A DNA stretch of 64,000 nucleotides, taken from Chloroflexota bacterium (GTDB lineage Bacteria > Chloroflexota > UBA11872 > VXNJ01). A model generated the notes under the pieces. That model saw only the letters and a list, made by a program, of their open reading frames with translations. It was not told the DNA's origin and made no database searches. Every line of letters begins with the position of its first letter. Position 1 is the stretch's first letter. Positions 1-64,000 of the stretch are shown here, piece after piece. The position numbers and the translations under genes are program-made. The stretch covers positions 1,389,581 through 1,453,580 of the forward strand of contig OZ242304.1 in assembly GCA_965207915.1 (NCBI GenBank), read 5' to 3'.

Positions 1-79
1 GGGCTTGGTAAGGGGTTCTGGGGGTCAAGAATAGGGGTGGTCAAATTCCCAGAAACTCCATTGCCCAGAGGCCCCGAAG

Positions 80-2680
80 ATGCCGATTTCGACCAGTTCC
101 AAGTGGCCCGTTCTCACCAGTTACCCGCAGGACCGATTGCGGGCGATCGGGATGCCCCTGGGCGGTATCGGCACGGGGTGCGTTTCGCTCGGCGGGCGCG
201 GCCAACTGCGCGACTGGGAGATCGTGAACCGGCCGGCCAAGGGGTTTTCACCCCGTCAGCGGCTGGGCAGCGCGACGTTTTTTGCAATCTGGCTCAAAGC
301 CGGCGACGGGGAGCCGCAGGCGCTGTCGCTGGAGGGGACGATCGATCAGGCCGATTACGAGGGTTTTAGGGGCAGCGAGGTTCCCAATCACGGGCTGCCG
401 CACTGGCGCGAGTGCTCGTTTCACGCCGCCTACCCGTTCGGCCAGGTCTGCCTTTCGGATCCGGCGGTGCCGGCCTCGGTGCGGATCGAGGCGTTCAACC
501 CCCTGATCCCGGGCGATGCCGACGCCAGCGGAATGCCGTTCGCGGCCCTGCGCTTCGTGGTGGCCAACGAGTCCGAGTCGGAGCTGGAAGCCTCGATCTG
601 CGGTTCGCTCGATAACTTCATCGGCACCGACGGCAATCGCGGGCAGCCCGATGCAAACCGCAACCGCTTCCGGCAGGCGGACGGCTTCCAGGGCATCTAC
701 ATGGATTCGGAGGGCGTTGCGCCCGGCTCCGAGCAGTGGGGCACCATGGCCCTGGTTACGACCGCTCCGGAGTGCAGCTACCGGACCGCCTGGCCCAACC
801 CCGGCTGGGGCAACTACCTGCTGGACTTCTGGGACGAGTTCGCAGCCGACGGCAAGATTGCCGACCGCCCCGCCGAGGAGTCGCTGGCGGTCGGATCGCT
901 GGCGGTGCCGCTCAAGGTCGCACCGGGCGAAGAGGCCTCGGTCACGTTCCTGCTCAGCTGGCACTTTCCCAACCGACTCACCTGGGACATGCATCGCATG
1001 GGTGCCGACTGCTGCGCCGACGGCGACTGCGGCTGCGGGCAGCCGAGCGACTGCTGCGCCGATGACGATGGCTGCTGTGATGGGACCGGCAATCCGGACT
1101 GGATCGGCAACCACTATGCCACCCGTTTCGACGATGCCTGGGAGGCGGCCGCGGCCGCGGTCGGGCAACTGGATGAACTGGAGCGGCGCAGCCTGGAGTT
1201 CGTGGGCGCCTTTCTGGGCACGGACCTGCCGGGCGCGGTCAAGGAGGCGGCCCTCTTCAACCTCTCGACGCTCAAGTCGCAAACCTGTTTCCGCACCGCC
1301 GACGGGCGTTTCTACGGATGGGAGGGCTGCAACGACGCGGTCGGCTGCTGCCCGGGCTCCTGCACCCACGTCTGGAACTACGAGCAGGCGCTGGCCTACC
1401 TGTTCGGGGACCTGGCCCGCAGCATGCGCGAGGTCGAGTTCGCCCACGCGACCGACGCCGAGGGCAAGATGTCCTTCCGGGTGATGCTGCCGCTGGAGGG
1501 GCGGGCCACCGAGTTCGTATCGGCCGCCGCCGACGGCCAGCTGGGTTGCGTCATGAAGCTTTACCGCGAGTGGCGCCTCAGCGGAGACGACGACTTTCTG
1601 GCCGAACTCTGGCCACACTGCAAGCGGGCGCTGGAGTACTGCTGGGTCGAGGGCGGCTGGGACGGCGACCGCGACGGGGTGATGGAAGGCTGCCAGCACA
1701 ACACCATGGACGTGGAGTACTTCGGCCCCAACCCGCAGATGCAGGGATGGTATCTCGGTGCGCTGCGCGCAGCCGAGGAAATGGCCCGCCACCTGGGCGA
1801 GCGCGACTTCGCCGAAAAATGCCGCCGCCTGTTCGAGGCCGGCAGCGCCTGGTCCGACGCCAACTTATTCAACGGCGAGTACTACGAGCACCAGATAGTC
1901 CCGATCGGCGATCCGGCCGAAATCGCGCCCGGTCTACGCATCGAGTCGATGGGCGCGCGCGACGTTTCCGACCCGGACCTGCAACTGGGCCCGGGCTGCC
2001 TGGTCGACCAGCTGGTCGGGCAGTTCTTCGCTCACCTAAACGGCCTCGGCTACCTGCTGTCGCCCGAGAACGTGGCCGCCACCCACGCGGCGATCATGCG
2101 CCACAACTTCCGCCGCTCCTTCTTCCACCATTTCAATCACGCCCGGACCTACGTCCTCAACGACGAACAGGCCCTGCTGATGGCGACCTGGCCGCGCGGC
2201 GGGCGCCCCAAACGGCCGTTCCCTTACGCCAACGAAGTCATGACCGGATTCGAGTACACCGCCGCCGTGGGCATGATCTTGGAGGGCCAGTTGGCCAGCG
2301 GGTTGGAGGTGATCGAGGCGGTCCGGGCCCGCTACGACGGCCGGCGCCGGAACCCCTTCGACGAGGCCGAATGCGGCCACCACTACGCCCGCGCGATGGC
2401 TTCCTGGGGAGCCGTTCTGGCCCTTTCCGGTTACCAGTACTGCGGGGTCAGCCGGCAGATGCGATTTGCGGCACGCGAGCAGTTCGCCTTTTGGTCCAAC
2501 GGGTCCGCCTTCGGGCGCTGCCGGATCAGCGCTAACGGCGAGGGCTGGGAGGTCGAACTCGGCTGCTCGGAAGGCCGACTGGATCTCGAGGGCTTCGAAT
2601 TGGACGGGGCCGGAGCGGCCGAACTGTCCGCTCCCCTGTCGATTTCGGCCGGCGCGTCGGTGACGCTGCGAGTGGCCTGA
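80..2680 (+). CDS. Glycoside hydrolase family 116 (GBA2-type beta-glucosidase / glucosylceramidase-like)
   Basis: 866-aa ORF. N-terminal GH116 motif PLGGIGTG and a large (alpha/alpha)6-type catalytic region. No signal peptide. Contains an unusual Cys-rich insert (CCADGDCGCG...CCADDDGCCDG). Confidence 0.8.
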   Translation: MPISTSSKWPVLTSYPQDRLRAIGMPLGGIGTGCVSLGGRGQLRDWEIVNRPAKGFSPRQRLGSATFFAIWLKAGDGEPQALSLEGTIDQADYEGFRGSEVPNHGLPHWRECSFHAAYPFGQVCLSDPAVPASVRIEAFNPLIPGDADASGMPFAALRFVVANESESELEASICGSLDNFIGTDGNRGQPDANRNRFRQADGFQGIYMDSEGVAPGSEQWGTMALVTTAPECSYRTAWPNPGWGNYLLDFWDEFAADGKIADRPAEESLAVGSLAVPLKVAPGEEASVTFLLSWHFPNRLTWDMHRMGADCCADGDCGCGQPSDCCADDDGCCDGTGNPDWIGNHYATRFDDAWEAAAAAVGQLDELERRSLEFVGAFLGTDLPGAVKEAALFNLSTLKSQTCFRTADGRFYGWEGCNDAVGCCPGSCTHVWNYEQALAYLFGDLARSMREVEFAHATDAEGKMSFRVMLPLEGRATEFVSAAADGQLGCVMKLYREWRLSGDDDFLAELWPHCKRALEYCWVEGGWDGDRDGVMEGCQHNTMDVEYFGPNPQMQGWYLGALRAAEEMARHLGERDFAEKCRRLFEAGSAWSDANLFNGEYYEHQIVPIGDPAEIAPGLRIESMGARDVSDPDLQLGPGCLVDQLVGQFFAHLNGLGYLLSPENVAATHAAIMRHNFRRSFFHHFNHARTYVLNDEQALLMATWPRGGRPKRPFPYANEVMTGFEYTAAVGMILEGQLASGLEVIEAVRARYDGRRRNPFDEAECGHHYARAMASWGAVLALSGYQYCGVSRQMRFAAREQFAFWSNGSAFGRCRISANGEGWEVELGCSEGRLDLEGFELDGAGAAELSAPLSISAGASVTLRVA

Positions 2681-2694
2681 GGGGTAAGCCTCAG
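2677..2694. terminator. Short hairpin (CTGAGG-GGTAAG-CCTCAG) spanning the two convergent stop codons; possible bidirectional terminator
   Basis: 6-bp inverted repeat read directly from the sequence between convergent genes. There is no U-tract, so the call is weak. Confidence 0.2.
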
Positions 2695-3533
2695 CCGACC
2701 CGCTGGGCGCTGAAAACCAGAGTCAGCTGCACGTCGTCATCCACCCCGGCCACGCGCGGCACGCTGGGAATCTGTAGATCGAAATCGGACCGTAACACCT
2801 CGGTGCTGGCCTCGCCGTTTATCTGATCCTCGGAGGCAAGGGTGACACTCACGGCCCAGACTGTCGAGACGGTGATTTCACGGATGGTCAGATCGCCCAC
2901 CACCTCGAAATCGACCTTGTCGCCTACCGCCACCGAGTCCGGCAACCCGCGCAGTTCGGTCGGAGCAAACGAGATGAACTCGTAAAGGTCCTGGCTTGAT
3001 TCCAGGATCGAATTGCGGATGGCGCGGTCGCGGAAGGGGTTGTCGGTTTCCAGGGTGCGGGCGTTAATCAAGATCGTGCCGAGCTGTGAAGCGGCAGGGT
3101 CGGCCCAGTCGATGACGATGTCACCGGCCGCCTCGTCGGTGATACCCAGGGCGGTGAACGGGGCGTTGTTGAGGATTTCGTCCACGGCGAAGCTGGCCGT
3201 GGCGTCTCCGTCGCCGAAGCGGTAAAGCACCGCATCACCGCTGGGCTCAAGCGCCGGGGCCGGAGACGGCGCAGCGGTCGGCTCGACCGGGGTCGGGGCG
3301 GGCGGTTCGGGAACCGACTGAACTGGCGCGGGAGTTTCCGCGGGGGCGGCGGCCGGTTGGGCGGCCGGAGCCGGCGTGGCGGCCGGGACGGTCAGCGTCG
3401 GAGCCGGCGTCGGGCCCGAAGCTTCGGGCGAACCCTGCGTCCACCAGATCGCAAACCCGGCCACCAGGGCGATGTCAAGGACTATGAATGCGACCAGGAT
3501 CGGCCGCCATCGGCGTCGGAGAAAAGCGATCAT
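2691..3533 (-). CDS. YceI-like domain protein with N-terminal transmembrane anchor and Pro/Ala-rich linker
   Basis: N-terminal hydrophobic helix (ILVAFIVLDIALVAGFAIWW) followed by a PAPT-rich low-complexity segment. C-terminal ~170 aa shows the YceI family pattern (INARTLETDNPFRDRAIRNS...LRSDFDL). Confidence 0.6.
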   Translation of the reverse strand: MIAFLRRRWRPILVAFIVLDIALVAGFAIWWTQGSPEASGPTPAPTLTVPAATPAPAAQPAAAPAETPAPVQSVPEPPAPTPVEPTAAPSPAPALEPSGDAVLYRFGDGDATASFAVDEILNNAPFTALGITDEAAGDIVIDWADPAASQLGTILINARTLETDNPFRDRAIRNSILESSQDLYEFISFAPTELRGLPDSVAVGDKVDFEVVGDLTIREITVSTVWAVSVTLASEDQINGEASTEVLRSDFDLQIPSVPRVAGVDDDVQLTLVFSAQRVG

Positions 3534-3583
3534 CGGCTGTCCTGGGGGCTATCGGAGATTCGTGCGGCCCTGTCTGGCCGCGA

Positions 3584-5095
3584 TCAGTGAACGCCGAGCC
3601 GGAAAAGATCGCGCGGCGGGTGCGGGTAGCGCTCGACCAGCAGGTGCTGGAGCAGCAGGTCTCGCATCTGCTGGCGGAACCGGCGGTGGGTCGGGTCGGC
3701 TGCTAGATTTTCCTGCTCGTCGGGGTCGGCCGCAAGGTCGAACAGCTGCTCGCCCGCCCCCTCCCCGTACAGCGAATAGCGGGCGTCGACAGTGCGGACC
3801 GTCTTGACCCAATTCCCCGGCAAGCGCGAGTCCAGGTTGTTAAACGACTCGATGAATACCGCCTCGCGCCAGTCGGACGGGGTCCGGCCGCGGGCCAGTT
3901 CGAGCAGCGACCTGCCGGCGCAGAAAGGGGCGGCCGGCTGCCCGGGGACCGGGCGCCGCTCGTCCGGCCGGGGACAGGGTAGGCCGGCGGCCTCCAAGAT
4001 CGTCGGGTAGATGTCCTCGATAGCGGCCAGATCGTCGCAGACCTGCCCTTGCGCCAGGCCCGGCCCGCTGATCAGCAGCGGCACCCGGACGCAGGCGTCA
4101 TAGTGGAAGCTGTCCTTGAAAATCAGGCCGTGATCGAGCAGCAGGTCGCCGTGATCGGCCAGCGCGATCACGTAGGTGTCGCGCTGGCGCCCGGCGTCCG
4201 CCAGCCCGTCCAGGACCCGCCCCAGCTGGCGGTCAAGGTGCACCATGTCGGCGAAATAGTGCTCGCGCGCGGCGCGCCATTCGTACTTCTCCGCCACCGC
4301 GGCGCGGGCGCCGAAGGCCGGCGGAGCGAGGGGGTCGTCGCGCCAGGCCGCCGGCACCGGTTCGGGGACGTAATCGAAGTTGACGAATCGCCGGAAACCG
4401 CGCGGCGGAGCATAGGGATTGTGTGGCTGGACGTAGCCGATCTGGCAGAGCAGCGATTGGCCGGGAGGGGTAGAGGCGATCGAATCAAGGGCGCGGTCGG
4501 TAATCCAGTTGGACTGTGAAACCCTGGCCGGAAACGGCAGTTCGTAAACGTTGCCCGGCATCGGCAGGCCGGCCATCAGCTCGGTGAGGTTTTCGCGCTG
4601 CGGGCCGTATTCGGAAAACTCGTCCATCTCGCGCGCCCAGATGGTGGTCAGGACCGCGCGGAAGTGCTCGGGATGCTCGGCCCGGACCCAGTCGAGCCAG
4701 GCTCCGCCGCGCGGGTCCTCGGTGATGTGCTGTTCGCTGAACCCGTAGGGTCGGTAGTCGGGTTCCAGGCTCTCCCAGTGGGGCCGCAGGTGCAGCTTGC
4801 CGCAGGCGGCGGTGTGCCAACCGGCCTCGGAAAGCGCTCCCATGAAAGTGGGCAGTTCGGGCGAGAGCGCATAGCCCAGCTGCATGACGCCGTGGGCGCT
4901 GGAGCGCAGGCCGGTGGCGATGCTGGCGCGGGCCGGGCTGCAGACCGGGTTGGTCGAGAAGCAGCGTGAGAAATAGGTGCCTTGGCCGGCCAGGCGGGCA
5001 AAGTTCGGCAGGTCGGCCGCCCCGCGCAGGCCGGCTTCCAGCCAGGACGCCGCCAGCTGGTCATAGACGATCAGGACGACGTTGGGCGTCGCCAC
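3584..5095 (-). CDS. Sulfatase (arylsulfatase family)
   Basis: 503 aa. Formylglycine motif CSPARAS near the N-terminus (NPVCSPARASIATG) and the typical sulfatase N-terminal fold (VVLIVYDQL). GTG start. No signal peptide. Confidence 0.85.
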   Translation of the reverse strand: MATPNVVLIVYDQLAASWLEAGLRGAADLPNFARLAGQGTYFSRCFSTNPVCSPARASIATGLRSSAHGVMQLGYALSPELPTFMGALSEAGWHTAACGKLHLRPHWESLEPDYRPYGFSEQHITEDPRGGAWLDWVRAEHPEHFRAVLTTIWAREMDEFSEYGPQRENLTELMAGLPMPGNVYELPFPARVSQSNWITDRALDSIASTPPGQSLLCQIGYVQPHNPYAPPRGFRRFVNFDYVPEPVPAAWRDDPLAPPAFGARAAVAEKYEWRAAREHYFADMVHLDRQLGRVLDGLADAGRQRDTYVIALADHGDLLLDHGLIFKDSFHYDACVRVPLLISGPGLAQGQVCDDLAAIEDIYPTILEAAGLPCPRPDERRPVPGQPAAPFCAGRSLLELARGRTPSDWREAVFIESFNNLDSRLPGNWVKTVRTVDARYSLYGEGAGEQLFDLAADPDEQENLAADPTHRRFRQQMRDLLLQHLLVERYPHPPRDLFRLGVH

Positions 5096-5125
5096 AGGCC
5101 GGCTCCTGGACCGGTGCGGGTTGTT

Positions 5126-5509
5126 CTAGTCGGCGCTGTTCTCCAGCAACTCGATTTCATACCCGTCGGGGTCGTCGATGAACGCCATTTTCAGGTTGGC
5201 GAACGCCGATCGCCAGTCGTCCGGCCAGATCTCGACGCCTTTTTGCTCCAGGCCCTCGCAGTAGGCTGTCAGGTCGTCGACGCCGATCGCAAAGTGCATG
5301 AGGTCCTCGGGAACGGCGAGATCGTAATCGGGCGAATAGGTCAGCTCGAGGGTGTGGGCGTTGCCGGGCAATTCGAGGTGCGCGATCTGGTTTCCGTGCG
5401 GCGAACGGGCGCTGCGCGATTTGACGACGAAACCGAAGTGTTCCTCGTAGAAGCTGATCGAATTTTCCAGGTCGGCGACCCGGATGCGGGTGTGGAGGAA
5501 CGTGTTCAT
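5126..5509 (-). CDS. VOC/glyoxalase family protein (lactoylglutathione lyase-like)
   Basis: 127 aa. HTRIRVADLENSISFYEEHFGF is the typical glyoxalase I N-terminal motif. Confidence 0.75.
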   Translation of the reverse strand: MNTFLHTRIRVADLENSISFYEEHFGFVVKSRSARSPHGNQIAHLELPGNAHTLELTYSPDYDLAVPEDLMHFAIGVDDLTAYCEGLEQKGVEIWPDDWRSAFANLKMAFIDDPDGYEIELLENSAD

Positions 5510-5590
5510 GGGTATGCGAGACCTTTGACCGGACTGGCGGCATTCATTCGAAAAATTTTCCTGTAACCCGTCGGTTGGGCCGCGGCCGAA

Positions 5591-6331
5591 TCAATCGCGC
5601 TCGTAGACCGAGATGTGGCCGGGGCTGGCGGCCGTGAAGGGGGAGCGGTGCCAATCGGCCCAACGCGAACGCAACCGCAATCCGGCCAGCCGGGCCATCA
5701 GGTCGAGCTCGGCGGGCCAGGCGTAACGGATCGCCACCGGGAAGATCTCTATTCCGGCGGGCGAGAGGCGCAGATGTGAAGAAACGACCGACTGGGTGAC
5801 CGGGTCGTGGCGGTCGAGATTGACGGTGACGCTGTCTGGCGCTATGTTGCCGGTCGAGATGTGCTGGCCGCGCTCGAAGCGGCCCATGTCGGGCACGAAG
5901 GCCTCGATCACCAGGGTCCCGTCGTCGCCAAGGTGGCGGGCGACCGACTGCAGGCAACTGACCTGTTCGTCCTGACTGGTGAGGGCAAAAAACGTGTTGA
6001 AAACAACGAATACCAGCGAATACGACGACCCCAGATCAAACCGGGCGAAGTCCCCGAGATGCACCGGAATATCGGCCCCGCCCGGTTTCTGGCGCATTTT
6101 TTCAATCATGGCCGCGGATGCATCCAATCCTTCGACCTTCACTCCGCGCCGCGCCATCGGCAGGGCAATGCGCCCGGTGCCGATCCCCAGCTCTAGCGCC
6201 GGGCCGTCGCCGGCCAGTTCGGCGAGGATTTTGATCGCGGGATCGACTGCTTCGGGGGTGTCAAGGTGGGCATGGACCTGGTCGTAGACCTCGGCCCAGC
6301 GGTCGCCGTACGTGGATGCGTCGTTTTCCAT
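5591..6331 (-). CDS. Class I SAM-dependent methyltransferase
   Basis: 246 aa taken from the internal ATG (MENDASTYG...). SAM-binding motif LELGIGTGRIALPMA and motif II/III spacing are present. The long upstream extension of the track ORF (to 7426) is a shadow of the SDR gene on the other strand. Confidence 0.7.
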   Translation of the reverse strand: MENDASTYGDRWAEVYDQVHAHLDTPEAVDPAIKILAELAGDGPALELGIGTGRIALPMARRGVKVEGLDASAAMIEKMRQKPGGADIPVHLGDFARFDLGSSYSLVFVVFNTFFALTSQDEQVSCLQSVARHLGDDGTLVIEAFVPDMGRFERGQHISTGNIAPDSVTVNLDRHDPVTQSVVSSHLRLSPAGIEIFPVAIRYAWPAELDLMARLAGLRLRSRWADWHRSPFTAASPGHISVYERD

Positions 6332-6511
6332 CAAAAGACTGTACAGCCCGCATCGGAGCAGTCCGACTGCAGTCCGGATCCGGGTGCGGGGCGCGGGCCC
6401 GGTTAACCCCAAAATTGGGTCGGCCGGACCTGGTTCCGGTGCAGTTGCTTCCCGATGTCGACCGAGGGTTCGCCCGGCCGCCCGATCGATGCCCCAAAAA
6501 GGAGAAAACCG

Positions 6512-7282
6512 ATGGATTCGCGTGTGGCCTGGATAACCGGTTCGGGTCGGGGACTCGGCGCGGCGATCGCGCGGCGCCTGGCGGCCGACGGCCTGACCGT
6601 CTGCCTGAGCGACCTGGACCTTGCCGCGGCGCAGGAAGTGGCCGCGGAAATCGAGTCCGCCGGCGGCGCGGCGCTGGCCATGCACGGCGACGTGACCGAT
6701 CAGGAATCGACTGATTCCAACATCGGCCAGATCCTGGACAGCTACGGAAGGATCGATGTCCTGGTGGCCAACGCCGGCATCATCATCGCCGGTCCGCCGG
6801 AGGAATTGGACATTGAAAAATTCCAGAAGATTCTGGATGTAAACACTCTGGGCGTCTGGCGCTGCAACCGGGCGGTGGTGCCGACCATGAAGCGGCAGCG
6901 CAGCGGCAAGATCATCAACTGCGCCTCGATCGCCGGCCACCGCGGCAGCAAGGACAACGCGATCTACTGCGCCTCGAAGTTCGCGGTCGTGGGCCTGACC
7001 CAGGCGCTGGCCCACGACATGGCCGAATTCGGCGTTACCGTCAACGCCTACTGCCCGGGGATCGTCGATACCGACATGTGGGTCTATATGGACAAGGTCC
7101 GCAGCGACCTGATGGGCCGCGAGCTCGGCGCCGGATTGCAGGCGGCAATCGACCAGATTCCCCTGGGGCGCGTCGAACAGCCCGAGGACGTAGCCAATTT
7201 CGTCAGCTTCCTGGCTTCGCCCGACTCGGATTACATGACCGGCCAGTCGGTGAACATCTGCGGCGGGCTCCACATGCTCTGA
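6512..7282 (+). CDS. SDR family NAD(P)-dependent oxidoreductase
   Basis: TGSGRGLGAAIARRLA Rossmann motif, NAG motif (VANAGI) and catalytic YxxxK (YCASK). Strong RBS AAAGGAG lies 7 nt upstream of the ATG at 6512. Confidence 0.85.
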   Translation: MDSRVAWITGSGRGLGAAIARRLAADGLTVCLSDLDLAAAQEVAAEIESAGGAALAMHGDVTDQESTDSNIGQILDSYGRIDVLVANAGIIIAGPPEELDIEKFQKILDVNTLGVWRCNRAVVPTMKRQRSGKIINCASIAGHRGSKDNAIYCASKFAVVGLTQALAHDMAEFGVTVNAYCPGIVDTDMWVYMDKVRSDLMGRELGAGLQAAIDQIPLGRVEQPEDVANFVSFLASPDSDYMTGQSVNICGGLHML

Positions 7283-7322
7283 TGCGCATGGCGCAACGGG
7301 CAGTACGGCAACTTCTGGCAGA

Positions 7323-8324
7323 TTGAACGCAACCGCTAACCCGACCACCCGAAGGGCCCGGACGGACAGCCTATACCTGGACCCCTGGGACCATTCCAGC
7401 GCTCTATTGGAAGCCGATCTGCCCACACCGGATCAGGTCGAACCAGATGACGTCGACGTAACCGTAGAGACCGACGGGCCCTGGACCGCGCTGGCCCCGC
7501 CGGCTCCGTCTGCGGCCCCGCCAGTCACGTTCGTCGACGGAGTTCGCAGGACCCACGCGCGGCTCTATCACCAGGGTCCGGATGGGATTGTGGTGCCCGG
7601 ATTGTGCGCCTCGATCGCGGCCGGCAGCTGCACCTGGGAACCGGACGCCGGTCCGGCCCGTTCGCACTTTGGCCTGGTTCGCGCGCGGCGGGTCTGCCTG
7701 TTCGGGAACGGCAAGATGATCAAGCTTCCCGCGGCCGACGAGGTCAAGTTCGAGTCGATATCGAGCCCGGCCCACGACCTACCCGGACTGAGCGCGGCGC
7801 TCAACCAGCGAATGCGCGAGCTGGAGCTCGGGATCACGCGCGACGCGGACACCGGCGCCGGAATGCTGGTAGCCGACGGCCGGCTGGGCCGGCTGGGCGA
7901 CGTCGAGGTGATCGGATACATCAAGTCGCATCACCGGACCTATCTGCAGGATCCGGCGCAACGTCGCCTGGCGGGCGAGCTGGCGGCGGGTCAGCGCACG
8001 CCGCTCTTCGCCATCGGCGGCGCGGTCGAGGTCTATTCCTGGTACCTGGGCCTGTCCGCCGACGTTGACGCCCCGCCCTGGGCGGGAGTTGCCCGCTGCG
8101 AGGTCTCGGCCGCACTTGGCCGCCAGCGCGCGGCGCAATTGGCCGACCAGGCGACGACGCTGTTGCCGCGCGCGGTCCTGCCGCCGTGGCGCGAGGCGCG
8201 CTCGCCCCAGAACCTGGGCCCGATCGCCGCCCTGGAATGGCAGCTGCGACGCGAGCTGGGCGACGCCGGACTGCTGCGGCGCGCGATCGAGCTGGCGGTG
8301 CGGGCGTGGGAGGACGGGGAGTGA
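7323..8324 (+). CDS. NurA-like nuclease (putative partner of HerA)
   Basis: 333 aa with TTG start. The FVDG and LVADGRLGRL motifs are compatible with the NurA RNase-H-like DGS motifs. It sits immediately upstream of the HerA-like ATPase, and its stop overlaps the HerA GTG start (GTGA). Confidence 0.45.
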   Translation: MNATANPTTRRARTDSLYLDPWDHSSALLEADLPTPDQVEPDDVDVTVETDGPWTALAPPAPSAAPPVTFVDGVRRTHARLYHQGPDGIVVPGLCASIAAGSCTWEPDAGPARSHFGLVRARRVCLFGNGKMIKLPAADEVKFESISSPAHDLPGLSAALNQRMRELELGITRDADTGAGMLVADGRLGRLGDVEVIGYIKSHHRTYLQDPAQRRLAGELAAGQRTPLFAIGGAVEVYSWYLGLSADVDAPPWAGVARCEVSAALGRQRAAQLADQATTLLPRAVLPPWREARSPQNLGPIAALEWQLRRELGDAGLLRRAIELAVRAWEDGE

Positions 8325-10036
8325 GCGGCGGGGTCGACCAGCGCGTCGGCCTGGTCAGCGGGATCGAACCCTCGGCCAGCGGCGAGTTCGTGGTCGCTCT
8401 GGATCCGCAGGCCCACCTCGCGGTTGACGACCTGGTCTGCGTGCAGAGCGCGGTGCCCGGCATCCCGGACCCGGTCCTGACGTTCGGGATCGTGACCGAG
8501 AACCACGCCGCCCTGGAGGGGGCCCAGTACCAGTCCGACACCCACCGCATCAGCGACGAGGGCCTGCGGCCGGCGCAGTTGGTCCGATCGGCACAGATCG
8601 CCGTCACCCGGATACTGCCGGAGGTCTGGGTCGCTCCCAGCCCCGGCGCGCCGGTATTCAGGGTCGCCGGCGAGCGTCGCCGCCAGGCGATCTACCACGA
8701 CACGATGAGCCGGCCACTGGCGGTCGGAGTCGACACCCGCGGCGAACCGGTCTTTATCGACGTGCGCTACTTCGACGGCGACAGCGGCGGACACATGTCG
8801 ATCTCGGGCATTTCCGGAGTGGCCACCAAGACCACCTACGCGCTTTTCTTCCTGCGGTTGCTGGTCAGCGGCGGACTGGGCCCGGAGGCGGCCAACACCA
8901 GGGTTCTGGTCTTCAACGTCAAGGGCGAGGACCTGCTCTGGCTGGACAAGCGCTCGAACCAGTTCTCCGCCGAGGACGAGCGCGCCTGGCGCCGGCTCGG
9001 GACCGAAGCCGGCCCCTTCGCCCTGGCCGGCGGCGCCGGCTCGGGACCGAGCGTCTCCTTCTGGGCGCCGGCCGCCCCGGCCGCGCCGGACACCGTCGTC
9101 CCCGACGTGGCCGGGCGCCAGGACGGAGTCGGGGCCTTCTACTGGACCCCGCGCGAGTTCGTGCAACAGGGACTGTTGCGGTTCGTGTTCGCCGACCCCG
9201 CCGACGAGCGCTCGCAGCTCGGATTCGTCGAGGAGCGGGTCCGCACCCGCCTGCAGCGCGAATGCCAGGCGGCCGGCCGGAACGGGGCGCTGCTGCTGGA
9301 TGGAAACCGGATCGAGGACCTTGGTTCGCTGGCCCGGGCAATCGGGCAAAAGCTTGAACCCGAGGACGACCAGGAAGCCGATTACGCCTGGACCGGCCGG
9401 GTGGCCGCAGGGACGATTTCGGCGTTCATGCGCCGCCTGCTGGCGGCCGCCTCCCCGATGCGGCTGGGCCGGCTGGTGCGCTGCGGCCCGCCGCGCGGCA
9501 TCGACCGCGGCCTGGCCAACCTGACGGTGGTCTCGATCGCCAACCTTCACGAGCACGCCCAGCGATTCGTGGTCGGCGCGCTGCTCAAGGAGACGTTCGA
9601 GGAAAAGGAACGCACCGGCACGCGGCTGCCGCTCTCGGTGGTGATGCTGGACGAACTGAACAAGTACGCGCCGCGCAGCGGCGATTCGCCGATCAAGGAG
9701 ATGCTGGTCGACATCGCCCAGCGCGGCCGCTCGCTGGGGGTGCTGCTGGTGGGCGCCCAGCAGAGTGCATCGCGGGTCGACGCCTCGGTGCTGGACAACG
9801 CCGCGATCAAGGTCGTCGGACGCATGGACGCGGCCGAAGTGATGCACGACCAGTACGGCTGGATGCTGCCTTCGATGCGCCAGCGGGCGCGGCTGCTGCG
9901 CCCCGGGCAGATGGTCCTGCAGCAGCCGACCGTGCCCGTTCCGCTGACGCTGCGCTTCCCGCGCGTGCCGTGGGCCACGCGCGCCGACGAAGTCGCCGAC
10001 GACCCGGCGGCCGATCCTTTCGCCGGCCTTGCCTAG
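8321..10036 (+). CDS. HerA/FtsK-superfamily ATPase (DUF87, HerA-like)
   Basis: Walker B SVVMLDELNKY and the HerA-like C-terminal region. The Walker A is deviant (SGISGVATKTT: Lys is present but Thr replaces the preceding Gly). Start taken at the GTG overlapping the upstream stop codon. Confidence 0.6.
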   Translation: MSGGVDQRVGLVSGIEPSASGEFVVALDPQAHLAVDDLVCVQSAVPGIPDPVLTFGIVTENHAALEGAQYQSDTHRISDEGLRPAQLVRSAQIAVTRILPEVWVAPSPGAPVFRVAGERRRQAIYHDTMSRPLAVGVDTRGEPVFIDVRYFDGDSGGHMSISGISGVATKTTYALFFLRLLVSGGLGPEAANTRVLVFNVKGEDLLWLDKRSNQFSAEDERAWRRLGTEAGPFALAGGAGSGPSVSFWAPAAPAAPDTVVPDVAGRQDGVGAFYWTPREFVQQGLLRFVFADPADERSQLGFVEERVRTRLQRECQAAGRNGALLLDGNRIEDLGSLARAIGQKLEPEDDQEADYAWTGRVAAGTISAFMRRLLAAASPMRLGRLVRCGPPRGIDRGLANLTVVSIANLHEHAQRFVVGALLKETFEEKERTGTRLPLSVVMLDELNKYAPRSGDSPIKEMLVDIAQRGRSLGVLLVGAQQSASRVDASVLDNAAIKVVGRMDAAEVMHDQYGWMLPSMRQRARLLRPGQMVLQQPTVPVPLTLRFPRVPWATRADEVADDPAADPFAGLA

Positions 10037-10042
10037 CCGGGC

Positions 10043-11215
10043 ATGAGGGTCCTCCACACCGCCGACTGGCACTTGGGCAAGAAGCTGGGCCGGTTCGAAC
10101 GCTACGCGGAGATGGGCCAATTCGTTAACTGGCTGGTCGAGATCTGCCAACAGCGAACGGTCGACCTGGTGCTGATCGCCGGCGACCTGTTCGACACGCC
10201 ATCGCCACCCAACCGCGCGGTGTCGCTGGCCACCGAGGCGCTGCAGCGCCTGACCGGGCTGGGCGCACAGGTGGTGGCGATCGCCGGAAACCACGATTCG
10301 GCCGACTACTTTGAAAACCTCAACCGTTTCTCGGAACTGCACGGCGTCCACCTGGTCGGGCGCCCGCGCGGGCCCCAACAGGGCGGGATCCTGCGGGTCC
10401 AGACCCGCTCCGGTCCCGCGGCGGTGGCGTGCTGTCCGTACCTGCGCGAGCACGCGGTGGTCGATTTTTTTGCCGAGAGCGGCGAGCGGCACGGCGCCTA
10501 TAAGCAGCGCCTGGGGGCGGTCATGTCGGCGCTGGACCGGGGACTGGCCGACTATCCCGATTGCGTGCGACTGCTCATGGGGCATCTGGCCACTGACGGG
10601 GCGGTGCTCTCGCTCAGCGGGTCCGGACGCGAACCGCGCGGCGAACGCACCCTGACCATCGGCAACGCCTACGTGGTCTCCGGCCAGCAGTTGCCGCAGG
10701 TCGCCCAGTACACCGCCCTGGGGCACATTCATGCCGCGCAGAGGGTGCCCGCGCCCGGACTGGCCCGCTACGCCGGATCGCCGCTGGCGCTGGATTTCGG
10801 GGAACGGAAAGACCGCAAGCAGGTGGTTCTGATCGACGTCGCGCCCGACCGCAGCGCCGCGGTGGAGCCGATCGACGTGCCGCCGGGCCGGCGGCTGCGC
10901 TCGGTCAGCGGCAACTGGGACGAGCTGGTGGCACGCCGCGAAGAGTTCGGCGGCGACTACCTCTCGCTGACCGTAACCGGCGCTGACGCCCCGCGGGCGT
11001 TGTTGCAGCGCGCGGCCGAGACGTTTCCGCGGCTCGTGCGCGCCCACCCGGTTGCGGCCGGCGGCCAATCGCAGGAGCCGGGTCAGCGAATCGACCGCGA
11101 CTGGACCGAGATCTACGCCGAGTACGTGCGCTCGAGCGTCGGCGGCGAACCTCCCCAACCGCTCCTGGAGGAATTCCGCAGGGTTTACGCGACGGTGACC
11201 AATGCGTCCGATTGA
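10043..11215 (+). CDS. sbcD: DNA repair exonuclease SbcD/Mre11
   Basis: Calcineurin-like phosphoesterase motifs: DWHLG at the N-terminus, GDLFD, GNHD, GHIH. Confidence 0.85.
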   Translation: MRVLHTADWHLGKKLGRFERYAEMGQFVNWLVEICQQRTVDLVLIAGDLFDTPSPPNRAVSLATEALQRLTGLGAQVVAIAGNHDSADYFENLNRFSELHGVHLVGRPRGPQQGGILRVQTRSGPAAVACCPYLREHAVVDFFAESGERHGAYKQRLGAVMSALDRGLADYPDCVRLLMGHLATDGAVLSLSGSGREPRGERTLTIGNAYVVSGQQLPQVAQYTALGHIHAAQRVPAPGLARYAGSPLALDFGERKDRKQVVLIDVAPDRSAAVEPIDVPPGRRLRSVSGNWDELVARREEFGGDYLSLTVTGADAPRALLQRAAETFPRLVRAHPVAAGGQSQEPGQRIDRDWTEIYAEYVRSSVGGEPPQPLLEEFRRVYATVTNASD

Positions 11216-13745
11216 GCTGACGCTCAAGGACTTTAGGTCCTTTCAGGGTAGGCACAGCTTTTCCTTCGCCGGCCGGCGCCTGGTGGCGGTGGCCGGGCCG
11301 ATCGGGGCCGGCAAGACCTCGATCCTGGATGCGGTTGCCTACGCCCTCTACGGGCAGACCCCGAAACTGGGGCGCGCTTCGGCGGCACTGATCAACCAGG
11401 AGGCCGTCGAGATGTCGGTGAGGCTGCGGTTCAGGGTGGGCGCGAGCGCCTGGGAGGTGGAACGGCTGGCGCGCCGACGAGGTGCCGGCACCGCGGCGCT
11501 TTACCCCTACTCGGAGCCCGACGGCCGCAACACCGTGGAGCTGCTTAGCGGCGCGCGCAACGTCAATGCCCGCATTGAGGAAATCCTGGGCATGGATTTT
11601 GCCGCCTTCTCGCGCTCGATTTTGCTGCCGCAGGGCGAATTCGCGCAGTTCCTGCAGGCGACCGCAGCCGAAAAAGACCGGGTCCTGAAGGGCGTGTTCG
11701 GACTGGAACGAATCGACCGCATGCGCCAGCTGGCGCGTGAACGGGCTCTGGCGGCGGCGCTGGATGTGACCAGGGTCTCCGACGAGCTGGAGGAGTCCGA
11801 ATCTGCCGCCGCTGAAATTGAAAAGTTGGAACCCATGCTGGAACGAGCCGCTGAACGAGCGGCCGCGGTTGGCGCGCTGCAGTCGCAGGCCGCAGATCTG
11901 GACGCCGGCGAGCAGAAGGTGGCCAGCGCGCTGGAGAGTTTGGATGCGGGCGCCCGCGCGCTCTCCCGAGCCGCGAACCGCCTGCGCCCGGAGAAAGAAA
12001 TCACGGCGGCAGTCGCGGCCGCCGACGACGCCGCCGAAAAAAACCGCGGAGCGGCGGATCAGGTGCGGACTGCCCGCGAAAAGATGGAGTCGGCCGAGGC
12101 CGAAATGCGGCGGTTCCTGGGCGACCTGGGTGATGAGGCGGGCCTGGAGCGGGCCCGGGAGGCCGTCGACGAGCTGGCAATGCGGAGAAAGGGCGCGGCC
12201 GAATCGTCAGCGGAACTCGAAGGCGCCGCAAGGGCGCAGGCCGACTCGCGCCGGGAACTTGAGCGACTGGAGCTTGAGCTGGAAGAGGCGGCCGCAGCGG
12301 CCAGCGCCCGCGAGCGGAGCCTGCGGGCGGTCCGACGTGAACTGGAGATCGCCAGGGAACGGGTGGATGAACTGGAGCGGGCCGACATGGCAATGACGTT
12401 GCGCGAACACCTGGCCCGCGACGATGAGTGCCCGGTGTGCGGTCGTCTGATCAGCCAGTTGCCGGAGGGACACGTCCATCCCGACCTGGATACGGCCCGG
12501 GGCCGGTCCCGGCGCGCGGCCGCCGATCAGGATCGCGCCAGCGAAGCGCTGGCGGCCGCGCGCGAGCAAGCGGCCGGGCTGGAGGCGACCCGGACTGCGG
12601 CCGCGGCTCAGGCAAGCGAAGACCGGCGCGCGTTAGAGAATGCCCGCGCCGACGCCGCGGAAGCGGCCGCCGGTCTCGAGCGGGCCGCCGAGTCCGCCGC
12701 CGGACTTCTCTCTTCCGACGACCCGGAATCAGCGCTGGCGGACCTGGAAACGCGATTTGCCGGCCTGCGCCGAGCGGCCGCCGGAGCCGCCGGTGAATTC
12801 GCCTCATCGGTAGCCGCCGAGGCGGATGTTCGGGTCGCGGGCGAGGCGGCGCGGGCCGACGCGCAGGCGCTCGAACTCGAGCTGAGCGTGATCGCCGGGG
12901 AGATGGGGGTGCGGCCGAAGGACGCGGACCTTCCCGAAATGGGTGTCGCAGAGTTGGCGCGGCGCCTGCGCGATCATGCCCGGCACCGCCGCCGCGAGCT
13001 GGCCCGCGAGCGGGACTCGCTCACGCGTCGGGCGGCCGAGCTGGCCGAGGAGCGCCGCGATCTGCTGACCCGGTGGGACGTCCCCACCGGCGAGGGGGTC
13101 AACGATTTCGCGGCGCGGATCCACGCCGAGGCCGCCACCCTGCGCGCCCGCGAGCGAGAGCTCGGGCAAAAGGCGGCGCGGGGTGCCGATTTGGCGCGGG
13201 CCAAACGGGAACTTGAGCGCCGCCGCCGTCACCTGGAGCGCCTGGTCGAGGACCTGCGCGACAGCCGGTTCCTAAAGTACATGCTCGCCGGCAAGCGGGC
13301 CCAGCTGGCCGAGCTTGGCGGGGAGCGGATCCGCGAACTTACCGGCGGCCGATTCGGCTTCTCGCCCGGGGACCGGTTCGAGATAGTCGACTTTGGTGCC
13401 GCCGACCCGGAACTGCGGGTGCGCGGATCGGACACCCTTTCCGGGGGCGAGACCTTCCTGGCCTCCCTCAGCCTGGCGCTGGCACTGGCCGACCTGGTAG
13501 CCGGGCAGGGCGGACGGCTGGGCAGCTTCTTCCTGGACGAGGGTTTCGGCAGCCTCGATGCCGATCACCTGGCCATCGCCATGGACGGAATCGAGCGACT
13601 GGCGTCGGAGGCCGAGGACCGCCTGGTGGTTCTGGTCTCGCACGTCCCCGGGGTGCAGGAGAGAGTGGAGGACCAGATCGTCCTCGGCGCGCCGGCCGGC
13701 CCGGGCGGCGGTTCCAGGATCGTCTCCGGCGCCGTCCCCGCCTAG
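11202..13745 (+). CDS. sbcC: DNA repair ATPase SbcC/Rad50
   Basis: Walker A GPIGAGKTS, a long coiled-coil with zinc hook CPVCGR, ABC signature LSGGE, D-loop FFLDEGFGSLD and H-loop LVSHV. It overlaps sbcD by 14 nt. Confidence 0.85.
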   Translation: MRPIELTLKDFRSFQGRHSFSFAGRRLVAVAGPIGAGKTSILDAVAYALYGQTPKLGRASAALINQEAVEMSVRLRFRVGASAWEVERLARRRGAGTAALYPYSEPDGRNTVELLSGARNVNARIEEILGMDFAAFSRSILLPQGEFAQFLQATAAEKDRVLKGVFGLERIDRMRQLARERALAAALDVTRVSDELEESESAAAEIEKLEPMLERAAERAAAVGALQSQAADLDAGEQKVASALESLDAGARALSRAANRLRPEKEITAAVAAADDAAEKNRGAADQVRTAREKMESAEAEMRRFLGDLGDEAGLERAREAVDELAMRRKGAAESSAELEGAARAQADSRRELERLELELEEAAAAASARERSLRAVRRELEIARERVDELERADMAMTLREHLARDDECPVCGRLISQLPEGHVHPDLDTARGRSRRAAADQDRASEALAAAREQAAGLEATRTAAAAQASEDRRALENARADAAEAAAGLERAAESAAGLLSSDDPESALADLETRFAGLRRAAAGAAGEFASSVAAEADVRVAGEAARADAQALELELSVIAGEMGVRPKDADLPEMGVAELARRLRDHARHRRRELARERDSLTRRAAELAEERRDLLTRWDVPTGEGVNDFAARIHAEAATLRARERELGQKAARGADLARAKRELERRRRHLERLVEDLRDSRFLKYMLAGKRAQLAELGGERIRELTGGRFGFSPGDRFEIVDFGAADPELRVRGSDTLSGGETFLASLSLALALADLVAGQGGRLGSFFLDEGFGSLDADHLAIAMDGIERLASEAEDRLVVLVSHVPGVQERVEDQIVLGAPAGPGGGSRIVSGAVPA

Positions 13746-14197
13746 ACGGGTATCCCCGGGATGGTCGCGATCTGCACCGGGACGAGTTCGTCCTCGATGT
13801 AGACCCCGTCGGCAAAGTACATGCCGGTGGGATGGACCTTGCCGGTCACGGTGATTTCCGCCAGCAGGGCAAGGGCCGCGTATTCGGGTTCGTCAAGAAT
13901 CCCGAACAACACCGGCTGTACGCGGTTCTTTTCGTCTATCAGCTGAACGACCGCCGATTCCGGGCCGATCGGGACCAGGTCGATGCGGCTGCCGGGAGGC
14001 GGCCGGAGCAGGGTTCCGGGAATGACCTCGCCGGTCAAAGTGGTGCGGCTCTGATAACGCTCCTGGCCCAGGTCGTGCAGTTCGGTAACGCTGAGCGCCC
14101 CGTGCGGGCGTCCGCCGCAGCCGGCCAGCAGCAGGGCCAGGACCAGGGTTGCCGCCAGCGCCGCCCCACCGCGCCGCAGGCAACCGGCGGCGATCAA
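13742..14197 (-). CDS. Putative lipoprotein
   Basis: Signal peptide with lipobox LLAGC. 151 aa with no recognised domain. Confidence 0.5.
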   Translation of the reverse strand: MIAAGCLRRGGAALAATLVLALLLAGCGGRPHGALSVTELHDLGQERYQSRTTLTGEVIPGTLLRPPPGSRIDLVPIGPESAVVQLIDEKNRVQPVLFGILDEPEYAALALLAEITVTGKVHPTGMYFADGVYIEDELVPVQIATIPGIPV

Positions 14198-15054
14198 GCG
14201 CTGATGAAGGCGACCGCCAGCGCCTCGCGTCCCACGTGCGCGCCAATGGCCGGCGCGAGCGGTTCGGCGTCGTGCGTGTTTCCACTCACCTGAACCCGGT
14301 CCAGGATCGCCGTGCGCAATGATTCGAGCTGGCGTGGATCGCCGGAGCTGACGAACCCGATGTCGATGACCCCGTCGGGGGCGTTTTCGGCGGCGAAGTC
14401 AACCAGCATGGAGATCGCCCGCCGCATGCTGCGGGCGCGGCCGACCGGCTGCAACTCGCCCTCGCGCAATTCCAGGATCGGTTTGAATCCGAGCATCGTC
14501 CCGATCAGCGCGCGGGCGTTGCCGATGCGCCCGCCGCGGCGCAGGTACTCCAGCGTCGGCACCGCCACCGCCAGGCGGGTCCGATCGCGCAGTTTTTCGA
14601 GTTCGTCGAGGATGGCTTGAACGTCGCTACCCCCTTCGACCATGCGGGCCGCGGCCAGCACCAGCAGCCCGGAGGCGGTGGTTGCATTTAAGGAGTCGAA
14701 GACGTGAATGTGGGCGTCGGGGAACTGGGCGGCGGCCTGGGTGAATGAGGAGTAGGTGCCGCTCAATTTCGAGGAGATTGTTATCCCGAGCACGTCGTCG
14801 CCGGCCTCGACGTGCGGGCGCATGGCGTCGGCCACCTCGGTCGGCGTCGCCTGCGAGGTGGTGGGGTGGTCGGACGAGGTCTCCAGCAGGTCGTAGAAGC
14901 TGTCGGAGTCGAGATCGACCTGGTCCAGGTAGTCGGTCGTCCCGAACAGCACGTGCTGCGGGACCACGGTGATCCCGTAGCGTTCGACCTCGTCTGAGGG
15001 GACCGAGCAGGTTGTGTCAGTAACTATTCGGATCGCCATCTGTTGCCTCAACAT
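14194..15054 (-). CDS. DegV family fatty-acid-binding protein
   Basis: IRIVTDTTCSVP...TSQATP pattern of the DegV/EDD fold. The internal ATG at about 15039 (MAIRIV) has the better RBS. Confidence 0.75.
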   Translation of the reverse strand: MLRQQMAIRIVTDTTCSVPSDEVERYGITVVPQHVLFGTTDYLDQVDLDSDSFYDLLETSSDHPTTSQATPTEVADAMRPHVEAGDDVLGITISSKLSGTYSSFTQAAAQFPDAHIHVFDSLNATTASGLLVLAAARMVEGGSDVQAILDELEKLRDRTRLAVAVPTLEYLRRGGRIGNARALIGTMLGFKPILELREGELQPVGRARSMRRAISMLVDFAAENAPDGVIDIGFVSSGDPRQLESLRTAILDRVQVSGNTHDAEPLAPAIGAHVGREALAVAFISA

Positions 15055-15155
15055 CCACAGTTCGCCACGCTGAGGAGGGCTCCGATTTGCGCCCTGCCCG
15101 CACGGTGGCGCATTCTATTTGCCGAATCGGTGCAAAGTGGCGATCGGGTCGCGGA

Positions 15156-15539
15156 TCAGGAGCGTGGGGCCCAGTGTCGTTGTCGGAAGTAGACGAGTCC
15201 GATGGCCGGGATTACAGCAAATATCAGCGGGAGAAACGCGTCGCCCGGCTGCACGCCGAGCGCGATCGACGCGCTAAGAGCCAGGTCGGCGAATATGTTC
15301 AACCCCAGCAGCGCCAGCACGACCCGCTGGGTAGACGGCGAGGCGGAAGGGGCCAAAAGACCCACGACCAGCGCGACCGCGGCAATCGGGTGCAGCGCGA
15401 CCAAGACGCCGCGCGAGACAATGTCGGCCCCGTCGGCAAAGCTCCCGACCAACGCGGCGCCTCCGGCCACCAACACTTGAAAGACGCCCAAGACAAGCAT
15501 CAGGACGTGGAGCAATTTCATCGCCGCGCTACCCCTCAT
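15156..15539 (-). CDS. Small integral membrane protein (3-4 TM helices)
   Basis: Hydrophobic segments throughout. No homology recognised. Confidence 0.4.
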   Translation of the reverse strand: MRGSAAMKLLHVLMLVLGVFQVLVAGGAALVGSFADGADIVSRGVLVALHPIAAVALVVGLLAPSASPSTQRVVLALLGLNIFADLALSASIALGVQPGDAFLPLIFAVIPAIGLVYFRQRHWAPRS

Positions 15540-15664
15540 CCGGTTCGCACCTCACCTCTGCGTGCTATCAATTGCCAAATCTCCCCGCGCTGAGACTTCC
15601 GCCCCAAGCATCGATTTGCTGGCCGCTCTGGCTCCCTTGCGCTCGGCAGGCGGCCGAGCACGAC

Positions 15665-15739
15665 GGTGAGCCGGGTGGGAGTCGAACCCACGACCAACGG
15701 ATTAAAAGTCCGCTGCTCTACCAGCTGAGCTACCGGCCC
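15665..15739 (-). tRNA. tRNA-Lys (anticodon UUU)
   Basis: Cloverleaf folded by hand: acceptor GGGCCGG/CCGGCTC, D arm GCTC-AGCTGGTA-GAGC, anticodon stem-loop GCGGA-CTTTTAA-TCCGT, T arm GTGGG-TTCGACT-CCCAC. Discriminator A with CC encoded. Confidence 0.8.
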
Positions 15740-16114
15740 GGACCAAGAGCACCGGGGAATCCGAGGCCGTAGTCCAAGGGTAATTTTCGCCGTCCGCCGT
15801 AATCCGGGGGCCAAGGAGGAGGCGACGGTTTCTGGGAAGACAGCTGCGATCCACCCCCGGCGGGGCTGCAAGCGGTGGTAGGTTCGGCAATTAAGGAATC
15901 GCTATTTAACGTCGAAAGTTATTGAGCAAGACCTGCCGGTTCGCTTAATAAACCCCTGTGTGGTCGGAATCGACGCGGGGCCGACGGGCGGAGCAATCTG
16001 GACCGCGATGAAGACAGTATCCTGGTTGCGAGCGATTTCGAGGTCGAACCGAATTTCTTCCCGTCGGGCGGCAATATTGATGGGCAATTCGCCGCGACGC
16101 TATACCGCGCCGAG

Positions 16115-18637
16115 TCACTCTGCGGGTTCGGCGGTGCCTTCTGAACGCTCGGCCACGCTTTCGACAGCATCATCGGCAAATTCGCCAGCTTCGATAGATT
16201 CTTCCGAAACCGCCAGGCCGGCAACTTCCTCGCCCTCGTTGAGGCGTTGGACGATCATCCCCTGGGCATAGCGGCTCTGGGTCCGCAGCTCACCCAGCGA
16301 CTGGCGGATCATCTGGCCGGAGTTGGAGAGCAGGAACATCTGCGCTTCGGGGTCTGCGAACACCTGCGCGGCCACCACGTGACCGGTCTTGCGGCGCAGG
16401 TTTATTGCCTTCAGCCCCTTGCCGCCGCGCCCCTGCGGGCGAAATTCGCCGATTTCCATCTTCTTGCCGTATCCGCCCGAGGTGATAACGACCACGTAAT
16501 CGTCGTCGTTCGTCAGGTCCATCCCGACCACCGAATCGTCATCGGAGAGCCGGATCCCGAAAACGCCGCCGCTGGTTCGCCCGCTTATCCGCACGTCGTC
16601 CTCGTGAAAGTGGATTCCCATGCCGTTGCGGGTCAGGAACATCACCCGGTTGTCGCCATTGGAGGTGCGAACCCAGCGCAACTCGTCGTTTTCCTCCAGG
16701 CGCATCGCCAAGAGGCCGTTGGAGCGCACCGTGGCGTAGCGGGCCAGCGCGGTCCGCTTGACGTATCCGCGAACCGTGCCGAAGACCAGGTTGAAGTGCT
16801 CCTCGAAATTGCGGATCGCGATCGGAGCCGTGACCTCCTCGCCTCGCTCAAGCCGCACCAGGTTGGCCAGAGCGTAGCCGCGCGCGCTGCGCGACATCTG
16901 CGGGACGTCGAATCCGCGCAGCTTAAACACCCGACCGCGGTTGGTAAACAGCAGCAGGTGAGCATGCGTGTTGGTCAGGATCAGGTGGTTGATCCCGTCC
17001 TCGTCCTGGTCGACGGCCACCCCCCGGATGCCTTTGCCACCGCGGCCCTGCGACTTAAAGACGTGGCTGGGAACGCGCTTGGCGTAACCCTTCCTGGATA
17101 TGGTGATCACCACCTCTTCGTCCGGGTTCAGGTCCTCATCGGACATGTCGGTGGAGAGCACGTCCACGATCTGGGTGCGGCGCGGCGTTCCAAAGCGGGC
17201 TTTGAGCTCCTGGGTCTCCTCTTTGATCACGTCCAGGACCTTGCTGCGGTCGCCGAGGAGTTCGACCAGTTCGCGTATGCGGGCCTGGATTTCCTCCAGC
17301 TCGTCGCGCAGCTTCTGGGTCTCCAGCGCAACCAAACGCCTTAACTGCATGTCCAGCACTGCGTTGGCCTGGATCTGGGAGAGCTCGAAGGCCTCCATCA
17401 ATCCTTCGCGGGCGTCGTCGGTAGTGGGGGCGTTGCGGATCAGCTCGACCACCTCGTCGATGTTGTCCAGCGCGATCAGGAATCCCTCGAGCACGTGTTC
17501 GCGGGCCCGAGCGCGTTCCAGTTCGAAGCGCGCCCGACGCTCCACAACCTCGACCCGGTGGTCGATGAAGTGCGAGAGCATCTCGCGCATGCCCAGGGTC
17601 TCGGGTTGGCCGGCGACCAGACTGACCGCGTTCACACCGAAGGTCGACTGCAGGGCGGTGTGTTTGAGCAGCTGGTTGGTGACGCTGCGCGGGAATGAAT
17701 TGCGTTTGAGGACGACGACGATCCGCATCCCGTTGCGGTCGGACTCGTCGCGAATGTCGACTATGTCGTCGATCACCTTGGCCTGCGCAAGTTCGGCGAT
17801 CTTGACTATCAGGCGCGCCTTTTTCACCATGTACGGCAGCTCGGAAATGATGAGCGTTTCGCGTCCGTTGTCGGCCGTCTCGGGGGCGATCCGGGCCTGC
17901 ATGGTGATGCTGCCGCGCCCGGACGCGTAGGCGGTTTTCACGTTTCGCCGACCGATTTTTCCGCCGGTCGGAAAATCGGGACCCGGCATGATCTTGAGCA
18001 GTTCGTCGACCGTCAGCTCGGGGTTATCGATCAGGGTGCAGATGGCGTCGGCGACCTCGCCCAGGTTGTGCGGCGGAATCTTGGTGGCCAGGCCGACCGC
18101 GATTCCGGCCGCCCCGTTGACCACCAGGTTGGGGAACTTGCCCGGCAGCACCGCCGGCATTTCGGCGGTCGTGTCGAAGTTGTCGACGAAGTCGACGGTG
18201 TCCTGACCGATGTCGGCCAGCATGGCCTCGGAAACCCCGTTCAGCCGTGCCTCGGTGTAGCGCATCGCGGCCGGCGGGTCGTCGTCGATCGATCCGTAAT
18301 TGCCCTGCCCGTCCACCAGCGGAACCCGCATTGCAAAATCTTGCGCTAGGTGAACCAGGGCGTCGTAGATCGCCCCGTCCCCGTGGGGATGGAATTTACC
18401 CATCGTGTCGCCAACAATGCGGGCGCTCTTGCGGTGCTGGCTGCCCGCCCGGGCGCCCAGTTCGAGCATCGAATAAAGGATGCGGCGCTGGACCGGCTTC
18501 AGGCCGTCGCGCACGTCCGGCAGGGCGCGCGAGACGATTGTGCTCATGGCGTAGTCGAGGTAGGCGGCGCCGATCTCGCTCTCGAATACGACGTCCTCGG
18601 TGTGCCCGATTCGGTCCAAGTCGCCAGAGTCGTTCAT
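16115..18637 (-). CDS. gyrA: DNA gyrase subunit A
   Basis: 840 aa. N-terminal [32 protein letters not shown] and the GyrA-box QGRGGKG in the C-terminal beta-pinwheel distinguish it from ParC. Acidic C-terminal tail. Confidence 0.9.
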
Positions 18638-18641
18638 AGGC

Positions 18642-19169
18642 CTACGCGATCTCGCCGGCCGGACCGGCGTCGTTGTCGGCGCGATAGTCGCCGCTGCGTC
18701 CGCCGGATTTCTCCAGCAGCCGGATGCCGCCGATCCGGATCGCGCGGTCGAGCGCCTTGCACATGTCGTAAACGGTCAGCGCGGCCGCGCTGACGGCGGT
18801 GAGCGCCTCCATCTCGACACCCGTGGGCGCGAGCGCCGAAACGCTGGCCCGTACCCTGACCCGGTTCCATTCCGGTTCAGGTTCGAGTCGGACGTTCACC
18901 TGGGTGAGCGGCAGCGGGTGGCAGAGCGGGATCAGTTCGGCGGTGCGCTTGGCGGCCATCACCCCGGCCAGCTCGGCGGTGGAAAGGACGTTGCCCTTGC
19001 CCGATCCCTTAGAGGAGTCTTGGACGGCCGCGAACGCGGCCGCGTTCATCGTCACCAGGCCCTCGGCCAGCGCCCTGCGCTGGGTGGCGGGTTTGCCGGA
19101 AACGTCGACCATCCGCGGACGACCGGATTGGTCAAGATGCGAGAGTGGTTGCTGGGGCGCGGAGATCAA
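18642..19169 (-). CDS. moaC: Cyclic pyranopterin monophosphate synthase MoaC
   Basis: LSHLD...MVDVSGK N-terminus and the conserved MoaC core ([10 protein letters not shown]). Ends 4 nt before the gyrA start. Confidence 0.85.
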
Positions 19170-19303
19170 TGCGTAAAGGGTGCCTTTCCGGGTAGCAAAT
19201 TATAAGAAATCGGGGCTCCGTGTTTGAGGCTCGTATGATATTTCCGGACCGGACCGCCGCCGCGCTAACCTTTGGCTACCGTCACCTTTCCAAAGATGCT
19301 CAA

Positions 19304-19468
19304 ATGTCTGGTTCTGCCAGCCGTGGTCCGGGTATTGCCGCCTACGCGGCGACCATGGCCGCCTTCTTCCTGATCCTGTTTGCCGTCCACGGCGCGTTGG
19401 GCGACGCCCTGCCGGCCGCCCTGCAGGATCTGGTGGACTCGCTGCCGGTGCCGCTGCCGGGCATCTAG
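19304..19468 (+). CDS. Possible small membrane protein (54 aa)
   Basis: Single hydrophobic helix (MAAFFLILFAVHGALG) in the divergent moaC/clp intergenic region. No RBS or homology support. Confidence 0.2.
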   Translation: MSGSASRGPGIAAYAATMAAFFLILFAVHGALGDALPAALQDLVDSLPVPLPGI

Positions 19469-19589
19469 GCCGGCCCCGATGGCGACCGCCGCCCCGAGTC
19501 CCTGGTTGCTGCGATCGCGCTCCCCGCGCGGATCCTCCCCCCGCCGGCGCGGCGGTTCGCAGGGCCGCCGAAGTCGATCCCCGCTGGCC

Positions 19590-21524
19590 ATGTACGGGGT
19601 CGATCTGACCCGCCGGGCCGGAGCCGGCGGCCTGGACCGCGTCATCGGACGCGGCGCCGAGACGCGCCGGGTCCAGGAGATCCTGCTGCGGCGCAACAAG
19701 AACAACCCCTTGCTCGTCGGCGACGCCGGGGTCGGCAAGACCGCGATCGTCGAGGGGCTGGCGCAGCGCATCGTGGCCGGCCGGGTGCCGCCCCAGTTGC
19801 TCGAACAGCGCCTTATCACCCTGGACCTTGCAGCCATGATCGCCGGGGCGCGCTACCGCGGTGAATTTGAGCAGCGGATAAAACTGCTGCTCAAGGAAGT
19901 GGCCGAGGCCAAGGACGTAATCCTCTTCATCGACGAGATCCATTCGATCCTGGGCGCGGGGGGCGTCAGCGGAACGATGGATGCCGCCGGCCTGCTAAAG
20001 CCGGCCCTGGCGCGCGGCCAGATCCGCGTGATCGGGGCTACCACCTGGCGCGAATACCGGCGATTCTTCGTGCGCGACGCAACCCTGCAGCGGCGCTTCC
20101 AGACGGTCGCGGTGGAGGAGCCCGACCCCGAAGATGCCCGGGCGGTCCTCGAAGGTCTGCGCGAGACCTACGAGGAGTTCCACGGCCTGCCGATCTCGGA
20201 CGAGGCGATCGAGTCCGCGGTGCGGCTCTCGGACCGCTACATCCCGGACCGCCAGCTGCCGGACAAGGCGATTGACTTGATCGACGAAGCGCTGGCGCGG
20301 CGCAAGACCGACCGCCTGATGCCGCCGGACGAGATCAAGAAGATGCGCAAGGAGCTGACCCGCTTCCGCGAAAAGCGGGCCGAACTGGCAGTCGACGGCG
20401 ACCAGGCGGACCTGTTGGCCGAATTTGCCGCCGAATCGCGGCTGCGCGAGAAATTGATCGTGGCCCGCCGCCGCTGGTACCGCCGTCTGCAGCAGAGCGC
20501 GACCCCCATCGACGAGAAGGCGGTAGCTGAGGTAGTTGCCGGGGCGACCGGGATCAACCTGGCCGATCTGACCGCGACCGAGTCGGGCCGGTACCTGGAA
20601 CTGGAAACGCGACTGCGCCGGTCCCTGGTCGGCCAGGAGCAGGCGGCGCGCGAAGTCGCCAATTCGCTCAAACGGGCCGCCGCCGGCCTGAAGGCGCGGG
20701 AGCGGCCGATAGGGGTCCTGCTGCTGGCCGGCCCCTCCGGGGTGGGCAAGAGCGAGCTTTCCGAGCTGCTGGCCGAATTCGTGTCCGGCAGCCGCGACAA
20801 GCTGGTGCGGATCGACATGTCCGAACTGAGCGAACCGTTCTCGGTCTCGCGCCTTATCGGCGCGCCGCCGGGCTATGTCGGCTACGACGAGGCCGGCCGC
20901 CTGACCGAGGCCGTGCGTCGCGAGCCGTATTGCGTGGTCCTTTTCGACGAAATTGAAAAGGCGCACCCGCAAGTGCTCTCCCTCCTGCTCCAGATCATGG
21001 ACACCGGGGCGCTCACCGACGCGGCCGGGCGCAAGGCTGATTTCCGCCACGCGATCGTTCTGCTTTCGACCACCGCCGGCGGGCGCGGCGGCGCCGGAAT
21101 CGGGTTCGCGGGGTCCGGTCCGGGCCGCATCGAGCCGGTCGATCCCGACCGCCTGGCCGGCGAGTTGCGCCGCCGCCTGGCGCCGGAATTTGTGAACCGG
21201 ATCGATCGCATCGTTCCCTTCCGCGAGCTGGCCGAGGAGGACTACCGCGAGATCGCGCGGCGGCTCTTGGCGGCGGTGGCCCGACGGGCCGATGGTCAGG
21301 GCGCCCGGATCGAGTTCTCCGGCGCGGTTCTGGAGGCGCTGATCGCGCGCGCCCTGGAAGCCGGCAACGGGGCCAGGCCGCTGCGGGCGGCGGTCGAGCA
21401 CGAGATAGAAGAGCAACTGGCTGCGGCCATGATCGCCGCCGGCCAGGACGGCCCGCGTGACTTCGAGGTGGGATACGAGGACGGGCGGTTCGAAGTGACC
21501 GAGTCGGCGGCGGAGCCGGTTTAG
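19590..21524 (+). CDS. Clp/Hsp100 family AAA+ ATPase (ClpC/ClpB-like, lacking N-domain)
   Basis: Two AAA+ modules: AAA1 LVGDAGVGKTAIVEGLAQRIV and AAA2 LLAGPSGVGKSELS with a short middle linker. Starts at MYGVDLT (the ClpB YGRDLT linker equivalent). The upstream in-frame extension is Arg/Cys-rich and implausible. Confidence 0.8.
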   Translation: MYGVDLTRRAGAGGLDRVIGRGAETRRVQEILLRRNKNNPLLVGDAGVGKTAIVEGLAQRIVAGRVPPQLLEQRLITLDLAAMIAGARYRGEFEQRIKLLLKEVAEAKDVILFIDEIHSILGAGGVSGTMDAAGLLKPALARGQIRVIGATTWREYRRFFVRDATLQRRFQTVAVEEPDPEDARAVLEGLRETYEEFHGLPISDEAIESAVRLSDRYIPDRQLPDKAIDLIDEALARRKTDRLMPPDEIKKMRKELTRFREKRAELAVDGDQADLLAEFAAESRLREKLIVARRRWYRRLQQSATPIDEKAVAEVVAGATGINLADLTATESGRYLELETRLRRSLVGQEQAAREVANSLKRAAAGLKARERPIGVLLLAGPSGVGKSELSELLAEFVSGSRDKLVRIDMSELSEPFSVSRLIGAPPGYVGYDEAGRLTEAVRREPYCVVLFDEIEKAHPQVLSLLLQIMDTGALTDAAGRKADFRHAIVLLSTTAGGRGGAGIGFAGSGPGRIEPVDPDRLAGELRRRLAPEFVNRIDRIVPFRELAEEDYREIARRLLAAVARRADGQGARIEFSGAVLEALIARALEAGNGARPLRAAVEHEIEEQLAAAMIAAGQDGPRDFEVGYEDGRFEVTESAAEPV

Positions 21525-21611
21525 GAGATTTGGCCGCGACCGCGCGGCTAATCTATGTGCTATGTTCGTGCGGTCTGGGATGTGGCGGAACGACCTAGGT
21601 AAGGCGGAGGA

Positions 21612-22463
21612 TTGAAACTACTTGGCCGGGGGTCCGGCAAGGGGCCCGACCTGTGGGTAGAGTGCGGCGGCTGCAAACGGATGCTGCACCGGCGCCGCGA
21701 GTTCGAACAGAACCTGCACGTTTGTCCGCGCTGCAACTGGCACGGGCGAATCGGAGTCTTTCAGCGGCTTGAAATCCTCCTCGACGAGGAGTCCGATTTC
21801 GAACAGGTTGGCCAGGACCTGGTTACCGGCGACCCGCTGGGCTTTAAGCGCGGCGAACTCAGCTACGGCGATCACCTGGCCCGCTACCGCGAGCGCACCG
21901 GCCTCAGCGAGGCCGCAATCGCCGGGCGCGGGCTGGTCGGAGGCCGGCCGATTGCTCTGGCGCTGATCGATTTCCGGTTCCTGGGCGCGTCGATGGGCAC
22001 CGTCGTGGGCGAGAAGGTCGCGCTGGCGATCGAGCTGGCCGAGGCCGAACGAATCCCGCTCCTGATCTGCTCCTGCTCGGGCGGGGCACGGATGCAGGAG
22101 GGCATGCTCTCACTGATGCAGATGGCCAAGACCGCCGCCGCCCTGGAGCGGTTCGGCCGCGGTGGCGGACTCTACATCTCGCTGATGACCGACCCGACCC
22201 TAGCCGGGGTGACGGCGAGCTTCGCCTCGCTGGCCGACGTGATCGTGGCCGAACCGGGGGCCACGGTCGGATTCACCGGGCGGCGGCTGATCGAGCAGAT
22301 CGCCAAGCAGAAGCTGCCCGCCGACGCCCAGAGCGCCGAGTTCATGCAGAAGCGCGGGATGATCGACCTGGTCGTGCCGCGCCGCGCGCAGCGCTCCACG
22401 ATCGTCGGCCTGCTCGATCTCCTTGCCCCGCAGGAAAAGGTCGCCGCGGAGGCGTCGGCGTGA
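21612..22463 (+). CDS. accD: Acetyl-CoA carboxylase carboxyltransferase subunit beta
   Basis: N-terminal zinc ribbon CGGC...CPRC followed by the carboxyltransferase domain. Confidence 0.85.
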   Translation: MKLLGRGSGKGPDLWVECGGCKRMLHRRREFEQNLHVCPRCNWHGRIGVFQRLEILLDEESDFEQVGQDLVTGDPLGFKRGELSYGDHLARYRERTGLSEAAIAGRGLVGGRPIALALIDFRFLGASMGTVVGEKVALAIELAEAERIPLLICSCSGGARMQEGMLSLMQMAKTAAALERFGRGGGLYISLMTDPTLAGVTASFASLADVIVAEPGATVGFTGRRLIEQIAKQKLPADAQSAEFMQKRGMIDLVVPRRAQRSTIVGLLDLLAPQEKVAAEASA

Positions 22464-23458
22464 CGATCCTGGAATTCGAGCTGGGGCTTTCGCAACTGCG
22501 CGCCGAACTGGACGAGCTGCAGCGCGACGGCAACGGCTCGCCGGGGAGGATCGAGCGCCTGAAGCAGCGCTTAAAGAACGAGACCGACGCGGTGTTTGCC
22601 GAACTTACCGACTGGGACCGGGTGCAGCTGGCGCGGCACCCCGACCGCCCGCACACTCTCGATTACGCCAACTGGTGCTTTTCGGGCTTTATCGAACTTC
22701 ACGGCGACCGCAACTTCGGCGACGATCCGGCGATCGTCGGCGGGCCGGCGAGGCTGGGCGAGCAGTCGGTGATGCTGATCGGCCACCAGAAGGGGTCCGA
22801 CGCGCGCGACAACCTGGCGCGAAATTTCGGCATGGCCAGCCCGGAGGGTTTCCGCAAAGCGCGCCGGCTGATGCTGCTGGCCGAAAAATTCGCCCTGCCG
22901 GTGATGACTCTGCTCGACATACCCGGCGCCAGCCCGGTGCTGGAGGCCGAGGAACGCGGCCAGGCCTGGGCCATCGCCGACAACCTGCTGACGATGGCGG
23001 GCCTAAGGACCCCGATCCTGACGATCGTGATCGGCGAGGGCGGCTCCGGCGGAGCGCTGGCCCTGGGAATGGGCGACCGGGTCCTGATGCAGGAGAACAC
23101 CATCTATTCGGTGGCCTCGCCGGAGGGCGCGGCCAGCATCGTCTGGCGTGATTACAAGTACGCCGAGACCGCGGCCGAGGCGCTGAAGCTGACCCCGCGG
23201 CACCTGATCGAGCTCGGGGTAATTGATGGAATCGTCGCCGAACCGCCCGGAGGGGCCCACACCGACGGTCAAGAGGCGGCCCGGTTGCTGCGCGAGACGT
23301 TGACGGCGCAATTGGACGAATTGACCGCTATTCCGACCGCCAGCCTGCTGGAAGCACGCCACGCCAAGTACCGCGCCATGGGGGTTGAACACCTGCGCCG
23401 CGACCCCACGGCCGGCAAGAGCGGGCCGGACGAGGATGGTGGTCCGAACCGAGGCTGA
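22460..23458 (+). CDS. accA: Acetyl-CoA carboxylase carboxyltransferase subunit alpha
   Basis: Typical AccA sequence (DRPHTLDY..., GGSGGALALG). Overlaps the accD stop by 4 nt. Confidence 0.85.
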   Translation: MTILEFELGLSQLRAELDELQRDGNGSPGRIERLKQRLKNETDAVFAELTDWDRVQLARHPDRPHTLDYANWCFSGFIELHGDRNFGDDPAIVGGPARLGEQSVMLIGHQKGSDARDNLARNFGMASPEGFRKARRLMLLAEKFALPVMTLLDIPGASPVLEAEERGQAWAIADNLLTMAGLRTPILTIVIGEGGSGGALALGMGDRVLMQENTIYSVASPEGAASIVWRDYKYAETAAEALKLTPRHLIELGVIDGIVAEPPGGAHTDGQEAARLLRETLTAQLDELTAIPTASLLEARHAKYRAMGVEHLRRDPTAGKSGPDEDGGPNRG

Positions 23459-23565
23459 CCGGCGCCCGGCTTGCGTCCGGACGCTGGGAGCGTCATGGGC
23501 CGGGAACGGAAAAGCGTGGTTTAGTCAGTAACCGCGGTCGGCATCGCCCGGCGCGGACGGCACAA

Positions 23566-24615
23566 CTACTGAAAGTCCTCAACCACGTCCAACAGCTGGG
23601 CGGTCAGTTTGCGGTTGGTCCCGACCGCAGCGTCGAGCGGGAAATCGACGATCGTCTGGTTCACCAGCGCCGGCATGTGCCCCCAGCGACCGCGTTCGGC
23701 CAGCGCCACCGCGCCGCGCCCGAGGCGCGTGCCCAGGACCCGGTCGTAGGCGCTTACCGTGCCGCCTCGCTGGGTGTGCCCGAGAACGACTTCGCGGGTC
23801 GAATAAGGGGTTCCTTCGGAGATCGCGGTAGCCAGCCGGGCGGCCAGCCGGCGGGTCGCCAGCAGTTCGTGACCAAACTGGTCGCGCTCGTCGACCCGGG
23901 CTGATGTGTCGCCCAGACCCGCGACCTGGGCACCCTCGGAGACGACCACCAGCGCGTAAGGCTGCCCGGCCGCGTGGCGGCGCCCCAGCACCGCGATCAC
24001 GTCGGCTACGTCGGTCTCGGTCTCGGGCAACAGCACATAGTCGGCGCCGGCCGCTATTCCGGCGTAAGCCGCCACCCAACCGGCGTCGCGGCCCATGGTC
24101 TCGACCACGATCGCGCGGCGGTGCGAGCGGGCGGTGGTGCGCAGGCTGTCGATGGCTTCGGTCACGCGGGTGATCGCGGTATGGAAACCGATGCAGTAGT
24201 TGGTCCCGGTCACGTCGTTGTCCATCGTTTTGGGGGCCCCGACCACCGGGTAGCCGTCGGCGGCCAGCTGGGCGGCCACCGAGAGCGTGTCGTCGCCGCC
24301 GATCGCCACCAGGGCGTCGATCCCGCCGGGGTCGAACAGGCGGGTGACACGGGCGTAGGTGGCATCGTCGCGGCGCGGATCGGTGCGCGAAGTGCCCAGC
24401 ATGGTCCCGCCCTGGTAGATGATTTCGGCAACGTCCTCGGGGACTAGCTCGGAGTAGTCGTCCTCCAGCGCGCCGGCCCAACCGTTCCGGTAACCGCGGA
24501 CGGTCCAGCCGCGCCGGGAAGCCTGCAGAACGACTGCGCGGATTGCTGCGTTGAGGCCGCAGCAGTCGCCGCCGCCGGTGAGCAGACCGATGGTTCGTAT
24601 CTGCCTTTCTGCCAT
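23566..24615 (-). CDS. 6-phosphofructokinase, probably pyrophosphate-dependent (PPi-PFK)
   Basis: LLTGGGDCCGLNAAIR and the PFK-A fold. The motif GGDDT replaces GGDGS, and Lys in PKTMDNDV replaces the Gly of PGTIDND. Both substitutions are the known signatures of PPi-dependent PFKs. Confidence 0.8.
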   Translation of the reverse strand: MAERQIRTIGLLTGGGDCCGLNAAIRAVVLQASRRGWTVRGYRNGWAGALEDDYSELVPEDVAEIIYQGGTMLGTSRTDPRRDDATYARVTRLFDPGGIDALVAIGGDDTLSVAAQLAADGYPVVGAPKTMDNDVTGTNYCIGFHTAITRVTEAIDSLRTTARSHRRAIVVETMGRDAGWVAAYAGIAAGADYVLLPETETDVADVIAVLGRRHAAGQPYALVVVSEGAQVAGLGDTSARVDERDQFGHELLATRRLAARLATAISEGTPYSTREVVLGHTQRGGTVSAYDRVLGTRLGRGAVALAERGRWGHMPALVNQTIVDFPLDAAVGTNRKLTAQLLDVVEDFQ

Positions 24616-24674
24616 CGCAATTCAAACTTTCGGGTGGATCTTTTGACGAAGGTCGGCAATCCAAATGATGAACA

Positions 24675-25421
24675 ATGCGCGCCGATCGGCCGGCAATGGA
24701 GTTTGAAACCCTCACCCTGCCGCTGCCGCCAGGGAGCGGATTGGCGGGCCTGCGCATCCTGCACCTCTCCGACATCCACGCCCGCGGCGCCGGCTCGGCG
24801 GCCGTCCGCGCGGTCGGGGACCTGGCCGGCGTCGACTGTGACATCGTCTGCCTCACCGGAGATTTGGTTGAGCGCCCCGACGGCATGGATCCGCTGGGCC
24901 GGGCCCTGGCCGGGCTTTCGCCGAAGCTGGGAATCTACGCCTGTCCCGGAAACCACGACCGCCAGCTCCCGCCCGGCGTGTTCGAGGAGGGTTTCGAGCG
25001 CTGGGACGTGGAGCTGCTGGTCAACCGGAGCCTGGTGCTCGAACACGCCGGGACCCGGTTCAACCTGGTCGGGACCGATGATCCCTACCACTACCGGCAC
25101 GACCTTGCCGTCGCCTACGCCGGCGTTGACGAAAGCCTGGGGGTCCTGCTGCTCATCCACACCCCGGACGGGGTCTTCGATCTCGGCGGCCGTCGCAGCG
25201 ACCTGGCCCTGAGCGGCCACACCCACGGCGGGCAGGTCTGTCCGCCGTTGCTGCCCGTCTCCACCAACACCCGCAATCGACTGCCGGACGCGCAGGGGGT
25301 AATGCTCCTGGACGGGTACCTCTGTCACGTCAGCGCCGGATTGGGCTGGTCGACCGTCCCCTGGCGCTGGCGTTGCCCCCCGAAGTCCCACCTGCTGGAG
25401 CTGGTCGAGGTATCGCCCTGA
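24675..25421 (+). CDS. Metallophosphoesterase (calcineurin-like)
   Basis: Motifs ILHLSDIH, GDLV, GNHD and GHTHGGQ. The true start is possibly ATG at 24696 (MEFETL). Confidence 0.7.
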   Translation: MRADRPAMEFETLTLPLPPGSGLAGLRILHLSDIHARGAGSAAVRAVGDLAGVDCDIVCLTGDLVERPDGMDPLGRALAGLSPKLGIYACPGNHDRQLPPGVFEEGFERWDVELLVNRSLVLEHAGTRFNLVGTDDPYHYRHDLAVAYAGVDESLGVLLLIHTPDGVFDLGGRRSDLALSGHTHGGQVCPPLLPVSTNTRNRLPDAQGVMLLDGYLCHVSAGLGWSTVPWRWRCPPKSHLLELVEVSP

Positions 25422-25496
25422 GGGCCCCGACGGCGCTCGGGTCCCGGGAGCCGGCCTGCGATGATTGCAGGTTCAGAGAGCAAGTGACGGGCATCC

Positions 25497-27458
25497 ATGG
25501 GTAAGGACTTGGCCGATCCGCAGATAGCACCCTACGGTTCCTGGGAGTCGCCAATCGACCCGGCGATGCTGACCGAGGGCGCCTTGCGTTTCGATGAAAT
25601 CGATGTCGATGGCGACGACCTGTACTGGGTCGAATCGCGGCCCGATGAGCAGGGTCGCTACGCGGCGATGCGCTACACCGGGAGCGGCGAGTTGGCGGAG
25701 GTCTCCCCGCCCCAGCACAGCGCCCGCACCCTGGTCCACGAATACGGCGGCGGCTCGTTCGCCGTCTCCAACGGCGTGAGCTACTACTCGAACTTTGCCG
25801 ACCAGCGCCTCTACCGTCGGCCCGTGGACGGCTCGGAAGAGGCGATTCCGCTGACCCCCGAGGGCCCGCTGCGCTATGCCGACGCCAGCGTCGACGATCG
25901 CCGCGACCGGCTGATCTGCGTCGTGGAGGACCACCGCCGGGAGGGGCTCGAGGCCGAGAACTACCTGGCCGCGGTGACAACCGACGGGGCTGAGGCGGAA
26001 CCTACCAAGCTGCACGCCGGCTTCGACTTCTATTCATCGCCGCGCCTGAGCCCCGACGGCCGCCTGCTGGCCTGGACCTGCTGGAACCATCCGAACATGC
26101 CCTGGGACGCGACCGAGCTCTGGCTGGCCGAAATCGCCGCTGACGGCGGGCTGCTCGGGTCGCGCCGGATCGCCGGCGACGCCGGGGGCGAGGTCTCCGT
26201 CATCGAGCCGCAGTGGGGCCCGGACGGGACTCTGTTTTTCGTCTCCGACCACTCCGGCTGGTGGAATATCCAGCGCTGGGACGGCGACGGGTTCGCGCCC
26301 GTAAATTGCCTGCCGGCCGAGTTCGGGCAGCCGCAGTGGGAATTCTCGATGTCCACCTACGCGGTACTGGACGAGCGCCGCCTGGCCACCCAGTACGCCA
26401 ACGCGGACGGGCACCGGCTCGGAGTGCTGGACGTCGAATCGGGCGAGTTGAGCGAGATCAAGACTCCGTTTAACGCGTTCGGACATTTCACCGCCGCCTG
26501 CCGGGGCCGGATCGTCTTAGCCGCCGCCGGTCCCGCCGTCGGGACGGCGATCGTCGCCATCGACCCGCGCAACGGGGAGGTCGAGACGCTCCGCGCCTCG
26601 TCGGGCCCAGACCTCGACCCTTCCTTTGTTTCCGAGGCCGAGGCGATCACATTCCCCACCGCAGGAGGCCAGGCCGCGCACGCCTTCTACTACCCGCCGA
26701 ACAATCCGAGGTTCGCGGCGCCTGCCGGCGAGCTGCCGCCGTTGCTCACTTTCATCCACGGCGGCCCGACCGGCGCGACCGGCGCCGGCTTCAGCCTCGC
26801 CGTCCAGTTCTGGACCACGCGCGGTTTCGCGGTGGTCGACGTCAATTACCGCGGTTCGACCGGTTTCGGCACTGCCTACCGTCGCCTGCTGAACGGCAAC
26901 TGGGGGGTCTTCGACCGCGAAGACTGCGAAGCGGCCGCCAGACACCTGGTCGACCGCGGTTGTGTCGACGGTAAGCGGCTGGCCATTCGCGGCGGTTCGG
27001 CGGGCGGCTATACGACCCTGTGCGCGCTGACCTTCGGCGAAGTGTTCACGGCCGGCGCCTCCTACTTCGGCGTCTCGGACGTGGCGGCCCTGGCGCAGGA
27101 CACGCACAAGTTCGAGTCGCGCTACCTCGACTCGCTGATCGGGCCCTACCCCGAGCGGGCGGATCTCTATCGGCGGCGCTCGCCGATCAACGCGGTCGAC
27201 CGGCTGTCCTGCCCGGTCGTCTTCCTGCAGGGCCTTGAAGACAAGATCGTGCCCCCCGACCAGGCCGAGCGGATGGTGGAGGAACTGCGCCGCAAGGGTC
27301 TGCCGGTCGCCTACCTGCCGTTCGCCGGCGAGCAGCACGGGTTCCGGCAGGCGGCCAACATCCAGCGCGCTGCCGAGGCGGAACTTTCTTTTTACGGCCG
27401 GATCTTCGGGTTCGCGCCGGCCGGCGACATCGAGCCGGTCGAGATCGCGAACCTCTAG
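25497..27458 (+). CDS. S9 family serine peptidase (prolyl oligopeptidase/acylaminoacyl-peptidase type)
   Basis: N-terminal beta-propeller-like region and a C-terminal alpha/beta hydrolase with the nucleophile motif GGSAGGY and catalytic His in GEQHGF. Confidence 0.8.
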   Translation: MGKDLADPQIAPYGSWESPIDPAMLTEGALRFDEIDVDGDDLYWVESRPDEQGRYAAMRYTGSGELAEVSPPQHSARTLVHEYGGGSFAVSNGVSYYSNFADQRLYRRPVDGSEEAIPLTPEGPLRYADASVDDRRDRLICVVEDHRREGLEAENYLAAVTTDGAEAEPTKLHAGFDFYSSPRLSPDGRLLAWTCWNHPNMPWDATELWLAEIAADGGLLGSRRIAGDAGGEVSVIEPQWGPDGTLFFVSDHSGWWNIQRWDGDGFAPVNCLPAEFGQPQWEFSMSTYAVLDERRLATQYANADGHRLGVLDVESGELSEIKTPFNAFGHFTAACRGRIVLAAAGPAVGTAIVAIDPRNGEVETLRASSGPDLDPSFVSEAEAITFPTAGGQAAHAFYYPPNNPRFAAPAGELPPLLTFIHGGPTGATGAGFSLAVQFWTTRGFAVVDVNYRGSTGFGTAYRRLLNGNWGVFDREDCEAAARHLVDRGCVDGKRLAIRGGSAGGYTTLCALTFGEVFTAGASYFGVSDVAALAQDTHKFESRYLDSLIGPYPERADLYRRRSPINAVDRLSCPVVFLQGLEDKIVPPDQAERMVEELRRKGLPVAYLPFAGEQHGFRQAANIQRAAEAELSFYGRIFGFAPAGDIEPVEIANL

Positions 27459-27607
27459 TTGCCTCCTGCCCTCAAGATCTCGGTGTCCGGTTCGCGTGCC
27501 GCCGCGGCGTCGGCCCCGTGAAACCGCCCCTGCTCCCGGCCGAAAGCGCGCTTCCCGGGACCGACCGGAACCCCGGCCGGAGCGCTTCGGAACCCGCCCT
27601 GCGCCCC

Positions 27608-29116
27608 ATGGGGATCGAGACCGAGTACGGAATGATCTGCCTCGGCTTCGAGGGGCCGGTGGACTTTGCGTTTGAGGCCTCTACGCTGGTGCGGGCGGCC
27701 GAAATCGAACCGGTGTTCCGGGGCTGGGACTATTCGCACGAGGACGGCCGGCTGGATCTCTTCGGCCAACGCCATCGCCTGGCCCGCGATCCGGGCGATC
27801 TGGCCGACAACCGGCGCCGCAGCGCCGGGCTGTCGCGGCAGGAGCTCATCGCCGACACGGTCCTGCCGAATGGCGCCCGCTACTACAACGATCACAACCA
27901 CCCCGAGTACTGCACCGACGTGACCCGCTCGGTCTTCGAGCTGGTCCGCCAGGACGCCGCCGGCGAGGAGCTGTTGCTCTCCTGCCAGAGAGTCCGCAAC
28001 GCCGCCGGCCTGGAGGGCCAGGTACTGGTAGTCAAAAACAACACCGACTACCACGGTCGCTCCTATGGCACGCACGAGAACTACCTGGTCGACCGCCGGC
28101 TCGACCTGCGGTTCCTGATCGGCCAGCTGGTCCCGTTCCTGGTCTCGCGGATCGCCCTGACCGGCGCCGGCAAGTTCGGCAGCGAAGGGCAGCACGCCGA
28201 CCGGTCGGTCGGGCTGCAGATATCGCAGCGGGCCGATTTCTTCGCCCGCGTCAGCGGCATCAACACCACCACCGACCGCCCGATCTTCAACACCCGCGAC
28301 GAACCGCACAGCCGGCCCGACCGCTACCGCCGCCTGCACGTGATCTGCGGAGACGCCAACCGCTCGCACTACCAGACGGCGCTCAAGGCGGGCCTGACGG
28401 CGCTAGTGCTGGATCGGATCGAGGCCGGCCACGACTTCGGGGTCGCGCTCAACGACCCGGTCCGGGCGATGCGCGCCTTCTCGCGCGATCCGGGCCTTGA
28501 GGCCGTGGTCGAGACTTCGCGCGGGCGCCTGGCGTTGCTGGACGTATTGGAAATCTACCTGGACGCGGTGACCGAGTCGGCGCCGGGATCGGGTGAACGC
28601 GCCTGGATCATCGGCCAGAGTCGCGAACTGCTCGACCAGCTGCGCAGCGATCCCTCGGCGGCCGCCGACCGGGTCGACTGGTGCGCCAAAGCCGGGCTGG
28701 TCGCCGCGCTCGAGGACGGCGGGGAACCCCTTACCGGTTCCGAGCTGCAGCGCCTGGATCTGGCCTACCATTACCTCGATCCGCGCTACTCGACGCACCT
28801 CCAGCTGGTCGGCCAGGGCCGGATGCGCTCCCTGGTGGCGCCGGAGCAGGCGGGCGCGGCGCTGCGCCGCGCGCCAAGTGACACCCGGGCCCGCCTGCGC
28901 GGCCTGCTCGTTGCCCGATTCGGCGGACTGATCGAGGCGATCGAATGGGACTCGGTGCAACTGCGCCTCGGCGACCGGCGGCTGCGGATCGATCTGGGCG
29001 AGGTCCATTCAGGCGATATCGACGAACTCTCGGCCGCGGCCGAGCGGGCGGCCGACGCCGCGGCCTTGGAGCGCGCGCTGGCCCGCTCCGGACTGGTCGC
29101 GTTCGGGGAACGATAA
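27608..29116 (+). CDS. Pup ligase/deamidase family protein (PafA-like by N-terminal motif GIETEYG)
   Basis: MGIETEYG N-terminus and the carboxylate-amine ligase fold typical of PafA/Dop. Assigning it as PafA rather than Dop is tentative. Confidence 0.75.
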   Translation: MGIETEYGMICLGFEGPVDFAFEASTLVRAAEIEPVFRGWDYSHEDGRLDLFGQRHRLARDPGDLADNRRRSAGLSRQELIADTVLPNGARYYNDHNHPEYCTDVTRSVFELVRQDAAGEELLLSCQRVRNAAGLEGQVLVVKNNTDYHGRSYGTHENYLVDRRLDLRFLIGQLVPFLVSRIALTGAGKFGSEGQHADRSVGLQISQRADFFARVSGINTTTDRPIFNTRDEPHSRPDRYRRLHVICGDANRSHYQTALKAGLTALVLDRIEAGHDFGVALNDPVRAMRAFSRDPGLEAVVETSRGRLALLDVLEIYLDAVTESAPGSGERAWIIGQSRELLDQLRSDPSAAADRVDWCAKAGLVAALEDGGEPLTGSELQRLDLAYHYLDPRYSTHLQLVGQGRMRSLVAPEQAGAALRRAPSDTRARLRGLLVARFGGLIEAIEWDSVQLRLGDRRLRIDLGEVHSGDIDELSAAAERAADAAALERALARSGLVAFGER

Positions 29117-29146
29117 TCGCGGCACCTTGGTGATAGCCGGGTCGAT

Positions 29147-29359
29147 TTGAGAGGCAGGTTGCAGGTGCGTTCAGATCAAGTCGACGCCGGTCCGGACCGA
29201 ATCTGCCTGGAGACCGACGCACCGGCCAAACCGGACACTGAGACCGAGACCGATCCGGCCGAGGCGCCGGACGAGGGCAAGGAAGAGGAGCTCGGCGAGC
29301 GGGTACGGCGGATCATCCGCGAAATCCCCGATCCGACGCCGCAACCGGGCGGGCAGTAG
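29147..29359 (+). CDS. Pup/UBact-like small protein modifier (ends in GGQ)
   Basis: About 65-70 aa, acidic and disordered (DTETETDPAEAPDEGKEEELGERVRR), terminating in GGQ. It sits between two Pup-ligase-family genes, 7 nt upstream of the next. Non-ATG start: TTG at 29147 or GTG at 29165. Confidence 0.5.
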   Translation: MRGRLQVRSDQVDAGPDRICLETDAPAKPDTETETDPAEAPDEGKEEELGERVRRIIREIPDPTPQPGGQ

Positions 29360-29365
29360 AAGGCC

Positions 29366-30916
29366 ATGCAGGACGCGCTGTTCGGGACCGAAGTCGAGTT
29401 CGGCGTAACCGGCGCGGTCGACGCGCCGCTGGCGGCGGCGATGGTCAAGACCGAGATCTTCGACGGCTACCGCTACGGGGTGGTCGATCCGGCGCCCCGC
29501 GAGTGGGGCGAGACCCCCGCCAACGGCGGTTTTCTGTTCAACGGCGGTCGCCTGCTGATCGACTCCGGGCACCTCGAATACGCCACTCCCGAATGCCGCA
29601 CCCTGGCCTCGCTGGTGGCCCAGGAAATGGCCGTCGAGCAGATTCTGGGCGAGACGGTCGGGCGATTGGGCAAGGACGAGAGCATCTACTTCGTCAAGAG
29701 CAACACCGACTACTGTGGCAACACCTTCGGCTACCACGAGAGCTATTCGATGCGCCGCCGCCCCGACGACGACCTGGTCATCGCCGGGCTCATGCCGTTC
29801 CTGGTCACCCGCCAGATCTTCGCCGGGGCCGGGATGGTCTTCTTCGGCGGCCGCAACGAAGTGGCCCGGTACTTCATTTCGCAGCGGGCCCAGTTCGCCG
29901 ACGTGGGGGTTTCGCGGCGGGTCCGCTACGGCGGCCGCCCGATCATCAACCTGCGCGACGAGCCACTGGGGACCAGGGCCCGCCTGCACGTGATCATCGG
30001 CGACGCCAACCGTTCCGAATACGCCACCGCGCTCAAGATTGGCACGGCCGCGCTGGTAACCCAGCTCCTTGACGGCGGCTGGACCCAGCCGCTGACGCTC
30101 AGTACTCCGGTCCGCGATCTGCGCCAGATAGCGGCCAACACCGAGGGCGACTGGACGGTCCAGGACGAGCGCTACGGTTCGGTTTCCGCGGTGGAGGTGC
30201 AGCGCCTTTACCTGCACGAGGCCACGCGGCGCTTCGCCGGCCGCGACGCCGACACCGACTGGACGCTGGAGAACTGGGCCGCGGTGCTCGACCAGCTGGA
30301 AAGCGACCCCGAAAAGCTGAACGGCAAGCTGGACTGGGTCACCAAGCGCGGCGTGCTGCGCGAGGTCGCCGGCGAGAGCGAATCGGGCTGGAGCGATCGG
30401 GACCTGCTCAAGGTCGATCAGGCCTATCACATAGTGGGATCCGAGCAGAGCGTGTTCGCCGCGCTGCGCGAGCGCTCCGAGATGGGTTTTCTGCTGCCGG
30501 CGCCGGTGGCCCGGCGGGCGATCGCCTCCCCGCCCACCGACACCCGCGCGTTCGCCCGGGCCCAGGTCCTGCGGGCCCTGGCCGAGGCCGGCGCGGCCGA
30601 TCACGTGAACTGGCGGCGGCTGCGCAACGGACTGTCCGACTACGCACTGTGGGAGGGCCGCCTGTACCGGGTCTATTCCTACATTGACGGCTGGGAGGAG
30701 ATCGAGGCCTCCGGAGCCTGGGACGTGGTGCCCTACGTGCTGGACTGGGAATCAATCGCGGTCAACGGCGCGGTGCTGCAGATCAGCGATCCGTTTGAAC
30801 GCTATGCCGAGGATTCGGCCGCGTTCGCCGGGCAGATCGGCCAACTGCTCGAAGAACCCCCCTACGACGAGGCCGAATACGAGGAAGACGATCTCGATCC
30901 GGGGGAGGGCCTTTGA
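29366..30916 (+). CDS. Pup ligase/deamidase family protein (Dop-like by N-terminal motif GTEVEFG)
   Basis: The GTEVEFG N-terminus resembles the Dop GTEVEYG motif. Same fold as the 27608 gene and a paralog of it. Confidence 0.75.
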   Translation: MQDALFGTEVEFGVTGAVDAPLAAAMVKTEIFDGYRYGVVDPAPREWGETPANGGFLFNGGRLLIDSGHLEYATPECRTLASLVAQEMAVEQILGETVGRLGKDESIYFVKSNTDYCGNTFGYHESYSMRRRPDDDLVIAGLMPFLVTRQIFAGAGMVFFGGRNEVARYFISQRAQFADVGVSRRVRYGGRPIINLRDEPLGTRARLHVIIGDANRSEYATALKIGTAALVTQLLDGGWTQPLTLSTPVRDLRQIAANTEGDWTVQDERYGSVSAVEVQRLYLHEATRRFAGRDADTDWTLENWAAVLDQLESDPEKLNGKLDWVTKRGVLREVAGESESGWSDRDLLKVDQAYHIVGSEQSVFAALRERSEMGFLLPAPVARRAIASPPTDTRAFARAQVLRALAEAGAADHVNWRRLRNGLSDYALWEGRLYRVYSYIDGWEEIEASGAWDVVPYVLDWESIAVNGAVLQISDPFERYAEDSAAFAGQIGQLLEEPPYDEAEYEEDDLDPGEGL

Positions 30917-31938
30917 ACCCGGCCCTGGCGGCGATCTGGGAATGGGCCGGCTACGCGGTGCGCTCCGCCGGCTGGAAGATCCGGACCGGCCGGATCGAGG
31001 AGGCGCTGGCCGGGATCGAACTGTTCGAGCGGCTGTCCCCGGAATTTCGCCGCCAACTGGCCCGGCGCAGCCGGCTGCTGATCGCCGAGCCCGGGACGGT
31101 CATCACCGAACCCGGCATGCGCGACCGCAATCTCTACGTGCTGGCGGCCGGCTCGGTGCGACTCTCGGTGCCGAGCCATCCCGACGAGGGTCAGCGGCGC
31201 GGCTGGCTGGTCGGCGAGGGCGCGGCGTTCGGCAACTTCGAAAGGGTCCTGGGGCTGCCGGAAATGATCCACGCCTCGGCCGAGGCCCACAGCGAAGTCC
31301 TGGTCCTGGATGTCGGCTCGCTGCTCGGCGGGGAGGTCCAGCGCTCCGATCTGACCGCGGCCCTGAACGAGTCGTACCTGCGGACCGTGTTCGCCGCCTA
31401 CCTGCGCAACATCACCTACCTGGACCAACTCGAGGACGAGCAGATCGAATCGCTGGCGGCACGCTTCAGCTGGCGGCGCCACCCGGCCGGGGCAATCCTC
31501 TACCGTCAGGGCGACTACGGCACCGACTTCTACTTTCTGCGGCGCGGCCAGGCGCTGTTGCAGGTCTCGCACTTCGACCGCGGCCGCGGCCGCCGCCGGA
31601 CCCGTTTCCACGAACTCTCCGAAGGGGACCACTTCGGCGAACTGGCCCTGCTCGGGCAGACCGCGCGTCCGGCTTCTGTGCGGGCGATCACGGCGCTCTC
31701 TACGCTGGTGATCCGGCGCGACGCGCTGCTGGATTTTTATGCCGAATACCCGCAGACCCAGAGCGGCATAGAGCAGGGGATGCTCGACTACGTCTCCTCG
31801 CGAGCGTGGCTCGAAAAACACGACTTGCCGTCCCCACCGCGGCCGGATGTGAACTGGCTGGAACCGATGCACGACGACTCCAGGGTCGAATGGCTCAAGC
31901 GCAGCAGCGGCGATTCGGTCGCCGGGCTCGGCGCGTAA
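30913..31938 (+). CDS. Tandem cyclic-nucleotide-binding (cNMP/Crp-like effector) domain protein
   Basis: Two cNMP-binding domains (LFERLSPEF...GEGAAFG and FGELALLGQTARPASVRA). No output domain. The start overlaps the upstream stop by 4 nt. Confidence 0.7.
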   Translation: MNPALAAIWEWAGYAVRSAGWKIRTGRIEEALAGIELFERLSPEFRRQLARRSRLLIAEPGTVITEPGMRDRNLYVLAAGSVRLSVPSHPDEGQRRGWLVGEGAAFGNFERVLGLPEMIHASAEAHSEVLVLDVGSLLGGEVQRSDLTAALNESYLRTVFAAYLRNITYLDQLEDEQIESLAARFSWRRHPAGAILYRQGDYGTDFYFLRRGQALLQVSHFDRGRGRRRTRFHELSEGDHFGELALLGQTARPASVRAITALSTLVIRRDALLDFYAEYPQTQSGIEQGMLDYVSSRAWLEKHDLPSPPRPDVNWLEPMHDDSRVEWLKRSSGDSVAGLGA

Positions 31939-31942
31939 ACCG

Positions 31943-32500
31943 CTATCCGACGCTGGCCCCGGACAGGCCCAGCAGGTAGACGAAGTAGGGCGTGGAGGGG
32001 AACTCGACCGTCCACTGCCGGGCGCCGCTCAGGAATGCGGGCAGCGGCAGGAACCCGAAGCGCTCGATCGCCAACTGCAGTTGCATGGCCCCGTCCGCGG
32101 TGGCGGCGGTGGCCCGGCCGGCGAAGGCAACGTACACGTGCCCACGCAGTTCGCCCTCGATCGAGATCTGGGAACCGTCGATGCGCGCCCGCGCCCACTC
32201 CAGCTGCGGTGCGGCCCGGCCCGAGGCCGCCACGAAGTGGTTGAACGCCACCGCCGAAATGCCGATCTCGCGTCCACCGGCGGGATCCTCCACCACCGTC
32301 GAATCCTCGAGCACGGTGGCGAAATTCGGGGCCTCCGCCTCGTACCCGGCCAGGCGGCCGGCGCTCTCGGACGAGACTCCGGCCAGTTGCGGGACTGGCA
32401 GGATGCCGACGACCGCGGCAAGGTAGGCAACGTAAACCAGGCCCAGCGCGACGATTGCAAAGACGCCGAGCAGCACGGCCCGGAAGATCAACCCGATCAC
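31943..32500 (-). CDS. Hypothetical membrane-anchored protein
   Basis: N-terminal TM helices. 185 aa, no recognised domain. Confidence 0.4.
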   Translation of the reverse strand: MIGLIFRAVLLGVFAIVALGLVYVAYLAAVVGILPVPQLAGVSSESAGRLAGYEAEAPNFATVLEDSTVVEDPAGGREIGISAVAFNHFVAASGRAAPQLEWARARIDGSQISIEGELRGHVYVAFAGRATAATADGAMQLQLAIERFGFLPLPAFLSGARQWTVEFPSTPYFVYLLGLSGASVG

Positions 32501-32606
32501 GGCCTGGAATAGCCCATCGCGGAGGCTTGATAGGGGTCCGGCATTGTCAATAATGGGCCACAGGATAGCCGCTCAGGCGCAGCCGGTGAGATAGGCCCTG
32601 GCCCAG

Positions 32607-33683
32607 ATGGAATATCGCACGTTCGGCGACTCGGAGCTGGAAGTCTCGGTGATCGGGTTCGGCGGCTGGCCGATGGGCGGGTCAAATTACGGCCTGGTCG
32701 ACGACGGCGAAAGCAAGGCCGCGGTTCGGCGTGCGTTCGACCTGGGAATCACCTGTTTCGACAACGCCGCCGTCTACGGCGTGGGCCATTCCGAGCGCGT
32801 GATGGGGGCGGCGCTCAAACCGATACGCGACCAGATCGTGCTGGTGACCAAGTGCGGGCTGGCCTGGAACGACGAGGTCAAGCGCGTCGAGCGCAACGGC
32901 ACCCGGGAAAGCGTCATCGCATCCTGCGAGCGGAGCCTCAAGGATCTTGGGACCGACTACATCGACCTGCTGCTGGTCCACTGGCCCGACGTTTACACCC
33001 CCTTCGAGGAGACGATGCGGGCGCTCGAAGAACTCCGGCAGGCCGGCAAGATCCGCTACGCCGGGGTCTCCAACTTCATGCCCGAGATGCTGGAGGAGTG
33101 CCGGCGGCACCTGGGGATCGTGGCCAATCAGATGGGATATTCGCTGCTGGAACGCCGCATCGAGCGCGACGTGATGCCATGGTGTGAAGAAAACGGGATC
33201 GGGATCATGGGTTATGGCTCGCTGGCCCACGGCCTGCTCTCGGGGGCGATGGACGCCGGCCACCAGTTCGAGACCGGCGACTGGCGGGCTACCGGTCACG
33301 CATTCGGACTGCCGATCTTTGACCGCGAAAAGCACTTCCCGGCCAACGTGGAAGTCCAGAACCGGCTCCGCGCAATTGCCGTACGCGAAGGCCACACCCT
33401 GCCCGAACTTGCGACGGCCTGGGTTCTTGCCCAGGAGGTCGTGACCACCGCGCTGGTCGGATTCCGGACCCCGGCCGAAGTCGACGAGGCTGCCCGCGCG
33501 GCCGACTGGAAGCTCACGGCCGAGCTCTCCGCCGAGGTGACCGCGATCTCCGACGAGGCCTACCAGCGCAACGTCGCCGACGAGCTGTTGACCCCGCCGA
33601 TCGGAAACTGGAATCCGTGGAACCGGCAACCGCAGCGGTTCGGCACCGCCGGACTCTCGCCCTCCGATCGGACAGACGACTAG
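32607..33683 (+). CDS. Aldo/keto reductase (copy 1 of 3)
   Basis: MEYRTFGDSELEVSVIGFGGWPMGG and the AKR catalytic tetrad context (LGITCFDNAAVYG...HWPD). Confidence 0.85.
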   Translation: MEYRTFGDSELEVSVIGFGGWPMGGSNYGLVDDGESKAAVRRAFDLGITCFDNAAVYGVGHSERVMGAALKPIRDQIVLVTKCGLAWNDEVKRVERNGTRESVIASCERSLKDLGTDYIDLLLVHWPDVYTPFEETMRALEELRQAGKIRYAGVSNFMPEMLEECRRHLGIVANQMGYSLLERRIERDVMPWCEENGIGIMGYGSLAHGLLSGAMDAGHQFETGDWRATGHAFGLPIFDREKHFPANVEVQNRLRAIAVREGHTLPELATAWVLAQEVVTTALVGFRTPAEVDEAARAADWKLTAELSAEVTAISDEAYQRNVADELLTPPIGNWNPWNRQPQRFGTAGLSPSDRTDD

Positions 33684-33864
33684 GTTGCAGCCGCTCGCGC
33701 GGCGCCTTGAGAATCCCGGCTGTCCTTTTCCGGGCTCGTGAACGACCGGCCGCCGGCGGGTAGCTTTGAGGGACGAAGAGGGGCGTTGAATCCGTCAATA
33801 ATGGGCGGTCAATGCGCCCCGCGGACGCTCACCCTGCGCGGCGCCCGGGAATGGATGGACGGCG

Positions 33865-34902
33865 ATGGAATACCGCAAGTTTGGTGATTCGGAACTCGAG
33901 GTCTCGGTTGTCGGGTTCGGCGGCTGGCCGATGGGTGGAAATTACGGCGAGTCCGACGACAGCGAAGGCCAGGCTGCGGTGCGGCGCGCGCATGAATTGG
34001 GGGTCACCTGCTTCGACAACGCCGCCGTTTACGGGCAGGGGCACTCCGAGCGGGTGATGGGCGCGGCGCTCAAACCGATACGCGACCAGATCGTGCTGGT
34101 GACCAAGTGCGGACTTGACCGCGACCCCGAGGGCGGCGGAGTGATCCGCAACGGCACCCGTGCCCACGTGCTGGAGTCCTGCGAGCGGAGCCTGAAGAAC
34201 CTGGACACCGACTACATCGACCTGATGCTGGTCCACTGGCCGGACATCTTCACCCCATTCGAGGAGACCATGCGGGCGCTGGAAGAGCTCCACCGGACCG
34301 GCAAGATTCGCTACGCCGGGGTGTCGAACTTCCTGCCGGACATGCTGGAGGAATGCAAGAAGCACTTCGGCATCGTCGCCAACCAGATGGGCTACTCGAT
34401 GCTGGACCGGCGCATCGAACGCGACGTGATGCCCTGGTGCGGGCAGAACGGGATCGGGATCATGAGCTACGGCTCGCTGGCCCACGGCCTGCTGTCGGGG
34501 GCCATGACCGCCGAATACGAATTCAAGCCGAACGACTGGCGCTACTCGGGCAACGCCTTCGGACTGCCGTTTTTTGATCGCGCGAAGCACTTCCCGGCCA
34601 ACATCCAGACCCAGGACCGGCTGCGGGCGATCGCCGAGCGCGAGGGCCACACCCTCCCCGATCTGGCGCTCTCCTGGGTGGTCTCGCACGAGACGGTAAC
34701 CACCGCGCTGGTCGGATTCACCACTCCGGGACAGGTCGAGGATGCGGCCCGCGCGGCCGAGTGGAAACTCTCGCCCGAGCTCTACGCCGAAGTGACCGCG
34801 ATATCCGACGAGGCCTACCAGCGCAACGTCTCGGGCGAGATGATGGCCCCGCCGGTGGGAACCAAGAACGCCTGGAATCCCAACCCGACCAAGTTCGCCT
34901 AA
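33865..34902 (+). CDS. Aldo/keto reductase (copy 2 of 3)
   Basis: Paralog of copy 1 (MEYRKFGDSELEVSVVGFGGWPMGG). Confidence 0.85.
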   Translation: MEYRKFGDSELEVSVVGFGGWPMGGNYGESDDSEGQAAVRRAHELGVTCFDNAAVYGQGHSERVMGAALKPIRDQIVLVTKCGLDRDPEGGGVIRNGTRAHVLESCERSLKNLDTDYIDLMLVHWPDIFTPFEETMRALEELHRTGKIRYAGVSNFLPDMLEECKKHFGIVANQMGYSMLDRRIERDVMPWCGQNGIGIMSYGSLAHGLLSGAMTAEYEFKPNDWRYSGNAFGLPFFDRAKHFPANIQTQDRLRAIAEREGHTLPDLALSWVVSHETVTTALVGFTTPGQVEDAARAAEWKLSPELYAEVTAISDEAYQRNVSGEMMAPPVGTKNAWNPNPTKFA

Positions 34903-35033
34903 CCGTGGTCGCCGGGTGAGGCGTTGAACCGCCCGGGCCGGACCGCGCGCGGTCCGGCATTGCCAGAATTGGCGGCGCCAGAACCGCGCCGGCGCCGTGT
35001 CGGCCGCGTAGCCAGGGAATAGCCAAAAACGCC

Positions 35034-36110
35034 ATGGAATACCGCAAATTCGGAGATTCGGACCTCGAGGTCTCAGTAGTTGGTTTCGGCGGCTGGCCGA
35101 TGGGTGGTACCCAGTACGGCGAAGTCGACGACAGCGAGGGCCAGGACGCGGTTCGGCGGGCCTTTGACCTGGGGGTCACGTGTTTCGACAACGCCGCCGG
35201 CTACGGCCTGGGGCATTCCGAGCGGGTTATGGGCGCGGCGCTCAAGCCGATCCGCGACCAGATCGTGCTGGTTACCAAGTGCGGAATCGCCTGGAACGAC
35301 GCCGAAAAGCGGATGGAGCGCAACGGCACCCGCGCCCACGTCCTGGAGTCCTGCGAGCGAAGCCTGAAGAACCTGCAGACCGACTACATCGACCTGCTGC
35401 TGATCCACTGGCCCGACGTCGATACGCCGTTCGAGGAGACGATGCGCGCCCTGGAAGAGCTGCAGCAGGCCGGCAAGATCCGCTACGCCGGAGTCTCCAA
35501 CTTCATGCCCGAGATGCTTACCGAGTGCAAGAAGCACCTGGGGATAGTCGCCAACCAGATGGGCTACTCGATGCTGGAGCGCCGCATCGAGCGCGACGTG
35601 ATGCCCTGGTGCGAGCAGAACGGGGTGGGGATCATGAGCTACGGATCGCTGGCCCACGGCTTGCTCTCCGGCGCGATGCCGGCCGACTACCAGTTCGAAA
35701 CCTGGGACTGGCGCGATTCCGGCCATGCCTTCGGCATGCCGTTCTTCGACCGCCAGAAACACTTCCCGGCCAATGTCGAAACCCAGCACCGCCTGCAGGC
35801 GATCGCCGAACGCGAGGGGCACACCCTGCCCGATCTGGCCCTAGCCTGGGTGCTCTCGCACGAGGTCGTTTCCACCGCGCTGGTCGGGTTCCGGACCCCG
35901 GCCGAGGTCAACGACGCCGCGCGCGCGGCCGAGTGGAAACTCTCGCCCGAGCTCTACGCCGAAGTGACCGCGATATCCGACGAGGCCTACCAGCGCAACG
36001 TCGCCGACGAGATGATGGTTTCCCCCAAGGGCGGATGGAATCCCTGGAACCGCGAACCGCAGCGCTTTGCCGGCGGCGGCCGCGATCTGCCCGAAGACGA
36101 GGCCGAATAA
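35034..36110 (+). CDS. Aldo/keto reductase (copy 3 of 3)
   Basis: Paralog of copies 1 and 2. Shares a perfectly identical ~78-bp tract with copy 2. Confidence 0.85.
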   Translation: MEYRKFGDSDLEVSVVGFGGWPMGGTQYGEVDDSEGQDAVRRAFDLGVTCFDNAAGYGLGHSERVMGAALKPIRDQIVLVTKCGIAWNDAEKRMERNGTRAHVLESCERSLKNLQTDYIDLLLIHWPDVDTPFEETMRALEELQQAGKIRYAGVSNFMPEMLTECKKHLGIVANQMGYSMLERRIERDVMPWCEQNGVGIMSYGSLAHGLLSGAMPADYQFETWDWRDSGHAFGMPFFDRQKHFPANVETQHRLQAIAEREGHTLPDLALAWVLSHEVVSTALVGFRTPAEVNDAARAAEWKLSPELYAEVTAISDEAYQRNVADEMMVSPKGGWNPWNREPQRFAGGGRDLPEDEAE

Positions 36111-36126
36111 GGCCGGCCGGGGACCG

Positions 36127-36501
36127 TTGCCGGAAGAGCGTCTTTACTCGCTAAAAGAGGCTCGCGCACTGCTGCCGGCCACCGTTCGCCGGCTGGAGCA
36201 GATCGCGGAGCTCCGCGGGCAGATGCGGGCCTGGGGGAGCGCCGCCGAAGGGATTGCGCCGGCCGAGGGCGACGCACCCGGACTCGACGAACTGCTCGCG
36301 TCGATAAACGCACGGTTGCGCGAGCTCTCCGACGACGGGATCCTGGTTCGCGACCTGCGCAGCGGGATCATCGATTTCCCGGGCCGCGACGCCGACGGTC
36401 CGCTGTGCTGGTGCTTCCGGCTGGGCGAACCGGACATCCTCTTTTGGCACCGTCCCGACGAGGGTTTCGCGGGCCGCAAACCGGTGCAGGATTTCCAATG
36501 A
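36127..36501 (+). CDS. DUF2203-like conserved hypothetical protein
   Basis: TTG start giving MPEERLYSLKEARALLP, with the C-terminal CWCFRLGEPDILFWHRPDEGFAGRKP motif that I recall as characteristic of DUF2203. The track ORF start at 36067 overlaps the upstream AKR. Confidence 0.45.
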   Translation: MPEERLYSLKEARALLPATVRRLEQIAELRGQMRAWGSAAEGIAPAEGDAPGLDELLASINARLRELSDDGILVRDLRSGIIDFPGRDADGPLCWCFRLGEPDILFWHRPDEGFAGRKPVQDFQ

Positions 36502-36691
36502 ACGAGCGAAATAGCGCGGCAATCGAATAAAGCAACCCAGCTGAAATTGAAACGTTTTGTCAAATTGGCATTGCTATTCCATAAACGGTGATTTCACTAC
36601 TGTCCGAAACGGGAGAAGAATCGGAACCGGGAATTGAATACCGGACCATTTCTTGATTGGACTTGGAGCACAGTTAGTTTTTCCCGAATTT

Positions 36692-36744
36692 GCTTCCCCA
36701 ATTGGCAATCATTCGACGAAAGCTCGACACTCAATTGGGGAAGC
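36692..36744. repeat. Perfect 13-bp inverted repeat (GCTTCCCCAATTG ... CAATTGGGGAAGC) with 27-nt spacer
   Basis: Read directly from the AT-rich leader of the RNR gene. Could be an RNA hairpin or a protein-binding palindrome. Confidence 0.7.
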
Positions 36745-36998
36745 GAGTCGGACGGTTTGCAGTCCACGTGATCGATGGGCGTGGCGTATTCCGAATTTGG
36801 CCAATTGGGCGCCAAGATTTTTGGAACTGCGAAATTGACAATTCGTAGCAGGAAATTGCAAGCGCACAGTCGCTCACACGGTGGCGCATTTCCCAAGTGA
36901 ATCGTTTGATTCTTGGCTCGGAAATAAGCAGAACTGCGATAATTTCACTTTGGGCGTACGCAATAATTAGGCGAAATTGCCCCGTTTGGACCACCATG

Positions 36999-37014
36999 AC
37001 ACTAGATGTAGTGC
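36999..37014. promoter_or_regulatory. NrdR-box-like palindrome ACACTAGATGTAGTGC
   Basis: 13/16 match to the consensus NrdR box acaCwAtATaTwGtgt. Lies about 105 nt upstream of the RNR start codon. A second, weak half-match sits at 37068-37083. Confidence 0.4.
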
Positions 37015-37119
37015 CTCCGAATTGCCCAGCGCGATCGGTGCGACAACGATCAAAATTCGAACAATTGACAAAGATGTGGTGTTAGGTTTAAACGCTTGTA
37101 ATTAGTTAAATTTCGCCCG

Positions 37120-40011
37120 TTGTTCACTAGTACAAAAATGCCTAACGAGTGGTCGGGGCAGGCTAGCCAATCACCATCGATTGATTTCACCGCGATGCTC
37201 GTTCAAAAGCGCGACGGTCGGGTCGTCTCTTTTGACATCAAACGCATTCGTGACGCAATGGCTAAAGCCTTTCGCGCCGATTTGGGAATGGCAATAGACC
37301 AGGAGTTGTCGGACGCGATTTCGGGAGAAGTCGACGCAATAACTCACGCGGTATTGCAAAAGATCTCAGCCAATGCCAGGACAGATGAGGGTGTTGAGAT
37401 TGAAGCGATACAAAATGCCGTCGAAGAGGAATTAATGAGGAGAGGCCACTATTCGGTGGCCAGATCCTATATCTTGTACCGGGCGGAACGGGCAAGATTG
37501 CGCGCGATTCGTCGGATCGTCAAACCGGCGGATCAACTCAAAGATCCGATATTAGTAACCAAATCGGACAAGACTCGTCAGCCTCTGGAAGTCGCTCGCA
37601 TTCGCGCGGAGTTGTTCGAGGTCTTTAGAGGACTCGATGGACATTGTTCCATTGATGACATTGAAGACGCAGTTTTTCTTTCGTTACACGACGGGATTTC
37701 CTCCGGAGACATCCAACGTGCATTGATTTTGGTTGCTCGTCAATGCATGGAAGCTGAGCCCGCGTACGATCGCGTAGCCACGCGTTTACTTTTGAGGCTC
37801 ATTTATCGAGAAGCGTTGGGCGCCGCTCCGACCATTACTGAACTTGACGAACCATATAGGGAAGGATTTGCTCCCTATTTGCGCGCTGGTGTCGAGGCAG
37901 GAAGAATCGATTCCAAGCTGTTGGACTTCGATCTCGAGCGCCTGAAATTGGCGTTGCGCGTTGACCGCGACGACAACTTCAGGATCCTCGGCCTGCAGAC
38001 CCTGTACGACCGGTACCTATTGCACGTCGACGGGCGCCGCATCGAGACTCCGCAATATTTCTGGATGCGGGTGGCGATGGGGTTAGCCCAAAACGAGGAT
38101 GACCGTGAGGCTCGCGCGATCGAGTTCTATGAAACACTCTCACGGTGCCTTTTCGTTTCGGCAACTCCGACGCTCTTTAATTCCGGCACGCCGCATCCCC
38201 AGCTCTCTTCTTGTTACCTCTCCACAGTTAGCGACGACCTGGAGGGCATATTTAAGTGCATCTCCGACAATGCCGCGCTTTCAAAGTGGGCCGGGGGCCT
38301 GGGCAACGACTGGACCCCGATCCGCGCCACCGGATCCCACATCAAAGGCACCAACGGCGAGAGCCAGGGCGTAATCCCGTTCCTCAAGATCGTCAACGAC
38401 ACCGCGGTAGCGGTGAACCAGGGCGGCAAGCGCAAGGGCGCTGTCTGCGCCTATCTGGAGACCTGGCATCTGGACATCGAAAGCTTCGTCGAACTCCGCA
38501 AAAACACCGGCGACGAGCGCCGCCGCACCCACGACATGAACACCGCCAACTGGGTCCCCGACCTGTTCATGCAGCGGGTGGCCCAGAACGGACGCTGGAC
38601 GCTGTTCTCGCCCGACGAGGTCCCGGACCTGCACGATCTTTACGGTAAGGCTTTTGCTGAGCGTTACGAGCACTACGAGCGCCAAGCTAATCGCGGACAA
38701 ATCCGCCGCTACAAGGAAGTCGATGCGCGGGATCTCTGGCGCCAGATGCTCTCGATGCTCTTTGAGACCGGGCATCCCTGGATCACGTTCAAAGACCCGT
38801 CAAACATTCGTTCACCGCAGGACCACGTCGGAGTCGTGCACAGCTCCAACTTGTGCACCGAGATCCTGTTGAATACCTCCTCCACCGAGACCGCAGTCTG
38901 CAACCTGGGTTCGCTAAACCTGCCCGCCCACACGACCCCTGAGGGAATCGACGAGAAACTGCTGGCCAGCACGGTTGCTACCGCAATGCGGATGCTGGAC
39001 AACGTAATCGACATTAACTACTATCCGACCCCGGAAGCCCGGCGCTCCAACACTGCCCACAGACCGGTCGGACTGGGCGTCATGGGCTTCCAGGACGCGC
39101 TATATATCCAGCGCATTCCCTACGCTTCGCAAGAAGCAGTCGAATTCGCCGACCTTTCCATGGAATTGGTTTCATACAACGCGATCCTCTCTTCATCGGA
39201 ACTTGCTTCAGAGCGCGGCCCATACCCTAGCTATCAGGGATCGAAGTGGGACCGCGGCCTGCTCCCGATCGACACCATCGATCTGCTGGAACTGGAGCGC
39301 GGTGAGCCGGTCGAGATGAACCGCGAAAAAACCCTGGACTGGGGCTTGGTGCGTTCGCGGATTAACCGCGACGGTATGCGCAACTCCAACGTCCTGGCCA
39401 TTGCCCCGACCGCGACGATTTCCAACATCGCCGGGGTCTCGCAGTCGATCGAGCCGATCTATCGCAACCTCTACGCCAAATCAAACCTCTCCGGGGACTT
39501 CACGATCCTTAACCCGTATCTGGTTCGTGACTTGCGGCGACTGGACCTATGGGACCAGCGCATGATCGAGGATCTGAAGTACTACGACGGTGTGCTTGCC
39601 GAAATCTCCCGGATCCCTGAGGAGCTGCGGCGTCTCTACCTGGCAGCGACCCAGATTGAACCGGCCTGGCTGATCGAATGCGCGGCCCGTCGCCAGAAGT
39701 GGATCGACATGGGTCAGTCGCTGAACCTCTACATCGCCACACCGTCCGGGAAAGCGGTCGACGAGATGTACTTCCTGGCCTGGCGGCGGGGCCTGAAGAC
39801 CACCTACTACCTGCGCTCGTTCGCCCCTACCCAGATCGAAAAGACGTCGATCGACATCAACGCCCGCGCCATCCAGCCGCGCTGGATGAAATCCGAGTCG
39901 GCCTCGTCCCGGATCGCGGTTAAGCGCGCCGAAGCCCCAGCCGAAGTCCGCTCCACCGTCAACGGGCTGGTGTGCGACCCGTTCGACGAGGAATGCGAGG
40001 CCTGCCAGTAG
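37120..40011 (+). CDS. nrdA: Ribonucleoside-diphosphate reductase large (alpha) subunit with two N-terminal ATP-cone domains
   Basis: 963 aa. ATP-cone ([20 protein letters not shown]) plus a second degenerate cone, the catalytic core PTLFNSGTP...SSCYL, a tyrosine dyad KTTYYLRS near the C-terminus (class-I-like) and C-terminal Cys residues ([12 protein letters not shown]). No nrdB is adjacent, so class II (NrdJ) cannot be fully excluded. Confidence 0.8.
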
Positions 40012-40099
40012 GCAGCCTCCCGGCGCGGTCCCGATCGGGACGGCCGGCAATTGATAAATACGCCGGCGCCGCGGGCGTTGGCCGATTGGGCCGTCGGCG

Positions 40100-40753
40100 G
40101 TGAAGGCCGTCTTCTGGGATCTTGACGACACCGTCCTGGACACGCTGTCCGGCCGGGCCGACGCCCTGACCGCAACCTATGAAGAATTCATCGGCGAGCG
40201 ACCCGACGCGCGCGAACTCTGGCGCATGCACCTGGGAGTCACGATTGAAGCGCTGGCCAAGGAGCTCACGGGCAACGACTGGCCGCGATTCGTCGAGCGC
40301 TACCGGGCAATCTATTACGCGAGCGAGGAACCGCTCGAGCCCTACCCTGGAGTGGTCGAGACCCTGGAGGCGCTGAGCTCCGACGGGCTGGAGATGGCCA
40401 TCGTTACCTCGAAGATCTCCTGGGGCGCCAGGGGCGAGTTGGAGCGCGCCGGACTGCTGGATTACTTTGCAGCCGTGGTGGGCTGGGACGACTGCGCAAG
40501 GCCCAAACCGGCGCCCGACCCGCTGCTGGTGGCAATGGAACGCACCGGGCAAAAAGAGCCGGCGCAGATCGCCTACGTGGGCGACGTGCCGACCGACGTC
40601 CAGGCCGCCCGCGCGGCCGGCTGCCGTGCAATCGGGGCGAGCTGGGGGTCGCTGGATCCGGAGCGGCTGCGAGCCGCCGAACCGGACCTGCTGGCCGAAC
40701 ATCCATCCGCGGTGCTGGCATACGTCCGCCGGAGTCGGCGGCCGATCGCCTGA
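40100..40753 (+). CDS. HAD family hydrolase (phosphatase)
   Basis: GTG start. Motif I DLDDTV, motif III K, motif IV GDVPTD. Confidence 0.7.
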   Translation: MKAVFWDLDDTVLDTLSGRADALTATYEEFIGERPDARELWRMHLGVTIEALAKELTGNDWPRFVERYRAIYYASEEPLEPYPGVVETLEALSSDGLEMAIVTSKISWGARGELERAGLLDYFAAVVGWDDCARPKPAPDPLLVAMERTGQKEPAQIAYVGDVPTDVQAARAAGCRAIGASWGSLDPERLRAAEPDLLAEHPSAVLAYVRRSRRPIA

Positions 40754-40906
40754 CGGCTGCGCCGCCGGTTCCGGGCCGGTTGGGACGCCCGCAATTGGGA
40801 TATCCTGCGGAAGCTGTCCCGTATCCGGCCCCTGAGCCGGCCGCCACCGGGCAGGATCCCGAAAACACTTCGGTCCGGCAGGGCACTGCGAGGTAAATGC
40901 AGTCCG

Positions 40907-42046
40907 ATGAATCCAGATATCGAACGCGTCGGCGACCTGCTCCAGCAGTTGGTTGCAATCGATTCGGTCAACCCAGACATGCCGGGCGGCGAGAGGGGCG
41001 AAAACGAATACGGCGATTTCGTGGCCGAATTCGGCCGGGATCTGGGCCTTGCGGTATCCCGCCAGGAGGTGGTCGACGGGCGGGCCAACGTGCTGCTCGA
41101 ACTTGACGGCGGCCACGAACGCACGCTGCTTTTCGACATCCACCTGGATACCGTGCCGCAGGAAGGCGATCTGGGCAGCGCCCGACTGGTGCGCGACGGA
41201 GGACGGATCTACGGACGCGGCGCCTGCGACGTCAAGGGCTCGATGGTCTCGGCGCTGTTCATGTTTGAGCGTCTGGTCCGCGACCCGCCGCCGCTGAACG
41301 TAGCCCTGGCGGCGGTCGTCGACGAGGAGTACCGCAAGCGCGGGGCGCATCATATGGCGGCCGGTATTTCCCCCGACGCGGTGGTCGTGGGTGAGCCAAC
41401 GTCACTGCAGCCGGTAATCGCCCAGAAGGGCATCCTGCGATTCGCGATCGAGGCGGCGGGCAAATCGGCCCACACCGCCAATCCCGAACTGGGCAGCAAC
41501 GCGATCTACTCGATGCTGGACGCCATATCCGTGCTGCGCGCGCTGCCGCCGGAGGTCATGCCCGATGCTCCGCACCCGCTCTGCGGCAAGGGGCAGCTGA
41601 CGGTTTCGACCATATCCGGCGGGGTCCAGGTAAACGTGGTCCCGGCCAGCTGCCGGGCGATGGTCGACCGGCGGATGCTGCCCGGCGAGGATCCCATGGC
41701 GGTCTGGGCGGCGTTCGTCGAACTTTTCTCCGGGCGGGAAGCAATCACCGTCGGGGAGCCCTATGCAGCCGAGGCCGGCGTCGAGTCCGGCCCCGAGGCG
41801 CCGATCGTGCGCGCCGCCGCCGCCGCCTGCGGCAGGCTGGGCCGGACCGAATTGATCGGGGTTCCCTACAGCACCGATGCGGCCGCCTACGCGCCGTTGG
41901 GACGCGATTTCGTGGTCCTGGGTCCTGGCGACATCGCCCAGGCGCACTCCAACCGCGAATACGTGGAGCTCGCCGAAGTTTCCGCCTGCGTGGGGGTGTA
42001 CGAAGATCTGGTACGGTCGTTTGCCGAGGAGGATGGCAGAGGTTGA
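40907..42046 (+). CDS. M20 family metallopeptidase (ArgE/DapE-like deacylase)
   Basis: Motifs HLDTV, GACDVKG and the dimerisation domain. 379 aa. Confidence 0.8.
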   Translation: MNPDIERVGDLLQQLVAIDSVNPDMPGGERGENEYGDFVAEFGRDLGLAVSRQEVVDGRANVLLELDGGHERTLLFDIHLDTVPQEGDLGSARLVRDGGRIYGRGACDVKGSMVSALFMFERLVRDPPPLNVALAAVVDEEYRKRGAHHMAAGISPDAVVVGEPTSLQPVIAQKGILRFAIEAAGKSAHTANPELGSNAIYSMLDAISVLRALPPEVMPDAPHPLCGKGQLTVSTISGGVQVNVVPASCRAMVDRRMLPGEDPMAVWAAFVELFSGREAITVGEPYAAEAGVESGPEAPIVRAAAAACGRLGRTELIGVPYSTDAAAYAPLGRDFVVLGPGDIAQAHSNREYVELAEVSACVGVYEDLVRSFAEEDGRG

Positions 42047-42264
42047 TCGATCCAGCCGGCGCGCTCGTCTCCGATCTGCGCGCGATCGCGCGCCTGACCG
42101 ACGAACTGGCCGGCGGGTCGGCACAGGCCGCCGCAGAGCTGCGGGCGGCTATGGCCAGGGTCGAGGAACAGGCCCGCGCGTGCGAGGATCGGCAGCTGCG
42201 CCACTTCCTGCAAAAGCACAGTTACGCCAAAGCGCTAGAGTACCTGGAACTTTCGACCACCTGA
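42043..42264 (+). CDS. Small hypothetical protein (73 aa)
   Basis: Overlaps the M20 stop by 4 nt. Predicted helical, no recognised domain. Confidence 0.3.
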   Translation: MIDPAGALVSDLRAIARLTDELAGGSAQAAAELRAAMARVEEQARACEDRQLRHFLQKHSYAKALEYLELSTT

Positions 42265-42302
42265 AGCGCGCGTCCCGCCGGGGACGGGGTTGAGCGGTCT
42301 CG

Positions 42303-43055
42303 CTAGAGGGCGATTAGCTCGCGGGCCAACACCAGGATGCTGGTGATCACGATCACCGTCACCACGAGTTGGCGGAACCGTCGGGCGTTCATGTGGCGGG
42401 TCAGCCGCACCGCCAACAGGTAACCGACCGCCACCATCGGGGCGGCGGCGACCACCAGCAGGAGGCGCTCGCCGGTGAACAGGCCTTCCAGGTAGTAGCC
42501 GGCCAGGGCCACGCCGTAGGCGACGGTCGAAAAGTAGGCCACCGCCGCCCGCAGCTCCTGCCGGCCCATGCCGCTGCCCAGGAAAAAAAGCACGATGATC
42601 GGGCCGCCGATCGAGAGGCCGGAGACCAGGGCGCCGGTCAGGAATCCCAGCAGCGGGCCGGTGATCCGGGGCTTGGGAACCTTCCTCTGTGGGTTGGTGA
42701 TGATCAGGACCGTGACCACCAGGACGAGCAGTGCGATGCCGATCCGCAGGTAGGTCGGATCCAATTCGCTCAGCGCCCACACCCCGATCGGGGTGCCTAG
42801 TACGCCGGCCAGGACCATCGGCGTTAACTCGCGGATTCGCAGCCGGGCGCGGGTTTCAATTAGAACCAGCGCGAATGCCAGCACGGCCACCGAATTGACC
42901 ACGGTGACTACCGTCTGCGGGTCCAAAAAGAGCAGGAGGAAGGGGGTGGTGGACAGGGCGAACCCGAATCCAATCGCTCCAATCGTGAATCCGGCAAGAG
43001 TGAGAACTAATGCGGTGCTTGCAATCTCGACCGGCCCGATCACTTCTACGCCCAC
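42303..43055 (-). CDS. TauE/SafE family sulfite exporter (DUF81)
   Basis: 250 aa, about 8 TM helices, internally duplicated 4-TM halves with a GxxxG-rich pattern typical of TauE. Confidence 0.75.
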   Translation of the reverse strand: MGVEVIGPVEIASTALVLTLAGFTIGAIGFGFALSTTPFLLLFLDPQTVVTVVNSVAVLAFALVLIETRARLRIRELTPMVLAGVLGTPIGVWALSELDPTYLRIGIALLVLVVTVLIITNPQRKVPKPRITGPLLGFLTGALVSGLSIGGPIIVLFFLGSGMGRQELRAAVAYFSTVAYGVALAGYYLEGLFTGERLLLVVAAAPMVAVGYLLAVRLTRHMNARRFRQLVVTVIVITSILVLARELIAL

Positions 43056-43722
43056 CGCGTTCGAAAAGCTGAATCTATCTTTGTGCTTCGAATCTTGAAA
43101 GTGGCGGAAACTGACCGCCCGAAACTAGCCCAATTCTGGTCAGGAATCGCAAAGCAACTTGCGGAATTCGCAGTTCATCGGGCTCACAAGATTTCAGCTT
43201 GACTAGCAAGAGTCACTGCCTCGCCGTATCGGTGGCGTGGATTGAACCATGAAGTCGGTTGAATCTAGGTCAAATTGGGCCAACTGAATAGCCGTGTTTG
43301 ATATTTCGCCGCCAAATCTTGAGATCTGGAGGTAATTCGAGCGGCAGTTATCGTCTCCGAATTTCCGCCCTTCTTTCCGCGGAAATGGCGATCCTGGTAT
43401 TCGCTACACGGTGCAATCTGCGTCAATCTCACGTTTGGAGAATTGCGCGCCGTGCGCTGAATAGATTTGTCGTGCCACTTGGAACTGTCGGCTTCGTGAA
43501 ACCACTGACGCCGTGGAAACCGAAAGTCTTAAGAATTACGCAGGGTGCAGCCGAAGTGGTCGGCCTGACACAAAATGTAGGAATAGAGTCGCAAATTGCG
43601 CGGCCAGGCACCCAACTGATGGTGGGTGCTCTTCACCGGAATTTTTGATCCCGTACAATCGGAGCCCGGCTTTTTTGGAGTATTTGAAACCGGGTGTTCG
43701 GATGCGGAGAGGAGGTGAAAAG

Positions 43723-43854
43723 ATGACCGATCGACGAGCTGGTAAGCGGGTTCCGCACGTGCCAAGCAAGGGCGGCGCGCAACCGCGCGCCCGAAACAAT
43801 GACGGCACGTGGCGCCGGAAACGTTCTGACGCCGGTAAACCAAGGCGCAAATGA
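43723..43854 (+). CDS. Candidate small basic protein (43 aa, pI>12)
   Basis: Strong SD GGAGAGGAGGTG 7 nt upstream of the ATG. MTDRRAGKRVPHVPSKGGAQPRARNNDGTWRRKRSDAGKPRRK. Lies inside the AT-rich island. Only this C-terminal part of track ORF 43513..43854 has translation signals. Confidence 0.3.
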   Translation: MTDRRAGKRVPHVPSKGGAQPRARNNDGTWRRKRSDAGKPRRK

Positions 43855-44310
43855 CGCCTCTCGCAGGAAACTTGGCGGGCCCGAATACTTAAGCGTGCCA
43901 ACCAATTACCCGAATTAATCAGGTACGGTTCGACACCAATTAGGGTGACTCGCCACGTATAGGGTCCACCAAGCCCTGCGGCAACCCATACGCCCAATGG
44001 GAAACATTGGGAAATGGCTGCGATTCAATTATGGTTACCGCTGGACCAAACGGCGGCACGATGTGATCAGCGAATCGAAGCGCTATCGTAAATCGCCACA
44101 AACAAATCTTGATGTGGCCATTGCGAATCGCAATCGGAACCGAAGTCTGCAACCGTTGGAATCGATTTGACGGTATTGCCGGGCCCGCGATTTGAGTCCA
44201 TCCAATCCTGCTGCAAAGCGGCCAGATTGTTGGAAGATGCGGGGAATTACTCATCAATGCGGACATTGGCCCTAACGAATTAAGCAACTACAACTAATTA
44301 GGAGTGATTT

Positions 44311-44664
44311 GTGGAAGTCACTACTGGCGTATCAATCTTGGTCGGCGCTATCTCCGCGCTGATTTCGATATTTGCAATCTGGTTGGCATATTCGGCCAAA
44401 TCGGAAAGTTCGGCGAATTTCGAAAAAGCACAGCGAGTGTTAGCTGAAATTGACAAGAGGGCAGCAGTTACCGAGGAGGTCGTCGCAGAACATCAGCGCG
44501 AACTAATGGACACGGTTCGACAACTGGTGATTCCGGCGAAACCCGACGTGGGCGAGATGCTTGGCGCAAAGTTCCTTGAGTCGATCGTGCAAGACCCTGA
44601 TCGCTTCATGAAAATGATGCCGATGTTGGAGCGATTTTCAGAACGGAAACAACGGGACGAATAA
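44311..44664 (+). CDS. Hypothetical membrane-anchored protein (AT-rich, likely acquired)
   Basis: RBS AGGAGTG 6 nt before the GTG. N-terminal TM helix. Its GC content is far below the genome background. Confidence 0.5.
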   Translation: MEVTTGVSILVGAISALISIFAIWLAYSAKSESSANFEKAQRVLAEIDKRAAVTEEVVAEHQRELMDTVRQLVIPAKPDVGEMLGAKFLESIVQDPDRFMKMMPMLERFSERKQRDE

Positions 44665-44814
44665 CCCCGTTGATTGCGCAGTGTCGTCTAGATACATGCA
44701 TGCCAAATGGCACATGACTTTACGAACTACGAGCATGTTGGGATTTCGCGAATTGATCCGATTTCCATTTGTGGATTGTTCGGCAGCGGATTTCGACGCG
44801 AGGTAATCCCTAGC

Positions 44815-44852
44815 ATCGAATCGCCCGGCAGAATTCTGCCGGGCGATTCGAT
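44815..44852. repeat. Perfect 38-bp palindrome ATCGAATCGCCCGGCAGAATTCTGCCGGGCGATTCGAT
   Basis: Read directly. 17-bp arms around a central GAATTC. Located between the convergent 44311 ORF and the MFS transporter, so it is a likely bidirectional terminator or a protein-binding site. Confidence 0.7.
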
Positions 44853-44903
44853 TGATGCGCTCAAGCGACTCGGATTGCACTGGCTACCCAGTTGCCCCAG
44901 TCC

Positions 44904-46187
44904 TCAGATCGACTTGAGCAGCGCCACGTCGTCCTGCAGGGGCCGCAGGATCAGGGCGGCGGCGATCATGAAAAGCGCCATCACCAGGTAAACGATCGTG
45001 AATCCGTGCAGCTGGCCGCCGCGGTTGCCCAGGTCGAGCACTATCCCGGCCCACAGGGTCCCGACCGCGTCGCCGCCGGCGCCGGCGAAATTGGCCAGTC
45101 CCAGATAGAGTCCGGCGCTGTTGGGGTTGGGGATCTTGTCGATCAGCAGCGCCCAGTCGCCGGCCGAGAACGCGCCCAGCGCGAACCCCAGCATCACCAC
45201 CGCAAATCCCAGCGCCGCGATGTGCACGATGAAGGCGGCGCAAATAGAGCCCACGCAGCCGCAGGTGCAGGCCACGTAGACCACCGTCTTGCGCCCGAAA
45301 CGGTCGCCGATCACCCCCGCCGGCCAGGCCGAAGCGATCGTGGCCAGGAGCAGGAGTCCGAGCAGGATCGAGGACCACTGCCCGGGGTTATCGACCTCCA
45401 GGCGGTCGCGCAGGTTAAAGAGCAGGGTGTTGTCGGCAGCCAGTATGGCCCCGAAGAAGACCAGCCGCGAGGCGACCACGCGGACGAACGCGGGCTGGGC
45501 TTTCAGGTAGGAAATGACCTGCCCGAACTCGCTGCGCAGCGGGGGCTGCGGCGCCGCCGGCGCGGTCGGCCCCTTGGGGATTAGCAGGAACGCCAGCAGC
45601 CCAGCGAAGGCGACCGTCAGCCCGCCCACGAACACGAAGCCGCCCGGATTGCCGGCATCTAGGAACACCCCGGCGATGGTGGCCCCGATGACGGTGCCGC
45701 CGATGTTCAGGATCCCGTTGATCGAGGATGCGCGTGCCATCTGGGTGGTCCCGACAAGGTCGGGCAGCACGCCCTTTATCGCCGCCCGCGAGAAGTTCTC
45801 GGAAATCTGCTGGCAGAGGATCAGCGCCAGCAGAGCCAGGTAGGTGGCCGTCAGCGACATCAGCAGCACGAACACCGCGGTGCAGATCGCGCCCAGGATC
45901 AGCATCGGCCGGCGCCGGCCCCAGCGCGACCAGGCCCGGTCCGAGATCCCGCCGGCCAGGGGCTGGACGATGATCGCCGCGGTCACCCCGACCGCGGTGA
46001 TGACCCCCAGCATGGTGCCCTTGATGTCGGGGCCGACCAGCTGCTCGACCCGGTCGGGCAGGTACACGATCGCGAACCCGCCCCAGAGCAGCGAAAGCCC
46101 CAGCCAGTAAATGTTGAGCCGCACCAGCATCAGCGGCGAGAGCGCCTGCCGCGAGGCGTAGGCCAGGGCCGCCGGCGAAACCGACAT
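44904..46187 (-). CDS. MFS transporter
   Basis: 427 aa, 12 predicted TM helices, with the MFS loop motif GGISDRWGRRRPML. Confidence 0.8.
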   Translation of the reverse strand: MSVSPAALAYASRQALSPLMLVRLNIYWLGLSLLWGGFAIVYLPDRVEQLVGPDIKGTMLGVITAVGVTAAIIVQPLAGGISDRAWSRWGRRRPMLILGAICTAVFVLLMSLTATYLALLALILCQQISENFSRAAIKGVLPDLVGTTQMARASSINGILNIGGTVIGATIAGVFLDAGNPGGFVFVGGLTVAFAGLLAFLLIPKGPTAPAAPQPPLRSEFGQVISYLKAQPAFVRVVASRLVFFGAILAADNTLLFNLRDRLEVDNPGQWSSILLGLLLLATIASAWPAGVIGDRFGRKTVVYVACTCGCVGSICAAFIVHIAALGFAVVMLGFALGAFSAGDWALLIDKIPNPNSAGLYLGLANFAGAGGDAVGTLWAGIVLDLGNRGGQLHGFTIVYLVMALFMIAAALILRPLQDDVALLKSI

Positions 46188-47275
46188 TAGTCCAGGAAGC
46201 CGGTCTGGGCGTTATGGCGCAGCGCCTGGTCGATGAGGACCAGGGTGCACATGGCCTCTACGATCGGCACCGCCCGCGGCAGGACGCAGGGGTCGTGGCG
46301 GCCGCGTCCGCCGAATTCGACTTCGTTGCCGTCATCGTCGACGGTGCGCTGGGCCTTGAGGATCGTGGCGGTCGGCTTGAACGCCACCCGGCCCACGACG
46401 TCCTCGCCGTTGGAGATTCCGCCCTGGATCCCCCCGGAGCGGTTGGTGCGGGTCCTTACCCGCTGTTCCTGCATGTAGAACTCGTCGTTGTGGGTCACCC
46501 CGGACAGCCGAGTGCCGGCAAAGCCGGTACCGATCTCGAACCCCTTGGCCGCCGGCAGCGAGAGCATCGCCCGGGCCAGCTCGCCGTCGAGTTTTCCGAA
46601 CACCGGCTCGCCCAGTCCGGGCGGGACCCCGCGGCAGACGAATTCGACCACCCCGCCCAGCGAGTCTCCGTCCTTGCGGGCCTTATCGATCCGCTCGTAG
46701 ATAAGGGCGGCCGCGCGCGCGTCGGGGACCCGGGTAGGACTCAAATCGACCGTCTCGCGCGAAATGCCGGCCATGTCCACCGGGGACTCTATATCGGCCA
46801 CCTGCTTGACGTAGGCAACGACCTCTATTCCGTACCTGACCGCCAGCAGCTTGCGGGCCACCGCCCCGGCCGCCACCCGCCCGATCGTCTCGCGCGCCGA
46901 GGCCCGTCCGCCGCCGCGCCAGTTCCGGATCCCGTACTTGGCCTGGTAGGTGTAGTCGGCGTGCGAGGGGCGGTAGATGCGCCGCATGTACTCGTAGTCC
47001 TTGCCGCGCGCGTCCTCGTTGCGCACCACGATTGAGACCGGCGTCCCCAGGGTCACCCCGTCGAACACGCCCGAGAGGATCTCGGCGCGGTCGTCCTCGC
47101 GCCGCTGGGTGGTGATCCGGCTCTGGCCGGGCCGGCGGCGGTCTAGGTCGGGCTGGATGTCGTCGGCCGAGAGCTCAAGGCGCGGCGGGCAGCCGTCGAT
47201 TACCGCCCCGACCGCCTCGCCGTGCGACTCGCCCCAGGTGGTGACCCGGAAAGCCTGACCGAAGCTGTTGCTCAT
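46187..47275 (-). CDS. aroC: Chorismate synthase
   Basis: [12 protein letters not shown]-terminus and conserved AroC signature regions (GGRSSARET-like, RHDPC). Confidence 0.9.
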
Positions 47276-48771
47276 CGCTCGTCGTCTACCTCTTCGCCGA
47301 ACCGGTGGCGGATGAAGTCGCCTATCGTGTACTGGACGTTGCGACGCGCCGCCGCCGCGACCGAGGTTACATACCAGCGGTGAATCCGGGCTAGCATCTC
47401 ATCGCGTCGTTCGGCCTGGGCGGGATCGTCCCAGAGGTTTACGAGCTCGTCGGGGTCGGCCTTCAGGTCGAACAGCATTCCGCGCTCTTCGCCCAAAAAT
47501 TCCACGCACTTGAAATCCCGGGTGCGGAGCATGATCTGGTACTCGATCGCGTTCATCACGGTGTCGCGCGAGAGCTCGGAGAACACCTCGTCGCGGCCGG
47601 CGGCCCCGGCGCGGCCCTCGAGCTGCGGCAGCATGCTTGAGGCCTGGAAGTGCCCGGGAGTCTCAAGGCCGGCGCACTCCAGGACCGTGGGGCCCAGATC
47701 GAACCAGCTGTAGAGGTCGTCGATCGTTCGCCCGCCGGTGAACTTTTCAGGCGCCCAGACGATGGTCGGTACCCGCGTGACGCAGTCGTACATGTTCCAT
47801 TTGGCGTACATGCCGTGATCGCCCAGGGATTCGCCGTGGTCGGAGGTGAAGATCACGATCGAATTGGCCAGCAGTTCGTGACGTTCGAGGGCGTCCAGTA
47901 TCTGGCCGACCTTGGCGTCGATCATCTCGCAGTTGGCCATGTAATAGGCGCGCTGGCGATGGCGCCGCTCGCGCGAGGCCCGCGAATCGTGGACGACCGC
48001 GTCGACGTCATATTGTTCGAAGAACGCGCGCAACTTCTTGAGCCCCTCGGGCTGGGCCGCCATCTCGGCCTCGGTGACTTCGAGCATCGGAATCTCGCGC
48101 TGCATGTATTTTTCGGCCACTTCGGCCAGCGGGTCGAATGGCGGATGCGGTCCGGGGAAGCCGATCTCCAGGAACAGCGGTTGCGGCAGCGGCCGCGAGG
48201 CGGCGCTGGTGTCCAGCCAGCGCACCACCGAGTCGCCGACGAATTCGTCGGGATGCAGGTGATCGGGCAGCGGCCATTCGAACGCCCCCAGGCGTTCGGC
48301 GTAGTCGGGTACCTGCTCGCGGTAGGTGTGGCGACCGGGTTTTTCCAGGTCGTGGGCCAGGATCGCTTTGTCGAGCTCGTCGAAGAATTTGAGCGGGGCG
48401 TGGAAGCGGTCCTTGTTCTCGACCACGTAGCGTTCGTGGAATCCGGCGGGAGCGTCGTACGGGCCGGTGTGCATCTTGCCGATGTTGACGCAGTGGTACC
48501 CGGATGCGGCCAGGTCTTCGACCCAGCACTCGCGCCAGATCGAATCGTTGCGCAGGACCCCGGCATTGTGCGGTGTCATCCCGGAAAAGAGCGCCGCCCG
48601 CGCCGGTCCGCAGACCGGGGCGTTTACGAAGACGTTCGAGAAGACGACGCCTTCGCTGACCAGCCGGTCAAGGTTCGGGGTGTCCATCCAGGGACAGCCC
48701 AGGGCGGCGATCGTGTCGAATCGCTGCTGATCGGTGATGATCAGCACGATGTTGGGGCGATCGTTGGCCAA
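47272..48771 (-). CDS. Sulfatase (arylsulfatase family)
   Basis: [13 protein letters not shown] and the formylglycine motif [11 protein letters not shown]. No signal peptide. Overlaps the aroC stop by 4 nt. Confidence 0.85.
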
Positions 48772-48947
48772 TTAGACGGTCCGGCGAGCGAGTCTGCGTC
48801 GATGTTGATTTTTAAGAATAGGGACGCTGCCGCGACAGGGTGGTTGCGCCCGGCCCTTTCCTTATTCTTTTATTGGCGTCCGCGCACCTTTAAGGGTTTC
48901 AACGGCGGGGTGGGCAGGCGCCTTGTTGGCGCTACGTTTATTGGAGT

Positions 48948-49838
48948 TTGCTAGTGCAAGCGATCAAGTACGCGGCGCCCACCAGCATTGCCGACGCGGT
49001 CGAAATCCTCGATCAGCACGGTTCCAAGGCCCGCATGTTGGCCGGCGGCACCGACCTGATCGTGCAGGTCCGGGAATGGGTGCGGGACGTTGACGTTTTC
49101 GTCGACGCCAAGCACATTCCGGAGTTGACCGAGATCGCGGTCGCCGCCGATGGCGGGGTTACGCTGGGGGCGGCTGCTCCTTGTTATCAGATCTATGCCA
49201 ATGCGGCGATCACCGAATCCTTCCCGGGAATCGTTGACGCTGCGACCATCATCGGCGGGACCGGCATTCAGGGCCGGGCGTCGATGGGCGGAAACCTCTG
49301 CAACTCGGGGCCGGCGGCCGATTCGACCCCGCCGCTGATCATCTACTCGGCGGTCTGCAACATCGCCGGGCCGGGCGGCACGCGCCAGGTGGCGGCCGAG
49401 GACTTCTGCACCGGCCCGGGCCAGAACGTGCTGGCCGAAAACGAACTGCTGGTTTCGCTCACGCTGCCGCCGCAACCGGCCGGTTCGGGGGCCCACTACC
49501 TGCGCTTTATCCCGCGCAACGAGATGGACATCGCGGTGGTTTCGGCCGGCGCCTGGGTCCAGCTCGACGGCGACACAATCACCGGCGCGCGAATTGCCCT
49601 GGGGGCGGTCGCGCCGACCCCGCTTTACGTCGAAGCAGCCGGCGCGGCGCTCGTCGGGCAGACCGCCGGCGAGGAAGCCTACGAGGCTGCCGCCGCCCAC
49701 TCGGTCGCGGCGGCGTCGCCGATCACCGACATGCGCGGCACCATCGAGTACCGCCAGCACCTCAGCGGCGTTTTGACCAAGCGCGCCCTGCGCGGCGCCG
49801 TGGCCCGCGCCAAAGGAGAGTCCCACAGTGCCCACTGA
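48948..49838 (+). CDS. Xanthine dehydrogenase family FAD-binding subunit (CoxM/CutB-like)
   Basis: Molybdopterin-dehydrogenase FAD-binding motifs (AGGTDL, GGNLC). The start is probably the GTG at 48954, which has a GGAG RBS. Confidence 0.8.
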   Translation: MLVQAIKYAAPTSIADAVEILDQHGSKARMLAGGTDLIVQVREWVRDVDVFVDAKHIPELTEIAVAADGGVTLGAAAPCYQIYANAAITESFPGIVDAATIIGGTGIQGRASMGGNLCNSGPAADSTPPLIIYSAVCNIAGPGGTRQVAAEDFCTGPGQNVLAENELLVSLTLPPQPAGSGAHYLRFIPRNEMDIAVVSAGAWVQLDGDTITGARIALGAVAPTPLYVEAAGAALVGQTAGEEAYEAAAAHSVAAASPITDMRGTIEYRQHLSGVLTKRALRGAVARAKGESHSAH

Positions 49839-50325
49839 CCTGATCGCGGGCAAGACCCACATAACCACCACGATCAACGGCGAGCGCACCGACTTTCTGT
49901 GCGAGCCCCGCGACTCGCTGCTGGACGTGTTGCGCGAGAACCTGCAACTGTACGGGGCCAAGGAAGGCTGCAACAACGGCAACTGCGGAGCCTGCAACGT
50001 GGTCATGGATGGCCGCCTGGTCAACAGTTGCTGCGTGCTGGCGGTCGAGTCGTCTGGCTGCGAGATCGAGACCATCGAGGGAGTCGGCGAACCCGACAAG
50101 CTCCATCCGCTGCAGCAGTCGTTCCTTGAGAACGCGGCCCTGCAGTGCGGGATCTGCACCCCGGGCTTCATCGTCGCGGCGAAAGCCCTGCTGGAGCAGA
50201 ATCCGGACCCAAGCGAACACGAAATCCGCTGGTGGCTGGCTGGCAACCTCTGCCGCTGCACCGGCTACGACAAGATCATCCGAGCGGTCCAGGACGCGGC
50301 CGCGCGCATGCGGGAGGAAGCCTGA
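49828..50325 (+). CDS. Xanthine dehydrogenase family (2Fe-2S)-binding subunit (CoxS/CutC-like)
   Basis: Plant-type ferredoxin Cys cluster CNNGNCGACNV and the second cluster CGICTPG...CRCTGY. Confidence 0.85.
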   Translation: MPTDLIAGKTHITTTINGERTDFLCEPRDSLLDVLRENLQLYGAKEGCNNGNCGACNVVMDGRLVNSCCVLAVESSGCEIETIEGVGEPDKLHPLQQSFLENAALQCGICTPGFIVAAKALLEQNPDPSEHEIRWWLAGNLCRCTGYDKIIRAVQDAAARMREEA

Positions 50326-50327
50326 CG

Positions 50328-52616
50328 ATGGCAACTGAAACCCACCTGGTCAAGACCGGGGACTTCAAGGTCCTTGGCAAATCGCCCGTCCGGCATGACG
50401 GCGTCGACAAGGTAACCGGCCGCGCCGCCTACGGATCCGACATCTGGCTGACCGGCCAGCTGTACGGCAAGGTGCTGCGTTCCCCGCATGCCCATGCCAA
50501 CATCCTCTCGATCGACACCTCGGCGGCCGAGGCCTACCCGGGCGTTCATTCGGTCATCACCAGCGCCGACCTGCCGGAGCCCAAGACCGGCCTCACCGAC
50601 ATCGGCGAGGGCGGCCTGCAGTCGACCAAGTTCAAGGCCATGAACATGCTGGCCACCGACAAGGCCCTTTACGACGGGCACGCGATCGCGGCCGTGGCGG
50701 CGTCCGACCCGCACACCGCCGAGGAAGCGGCCCGCCTGATCAAGGTCGAATACGAGGTGCTCGACCCGGTCATGACCGCGCGCCAGGTGCGCGACGGCGA
50801 CGGCCCGGTGATCCTCGATGAGATCCGGACCATGACCGAGGGCGAGGCCGGCGACGACCCGTCAAACGTCGCCGAGCACCGCATCTACGAGGAAGGCGAC
50901 GTTGCGGCCGGATTCGCGGCCGCCGACCACATCTTCGAGAACGTGTACGAGACCGCGACGGTCCACCAGGGCTACATCGAGACCCACAACGCCTCCGCGC
51001 TCTGGCACGAGGACGGTCACCTCGAGGTCTGGTGCTCCTCGCAGGGCGCCTTTGCGATCCGCAACGAGCTCCAGGACCTGCTGCAGATGCCGGTCTCCAA
51101 GATCAAGGTGATCCCGATGGAGATCGGGGGCGGATTCGGCGGCAAGACCACCTCCTACCTCGAACTGCTGGCCGCGGTGATGTCGCGCAAGAGCGGCCGC
51201 CCGATCAAGATGGCGATGGACCGCAACGAGGTGATCCGCGCCACCGGGCCGACCCCGGGCACCTGGATGCGAGTGAAGATCGGCGTCACCAACGCCGGCA
51301 AGATCACCGCCGTGGAAGGCGAATTCTGGTTCGAGGCCGGGCCCTATCCGGGCTCGCCGATCCACCCCGGCTGCGTGTGCGCGTTCGCGCCCTATTCGAC
51401 CACCAACGTCCGGGTCGACGGCTACGATGTCCTGGTGAACAAGCCGCACTCGCACGCCTACCGGGCGCCGGGCGCGACGATGAGCGAATTCGCGGTCGAG
51501 ACGACCGTCGATGAGATCTGCGAGAAGCTTGGCTTCGACCCGATCGAGTTCCGCCTGCAAAACGCTTCCAAGGAAGGCGACTGGCGCGCCGACGGCCCGC
51601 CGTTCCCGCGCGTGGGCAACATCGAATGCGTCGAGGCGATCCGCGACTCGGACCACTGGCAGAGCGACCTGGGCGAGCCCTCGGGCCCGAACAAGGCGCG
51701 CGGCCGCGGGGTGGCTTCCGGGTTCTGGTTCAACGCCGGCATGACCTCCTCGGCTTCGGGGCGGGTCAACGCCGACGGCACGGTGACACTGATCGAGGGT
51801 TCGACCGACATCGGCGGCACCCGTACCTCGGTCGCCATGCAGATGGCCGAGGCGCTGGGAATCTCCGAACAGGAAATCATCCCGATCGTGGGACACACCG
51901 ACGAAATCGCCTTCACCGCCGTGACCGGCGGTTCGCGGGTGACGTTCGCCACCGGTTACGCCGCCTACGAGGCGGCCCGCGAAATCCTGGCCAAGATGCG
52001 CGCGGCGCTGGCCGGGCTCTGGGACGTTGAACCCTCGGCGGTCGAAGCCGTCGACGGCTACTTCATCGGAGCCGGCAACGAACTCTCGTTTGCCGAAGCG
52101 GCCGCGCTGCTCGGCGAGCACGAGCTTGAAATCGTCGGCAACGCCACCGTCAACCCCACCCAGCGCGGTGCGTCGTTTACGACCCATGCCGCCGACGTGG
52201 AAGTCGATCTCGAGACCGGAAAAGTCGAAATCCTGCGCTACACGATTGCCCAGGATGCCGGCAAGGCGGTCTACCCGCCGTACGTGGAAGGCCAGATGCA
52301 GGGCGGCGTCGTCCAGGGCATCGGCTGGGCTCTCAACGAGGGCTACTGGTACGACGACGAGGGACGGCTGCGCAATCACAGTCTGCTCGACTACCGCCTG
52401 CCGACCGCGCTCGACCTCCCGATGATCGAGACGATCATCGTCGAGGTGCCCAACCCCGGCCACCCGTACGGGGTGCGCGGGGTTGGCGAATCCAGCATCG
52501 TGCCGCCGCCGGCGACGATCGCCAACGCGATCTTTGCCGCCACCGGCAAGCGCCTGCAGGAACTGCCGATGTCTCCGCCGACCGTCCAGGCGGCGCTGGC
52601 CAACGGGTCCTCCTAG
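50328..52616 (+). CDS. Xanthine dehydrogenase family molybdopterin-binding large subunit (form-II CoxL-like)
   Basis: Start at MATETHL with RBS GGGAGGAAG. Aldehyde oxidase/XDH a/b hammerhead and Moco domains. The active-site loop reads AYRAPG (form-II AYRGAGR-like, not the form-I CODH VAYRCSFR). Confidence 0.85.
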   Translation: MATETHLVKTGDFKVLGKSPVRHDGVDKVTGRAAYGSDIWLTGQLYGKVLRSPHAHANILSIDTSAAEAYPGVHSVITSADLPEPKTGLTDIGEGGLQSTKFKAMNMLATDKALYDGHAIAAVAASDPHTAEEAARLIKVEYEVLDPVMTARQVRDGDGPVILDEIRTMTEGEAGDDPSNVAEHRIYEEGDVAAGFAAADHIFENVYETATVHQGYIETHNASALWHEDGHLEVWCSSQGAFAIRNELQDLLQMPVSKIKVIPMEIGGGFGGKTTSYLELLAAVMSRKSGRPIKMAMDRNEVIRATGPTPGTWMRVKIGVTNAGKITAVEGEFWFEAGPYPGSPIHPGCVCAFAPYSTTNVRVDGYDVLVNKPHSHAYRAPGATMSEFAVETTVDEICEKLGFDPIEFRLQNASKEGDWRADGPPFPRVGNIECVEAIRDSDHWQSDLGEPSGPNKARGRGVASGFWFNAGMTSSASGRVNADGTVTLIEGSTDIGGTRTSVAMQMAEALGISEQEIIPIVGHTDEIAFTAVTGGSRVTFATGYAAYEAAREILAKMRAALAGLWDVEPSAVEAVDGYFIGAGNELSFAEAAALLGEHELEIVGNATVNPTQRGASFTTHAADVEVDLETGKVEILRYTIAQDAGKAVYPPYVEGQMQGGVVQGIGWALNEGYWYDDEGRLRNHSLLDYRLPTALDLPMIETIIVEVPNPGHPYGVRGVGESSIVPPPATIANAIFAATGKRLQELPMSPPTVQAALANGSS

Positions 52617-52633
52617 GGGGATCGCCCCAGACG

Positions 52634-52909
52634 ATGCCGCGGGTCCACGTGCCGCGCGCCCTGCGCGAGCATACCGGCGGCAAAGTTGAAATCGAGCTCC
52701 CCGGCCGGACGGTCGGGGAGCTTATCGACGCTTTAGAGGAGCGTCACCCGGGCATCAAGGCGCGCCTGGTCTCCGACGAGACGACCCACGGCCTGCGGCC
52801 GGGCCTGGCGATCTGGCTGGACGGCCACGACCTGGCGACCGGGGTCCGCACCAAAGTGCCGGAGGACTCGATCGTTTATTTCGTGCCGGCCCAGGCCGGC
52901 GGAGGCTAG
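52634..52909 (+). CDS. MoaD/ThiS/CysO-family sulfur carrier protein (C-terminal GG)
   Basis: 91 aa with a beta-grasp pattern. Ends in AQAGGG. Directly downstream of the molybdoenzyme genes. Confidence 0.6.
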   Translation: MPRVHVPRALREHTGGKVEIELPGRTVGELIDALEERHPGIKARLVSDETTHGLRPGLAIWLDGHDLATGVRTKVPEDSIVYFVPAQAGGG

Positions 52910-53793
52910 TTCCGGCCCCTAAAAGTCAGTTCGGCCACGGCGCTCTTGTCCAATTCGCCCTTGCCGGCATCCATCAGGCGCACGAACTGGGCCTTGGTGG
53001 CGGACGCCAGCGGGAGATTGAGCCCCTCTTCGGCGGCCAGGTCAAGGGCTATCCCCGAGTCCTTGGCGGCATGGTCGGCCGAGAAATAGACCTCGTGGTC
53101 GCGGTCGCGCATGTCCTCGCCGTCGGTCTCCAGCACGCGCGAGTTTGCCCCGGTCTGGGAGAAGACCTCCATGACCATGTCCAGGTCCAGGCCCAGCGCG
53201 TCGGCCAGGCCCAGGCCTTCGGCCAGCCCGGCGGTATTGATGTTCATGACCATGTTCACCAGCGCCTTGACCTCGGCGGCCTGGCCGACGGAACCGATGC
53301 GGCGGACTTCGCCCAGATCGGCCAGCAGCCCGGCGGCGCGGTCCTGGGCGGCGTCGGAACCGGCCGTCATCAGATAGAGGGTCCCGTCGCGGGCCTGGGT
53401 GATCGAGGAGGCCATGCATGCTTCGAGGGCCTCGGCCCCGGCGGCCGAGACCGCGGCGTCGACTTCGCGATGGATCGCCGGCGAAAGGGTCGCGCAATTG
53501 ATGAACAGCTTGCCGGTGGCCCCTTCCAGGAGGTTGTCGCCGTCGGCCATGTAGATGTCGCGCATCGACTGGTCGTTGGTCACCACGGTGATGATCACGT
53601 CGGCGCTGGCGGTGGCGCCGGCCAGGCTATCGGCGACCTGGCAACCGACGTCGTTGGCCACGACCATCGCCATGTGCTGGTTGGTGTCGATCACGCTGGC
53701 GACGGTGTAGCCGCAGTCATTGAGGCGAAGTGCCATGTTCGACCCCATGCGACCAACTCCCACGAACGCGACTGTCGGTTTGGATTCGGCCAT
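52906..53793 (-). CDS. NAD(P)-dependent oxidoreductase, 3-hydroxyisobutyrate dehydrogenase family
   Basis: N-terminal Rossmann AFVGVGRMGSNMA and the 6PGDH-like C-terminal domain. Confidence 0.75.
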   Translation of the reverse strand: MAESKPTVAFVGVGRMGSNMALRLNDCGYTVASVIDTNQHMAMVVANDVGCQVADSLAGATASADVIITVVTNDQSMRDIYMADGDNLLEGATGKLFINCATLSPAIHREVDAAVSAAGAEALEACMASSITQARDGTLYLMTAGSDAAQDRAAGLLADLGEVRRIGSVGQAAEVKALVNMVMNINTAGLAEGLGLADALGLDLDMVMEVFSQTGANSRVLETDGEDMRDRDHEVYFSADHAAKDSGIALDLAAEEGLNLPLASATKAQFVRLMDAGKGELDKSAVAELTFRGRN

Positions 53794-53973
53794 CGGTTAC
53801 CCCGCTTGATCATTTAGTCCGGTTTGGAATAAGCGTATCGACAGGCCGGCCGGCCGGGTCGCCAATTCGATCCTTCCGGGCCCCGCCTGCACCGGATCGA
53901 TTGGGGGCGACAAGCGAATTCGGCGGCGCGCGCCAGGATCGCTCCCTCGCCCGGTCCAGCTTCAATTCAAGGG

Positions 53974-54354
53974 GTGGAAGTTGTCGACAATTCGGCGCCA
54001 AAACAACTTGGTTGGAGGATTTCCGGACGGGATTGTGGAGGGATGACCCAGGATTTAGTCGGCTGTAGCCTTCCGGACGGGCTGATCGCGACCGGTAGCT
54101 CGCCCGTCTTCGAGCGCGGTACATTGCCCGCCGCTCTGCAACAGGAGCACTCCCTCGCCGAGGGTTTCTGGGCCGTCCTGCACGTCTTGGCCGGAAGCGT
54201 TAGGTTCGAGGACCTTCAGACTGGCGAAATCCGGAGAATTTCCGCCCCCGGCCGCCAGGTCATTTGCCCCCTAGCGCCGCACCGCTTGATCGCCGACGGC
54301 CAGTTTCGGTGCCGGATCGACTTTTTCAAATCACCCATTACGGAGCCGGGATAA
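53974..54354 (+). CDS. DUF1971 (YeaR-like, tellurite-resistance-related) protein
   Basis: The FERGTLPAAL...GFWAVLHVLAGSVRFE...IDFFKSP pattern resembles E. coli YeaR (IFERH...IDFFVAP). Alternative start at ATG 54043. Confidence 0.45.
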   Translation: MEVVDNSAPKQLGWRISGRDCGGMTQDLVGCSLPDGLIATGSSPVFERGTLPAALQQEHSLAEGFWAVLHVLAGSVRFEDLQTGEIRRISAPGRQVICPLAPHRLIADGQFRCRIDFFKSPITEPG

Positions 54355-54403
54355 GCGTAATCCGGTCCGGCCAGTTCCCGTCCCAGCTAGGTTGCACCGC
54401 CGA

Positions 54404-55087
54404 TCAGTACGGCAATTCGACGGCGCGGGTAAGGAACTGCATGTAGGAAGAAGCCCGGCGACAGGCGTCGGCGTAGACATCGATGAAATCGGTTCGGTAA
54501 ATCTGCTCGTGGGTAAACGGCAGCGAAGCGATGTGGTCTTTGCGCTTGAGGTCCTCCAGCAGCGGGTGTTCTTTCGGGAACCCCTTGGGCGGACGCTTCA
54601 GCGAACGCCCGTGGCGATTGAACGCCGCGGCGAAATCCCGCTCGGTGACAATGCCGCGCCACTGTCCGGGGTCGGCGACGATCGCCTCCCGGATCTTGGT
54701 GAGGGTGGGTGTGTCGGGTCCCCACAGGCCGATTCCGGCAAAAACCTCTTCCGGAGCCAGGTGCAGGTAAAAACCGGGCGCGTGGGCCGACTTGCCGAAT
54801 TCATGCCGGAACTGCGCCGCCGCCTGAGTCTTGTAGGGGGATTTGTCCTTGGAGAACCTGACGTCGCGGTAGATCCTGAACATCGAGCCGCCGTTTCCGC
54901 GCGGGTCGGCCACAAAGTGCGGGCTGATCGCCTCCAGTTCGGGGGCGAAATCCTCGATGAAGCGCTGCAGCGGCCGCTTGACGTGTTCTTCGTAGCGCCG
55001 TTTGTTGGCCTGAAACCATTCGCGGTTGTTGTTTTGCCGCAACTGGCGCAGGAATTTAAAAAGCTCGGGACCAAAGTGGGCGTTCAT
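54404..55087 (-). CDS. DUF2461 (TIGR02453) family protein
   Basis: Hallmark RIYRDVRFSKDKSPYKT motif plus the LRQNNNREWF N-terminus. Confidence 0.7.
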   Translation of the reverse strand: MNAHFGPELFKFLRQLRQNNNREWFQANKRRYEEHVKRPLQRFIEDFAPELEAISPHFVADPRGNGGSMFRIYRDVRFSKDKSPYKTQAAAQFRHEFGKSAHAPGFYLHLAPEEVFAGIGLWGPDTPTLTKIREAIVADPGQWRGIVTERDFAAAFNRHGRSLKRPPKGFPKEHPLLEDLKRKDHIASLPFTHEQIYRTDFIDVYADACRRASSYMQFLTRAVELPY

Positions 55088-55130
55088 CGCAAATAGAACC
55101 TCTTCCGGCAGTGGCAGGCCCGGGGGACCG

Positions 55131-56051
55131 TCAGCCCTGGTCGAGCGCCCCGATCGTGCCCAGGAATTCGCGCATCATGGCCAGGCACTCTTCCGGTTCC
55201 TCCAACTGCAGGAAGTGGGTCGAGTCCGGAATGAAGTCGTAGTTGACGCGGGCGATTGCGCTCAGGTCCAGGCTCGGTAGGTAGGAGTAGGGGATCGTCG
55301 GATCGGCGCCGATTACCTGGATCGGGCATTCAATCGCCTCCAGGTCCACCGCGACCGCAAAGGCGCAGGCGTATTCCATGATCCGGGCTTCGTATTCCTT
55401 GGGGCACCGCAAGGTGAATCCCTCACGACTGCGGTTAGGGCGCAGGGTCGTGTCGGCGATGAGTTGGTAAACCCCCGGCACCATTCGCTGGTAAATCGGA
55501 ATGACCGAAAGGACTTCAATCATCTTGATTTTGGTCGGGATGTTGTCGGCCCGGCGGCGGGCCATCGCCGCCGCGCGATTGGCGGCCGCCTCAAACTCCT
55601 GGTAGTCGCGCCCCGCTTTGGTGATCGGCGGATCGATCAAAACCAGCGCCTGGTAGTTGGCGCCGAGGGCGGGGGAGAGCAAAGCAATGAGCGCCGAAAC
55701 CGAGTGGTATAGACCTATCGCGGGCTTTTCCCCAAAGTTGGCGGCGACCGCTTCCAGGACCCGATCGTGATCGTCGACCATGTTCGGGATGTTGTGACCA
55801 TCTATGTCTCCGACCGGGTTTCGGCCGTGGTTGCGCAGGTCGTAAACGACCAGATCGAATTCATCTTCCAGCAGCGACCAGAACGGGTAGTACATATCGC
55901 TGGCCAGGCCGTTGCCGTGGCTGACCAGGATGCGTGGGCCTTCGGGGTTTCCGTGACGTCGCAGCAGGATCGTCGCGCCGCCGCCCAGGTCGAGCTCGAC
56001 CGAGGCGTTTGGCTCAGGGATGAACCAGATCCGTTCAGGAGATGAAGACAA
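55131..56051 (-). CDS. Alpha/beta hydrolase fold protein
   Basis: HGNG oxyanion-hole region. 306 aa. Non-canonical nucleophile elbow (GLYHSVS). Confidence 0.65.
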   Translation of the reverse strand: MSSSPERIWFIPEPNASVELDLGGGATILLRRHGNPEGPRILVSHGNGLASDMYYPFWSLLEDEFDLVVYDLRNHGRNPVGDIDGHNIPNMVDDHDRVLEAVAANFGEKPAIGLYHSVSALIALLSPALGANYQALVLIDPPITKAGRDYQEFEAAANRAAAMARRRADNIPTKIKMIEVLSVIPIYQRMVPGVYQLIADTTLRPNRSREGFTLRCPKEYEARIMEYACAFAVAVDLEAIECPIQVIGADPTIPYSYLPSLDLSAIARVNYDFIPDSTHFLQLEEPEECLAMMREFLGTIGALDQG

Positions 56052-56302
56052 GTTAGGGCAACAACTTCGTGATACTGCCTATTCGTGAGTGCCCAACGGC
56101 ACTTTCCCAGGGCCTGAATCGCCGGATTTCACCACCGTCCGATTGACGGCGGCTGCGTGCCGCCACGACCCCTGCCACTTGCGATTTCAGCGGGCCGGGT
56201 TCCCGACCGCGCCGGCAAGGCCGAACCGCCGCTGGAAGCACTGGGTCTCGGAGTTTTGCGCGCCTGGGGAAATCCGCCACGCGGAACCGGCCCGGCGTGG
56301 AG

Positions 56303-56548
56303 TCAGGCCGCCTTGGCGTCGATGAAATCGGCCAGTTGCGCAAGATCAGTGATCGACGTGCAGTCTTCGATTGCAAACGTGATATTGAATTCTTCGGCGA
56401 CCAGTTTGCCAAGCGCCACCAGATCGAGTGAAGAAACGCCGGCGTCGGCAAGACTGAAATTCAGGTCGGCCGGAATGTCCAGCGACTTGCCGTCTACTTC
56501 AACGTTTTCGCTTACCAGCTTGCGCAGGCGTTCGGCGGTGGATGCCAT
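56303..56548 (-). CDS. Acyl/peptidyl carrier protein-like (orphan ACP)
   Basis: 81 aa. Phosphopantetheine-attachment-like motif DAGVSSLDLV in a four-helix-sized protein. RBS GAGGAG 7 nt upstream. Confidence 0.45.
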   Translation of the reverse strand: MASTAERLRKLVSENVEVDGKSLDIPADLNFSLADAGVSSLDLVALGKLVAEEFNITFAIEDCTSITDLAQLADFIDAKAA

Positions 56549-56570
56549 GTACCGTCTCCTCGTATCTTGA

Positions 56571-58120
<1,550 letters not shown>

Positions 58121-58321
58121 CAAGTTGCCGGCGGCGCTATTTGTGTCAGGGTTGAAACGCTGGGATTCCGAGGTAAGTCGCGCAGTAATTCAGCAGGATT
58201 GCGGATTCGATGCGTCCGAGCCCCAATCCGGTGCGAGGGAATGGCGGTGACGCGACAACGCCGATCCCCTGGACCGCGAGCGCGGGTGAGAGCGCGGCTT
58301 CCAGAACTGGATTCCCGCTGA

Positions 58322-61300
58322 TCAGGGCGCCGGCGCCACCGCGAACGCGTCTGACCAAGGGCCGGCGCCGGCGCGATTGCGGGCCCGAATCTGAAATTCG
58401 TACGAAAGATCGTCCTCGAGACCGTCAAGAACCAGATTGAGGCCGGCGACGGGATCCAGGCGGCCGATCATCGTCCAGTACCGGTCGGATTTCTCTGGGG
58501 TCCCGGCATAGATGTAGCGCAGGTCGTAGCCAGTGATTCGACTTCCTCCGGTAATGTCCGGCGGAGACCAGTAAATCTCCGTTCGAGCGGGGCTCCGCGC
58601 GACCGCGGCTATTGCGGGCGGCGAAGGCTTGCCCGGGGTGCGCACGATCACCAGCGCGTAGATGCGAACCCTGCTTGAATCGGCCGACTGCACCCGCAGC
58701 AGCAGAATGTTCGGGCCCGAGGCGGTATCGAACTGGAAACCGTTGCCCGGTTCGCCGTCGGCATCGGGCAGCGGGAGCGGCCCGCCTGAGCCGACCGGCG
58801 GCGCCAGGAATTCGAAAACCGCCGCCGGGTCGATCGTTCGGGGCTCGATGGTGATGCGTTCGGACTGGTGATTGACCAGGCGGCGCAGGTAACTCGAACC
58901 GATGGAATAGTTGGAAAACTGCCCGGCGACCCCGATCGCCTCCAGGCCAACCTCGCCCGGTTTGGCGAGTTCGATCGCAAAACTGTAAGTCTGCTCGGAG
59001 GCTGGGTTTGAAACCCGGATGCTCAGTTCGAAGGGTTCCCCGTCCGGCGGCAGCCGCGACAGATTGATCTGAAACCCGTCGGACCGGGGATCGGCGTCCA
59101 CCAGCGGGACAAGATCCGGGCCCAGGTAGCTGACTTCGGAGCTTTCATTGAATAGTTCCGGCGCCAGCGAGAGTTGCGCGGAGACGTCGCCTATTTCCAC
59201 GAATAGCCGGTAGCGGGTGTCGCCCGGCGAAAAAGCGGGCAGCAATCGGCCGAGGTTCAGCGGCAGCGCACGGATTCCGACGTCGCAGAAAGAAAGCCCG
59301 AGCCGGGCGAAATCGTGGTACTGCAATACGTCGACGCGGAGCGTTGCCGGCAGACAGCCCCCCAATCGGTTGCCGGCGAGGCGCAATGTCCCCAGGGCCG
59401 GCAGATTCCCGAACGACTCGGGGACGGGCCCGGTGAACTCGTTGCCGGCCAGCCCCAACCCGATCAGCTCAGCGGCGTTGCCGAAGGAGGTCGGGAGCGG
59501 ACCGGACAGTTCGTTCTCGTCAAGCGAGAGCAGCAGAAGTTTGGGCAATTGGGCCACCTGGTCCGGCAGGGGTCCGGAAAGCCGGTTGCCGCTCAGTTCC
59601 AGGATCACCAGCTCGCTCAACTGGCCGAAGGCGGACGGGATCTCGCCGCTCAGGCGGTTTTTTCTGAGGTCGAGATTCCGCAACCGGACAAGGTCGGCGA
59701 TCGCGGCCGGCAACGGGCCGCTCAACCCGTTGTCGCCCAACTCGAGCTCGACCACGCGACCGGCGTTGTCGGTGTTGACCCCGTGCCAATCGCCGAGTGG
59801 ATCTTCGGACAGCCATCCCTCGCTTCGGGACCATGCGGGGCCGCCGGTGGCTTCATAGAGCCGGATCAGGATGTCACGGTCCGGGGCCAGGCGCTCCAGG
59901 GCCAGCTCGAATCCGCGCCCGTTTTGCCCGTCGGCCGGGGTCACCTCGATCAGGATGCTGTTCGCACCGACCGCCAGGTCGACCTGGTGGCCGTTTTCGG
60001 CGACCTGATCGGCATCGGGCGGGGAGATGTTCACGGTCGCCCCGGGATCAAGCGCCAGCGGTTCGACTCGCACCCGTCCGCGTTCGAAACCGACCCTATG
60101 CGAAAACTCTCCCGCCTCGATGCCGGCGAATATCGGGCGGCCATCGACCAACACCGCGAACAACCCCGCTTCCCCGGCCCGGGCGGGCGAGAACCGCAGA
60201 CTGTAGCGGTATTTCAGGTCCCCCGAGATCACCTCCACCGACATCAGCGGCGGGAGGTCATCGGCGGTCAGTTCGGCAATATCCAGCTGAAAGCCGCCGG
60301 TCTGGCTGTCGGCGTCGGCAAGGATCCGACCGTTTGCGTCAAGAAACGCGACCGCCTGCAATTCCTGGTATGCGAAGAGCCTTAGCGAAACGTGTCGCGA
60401 ACTCTCGGGGGCGGGAACGTCTACGACGTAATCGTGGCGGGCTGAATCGAATTCGGGTCGGATTTGTCCGGGCGAAACACTTATCAGGCTCAGGGCCAGG
60501 TCGCAGAACGGTCTGCCGCCGAATTCCAGCAGGTCGATCGTGGAGCGGAGGCGGCGAATCTCGTTAGGGGCGCAGCCCTCGAAGCCGTTCCCTTCCAGGA
60601 ACAGTTCGCGCAATCGCGACAACTGGGCAATCTCCTCCGGGATCAATCCTTCAAGCCGGTTGTGGGCGAGGTTTAGCCAGCGCATGCGGCCAAGATCGCC
60701 AAGCGCGGCCGGGATGGAGCCGCCAAGCCGGTTGTTGCTCAGGTCTAGATGCTCTAGTTCGGCCAGCGACGCCAGCGACGGCGGGATCTGGCCCTCGAGC
60801 TGGTTGCCGGACAGGTCGAGACTGAGCAGCCCAGGAATGGAACCGATTGACTCGGGCACCGGCCCGGCGAGGAGATTCCGCTCGATCCCGAGCTCGAGCA
60901 GGGATTGCAGGCGACCGATGTCGTCCGGAATTTCGCCGCTGAGCCGGTTGCGGCCGAGACGCAGGTCGGAAAGCGCGTCCAGGTCCGGCAGCCAGCCTGG
61001 CAACTCCCCACTCAGTCGGTTACCGTGCAGATGCAGCGATCTGATCCGCGATGATCTGCCCAGCGAATCCGGGATCGGTCCGATCAACTGGTTGTCGTTG
61101 AGCCGCAGACGGGTGAGCGCCGGTAAGCCGCCGAATCGGTCCGGGATCGTTCCGCTGAAAGCGTTGTTGTCGAGCTCGAGCACCTGTAGTTGAGCGACCG
61201 AGAAAAGATTCGGCGGGATCGGCCCCGAGAGCGCGTTGTCGCTCAGGCGCAGGTACTGCAGTCCGGAGAAGTCTCCGAACCACGGCGGAATCTGGCCGGT

Positions 61301-62713
61301 CAGTTGGTTTCCGCCCAGATCGACCCACCGCAGGTTCGCCAGCGATCGCAATCCGCCCGGGATCGGGGCGGTCAGGTTCGCGTTTGCAAGGTCCAGGTCC
61401 TGGAGGGACTCGAGCTCTCCGAGCCAGCCGGGTATCGCGCCGGTCAGCGGATTTCCTCCCAGCGCCAGCCGGACTACGCGGCTCAATTCGGCCATTTCCT
61501 TCGGCGGCGGCCCGGTAAGCGAATTCGAGCTCAGGTCGAGCACTTCAAGTGATGAAAGCTCCGCCAGCCAGGCGGGTATCGGGCCGGAGAGGGAGTTGCC
61601 GCCCAAATCCAGGTGCGAAAGGGTCGCGAGCGCCGAGAGATCCGGTATTTGGCCGGTCAACTGGTTGCCGCCGGCCCAGAGCTCGGTCAAGTTCTCCAGC
61701 TGGCCGAGCCGCCGCGGCAGCGAGCCCGAAAACCGATTGCCGCCGACCCGCAGGACCCGCAGATCGGCCATGTCGCCGAGTCCCGCAGGAATCGGGCCCC
61801 TGAATACGTTGCTGGAAAGATCAAGGTGCTGCAGACCGTCAAACCTGGCGATCGCGCTCGGCACCGGGCCGGTGATGATGTTGCCCGAAAGATCTAGCCG
61901 CTGCAGGCGCGTGGGCGGTCCGCCGGGGATTCGGAGGCGTCCATTCAGTCGGTTGCCGGAAAGGTCAAGTTCCGCCAGATCTGCGATGCCGAACAATCCG
62001 GCCGGGATTTCACCGGACAGCGAGTTTTCCGCCATCAACAGCCGTTTGAGGTTTTGCAGGGTTCCGAGCGAGGCCGGAATCGGACCATGGAACCCGTTTT
62101 GACTCAAGTCCAGGTGGGTCAGGCGCGAAAAGTTGGCCAATTCCCGGCGGACGCGGTCGATCAGTCGGTTGCCGCTCAAATCGAGTCGCTCAAGCGAGCT
62201 CAGCTCATAAAACTGGTCCGGGATGCCGGCGACCAGCTGGTTGCCGGAGAGGTCAAGGATTTGCAGTCGCGGAGCTGCGCCCAGGGCGGCCGGAATCGAA
62301 CCGCTGAAACGGTTGTCGGCCAGACTTATCGTTCTGATCGCCGGGAGCCGCCCGAGTCCGAGGGGGACCGCGCCGCGGAGCAGGTTGTTGCTTAGGTCTA
62401 GCGCTTCGAGGCCTTGAAGTTGATCGATCGCGGGCGTGATTTGCCCCCGCAGGCGGTTGGAAGCCAGAGCGATTGCGGTGACCCTGCCGGCTTCATCAGT
62501 GGTGAGGCCGTACCACTGATCCAGCGGGGCCGAGCTGTTCCAGTTGTCGGAATTGAGCCATCCCGATCCGCCGGCGGCTTCGAATAATTCGGCAAGAACC
62601 GCCCGGTCCGATGCGGGTGACGATTGCGGCGCCACGATCGCCGCGTCTGCGGTCGGCGCCGCGCCGCTGAAGCCCAGCACCGCCGCCAGGATCAAGGCCA
62701 GGGGACGAATCAC
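58322..62713 (-). CDS. Large secreted leucine-rich-repeat protein (two plant-type LRR blocks with LRRNT-like caps, central beta-rich region, C-terminal fibronectin type III domain)
   Basis: Signal peptide (MIRPLALILAAVLGFSGAAPTADA). Over 40 24-residue LxxLxxLxLxxNxLxGxIPxxLGx repeats. N-caps AELFEAAGGSGWLNSDNWNSS...WYGLTTD..GRVTAI resemble the plant LRRNT_2. The C-terminal FN3 is recognisable from the W...Y...Y pattern (IYWSPP...YDLRY...YEFQIRARN). Confidence 0.8.
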   Translation of the reverse strand: MIRPLALILAAVLGFSGAAPTADAAIVAPQSSPASDRAVLAELFEAAGGSGWLNSDNWNSSAPLDQWYGLTTDEAGRVTAIALASNRLRGQITPAIDQLQGLEALDLSNNLLRGAVPLGLGRLPAIRTISLADNRFSGSIPAALGAAPRLQILDLSGNQLVAGIPDQFYELSSLERLDLSGNRLIDRVRRELANFSRLTHLDLSQNGFHGPIPASLGTLQNLKRLLMAENSLSGEIPAGLFGIADLAELDLSGNRLNGRLRIPGGPPTRLQRLDLSGNIITGPVPSAIARFDGLQHLDLSSNVFRGPIPAGLGDMADLRVLRVGGNRFSGSLPRRLGQLENLTELWAGGNQLTGQIPDLSALATLSHLDLGGNSLSGPIPAWLAELSSLEVLDLSSNSLTGPPPKEMAELSRVVRLALGGNPLTGAIPGWLGELESLQDLDLANANLTAPIPGGLRSLANLRWVDLGGNQLTGQIPPWFGDFSGLQYLRLSDNALSGPIPPNLFSVAQLQVLELDNNAFSGTIPDRFGGLPALTRLRLNDNQLIGPIPDSLGRSSRIRSLHLHGNRLSGELPGWLPDLDALSDLRLGRNRLSGEIPDDIGRLQSLLELGIERNLLAGPVPESIGSIPGLLSLDLSGNQLEGQIPPSLASLAELEHLDLSNNRLGGSIPAALGDLGRMRWLNLAHNRLEGLIPEEIAQLSRLRELFLEGNGFEGCAPNEIRRLRSTIDLLEFGGRPFCDLALSLISVSPGQIRPEFDSARHDYVVDVPAPESSRHVSLRLFAYQELQAVAFLDANGRILADADSQTGGFQLDIAELTADDLPPLMSVEVISGDLKYRYSLRFSPARAGEAGLFAVLVDGRPIFAGIEAGEFSHRVGFERGRVRVEPLALDPGATVNISPPDADQVAENGHQVDLAVGANSILIEVTPADGQNGRGFELALERLAPDRDILIRLYEATGGPAWSRSEGWLSEDPLGDWHGVNTDNAGRVVELELGDNGLSGPLPAAIADLVRLRNLDLRKNRLSGEIPSAFGQLSELVILELSGNRLSGPLPDQVAQLPKLLLLSLDENELSGPLPTSFGNAAELIGLGLAGNEFTGPVPESFGNLPALGTLRLAGNRLGGCLPATLRVDVLQYHDFARLGLSFCDVGIRALPLNLGRLLPAFSPGDTRYRLFVEIGDVSAQLSLAPELFNESSEVSYLGPDLVPLVDADPRSDGFQINLSRLPPDGEPFELSIRVSNPASEQTYSFAIELAKPGEVGLEAIGVAGQFSNYSIGSSYLRRLVNHQSERITIEPRTIDPAAVFEFLAPPVGSGGPLPLPDADGEPGNGFQFDTASGPNILLLRVQSADSSRVRIYALVIVRTPGKPSPPAIAAVARSPARTEIYWSPPDITGGSRITGYDLRYIYAGTPEKSDRYWTMIGRLDPVAGLNLVLDGLEDDLSYEFQIRARNRAGAGPWSDAFAVAPAP

Positions 62714-63020
62714 GCGTTAAGCCGGGCCCCAAGATTGCCCGGTAGTGGAACCAATTGCCAGCATTGGGTCCGAATTCTGTGTCTGCAAATCAGGGTGCCG
62801 CCGCCAGTGAAAGTCCCTTCAGGGCACCCATTCTTGCAAGGTGCGAGGGAGCGGAAATGGCGGCGTCTCGCGTTTGAGTTCTATATCGGCCCGATCGGCG
62901 AACCGCCCGGCTGCAAGAATCGCGCGGCGTCAATCCCCAACCCATAGCTCTGGAAGTTCAGCGCCCGTGAATGCATCGCCAAGCTCCGCGGCTTCCTCCG
63001 CCCGGGAAACTCCGGGCTCC

Positions 63021-64000
63021 ATGCCCAACATCGTGTTTCTGATGAGTGACGACCACGGATGGCATGAAACCGGCTACAACGGGCATCCGATCGTGCAGAC
63101 GCCGGTCCTGGACGAAATGGCCTCCGAAGGGCTCTGTCTCGACAGCTTCTATTCCGGGGCGCCGCTCTGTTCGCCAACCCGGGCGAGCGTGATTACCGGC
63201 CGTCATCCGAATCGGTGCGGAACGTTCAACCCGGGCTGGTCGATTCGGCCGGAGGAAATTACCATCGCGCAGATCCTGTCGCGGGCGGGTTACGCTTGCG
63301 GCCACTTCGGCAAGTGGCATCTCGGTCCGGTGAAGGCCGATTCGCCGACCAATCCGCGGGCAATGGGGTTTGAGGAATACCTCTCGCACGACAACTTTTT
63401 CGACATGGACCCATACCTTTCGCACAATGGCGGTCCGCCGGAGAAGTACGAAGGTGAAAGCTCCCAGATCGTCGTCGATGCGGCCAACCGTTTCATCTCG
63501 GATGCGCGGGCAGCCGGGCGCCCGTTTTTCGTGGTGGCCTGGTTCGGATCCCCGCACGAGCCCTACAGCGCACTTGATGAGGACCTTGCCACCTACGGCG
63601 ATCTGCCGGAAGAATTGCAGCAGAACACAGCGCAGATCACCTCGCTTGAGACCGGAGAGCAGGTGCATATCCGACTGGACAGGGTGCTACAGGCGCGTTA
63701 TGCAGAGATCACCGCGATGGACAGGGCGATTGGCGATCTGCGCCAGCACCTGTCCCGGGAGCAGATAAGGGATGAGACTTTGCTCTGGTACTGCGGCGAC
63801 AACGGCGCACCGCGGGAGAGCCGGTTCGCCTCGCCAATGCGCGGTTACAAAGGGCTCGTTTACGAGGGCGGAATAAGAGTGCCTGCGGTTATCGAGTGGC
63901 CAGCCCGGTTTAAGGAACCTAATCGCTTGTCGATGGACTCGGTCACCAGCGACATCCTGCCGACATTGTGCGAGCTGACGGGACAGCCATTGCCCGATCG
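63021..64000 (+). CDS. Sulfatase (arylsulfatase family), 3' truncated by window end
   Basis: MPNIVFLMSDDHGW and the formylglycine motif CSPTRASVITG. No signal peptide. It is absent from the ORF track only because no stop codon falls inside the window. Confidence 0.8.
   Translation, partial: MPNIVFLMSDDHGWHETGYNGHPIVQTPVLDEMASEGLCLDSFYSGAPLCSPTRASVITGRHPNRCGTFNPGWSIRPEEITIAQILSRAGYACGHFGKWHLGPVKADSPTNPRAMGFEEYLSHDNFFDMDPYLSHNGGPPEKYEGESSQIVVDAANRFISDARAAGRPFFVVAWFGSPHEPYSALDEDLATYGDLPEELQQNTAQITSLETGEQVHIRLDRVLQARYAEITAMDRAIGDLRQHLSREQIRDETLLWYCGDNGAPRESRFASPMRGYKGLVYEGGIRVPAVIEWPARFKEPNRLSMDSVTSDILPTLCELTGQPLPD

What the first reader, a model, noticed from the sequence alone, without database searches (positions are those of the whole stretch)
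58322..62713. 1463-aa secreted protein with plant-specific-type LRRs, LRRNT_2-like caps and a C-terminal FN3
Two LRR blocks begin with caps that closely resemble the plant receptor-kinase N-terminal cap (consensus ...W.....PC.W.GV.C....RV..L.L). They are followed by dozens of 24-residue LxxLxxLxLxxNxLSGxIPxxLGxL repeats, which is the plant-specific LRR class and rare in bacteria. A central non-LRR beta-rich region and a terminal fibronectin III domain follow. Its position next to an IS element suggests acquisition or mobility. Possible roles are adhesion, host-receptor mimicry, or a large surface protein.
Basis: partly seen in the sequence, partly recalled or inferred. Interest (0 to 1): 0.65.

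Follow-up and report, generated by a model that had tools for sequence, protein, structure and literature searches.

The report
Secreted plant-type LRR protein, sponge-symbiont Chloroflexota
This is a real 1463-residue secreted protein built from plant-style leucine-rich repeats, but it belongs to a very large bacterial family and is a native gene of a sponge-associated Chloroflexota lineage, so it is an ordinary "eukaryotic-like" symbiont protein and not a rare or mobile acquisition.

Summary
The ORF at 58322..62713 (minus strand) encodes 1463 aa: a Sec-type signal peptide, then twice [N-cap, 24-residue LRRs (27, then 6), Cys-pair C-cap, two cadherin-like β-sandwiches], then FN3. The repeats match the plant-specific consensus LxxLxLxxNxL(S/T)GxIPxxLGxLxx, and the best PDB matches are plant receptor-kinase ectodomains.

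- **Caps:** they lack the cysteines and fail Pfam LRRNT_2. They link to it transitively through Cys-bearing bacterial caps, and a high-confidence model superposes on plant SERK/BAK1 ectodomains, cap included (TM 0.88).
- **Rarity:** this type is not rare in bacteria. The cap profile alone finds over 20,000 protein clusters.
- **Mobility:** the IS110 element is a separate 1.5-kb insertion, absent from a 99%-identical MAG. A more divergent relative has the same gene order without it. Codon usage is unremarkable and dN/dS is 0.23.

The nearest genome belongs to Chloroflexota class UBA11872, reported only from corals and sponges. The likeliest role is an extracellular binding or adhesion protein of the sponge-symbiont "eukaryotic-like protein" kind. 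The ligand is unknown. I file it as a new member of a known kind, of modest interest.

The parts
58322..62713 (-). Complete gene for the 1463-aa LRR protein (GTG start at 62713, TGA stop at 58322-58324)
   Evidence: ORF list. Coordinates checked by translation. dN/dS is 0.23 against the syntenic ortholog, so it is a constrained, functional gene.
62642..62713 (-). Predicted Sec signal peptide, aa 1-24 (MIR / PLALILAAVLGF / SGAAPTADA|A)
   Evidence: It is the only hydrophobic segment in the protein. An N-terminus of the same type is conserved in the L003 ortholog. The cleavage site was read by eye; no predictor was run.
62483..62617 (-). N-cap 1, aa 33-77: Cys-less bacterial version of the LRRNT_2-type cap (helix, Trp-rich loop, beta-hairpin)
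   Evidence: Cap HMM domain E 3e-17. AF2 pLDDT 96.6. Superposes on plant SERK/BAK1 N-termini. No Pfam LRRNT_2 hit.
60542..62482 (-). LRR block 1, aa 78-724: 27 plant-specific-type repeats (26 x 24 aa, 1 x 23 aa)
   Evidence: Repeat register. Consensus by column. Pfam LRR families. Plant LRR-RLK ectodomains are the best PDB hits.
60494..60589 (-). C-cap 1, aa 709-740 (GNGFEGCAPN...GRPFCDL; Cys714 and Cys737); its first residues overlap the last LRR
   Evidence: These are two of the only four cysteines in the protein. The motif recurs in many homologs and is invariant in the ortholog/paralog alignment.
60188..60499 (-). Cadherin-like beta-sandwich domain 1, aa 739-842
   Evidence: Iterated HMM seeded here finds four copies in the protein, and finds the single domain that follows the C-cap in P0061, P0064, P0073 and P0092. 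Pfam PF12733 reports 2 stretches in this region.
59879..60181 (-). Cadherin-like beta-sandwich domain 2, aa 845-945
   Evidence: Pfam PF12733 Cadherin-like, 31.5 bits against a cut-off of 24.2, E 2.4e-7. jackhmmer.
59756..59890 (-). N-cap 2, aa 942-986
   Evidence: Cap HMM domain E 6e-20. Aligns with cap 1 by BLASTP.
59324..59755 (-). LRR block 2, aa 987-1130: 6 plant-specific-type 24-aa repeats
   Evidence: AF2 pLDDT 77-94.
59276..59371 (-). C-cap 2, aa 1115-1146 (GNRLGGCLPA...GLSFCDV; Cys1120 and Cys1143)
58979..59272 (-). Cadherin-like beta-sandwich domain 3, aa 1148-1245
   Evidence: Iterated HMM E 4e-30. Homologous to module 1 by BLASTP.
58634..58960 (-). Cadherin-like beta-sandwich domain 4, aa 1252-1360
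   Evidence: jackhmmer E 7e-40 and E 3e-16.
58346..58609 (-). Fibronectin type III domain, aa 1369-1456; the protein ends 7 residues later with no anchor motif
   Evidence: Pfam PF00041, 32.8-36 bits against a cut-off of 25. AF2 pLDDT 70-84.
56561..58056 (+). NOT part of the gene: an IS110-family insertion element (transposase 56634..57848). It lies 265 nt downstream of the LRR stop codon and 12 nt upstream of the acyl-carrier-protein gene (56303..56548, minus strand), and is flanked by CT on both sides.
   Evidence: Pfam DEDD_Tnp_IS110 plus Transposase_20. Precise insertion relative to the empty site in L001. Absent in L003.

Best explanation
The gene is a native chromosomal gene of a sponge-associated Chloroflexota bacterium (GTDB class UBA11872, family VXNJ01). 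It encodes a non-enzymatic, Sec-exported binding protein.

Shown:
- The architecture is SP, then [N-cap, 27 LRR, C-cap, 2 cadherin-like domains], then [N-cap, 6 LRR, C-cap, 2 cadherin-like domains], then FN3.
- The repeats are PS-type.
- The gene sits in conserved synteny and is under purifying selection.
- It belongs to a very large bacterial family of modular cap-LRR proteins.

Inferred:
- After export, the two capped LRR solenoids act as the ligand-binding units. The C-caps are probably disulfide-stabilised. By analogy with plant PS-LRR ectodomains of similar length, the long one could bind an extended peptide or protein along its concave face.
- The cadherin-like and FN3 beta-sandwiches act as spacers and/or glycan- or matrix-binding modules that hold the protein at the cell surface or in the sponge matrix.
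- The biological role is then that proposed for sponge-symbiont 'eukaryotic-like proteins': attachment to, or recognition by, host cells or matrix, or other cells.

The neighbouring IS110 element is an unrelated recent insertion.
For: Architecture.

PS-type repeats and plant-like fold.

Extracytoplasmic location: signal-peptide-like N-terminus, no other hydrophobic segment, and exactly four Cys in two conserved C-cap pairs.

No catalytic or defence domain.

Native gene:
- 99% nt identity and colinearity with MAG GCA_009836645.1, apart from the IS.
- Same order (sulfatase, LRR, ACP, a/b-hydrolase, DUF2461, dehydrogenase) in L003, whose ortholog is 73.5% identical.
- Codon-usage distance of 0.102 is below the window median of 0.113.

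Functional constraint:
- dN/dS is 0.23 overall and 0.08 at scaffold positions.
- It is 0.21 at concave variable positions against 0.36 at convex ones. Amino-acid differences are 54/198 against 97/263, Fisher p=0.035. So the binding face is conserved, not diversifying.

Provenance:
- GCA_009836645.1 is classed as UBA11872/VXNJ01 (PMC10608941 supplement).
- UBA11872 MAGs are listed from the sponge Coscinoderma matthewsi and in IRC-labelled bins.

Literature: LRR, cadherin and FN3 proteins are enriched in sponge MAGs, including Chloroflexota, and are proposed to act in attachment and host interaction (PMC8163846; PMC6306507; PMC3909097).

Homologs: the same cap-LRR modules are fused to other secreted-protein domains, including peptidase families (Pfam lists). 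This fits a generic extracellular binding module.
Against: - No ligand, expression data or localisation data exist for this protein.
- No cell-wall or membrane anchor was found, so 'surface-attached' and 'released' cannot be told apart.
- The sponge origin of the window itself is inferred from a near-identical MAG's lineage, not read from sample metadata.
- The concave-face conservation signal is modest (p=0.035) and vanishes in the three-way comparison with the 50%-identical homolog (32% against 29%, p=0.48).
- The cadherin-like domains could not be modelled confidently (pLDDT 22-50), so their assignment rests on sequence profiles only.
- The signal peptide was judged by eye.
Confidence: 0.6

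Rival explanations
1. Soluble host-modulating effector. The protein is released and binds a sponge receptor or signalling ligand, acting as a decoy or mimic. This could, for example, stop archaeocytes from phagocytosing the symbiont, as shown for ankyrin-repeat proteins of sponge symbionts.
For: There is no anchor motif at the C-terminus. The literature describes ELPs that modulate phagocytosis and notes that LRR proteins are enriched in sponge MAGs. The long solenoid resembles peptide-binding plant receptor ectodomains.
Against: The phagocytosis evidence in the papers read is for ankyrin proteins, not LRR proteins. Four cadherin-like domains plus FN3 look more like a stalk or adhesion scaffold than a compact effector. 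PS-type LRRs are a native bacterial family here, with no evidence that they copy a sponge protein. Few sponge symbiont lineages encode dedicated secretion systems (PMC8163846).
Confidence: 0.18
2. A host-independent extracellular role. The protein could mediate cell-cell cohesion or biofilm, or capture proteinaceous or glycan substrates for the neighbouring degradative enzymes (sulfatases, GH116). In that case the same kind of protein would serve free-living bacteria equally well.
For: The family is very large and found in many phyla, not obviously only in symbionts: Rhodothermales, Caldilineaceae, Dehalococcoidia and Gemmatimonadetes appear among the hits. Homologs fuse the module to peptidase domains. 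The gene is divergently adjacent to a sulfatase in both the window and L003.
Against: This particular ortholog group was found only in the UBA11872-type MAGs and two metagenome contigs. There is no catalytic partner in the same transcription unit; the downstream genes are an ACP, a hydrolase and DUF2461. The biomes of most homologs are unknown, so host independence is not shown either.
Confidence: 0.17
3. Recently acquired foreign or mobile gene, taken from a plant or alga or carried by the adjacent IS.
For: The plant-type repeats have 30-36% identity to plant RLKs over long stretches. GC3 of 0.775 is the third lowest of 43 genes in the window. An IS110 element lies next to the gene, and the 50%-identical homolog P0002 sits beside an IS1595 transposase.
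Against: The IS is a single element inserted downstream, and it is absent from a 99%-identical genome and from L003. Synteny is conserved between genomes whose flanking proteins differ by 8-18%. Codon-usage distance is below the median, and the low-GC3 set includes the core RNR gene and the conserved neighbours. The nearest relatives are thousands of bacterial proteins with a bacterial-type Cys-less cap, not plant proteins. The two IS elements belong to different families and sit at different positions.
Confidence: 0.04
4. Not a real gene: a spurious or decaying ORF in a high-GC genome.
For: High-GC DNA produces many long spurious ORFs. The GenBank MAG annotates only an 893-aa product.
Against: The 893-aa call is caused by a run of N in the scaffold. 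The ORF shows GC3 > GC1 > GC2, a dN/dS of 0.23 with 0.08 at scaffold positions, Pfam E-values around 1e-90 and full-length orthologs.
Confidence: 0.01

Closest known systems
Plant LRR receptor-kinase and receptor-like-protein ectodomains (GSO1, FLS2, PEPR1; co-receptors SERK/BAK1, BIR)
   Same: The repeats have the same 24-residue PS-LRR consensus. These are the best sequence matches in the PDB. The predicted cap plus first four repeats superposes at TM 0.81-0.88. The number of repeats in block 1 (27) is in the range of long peptide-binding receptors.
   Different: There is no transmembrane helix or kinase. The N-cap has no cysteines and fails Pfam LRRNT_2. The C-cap is the bacterial GC.P...C type. 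The solenoids are followed by cadherin-like and FN3 domains. The organism is a bacterium with no plant connection.
Sponge-symbiont 'eukaryotic-like proteins' (ELPs/ELRs): LRR, ankyrin and TPR repeat proteins, plus cadherin- and FN3-domain proteins
   Same: It combines three of the domain classes reported as enriched in sponge-associated MAGs, including Chloroflexota (PMC8163846; PMC6306507). It has a signal peptide, as many such proteins do (PMC3909097). The nearest genome belongs to a lineage reported only from corals and sponges.
   Different: ELP is an operational category, not a homologous family. Experimental support (phagocytosis evasion) exists for ankyrin proteins only in the papers read. 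This exact architecture has not, to my knowledge, been described individually.
Modular bacterial cap-LRR proteins (the family recovered here; nearest curated entries are Pfam PF18805 LRR_10 and Bacteroides structures 4ECO/4ECN)
   Same: The Cys-less N-cap is the same (xxLxxLYxATxGxxWxxxxNWLxxxPLxxWxGVxTDxxGRV) and is followed by PS-type repeats. 108 of the 120 best hits carry it. The cap profile hits 4eco_A and 4ecn_A, and 9 of 65 caps touch PF18805. A subset (P0061, P0064, P0073, P0092) shares the order LRR, GC..C cap, cadherin-like, FN3.
   Different: Most relatives have many short cap-LRR cassettes (4-12 caps with 3-8 repeats each). This protein has one very long 27-repeat solenoid plus a short one, doubled cadherin-like domains, and no enzyme or Big/PPC domains.
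Xanthomonas type III effectors with LRRs (XopL, XopAE, XopAC/AvrAC)
   Same: These are bacterial proteins whose NCBIfam models align with the LRR region (XopAE 254 bits, XopAC 246 bits, XopL 114 bits).
   Different: All scores are far below the family cut-offs (600, 450, 500). This protein has a Sec signal peptide and not a T3SS signal. It has no E3-ligase or Fic domain. It is not a member.
Internalins (Listeria) and Leptospira LRR/fibronectin-binding surface proteins
   Same: The general logic is shared: a secreted or surface LRR solenoid followed by beta-sandwich spacer domains, used for host binding. There are weak NCBIfam hits (LIC_11051 195 bits, InlA 83 bits) and PDB hits to LIC11098 and LIC10831.
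   Different: The LRR class differs (internalins use shorter repeats; from my own knowledge). Scores are far below the cut-offs (1000, 1600). No LPXTG, GW or lipobox anchor was seen.

Membership tests
Plant-specific (PS) LRR class | Repeat length 23-25 residues | tested here: met
   32 repeats of 24 aa and one of 23 aa. Definition taken from PMC2946307.
Plant-specific (PS) LRR class | Consensus LxxLxLxxNxL(t/s)GxIPxxLGxLxx | tested here: met
   Column counts over 33 repeats: L1 27, L4 30, L6 29, N9 32, L/F11 32, S/T12 19, G13 30, I/L/V15 31, P16 30, G20 16, L22 20.
Plant-specific (PS) LRR class | Closest structural and sequence relatives are plant LRR ectodomains, with a short helix on the convex side of each repeat | tested here: met
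   phmmer against PDB: GSO1 5.6e-194, FLS2 4e-121. The top 50 Foldseek hits are all plant LRR proteins. DSSP of the model shows strand, strand, short helix per repeat. This rests on a predicted structure, not a solved one.
Pfam LRRNT_2 (PF08263) N-terminal cap | Score at or above the Pfam gathering threshold (20.7 bits) | tested here: not met
   There is no hit for the whole protein at E<=1, none for either isolated cap at E<=10, and 0 of 65 caps of this type hit it.
Pfam LRRNT_2 (PF08263) N-terminal cap | Conserved Cys pair (C.W.GV.C) | tested here: not met
   The caps read LDQWYGLTTD and LGDWHGVNTD. The only Cys residues in the protein are 714, 737, 1120 and 1143.
Pfam LRRNT_2 (PF08263) N-terminal cap | Homology to bona fide LRRNT_2 caps | tested here: inconclusive
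   The link is transitive only. The cap profile A1 matches Cys-bearing bacterial caps A2 at hhalign probability 99.4%, E 6e-21, and 18 of 18 A2 caps hit PF08263, best E 1.1e-7. Direct comparison with four plant caps gives probability 8%, and the cap profile finds no plant protein in the PDB at E<=10.
Pfam LRRNT_2 (PF08263) N-terminal cap | Fold: N-terminal helix plus beta-hairpin capping the first repeat | tested here: met
   The AF2 model (pLDDT 96.6) has a helix at aa 33-46, then a hairpin. 141-146 of 145 columns align with SERK/BAK1/BIR ectodomains at TM 0.81-0.88. This rests on a predicted structure.
Sponge-symbiont eukaryotic-like proteins (ELPs) | Carries eukaryote-type repeat or adhesion domains (LRR/ANK/TPR, cadherin, FN3) | tested here: met
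   LRR, cadherin-like and fn3 Pfam hits.
Sponge-symbiont eukaryotic-like proteins (ELPs) | Encoded by a sponge-associated symbiont | tested here: inconclusive
   The window is 99% identical to GCA_009836645.1, which is classed in UBA11872/VXNJ01. That class is reported only from corals and sponges and is present among sponge MAGs. The sample of origin of the window itself was not available.
Sponge-symbiont eukaryotic-like proteins (ELPs) | Mediates host interaction (e.g. evasion of phagocytosis, attachment) | not testable with these tools
   This needs expression, binding or uptake experiments.
Pfam Cadherin-like beta sandwich (PF12733) | Score at or above the gathering threshold (24.2 bits) | tested here: met
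   30.0-31.5 bits for aa 865-941. The other three copies are supported only by iterated searches and the internal BLASTP. The AF2 model of these domains is unreliable.
Pfam fn3 (PF00041) | Score at or above the gathering threshold (25 bits) | tested here: met
   32.8 bits in the whole protein and 36.0 bits in the isolated C-terminal segment.
Xanthomonas LRR type III effectors (XopL, XopAE, XopAC) | NCBIfam score at or above the curated cut-off | tested here: not met
   254 against 600, 246 against 450 and 114 against 500 bits.
IS-borne or composite-transposon cargo gene | Gene bounded by IS copies, or moving together with the IS | tested here: not met
   There is a single IS copy in the window. 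It is a precise 1496-bp insertion downstream of the gene, absent in L001 and L003, while the gene and its neighbours stay in place.
Anti-phage defence proteins with LRRs | Match to a PADLOC model | tested here: not met
   No PADLOC family at E<=0.001.

The most novel reading that the evidence does not exclude
The bacterial cap-LRR family to which this protein belongs forms a continuum from Cys-less caps, through Cys-bearing caps that pass LRRNT_2, to plant caps. It may therefore share direct ancestry with the ectodomains of plant LRR receptor kinases, through ancient transfer in one direction or the other. This 27-repeat member may work, like FLS2- or PEPR-type receptors, as a specific binder of an extended host or microbial peptide. 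That would make it a concrete molecular handle on how a sponge and a Chloroflexota symbiont recognise each other.
Probability: 0.12. Interest if true: 0.6.

Novelty: new member of a known kind. Interest (0 to 1): 0.25.

Why it matters
As it stands, this is a well-resolved example of a known category, the eukaryotic-like repeat proteins of sponge symbionts, within a very large and poorly curated bacterial protein family.

Three things are useful:
- The window supplies the complete gene, which is broken by a scaffold gap in the public MAG.
- The analysis shows that the very common bacterial Cys-less cap is the structural equivalent of the plant LRRNT_2 cap, and that current Pfam models miss it.
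- The protein is a clean candidate for binding experiments on symbiont-sponge recognition: one long solenoid, no enzyme domains, conserved synteny.

It does not overturn anything.

Tried and rejected
- **Exact-sequence look-up:** not on record.
- **Pfam LRRNT_2** on the whole protein, on isolated caps and on 65 caps: no hit.
- **Cap-only profile against PDB:** no plant hits. The top 'Pizza' designer-propeller hits are spurious matches to the GV..D..G.V tail. Only 4ECO and 4ECN are meaningful.
- **Direct hhalign of bacterial caps against four plant caps:** weak, probability 8%. The plant alignment was very shallow.
- **AF2 of aa 653-1463 with a 6-sequence alignment:** the cadherin-like regions came out at pLDDT 22-50, so no fold search was run on them.
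- **Searching papers for the accessions** (GCA_009836645, VXVA01, SRP109090, 3300035549): nothing in main texts or in the Robbins et al. supplements. Taxonomy was finally found in the PMC10608941 supplement.
- **Rfam on the IS region** (looking for an IS110-associated RNA): only a sub-threshold sX15 match.
- **Promoter and terminator scan around the gene:** no more sites than in shuffles.
- **PADLOC:** none.
- **Diversifying selection on the concave face:** rejected, because concave positions are more conserved than convex ones in the close pair and no different in the three-way comparison.
- **'Foreign codon usage':** rejected.
- **IS as carrier of the gene:** rejected.

Full report
**1. The observation**

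The window has an ORF at 58322..62713 on the minus strand that encodes exactly 1463 aa. Its base composition by codon position (GC1 0.69, GC2 0.48, GC3 0.77) is that of a real gene in this 65-70% GC genome.

Stacking the sequence on the LxxLxLxxN anchor gives 27 consecutive repeats at aa 78-724 and 6 at aa 987-1130. All are 24 residues except one of 23. The column consensus is LxxLxLxxNxL[ST]GxIPxxLGxLxx, with N9 in 32/33, G13 in 30/33 and P16 in 30/33. This is the published consensus of the plant-specific (PS) LRR class (PMC2946307).

Pfam LRR models score at E 1e-90 or better, fn3 matches aa 1369-1456, and Cadherin-like (PF12733) matches aa 873-941. A phmmer search of all PDB sequences ranks plant LRR receptor-kinase ectodomains first: GSO1 5.6e-194, FLS2 4e-121, then PEPR1, HAESA, ERL1, MIK2 and BRI1.

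The N-terminus, MIRPLALILAAVLGFSGAAPTADA|A, is the only hydrophobic segment. The protein ends in the FN3 domain without any anchor motif. The signal peptide was judged by eye because no predictor was available.

**2. Anatomy**

BLASTP of the C-terminal third against the rest shows an internal duplication of a whole module. Each module consists of:
- an N-cap (aa 33-77; 942-986);
- the LRRs;
- a C-cap of the form GN.(L/F).GC.P...(~20 aa)...FC (aa 709-740; 1115-1146);
- a region of about 210-230 aa that iterated HMM searches resolve into two cadherin-like beta-sandwich domains (739-842 and 845-945; 1148-1245 and 1252-1360).

The four cysteines of the protein are exactly the two C-cap pairs, and they are invariant in relatives. 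This fits disulfide-stabilised caps in an exported protein, which is an inference.

No enzymatic domain, NCBIfam family above cut-off, or PADLOC model matches.

**3. The caps**

Neither cap hits Pfam LRRNT_2, even when scanned alone at E<=10, and neither contains the defining cysteines. The cap is instead the standard cap of a very large bacterial family:
- 108 of the 120 best homologs carry it, with 480 instances.
- Searched against 1.84 billion representative proteins, this 41-position profile finds 20,469 clusters at E<=0.001 and 8,408 at E<=1e-10.
- Against the PDB it finds no plant protein. It does find two Bacteroides LRR proteins (4ECO, 4ECN).
- Against Pfam, 0 of 65 caps hit LRRNT_2, and 9 of 65 touch PF18805 LRR_10.

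- A few bacterial homologs (P0074, P0077, P0080) have caps that keep the bacterial helix (ALxALYNATxGxNW) but also carry C.W.GV.C. All 18 of these hit LRRNT_2, best E 1.1e-7.
- Those caps align with the Cys-less profile at hhalign probability 99.4%.
- An AlphaFold2 model of aa 30-174, built with a 31-sequence alignment, has pLDDT 96.6 and pTM 0.90. It shows a helix, a Trp-rich loop, a beta-hairpin and four repeats.
- Foldseek against the PDB returns only plant LRR ectodomains in the top 50. The short SERK2, BAK1 and BIR2 ectodomains align over 141-146 of the 145 query columns, which includes the cap, at TM 0.81-0.88 and rmsd 1.8-2.6 A.

The caps are therefore a Cys-less bacterial form of the LRRNT_2-type cap. 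They are not members by the Pfam test, but they look equivalent in predicted structure.

**4. Origin and context**

The window is ordinary chromosome. It carries gyrA, a ribonucleotide reductase, chorismate synthase, a ClpB-like ATPase, sulfatases, a GH116 glycosidase and one tRNA-Lys.

The closest protein, P0001, is 99% identical but only 893 aa. It comes from Chloroflexi MAG GCA_009836645.1. Aligning that contig (L001) with the window gives 99% nucleotide identity and colinearity, with two exceptions:
- L001 has a run of N inside the gene. This explains the truncated annotation.
- The window has a 1496-bp insertion at 56561..58056.

The insertion encodes an IS110-family transposase and is flanked by CT on both sides. 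It lies 265 nt past the LRR stop codon and 12 nt before the ATG of an 81-aa acyl carrier protein. It is the only copy in the window.

A second MAG contig (L003, 'uncultured Chloroflexota bacterium') carries a 1500-aa ortholog in the same gene order: sulfatase, LRR, ACP, a/b-hydrolase, DUF2461, dehydrogenase. It has no IS.

A 50%-identical full-length homolog (P0002) lies in a different neighbourhood, next to an IS1595 transposase. That is a different IS family in a different position.

The gene's GC3 (0.775) is low for the window, whose median is 0.849. That is shared with its conserved neighbours and with the RNR gene, and its synonymous-codon distance from the rest (0.102) is below the median of 0.113. 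The gene is therefore native and ancestral to this clade, and the IS is incidental.

**5. Selection**

Against the L003 ortholog, the protein is 73.5% identical with dN/dS 0.23. The adjacent hydrolase is 91.8% identical with dN/dS 0.10. So the LRR protein evolves faster than its neighbours but under clear purifying selection.

Within the repeats:

| Position class | dN/dS |
|---|---|
| Scaffold positions | 0.08 |
| Concave-face variable positions | 0.21 |
| Convex/loop variable positions | 0.36 |

. Amino-acid differences are 54/198 at concave positions against 97/263 at convex ones, p=0.035. With the distant homolog added, the difference disappears (32% against 29% identical in all three, p=0.48). 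There is thus no sign of the diversifying selection typical of immune-receptor LRRs. If anything, the putative binding face is conserved.

**6. Organism and biology**

The supplement of PMC10608941 classifies GCA_009836645.1 as Chloroflexota; class UBA11872; family VXNJ01; species VXNJ01 sp009840625, with a 2.16-Mb assembly. The same paper states that UBA11872 MAGs were detected only in the 'corals and sponges' category. The supplements of Robbins et al. list UBA11872 MAGs from the sponge Coscinoderma matthewsi and in IRC-labelled bins.

Those authors, and Bayer et al. and Kamke et al., report that LRR, cadherin and FN3 proteins are enriched in sponge symbionts, frequently carry signal peptides, and are proposed to mediate attachment or host interaction. 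Experimental evidence (evasion of phagocytosis) exists for ankyrin proteins.

The protein fits this category. Its likeliest mechanism is this: it is exported by Sec, its two capped solenoids bind a ligand, and the beta-sandwich domains act as spacers or matrix and glycan binders. Shown: architecture, family, nativeness and constraint. Inferred: location, binding mode and host relevance.

**7. Comparison and verdict**

It works like a plant LRR ectodomain joined to an adhesin-like stalk. It is not a member of LRRNT_2 (Pfam), of the Xop effector families, or of the internalins, because all scores fall far below the cut-offs. It is a member of the PS-LRR class and of a very large, largely uncurated bacterial cap-LRR family. 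Within that family, a subset shares the order LRR, GC..C cap, cadherin-like, FN3.

The claims of rarity and mobility are not supported. I file it as a new member of a known kind, with modest interest of 0.25. The main residual value is as a clean candidate for binding experiments and as an illustration that Pfam misses the bacterial cap.

Noticed in passing
window 56561-58056 (+): An IS110-family element (transposase 56634..57848) is inserted precisely between the LRR gene and the ACP gene. CT flanks both junctions (empty site ...TCTC-CT-TGATTCC...). The IS left end (CGTATCTTGATTACGG) resembles the target's right flank (TGATTCCGG). It is absent from the 99%-identical MAG. No Rfam family for an associated RNA was found.
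   Followed up: partly
window 56303-56548 (-): An 81-aa acyl carrier protein gene (PP-binding). The IS sits 12 nt upstream of its ATG but leaves the AGGAG ribosome-binding site intact. The 204-aa ORF listed at 56303..56917 is an artefact that runs into the IS. The IS probably cuts this gene off from upstream transcription.
   Followed up: partly
L001 1393-1402 (GCA_009836645.1, VXVA01000034.1): A run of 10 N replaces about 111 nt inside the LRR gene of the public MAG. As a result, GenBank annotates only an 893-aa fragment (F4Z40_02185). The window supplies the intact gene.
   Followed up: yes
window 62811-63998 (+), 47272-48771 (-), 80-2680 (+): There are two sulfatases, one of them divergently adjacent to the LRR gene and conserved there in L003, and a GH116-family glycosidase. 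This fits the glycan- and sulfated-polysaccharide-degrading repertoire described for sponge symbionts. No functional link to the LRR gene was tested.
   Followed up: no
window 43055-44900: A stretch of about 1.8 kb with lower GC (about 0.60) has no ORF with the genome's usual codon-position GC pattern. The only candidate is a 117-aa ORF at 44311..44664 with a hydrophobic N-terminus. No Rfam or tRNA hit.
   Followed up: no
window 37120-40011 (+): The ribonucleotide reductase large subunit, with two ATP-cone stretches, has the lowest GC (0.577) and GC3 (0.71) in the window, although it is a core gene. This shows that low GC3 is not a mark of foreign DNA here.
   Followed up: partly
proteins P0074, P0077, P0080: These are metagenomic bacterial-type LRR proteins whose caps combine the bacterial helix motif (ALxALYNATxGxNW) with the plant-like C.W.GV.C pair and pass Pfam LRRNT_2. 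They are apparent intermediates between the bacterial and plant cap types.
   Followed up: partly
proteins P0061, P0064, P0073, P0092: A second, different Cys-containing N-terminal cap precedes some LRR blocks in these relatives: C..G.AV.D...NPGLVSDCE.LL..RD.LAG...LNWS....I..WDGV. It does not occur in the window protein.
   Followed up: no
L002 5498-7882 (JGI 3300035549 contig): The 50%-identical full-length homolog P0002 is preceded by an IS1595-family transposase and an HNH/N6_N4-methylase gene. That makes two of the four loci examined with an IS nearby, but of different families and at different positions.
   Followed up: no
window 58322-62713 against L003 4005-8507: The LRR protein is 73.5% identical between the two MAG lineages, while the flanking proteins are 82-92% identical. 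It evolves about four times faster in dN than the adjacent hydrolase (0.166 against 0.043).
   Followed up: yes
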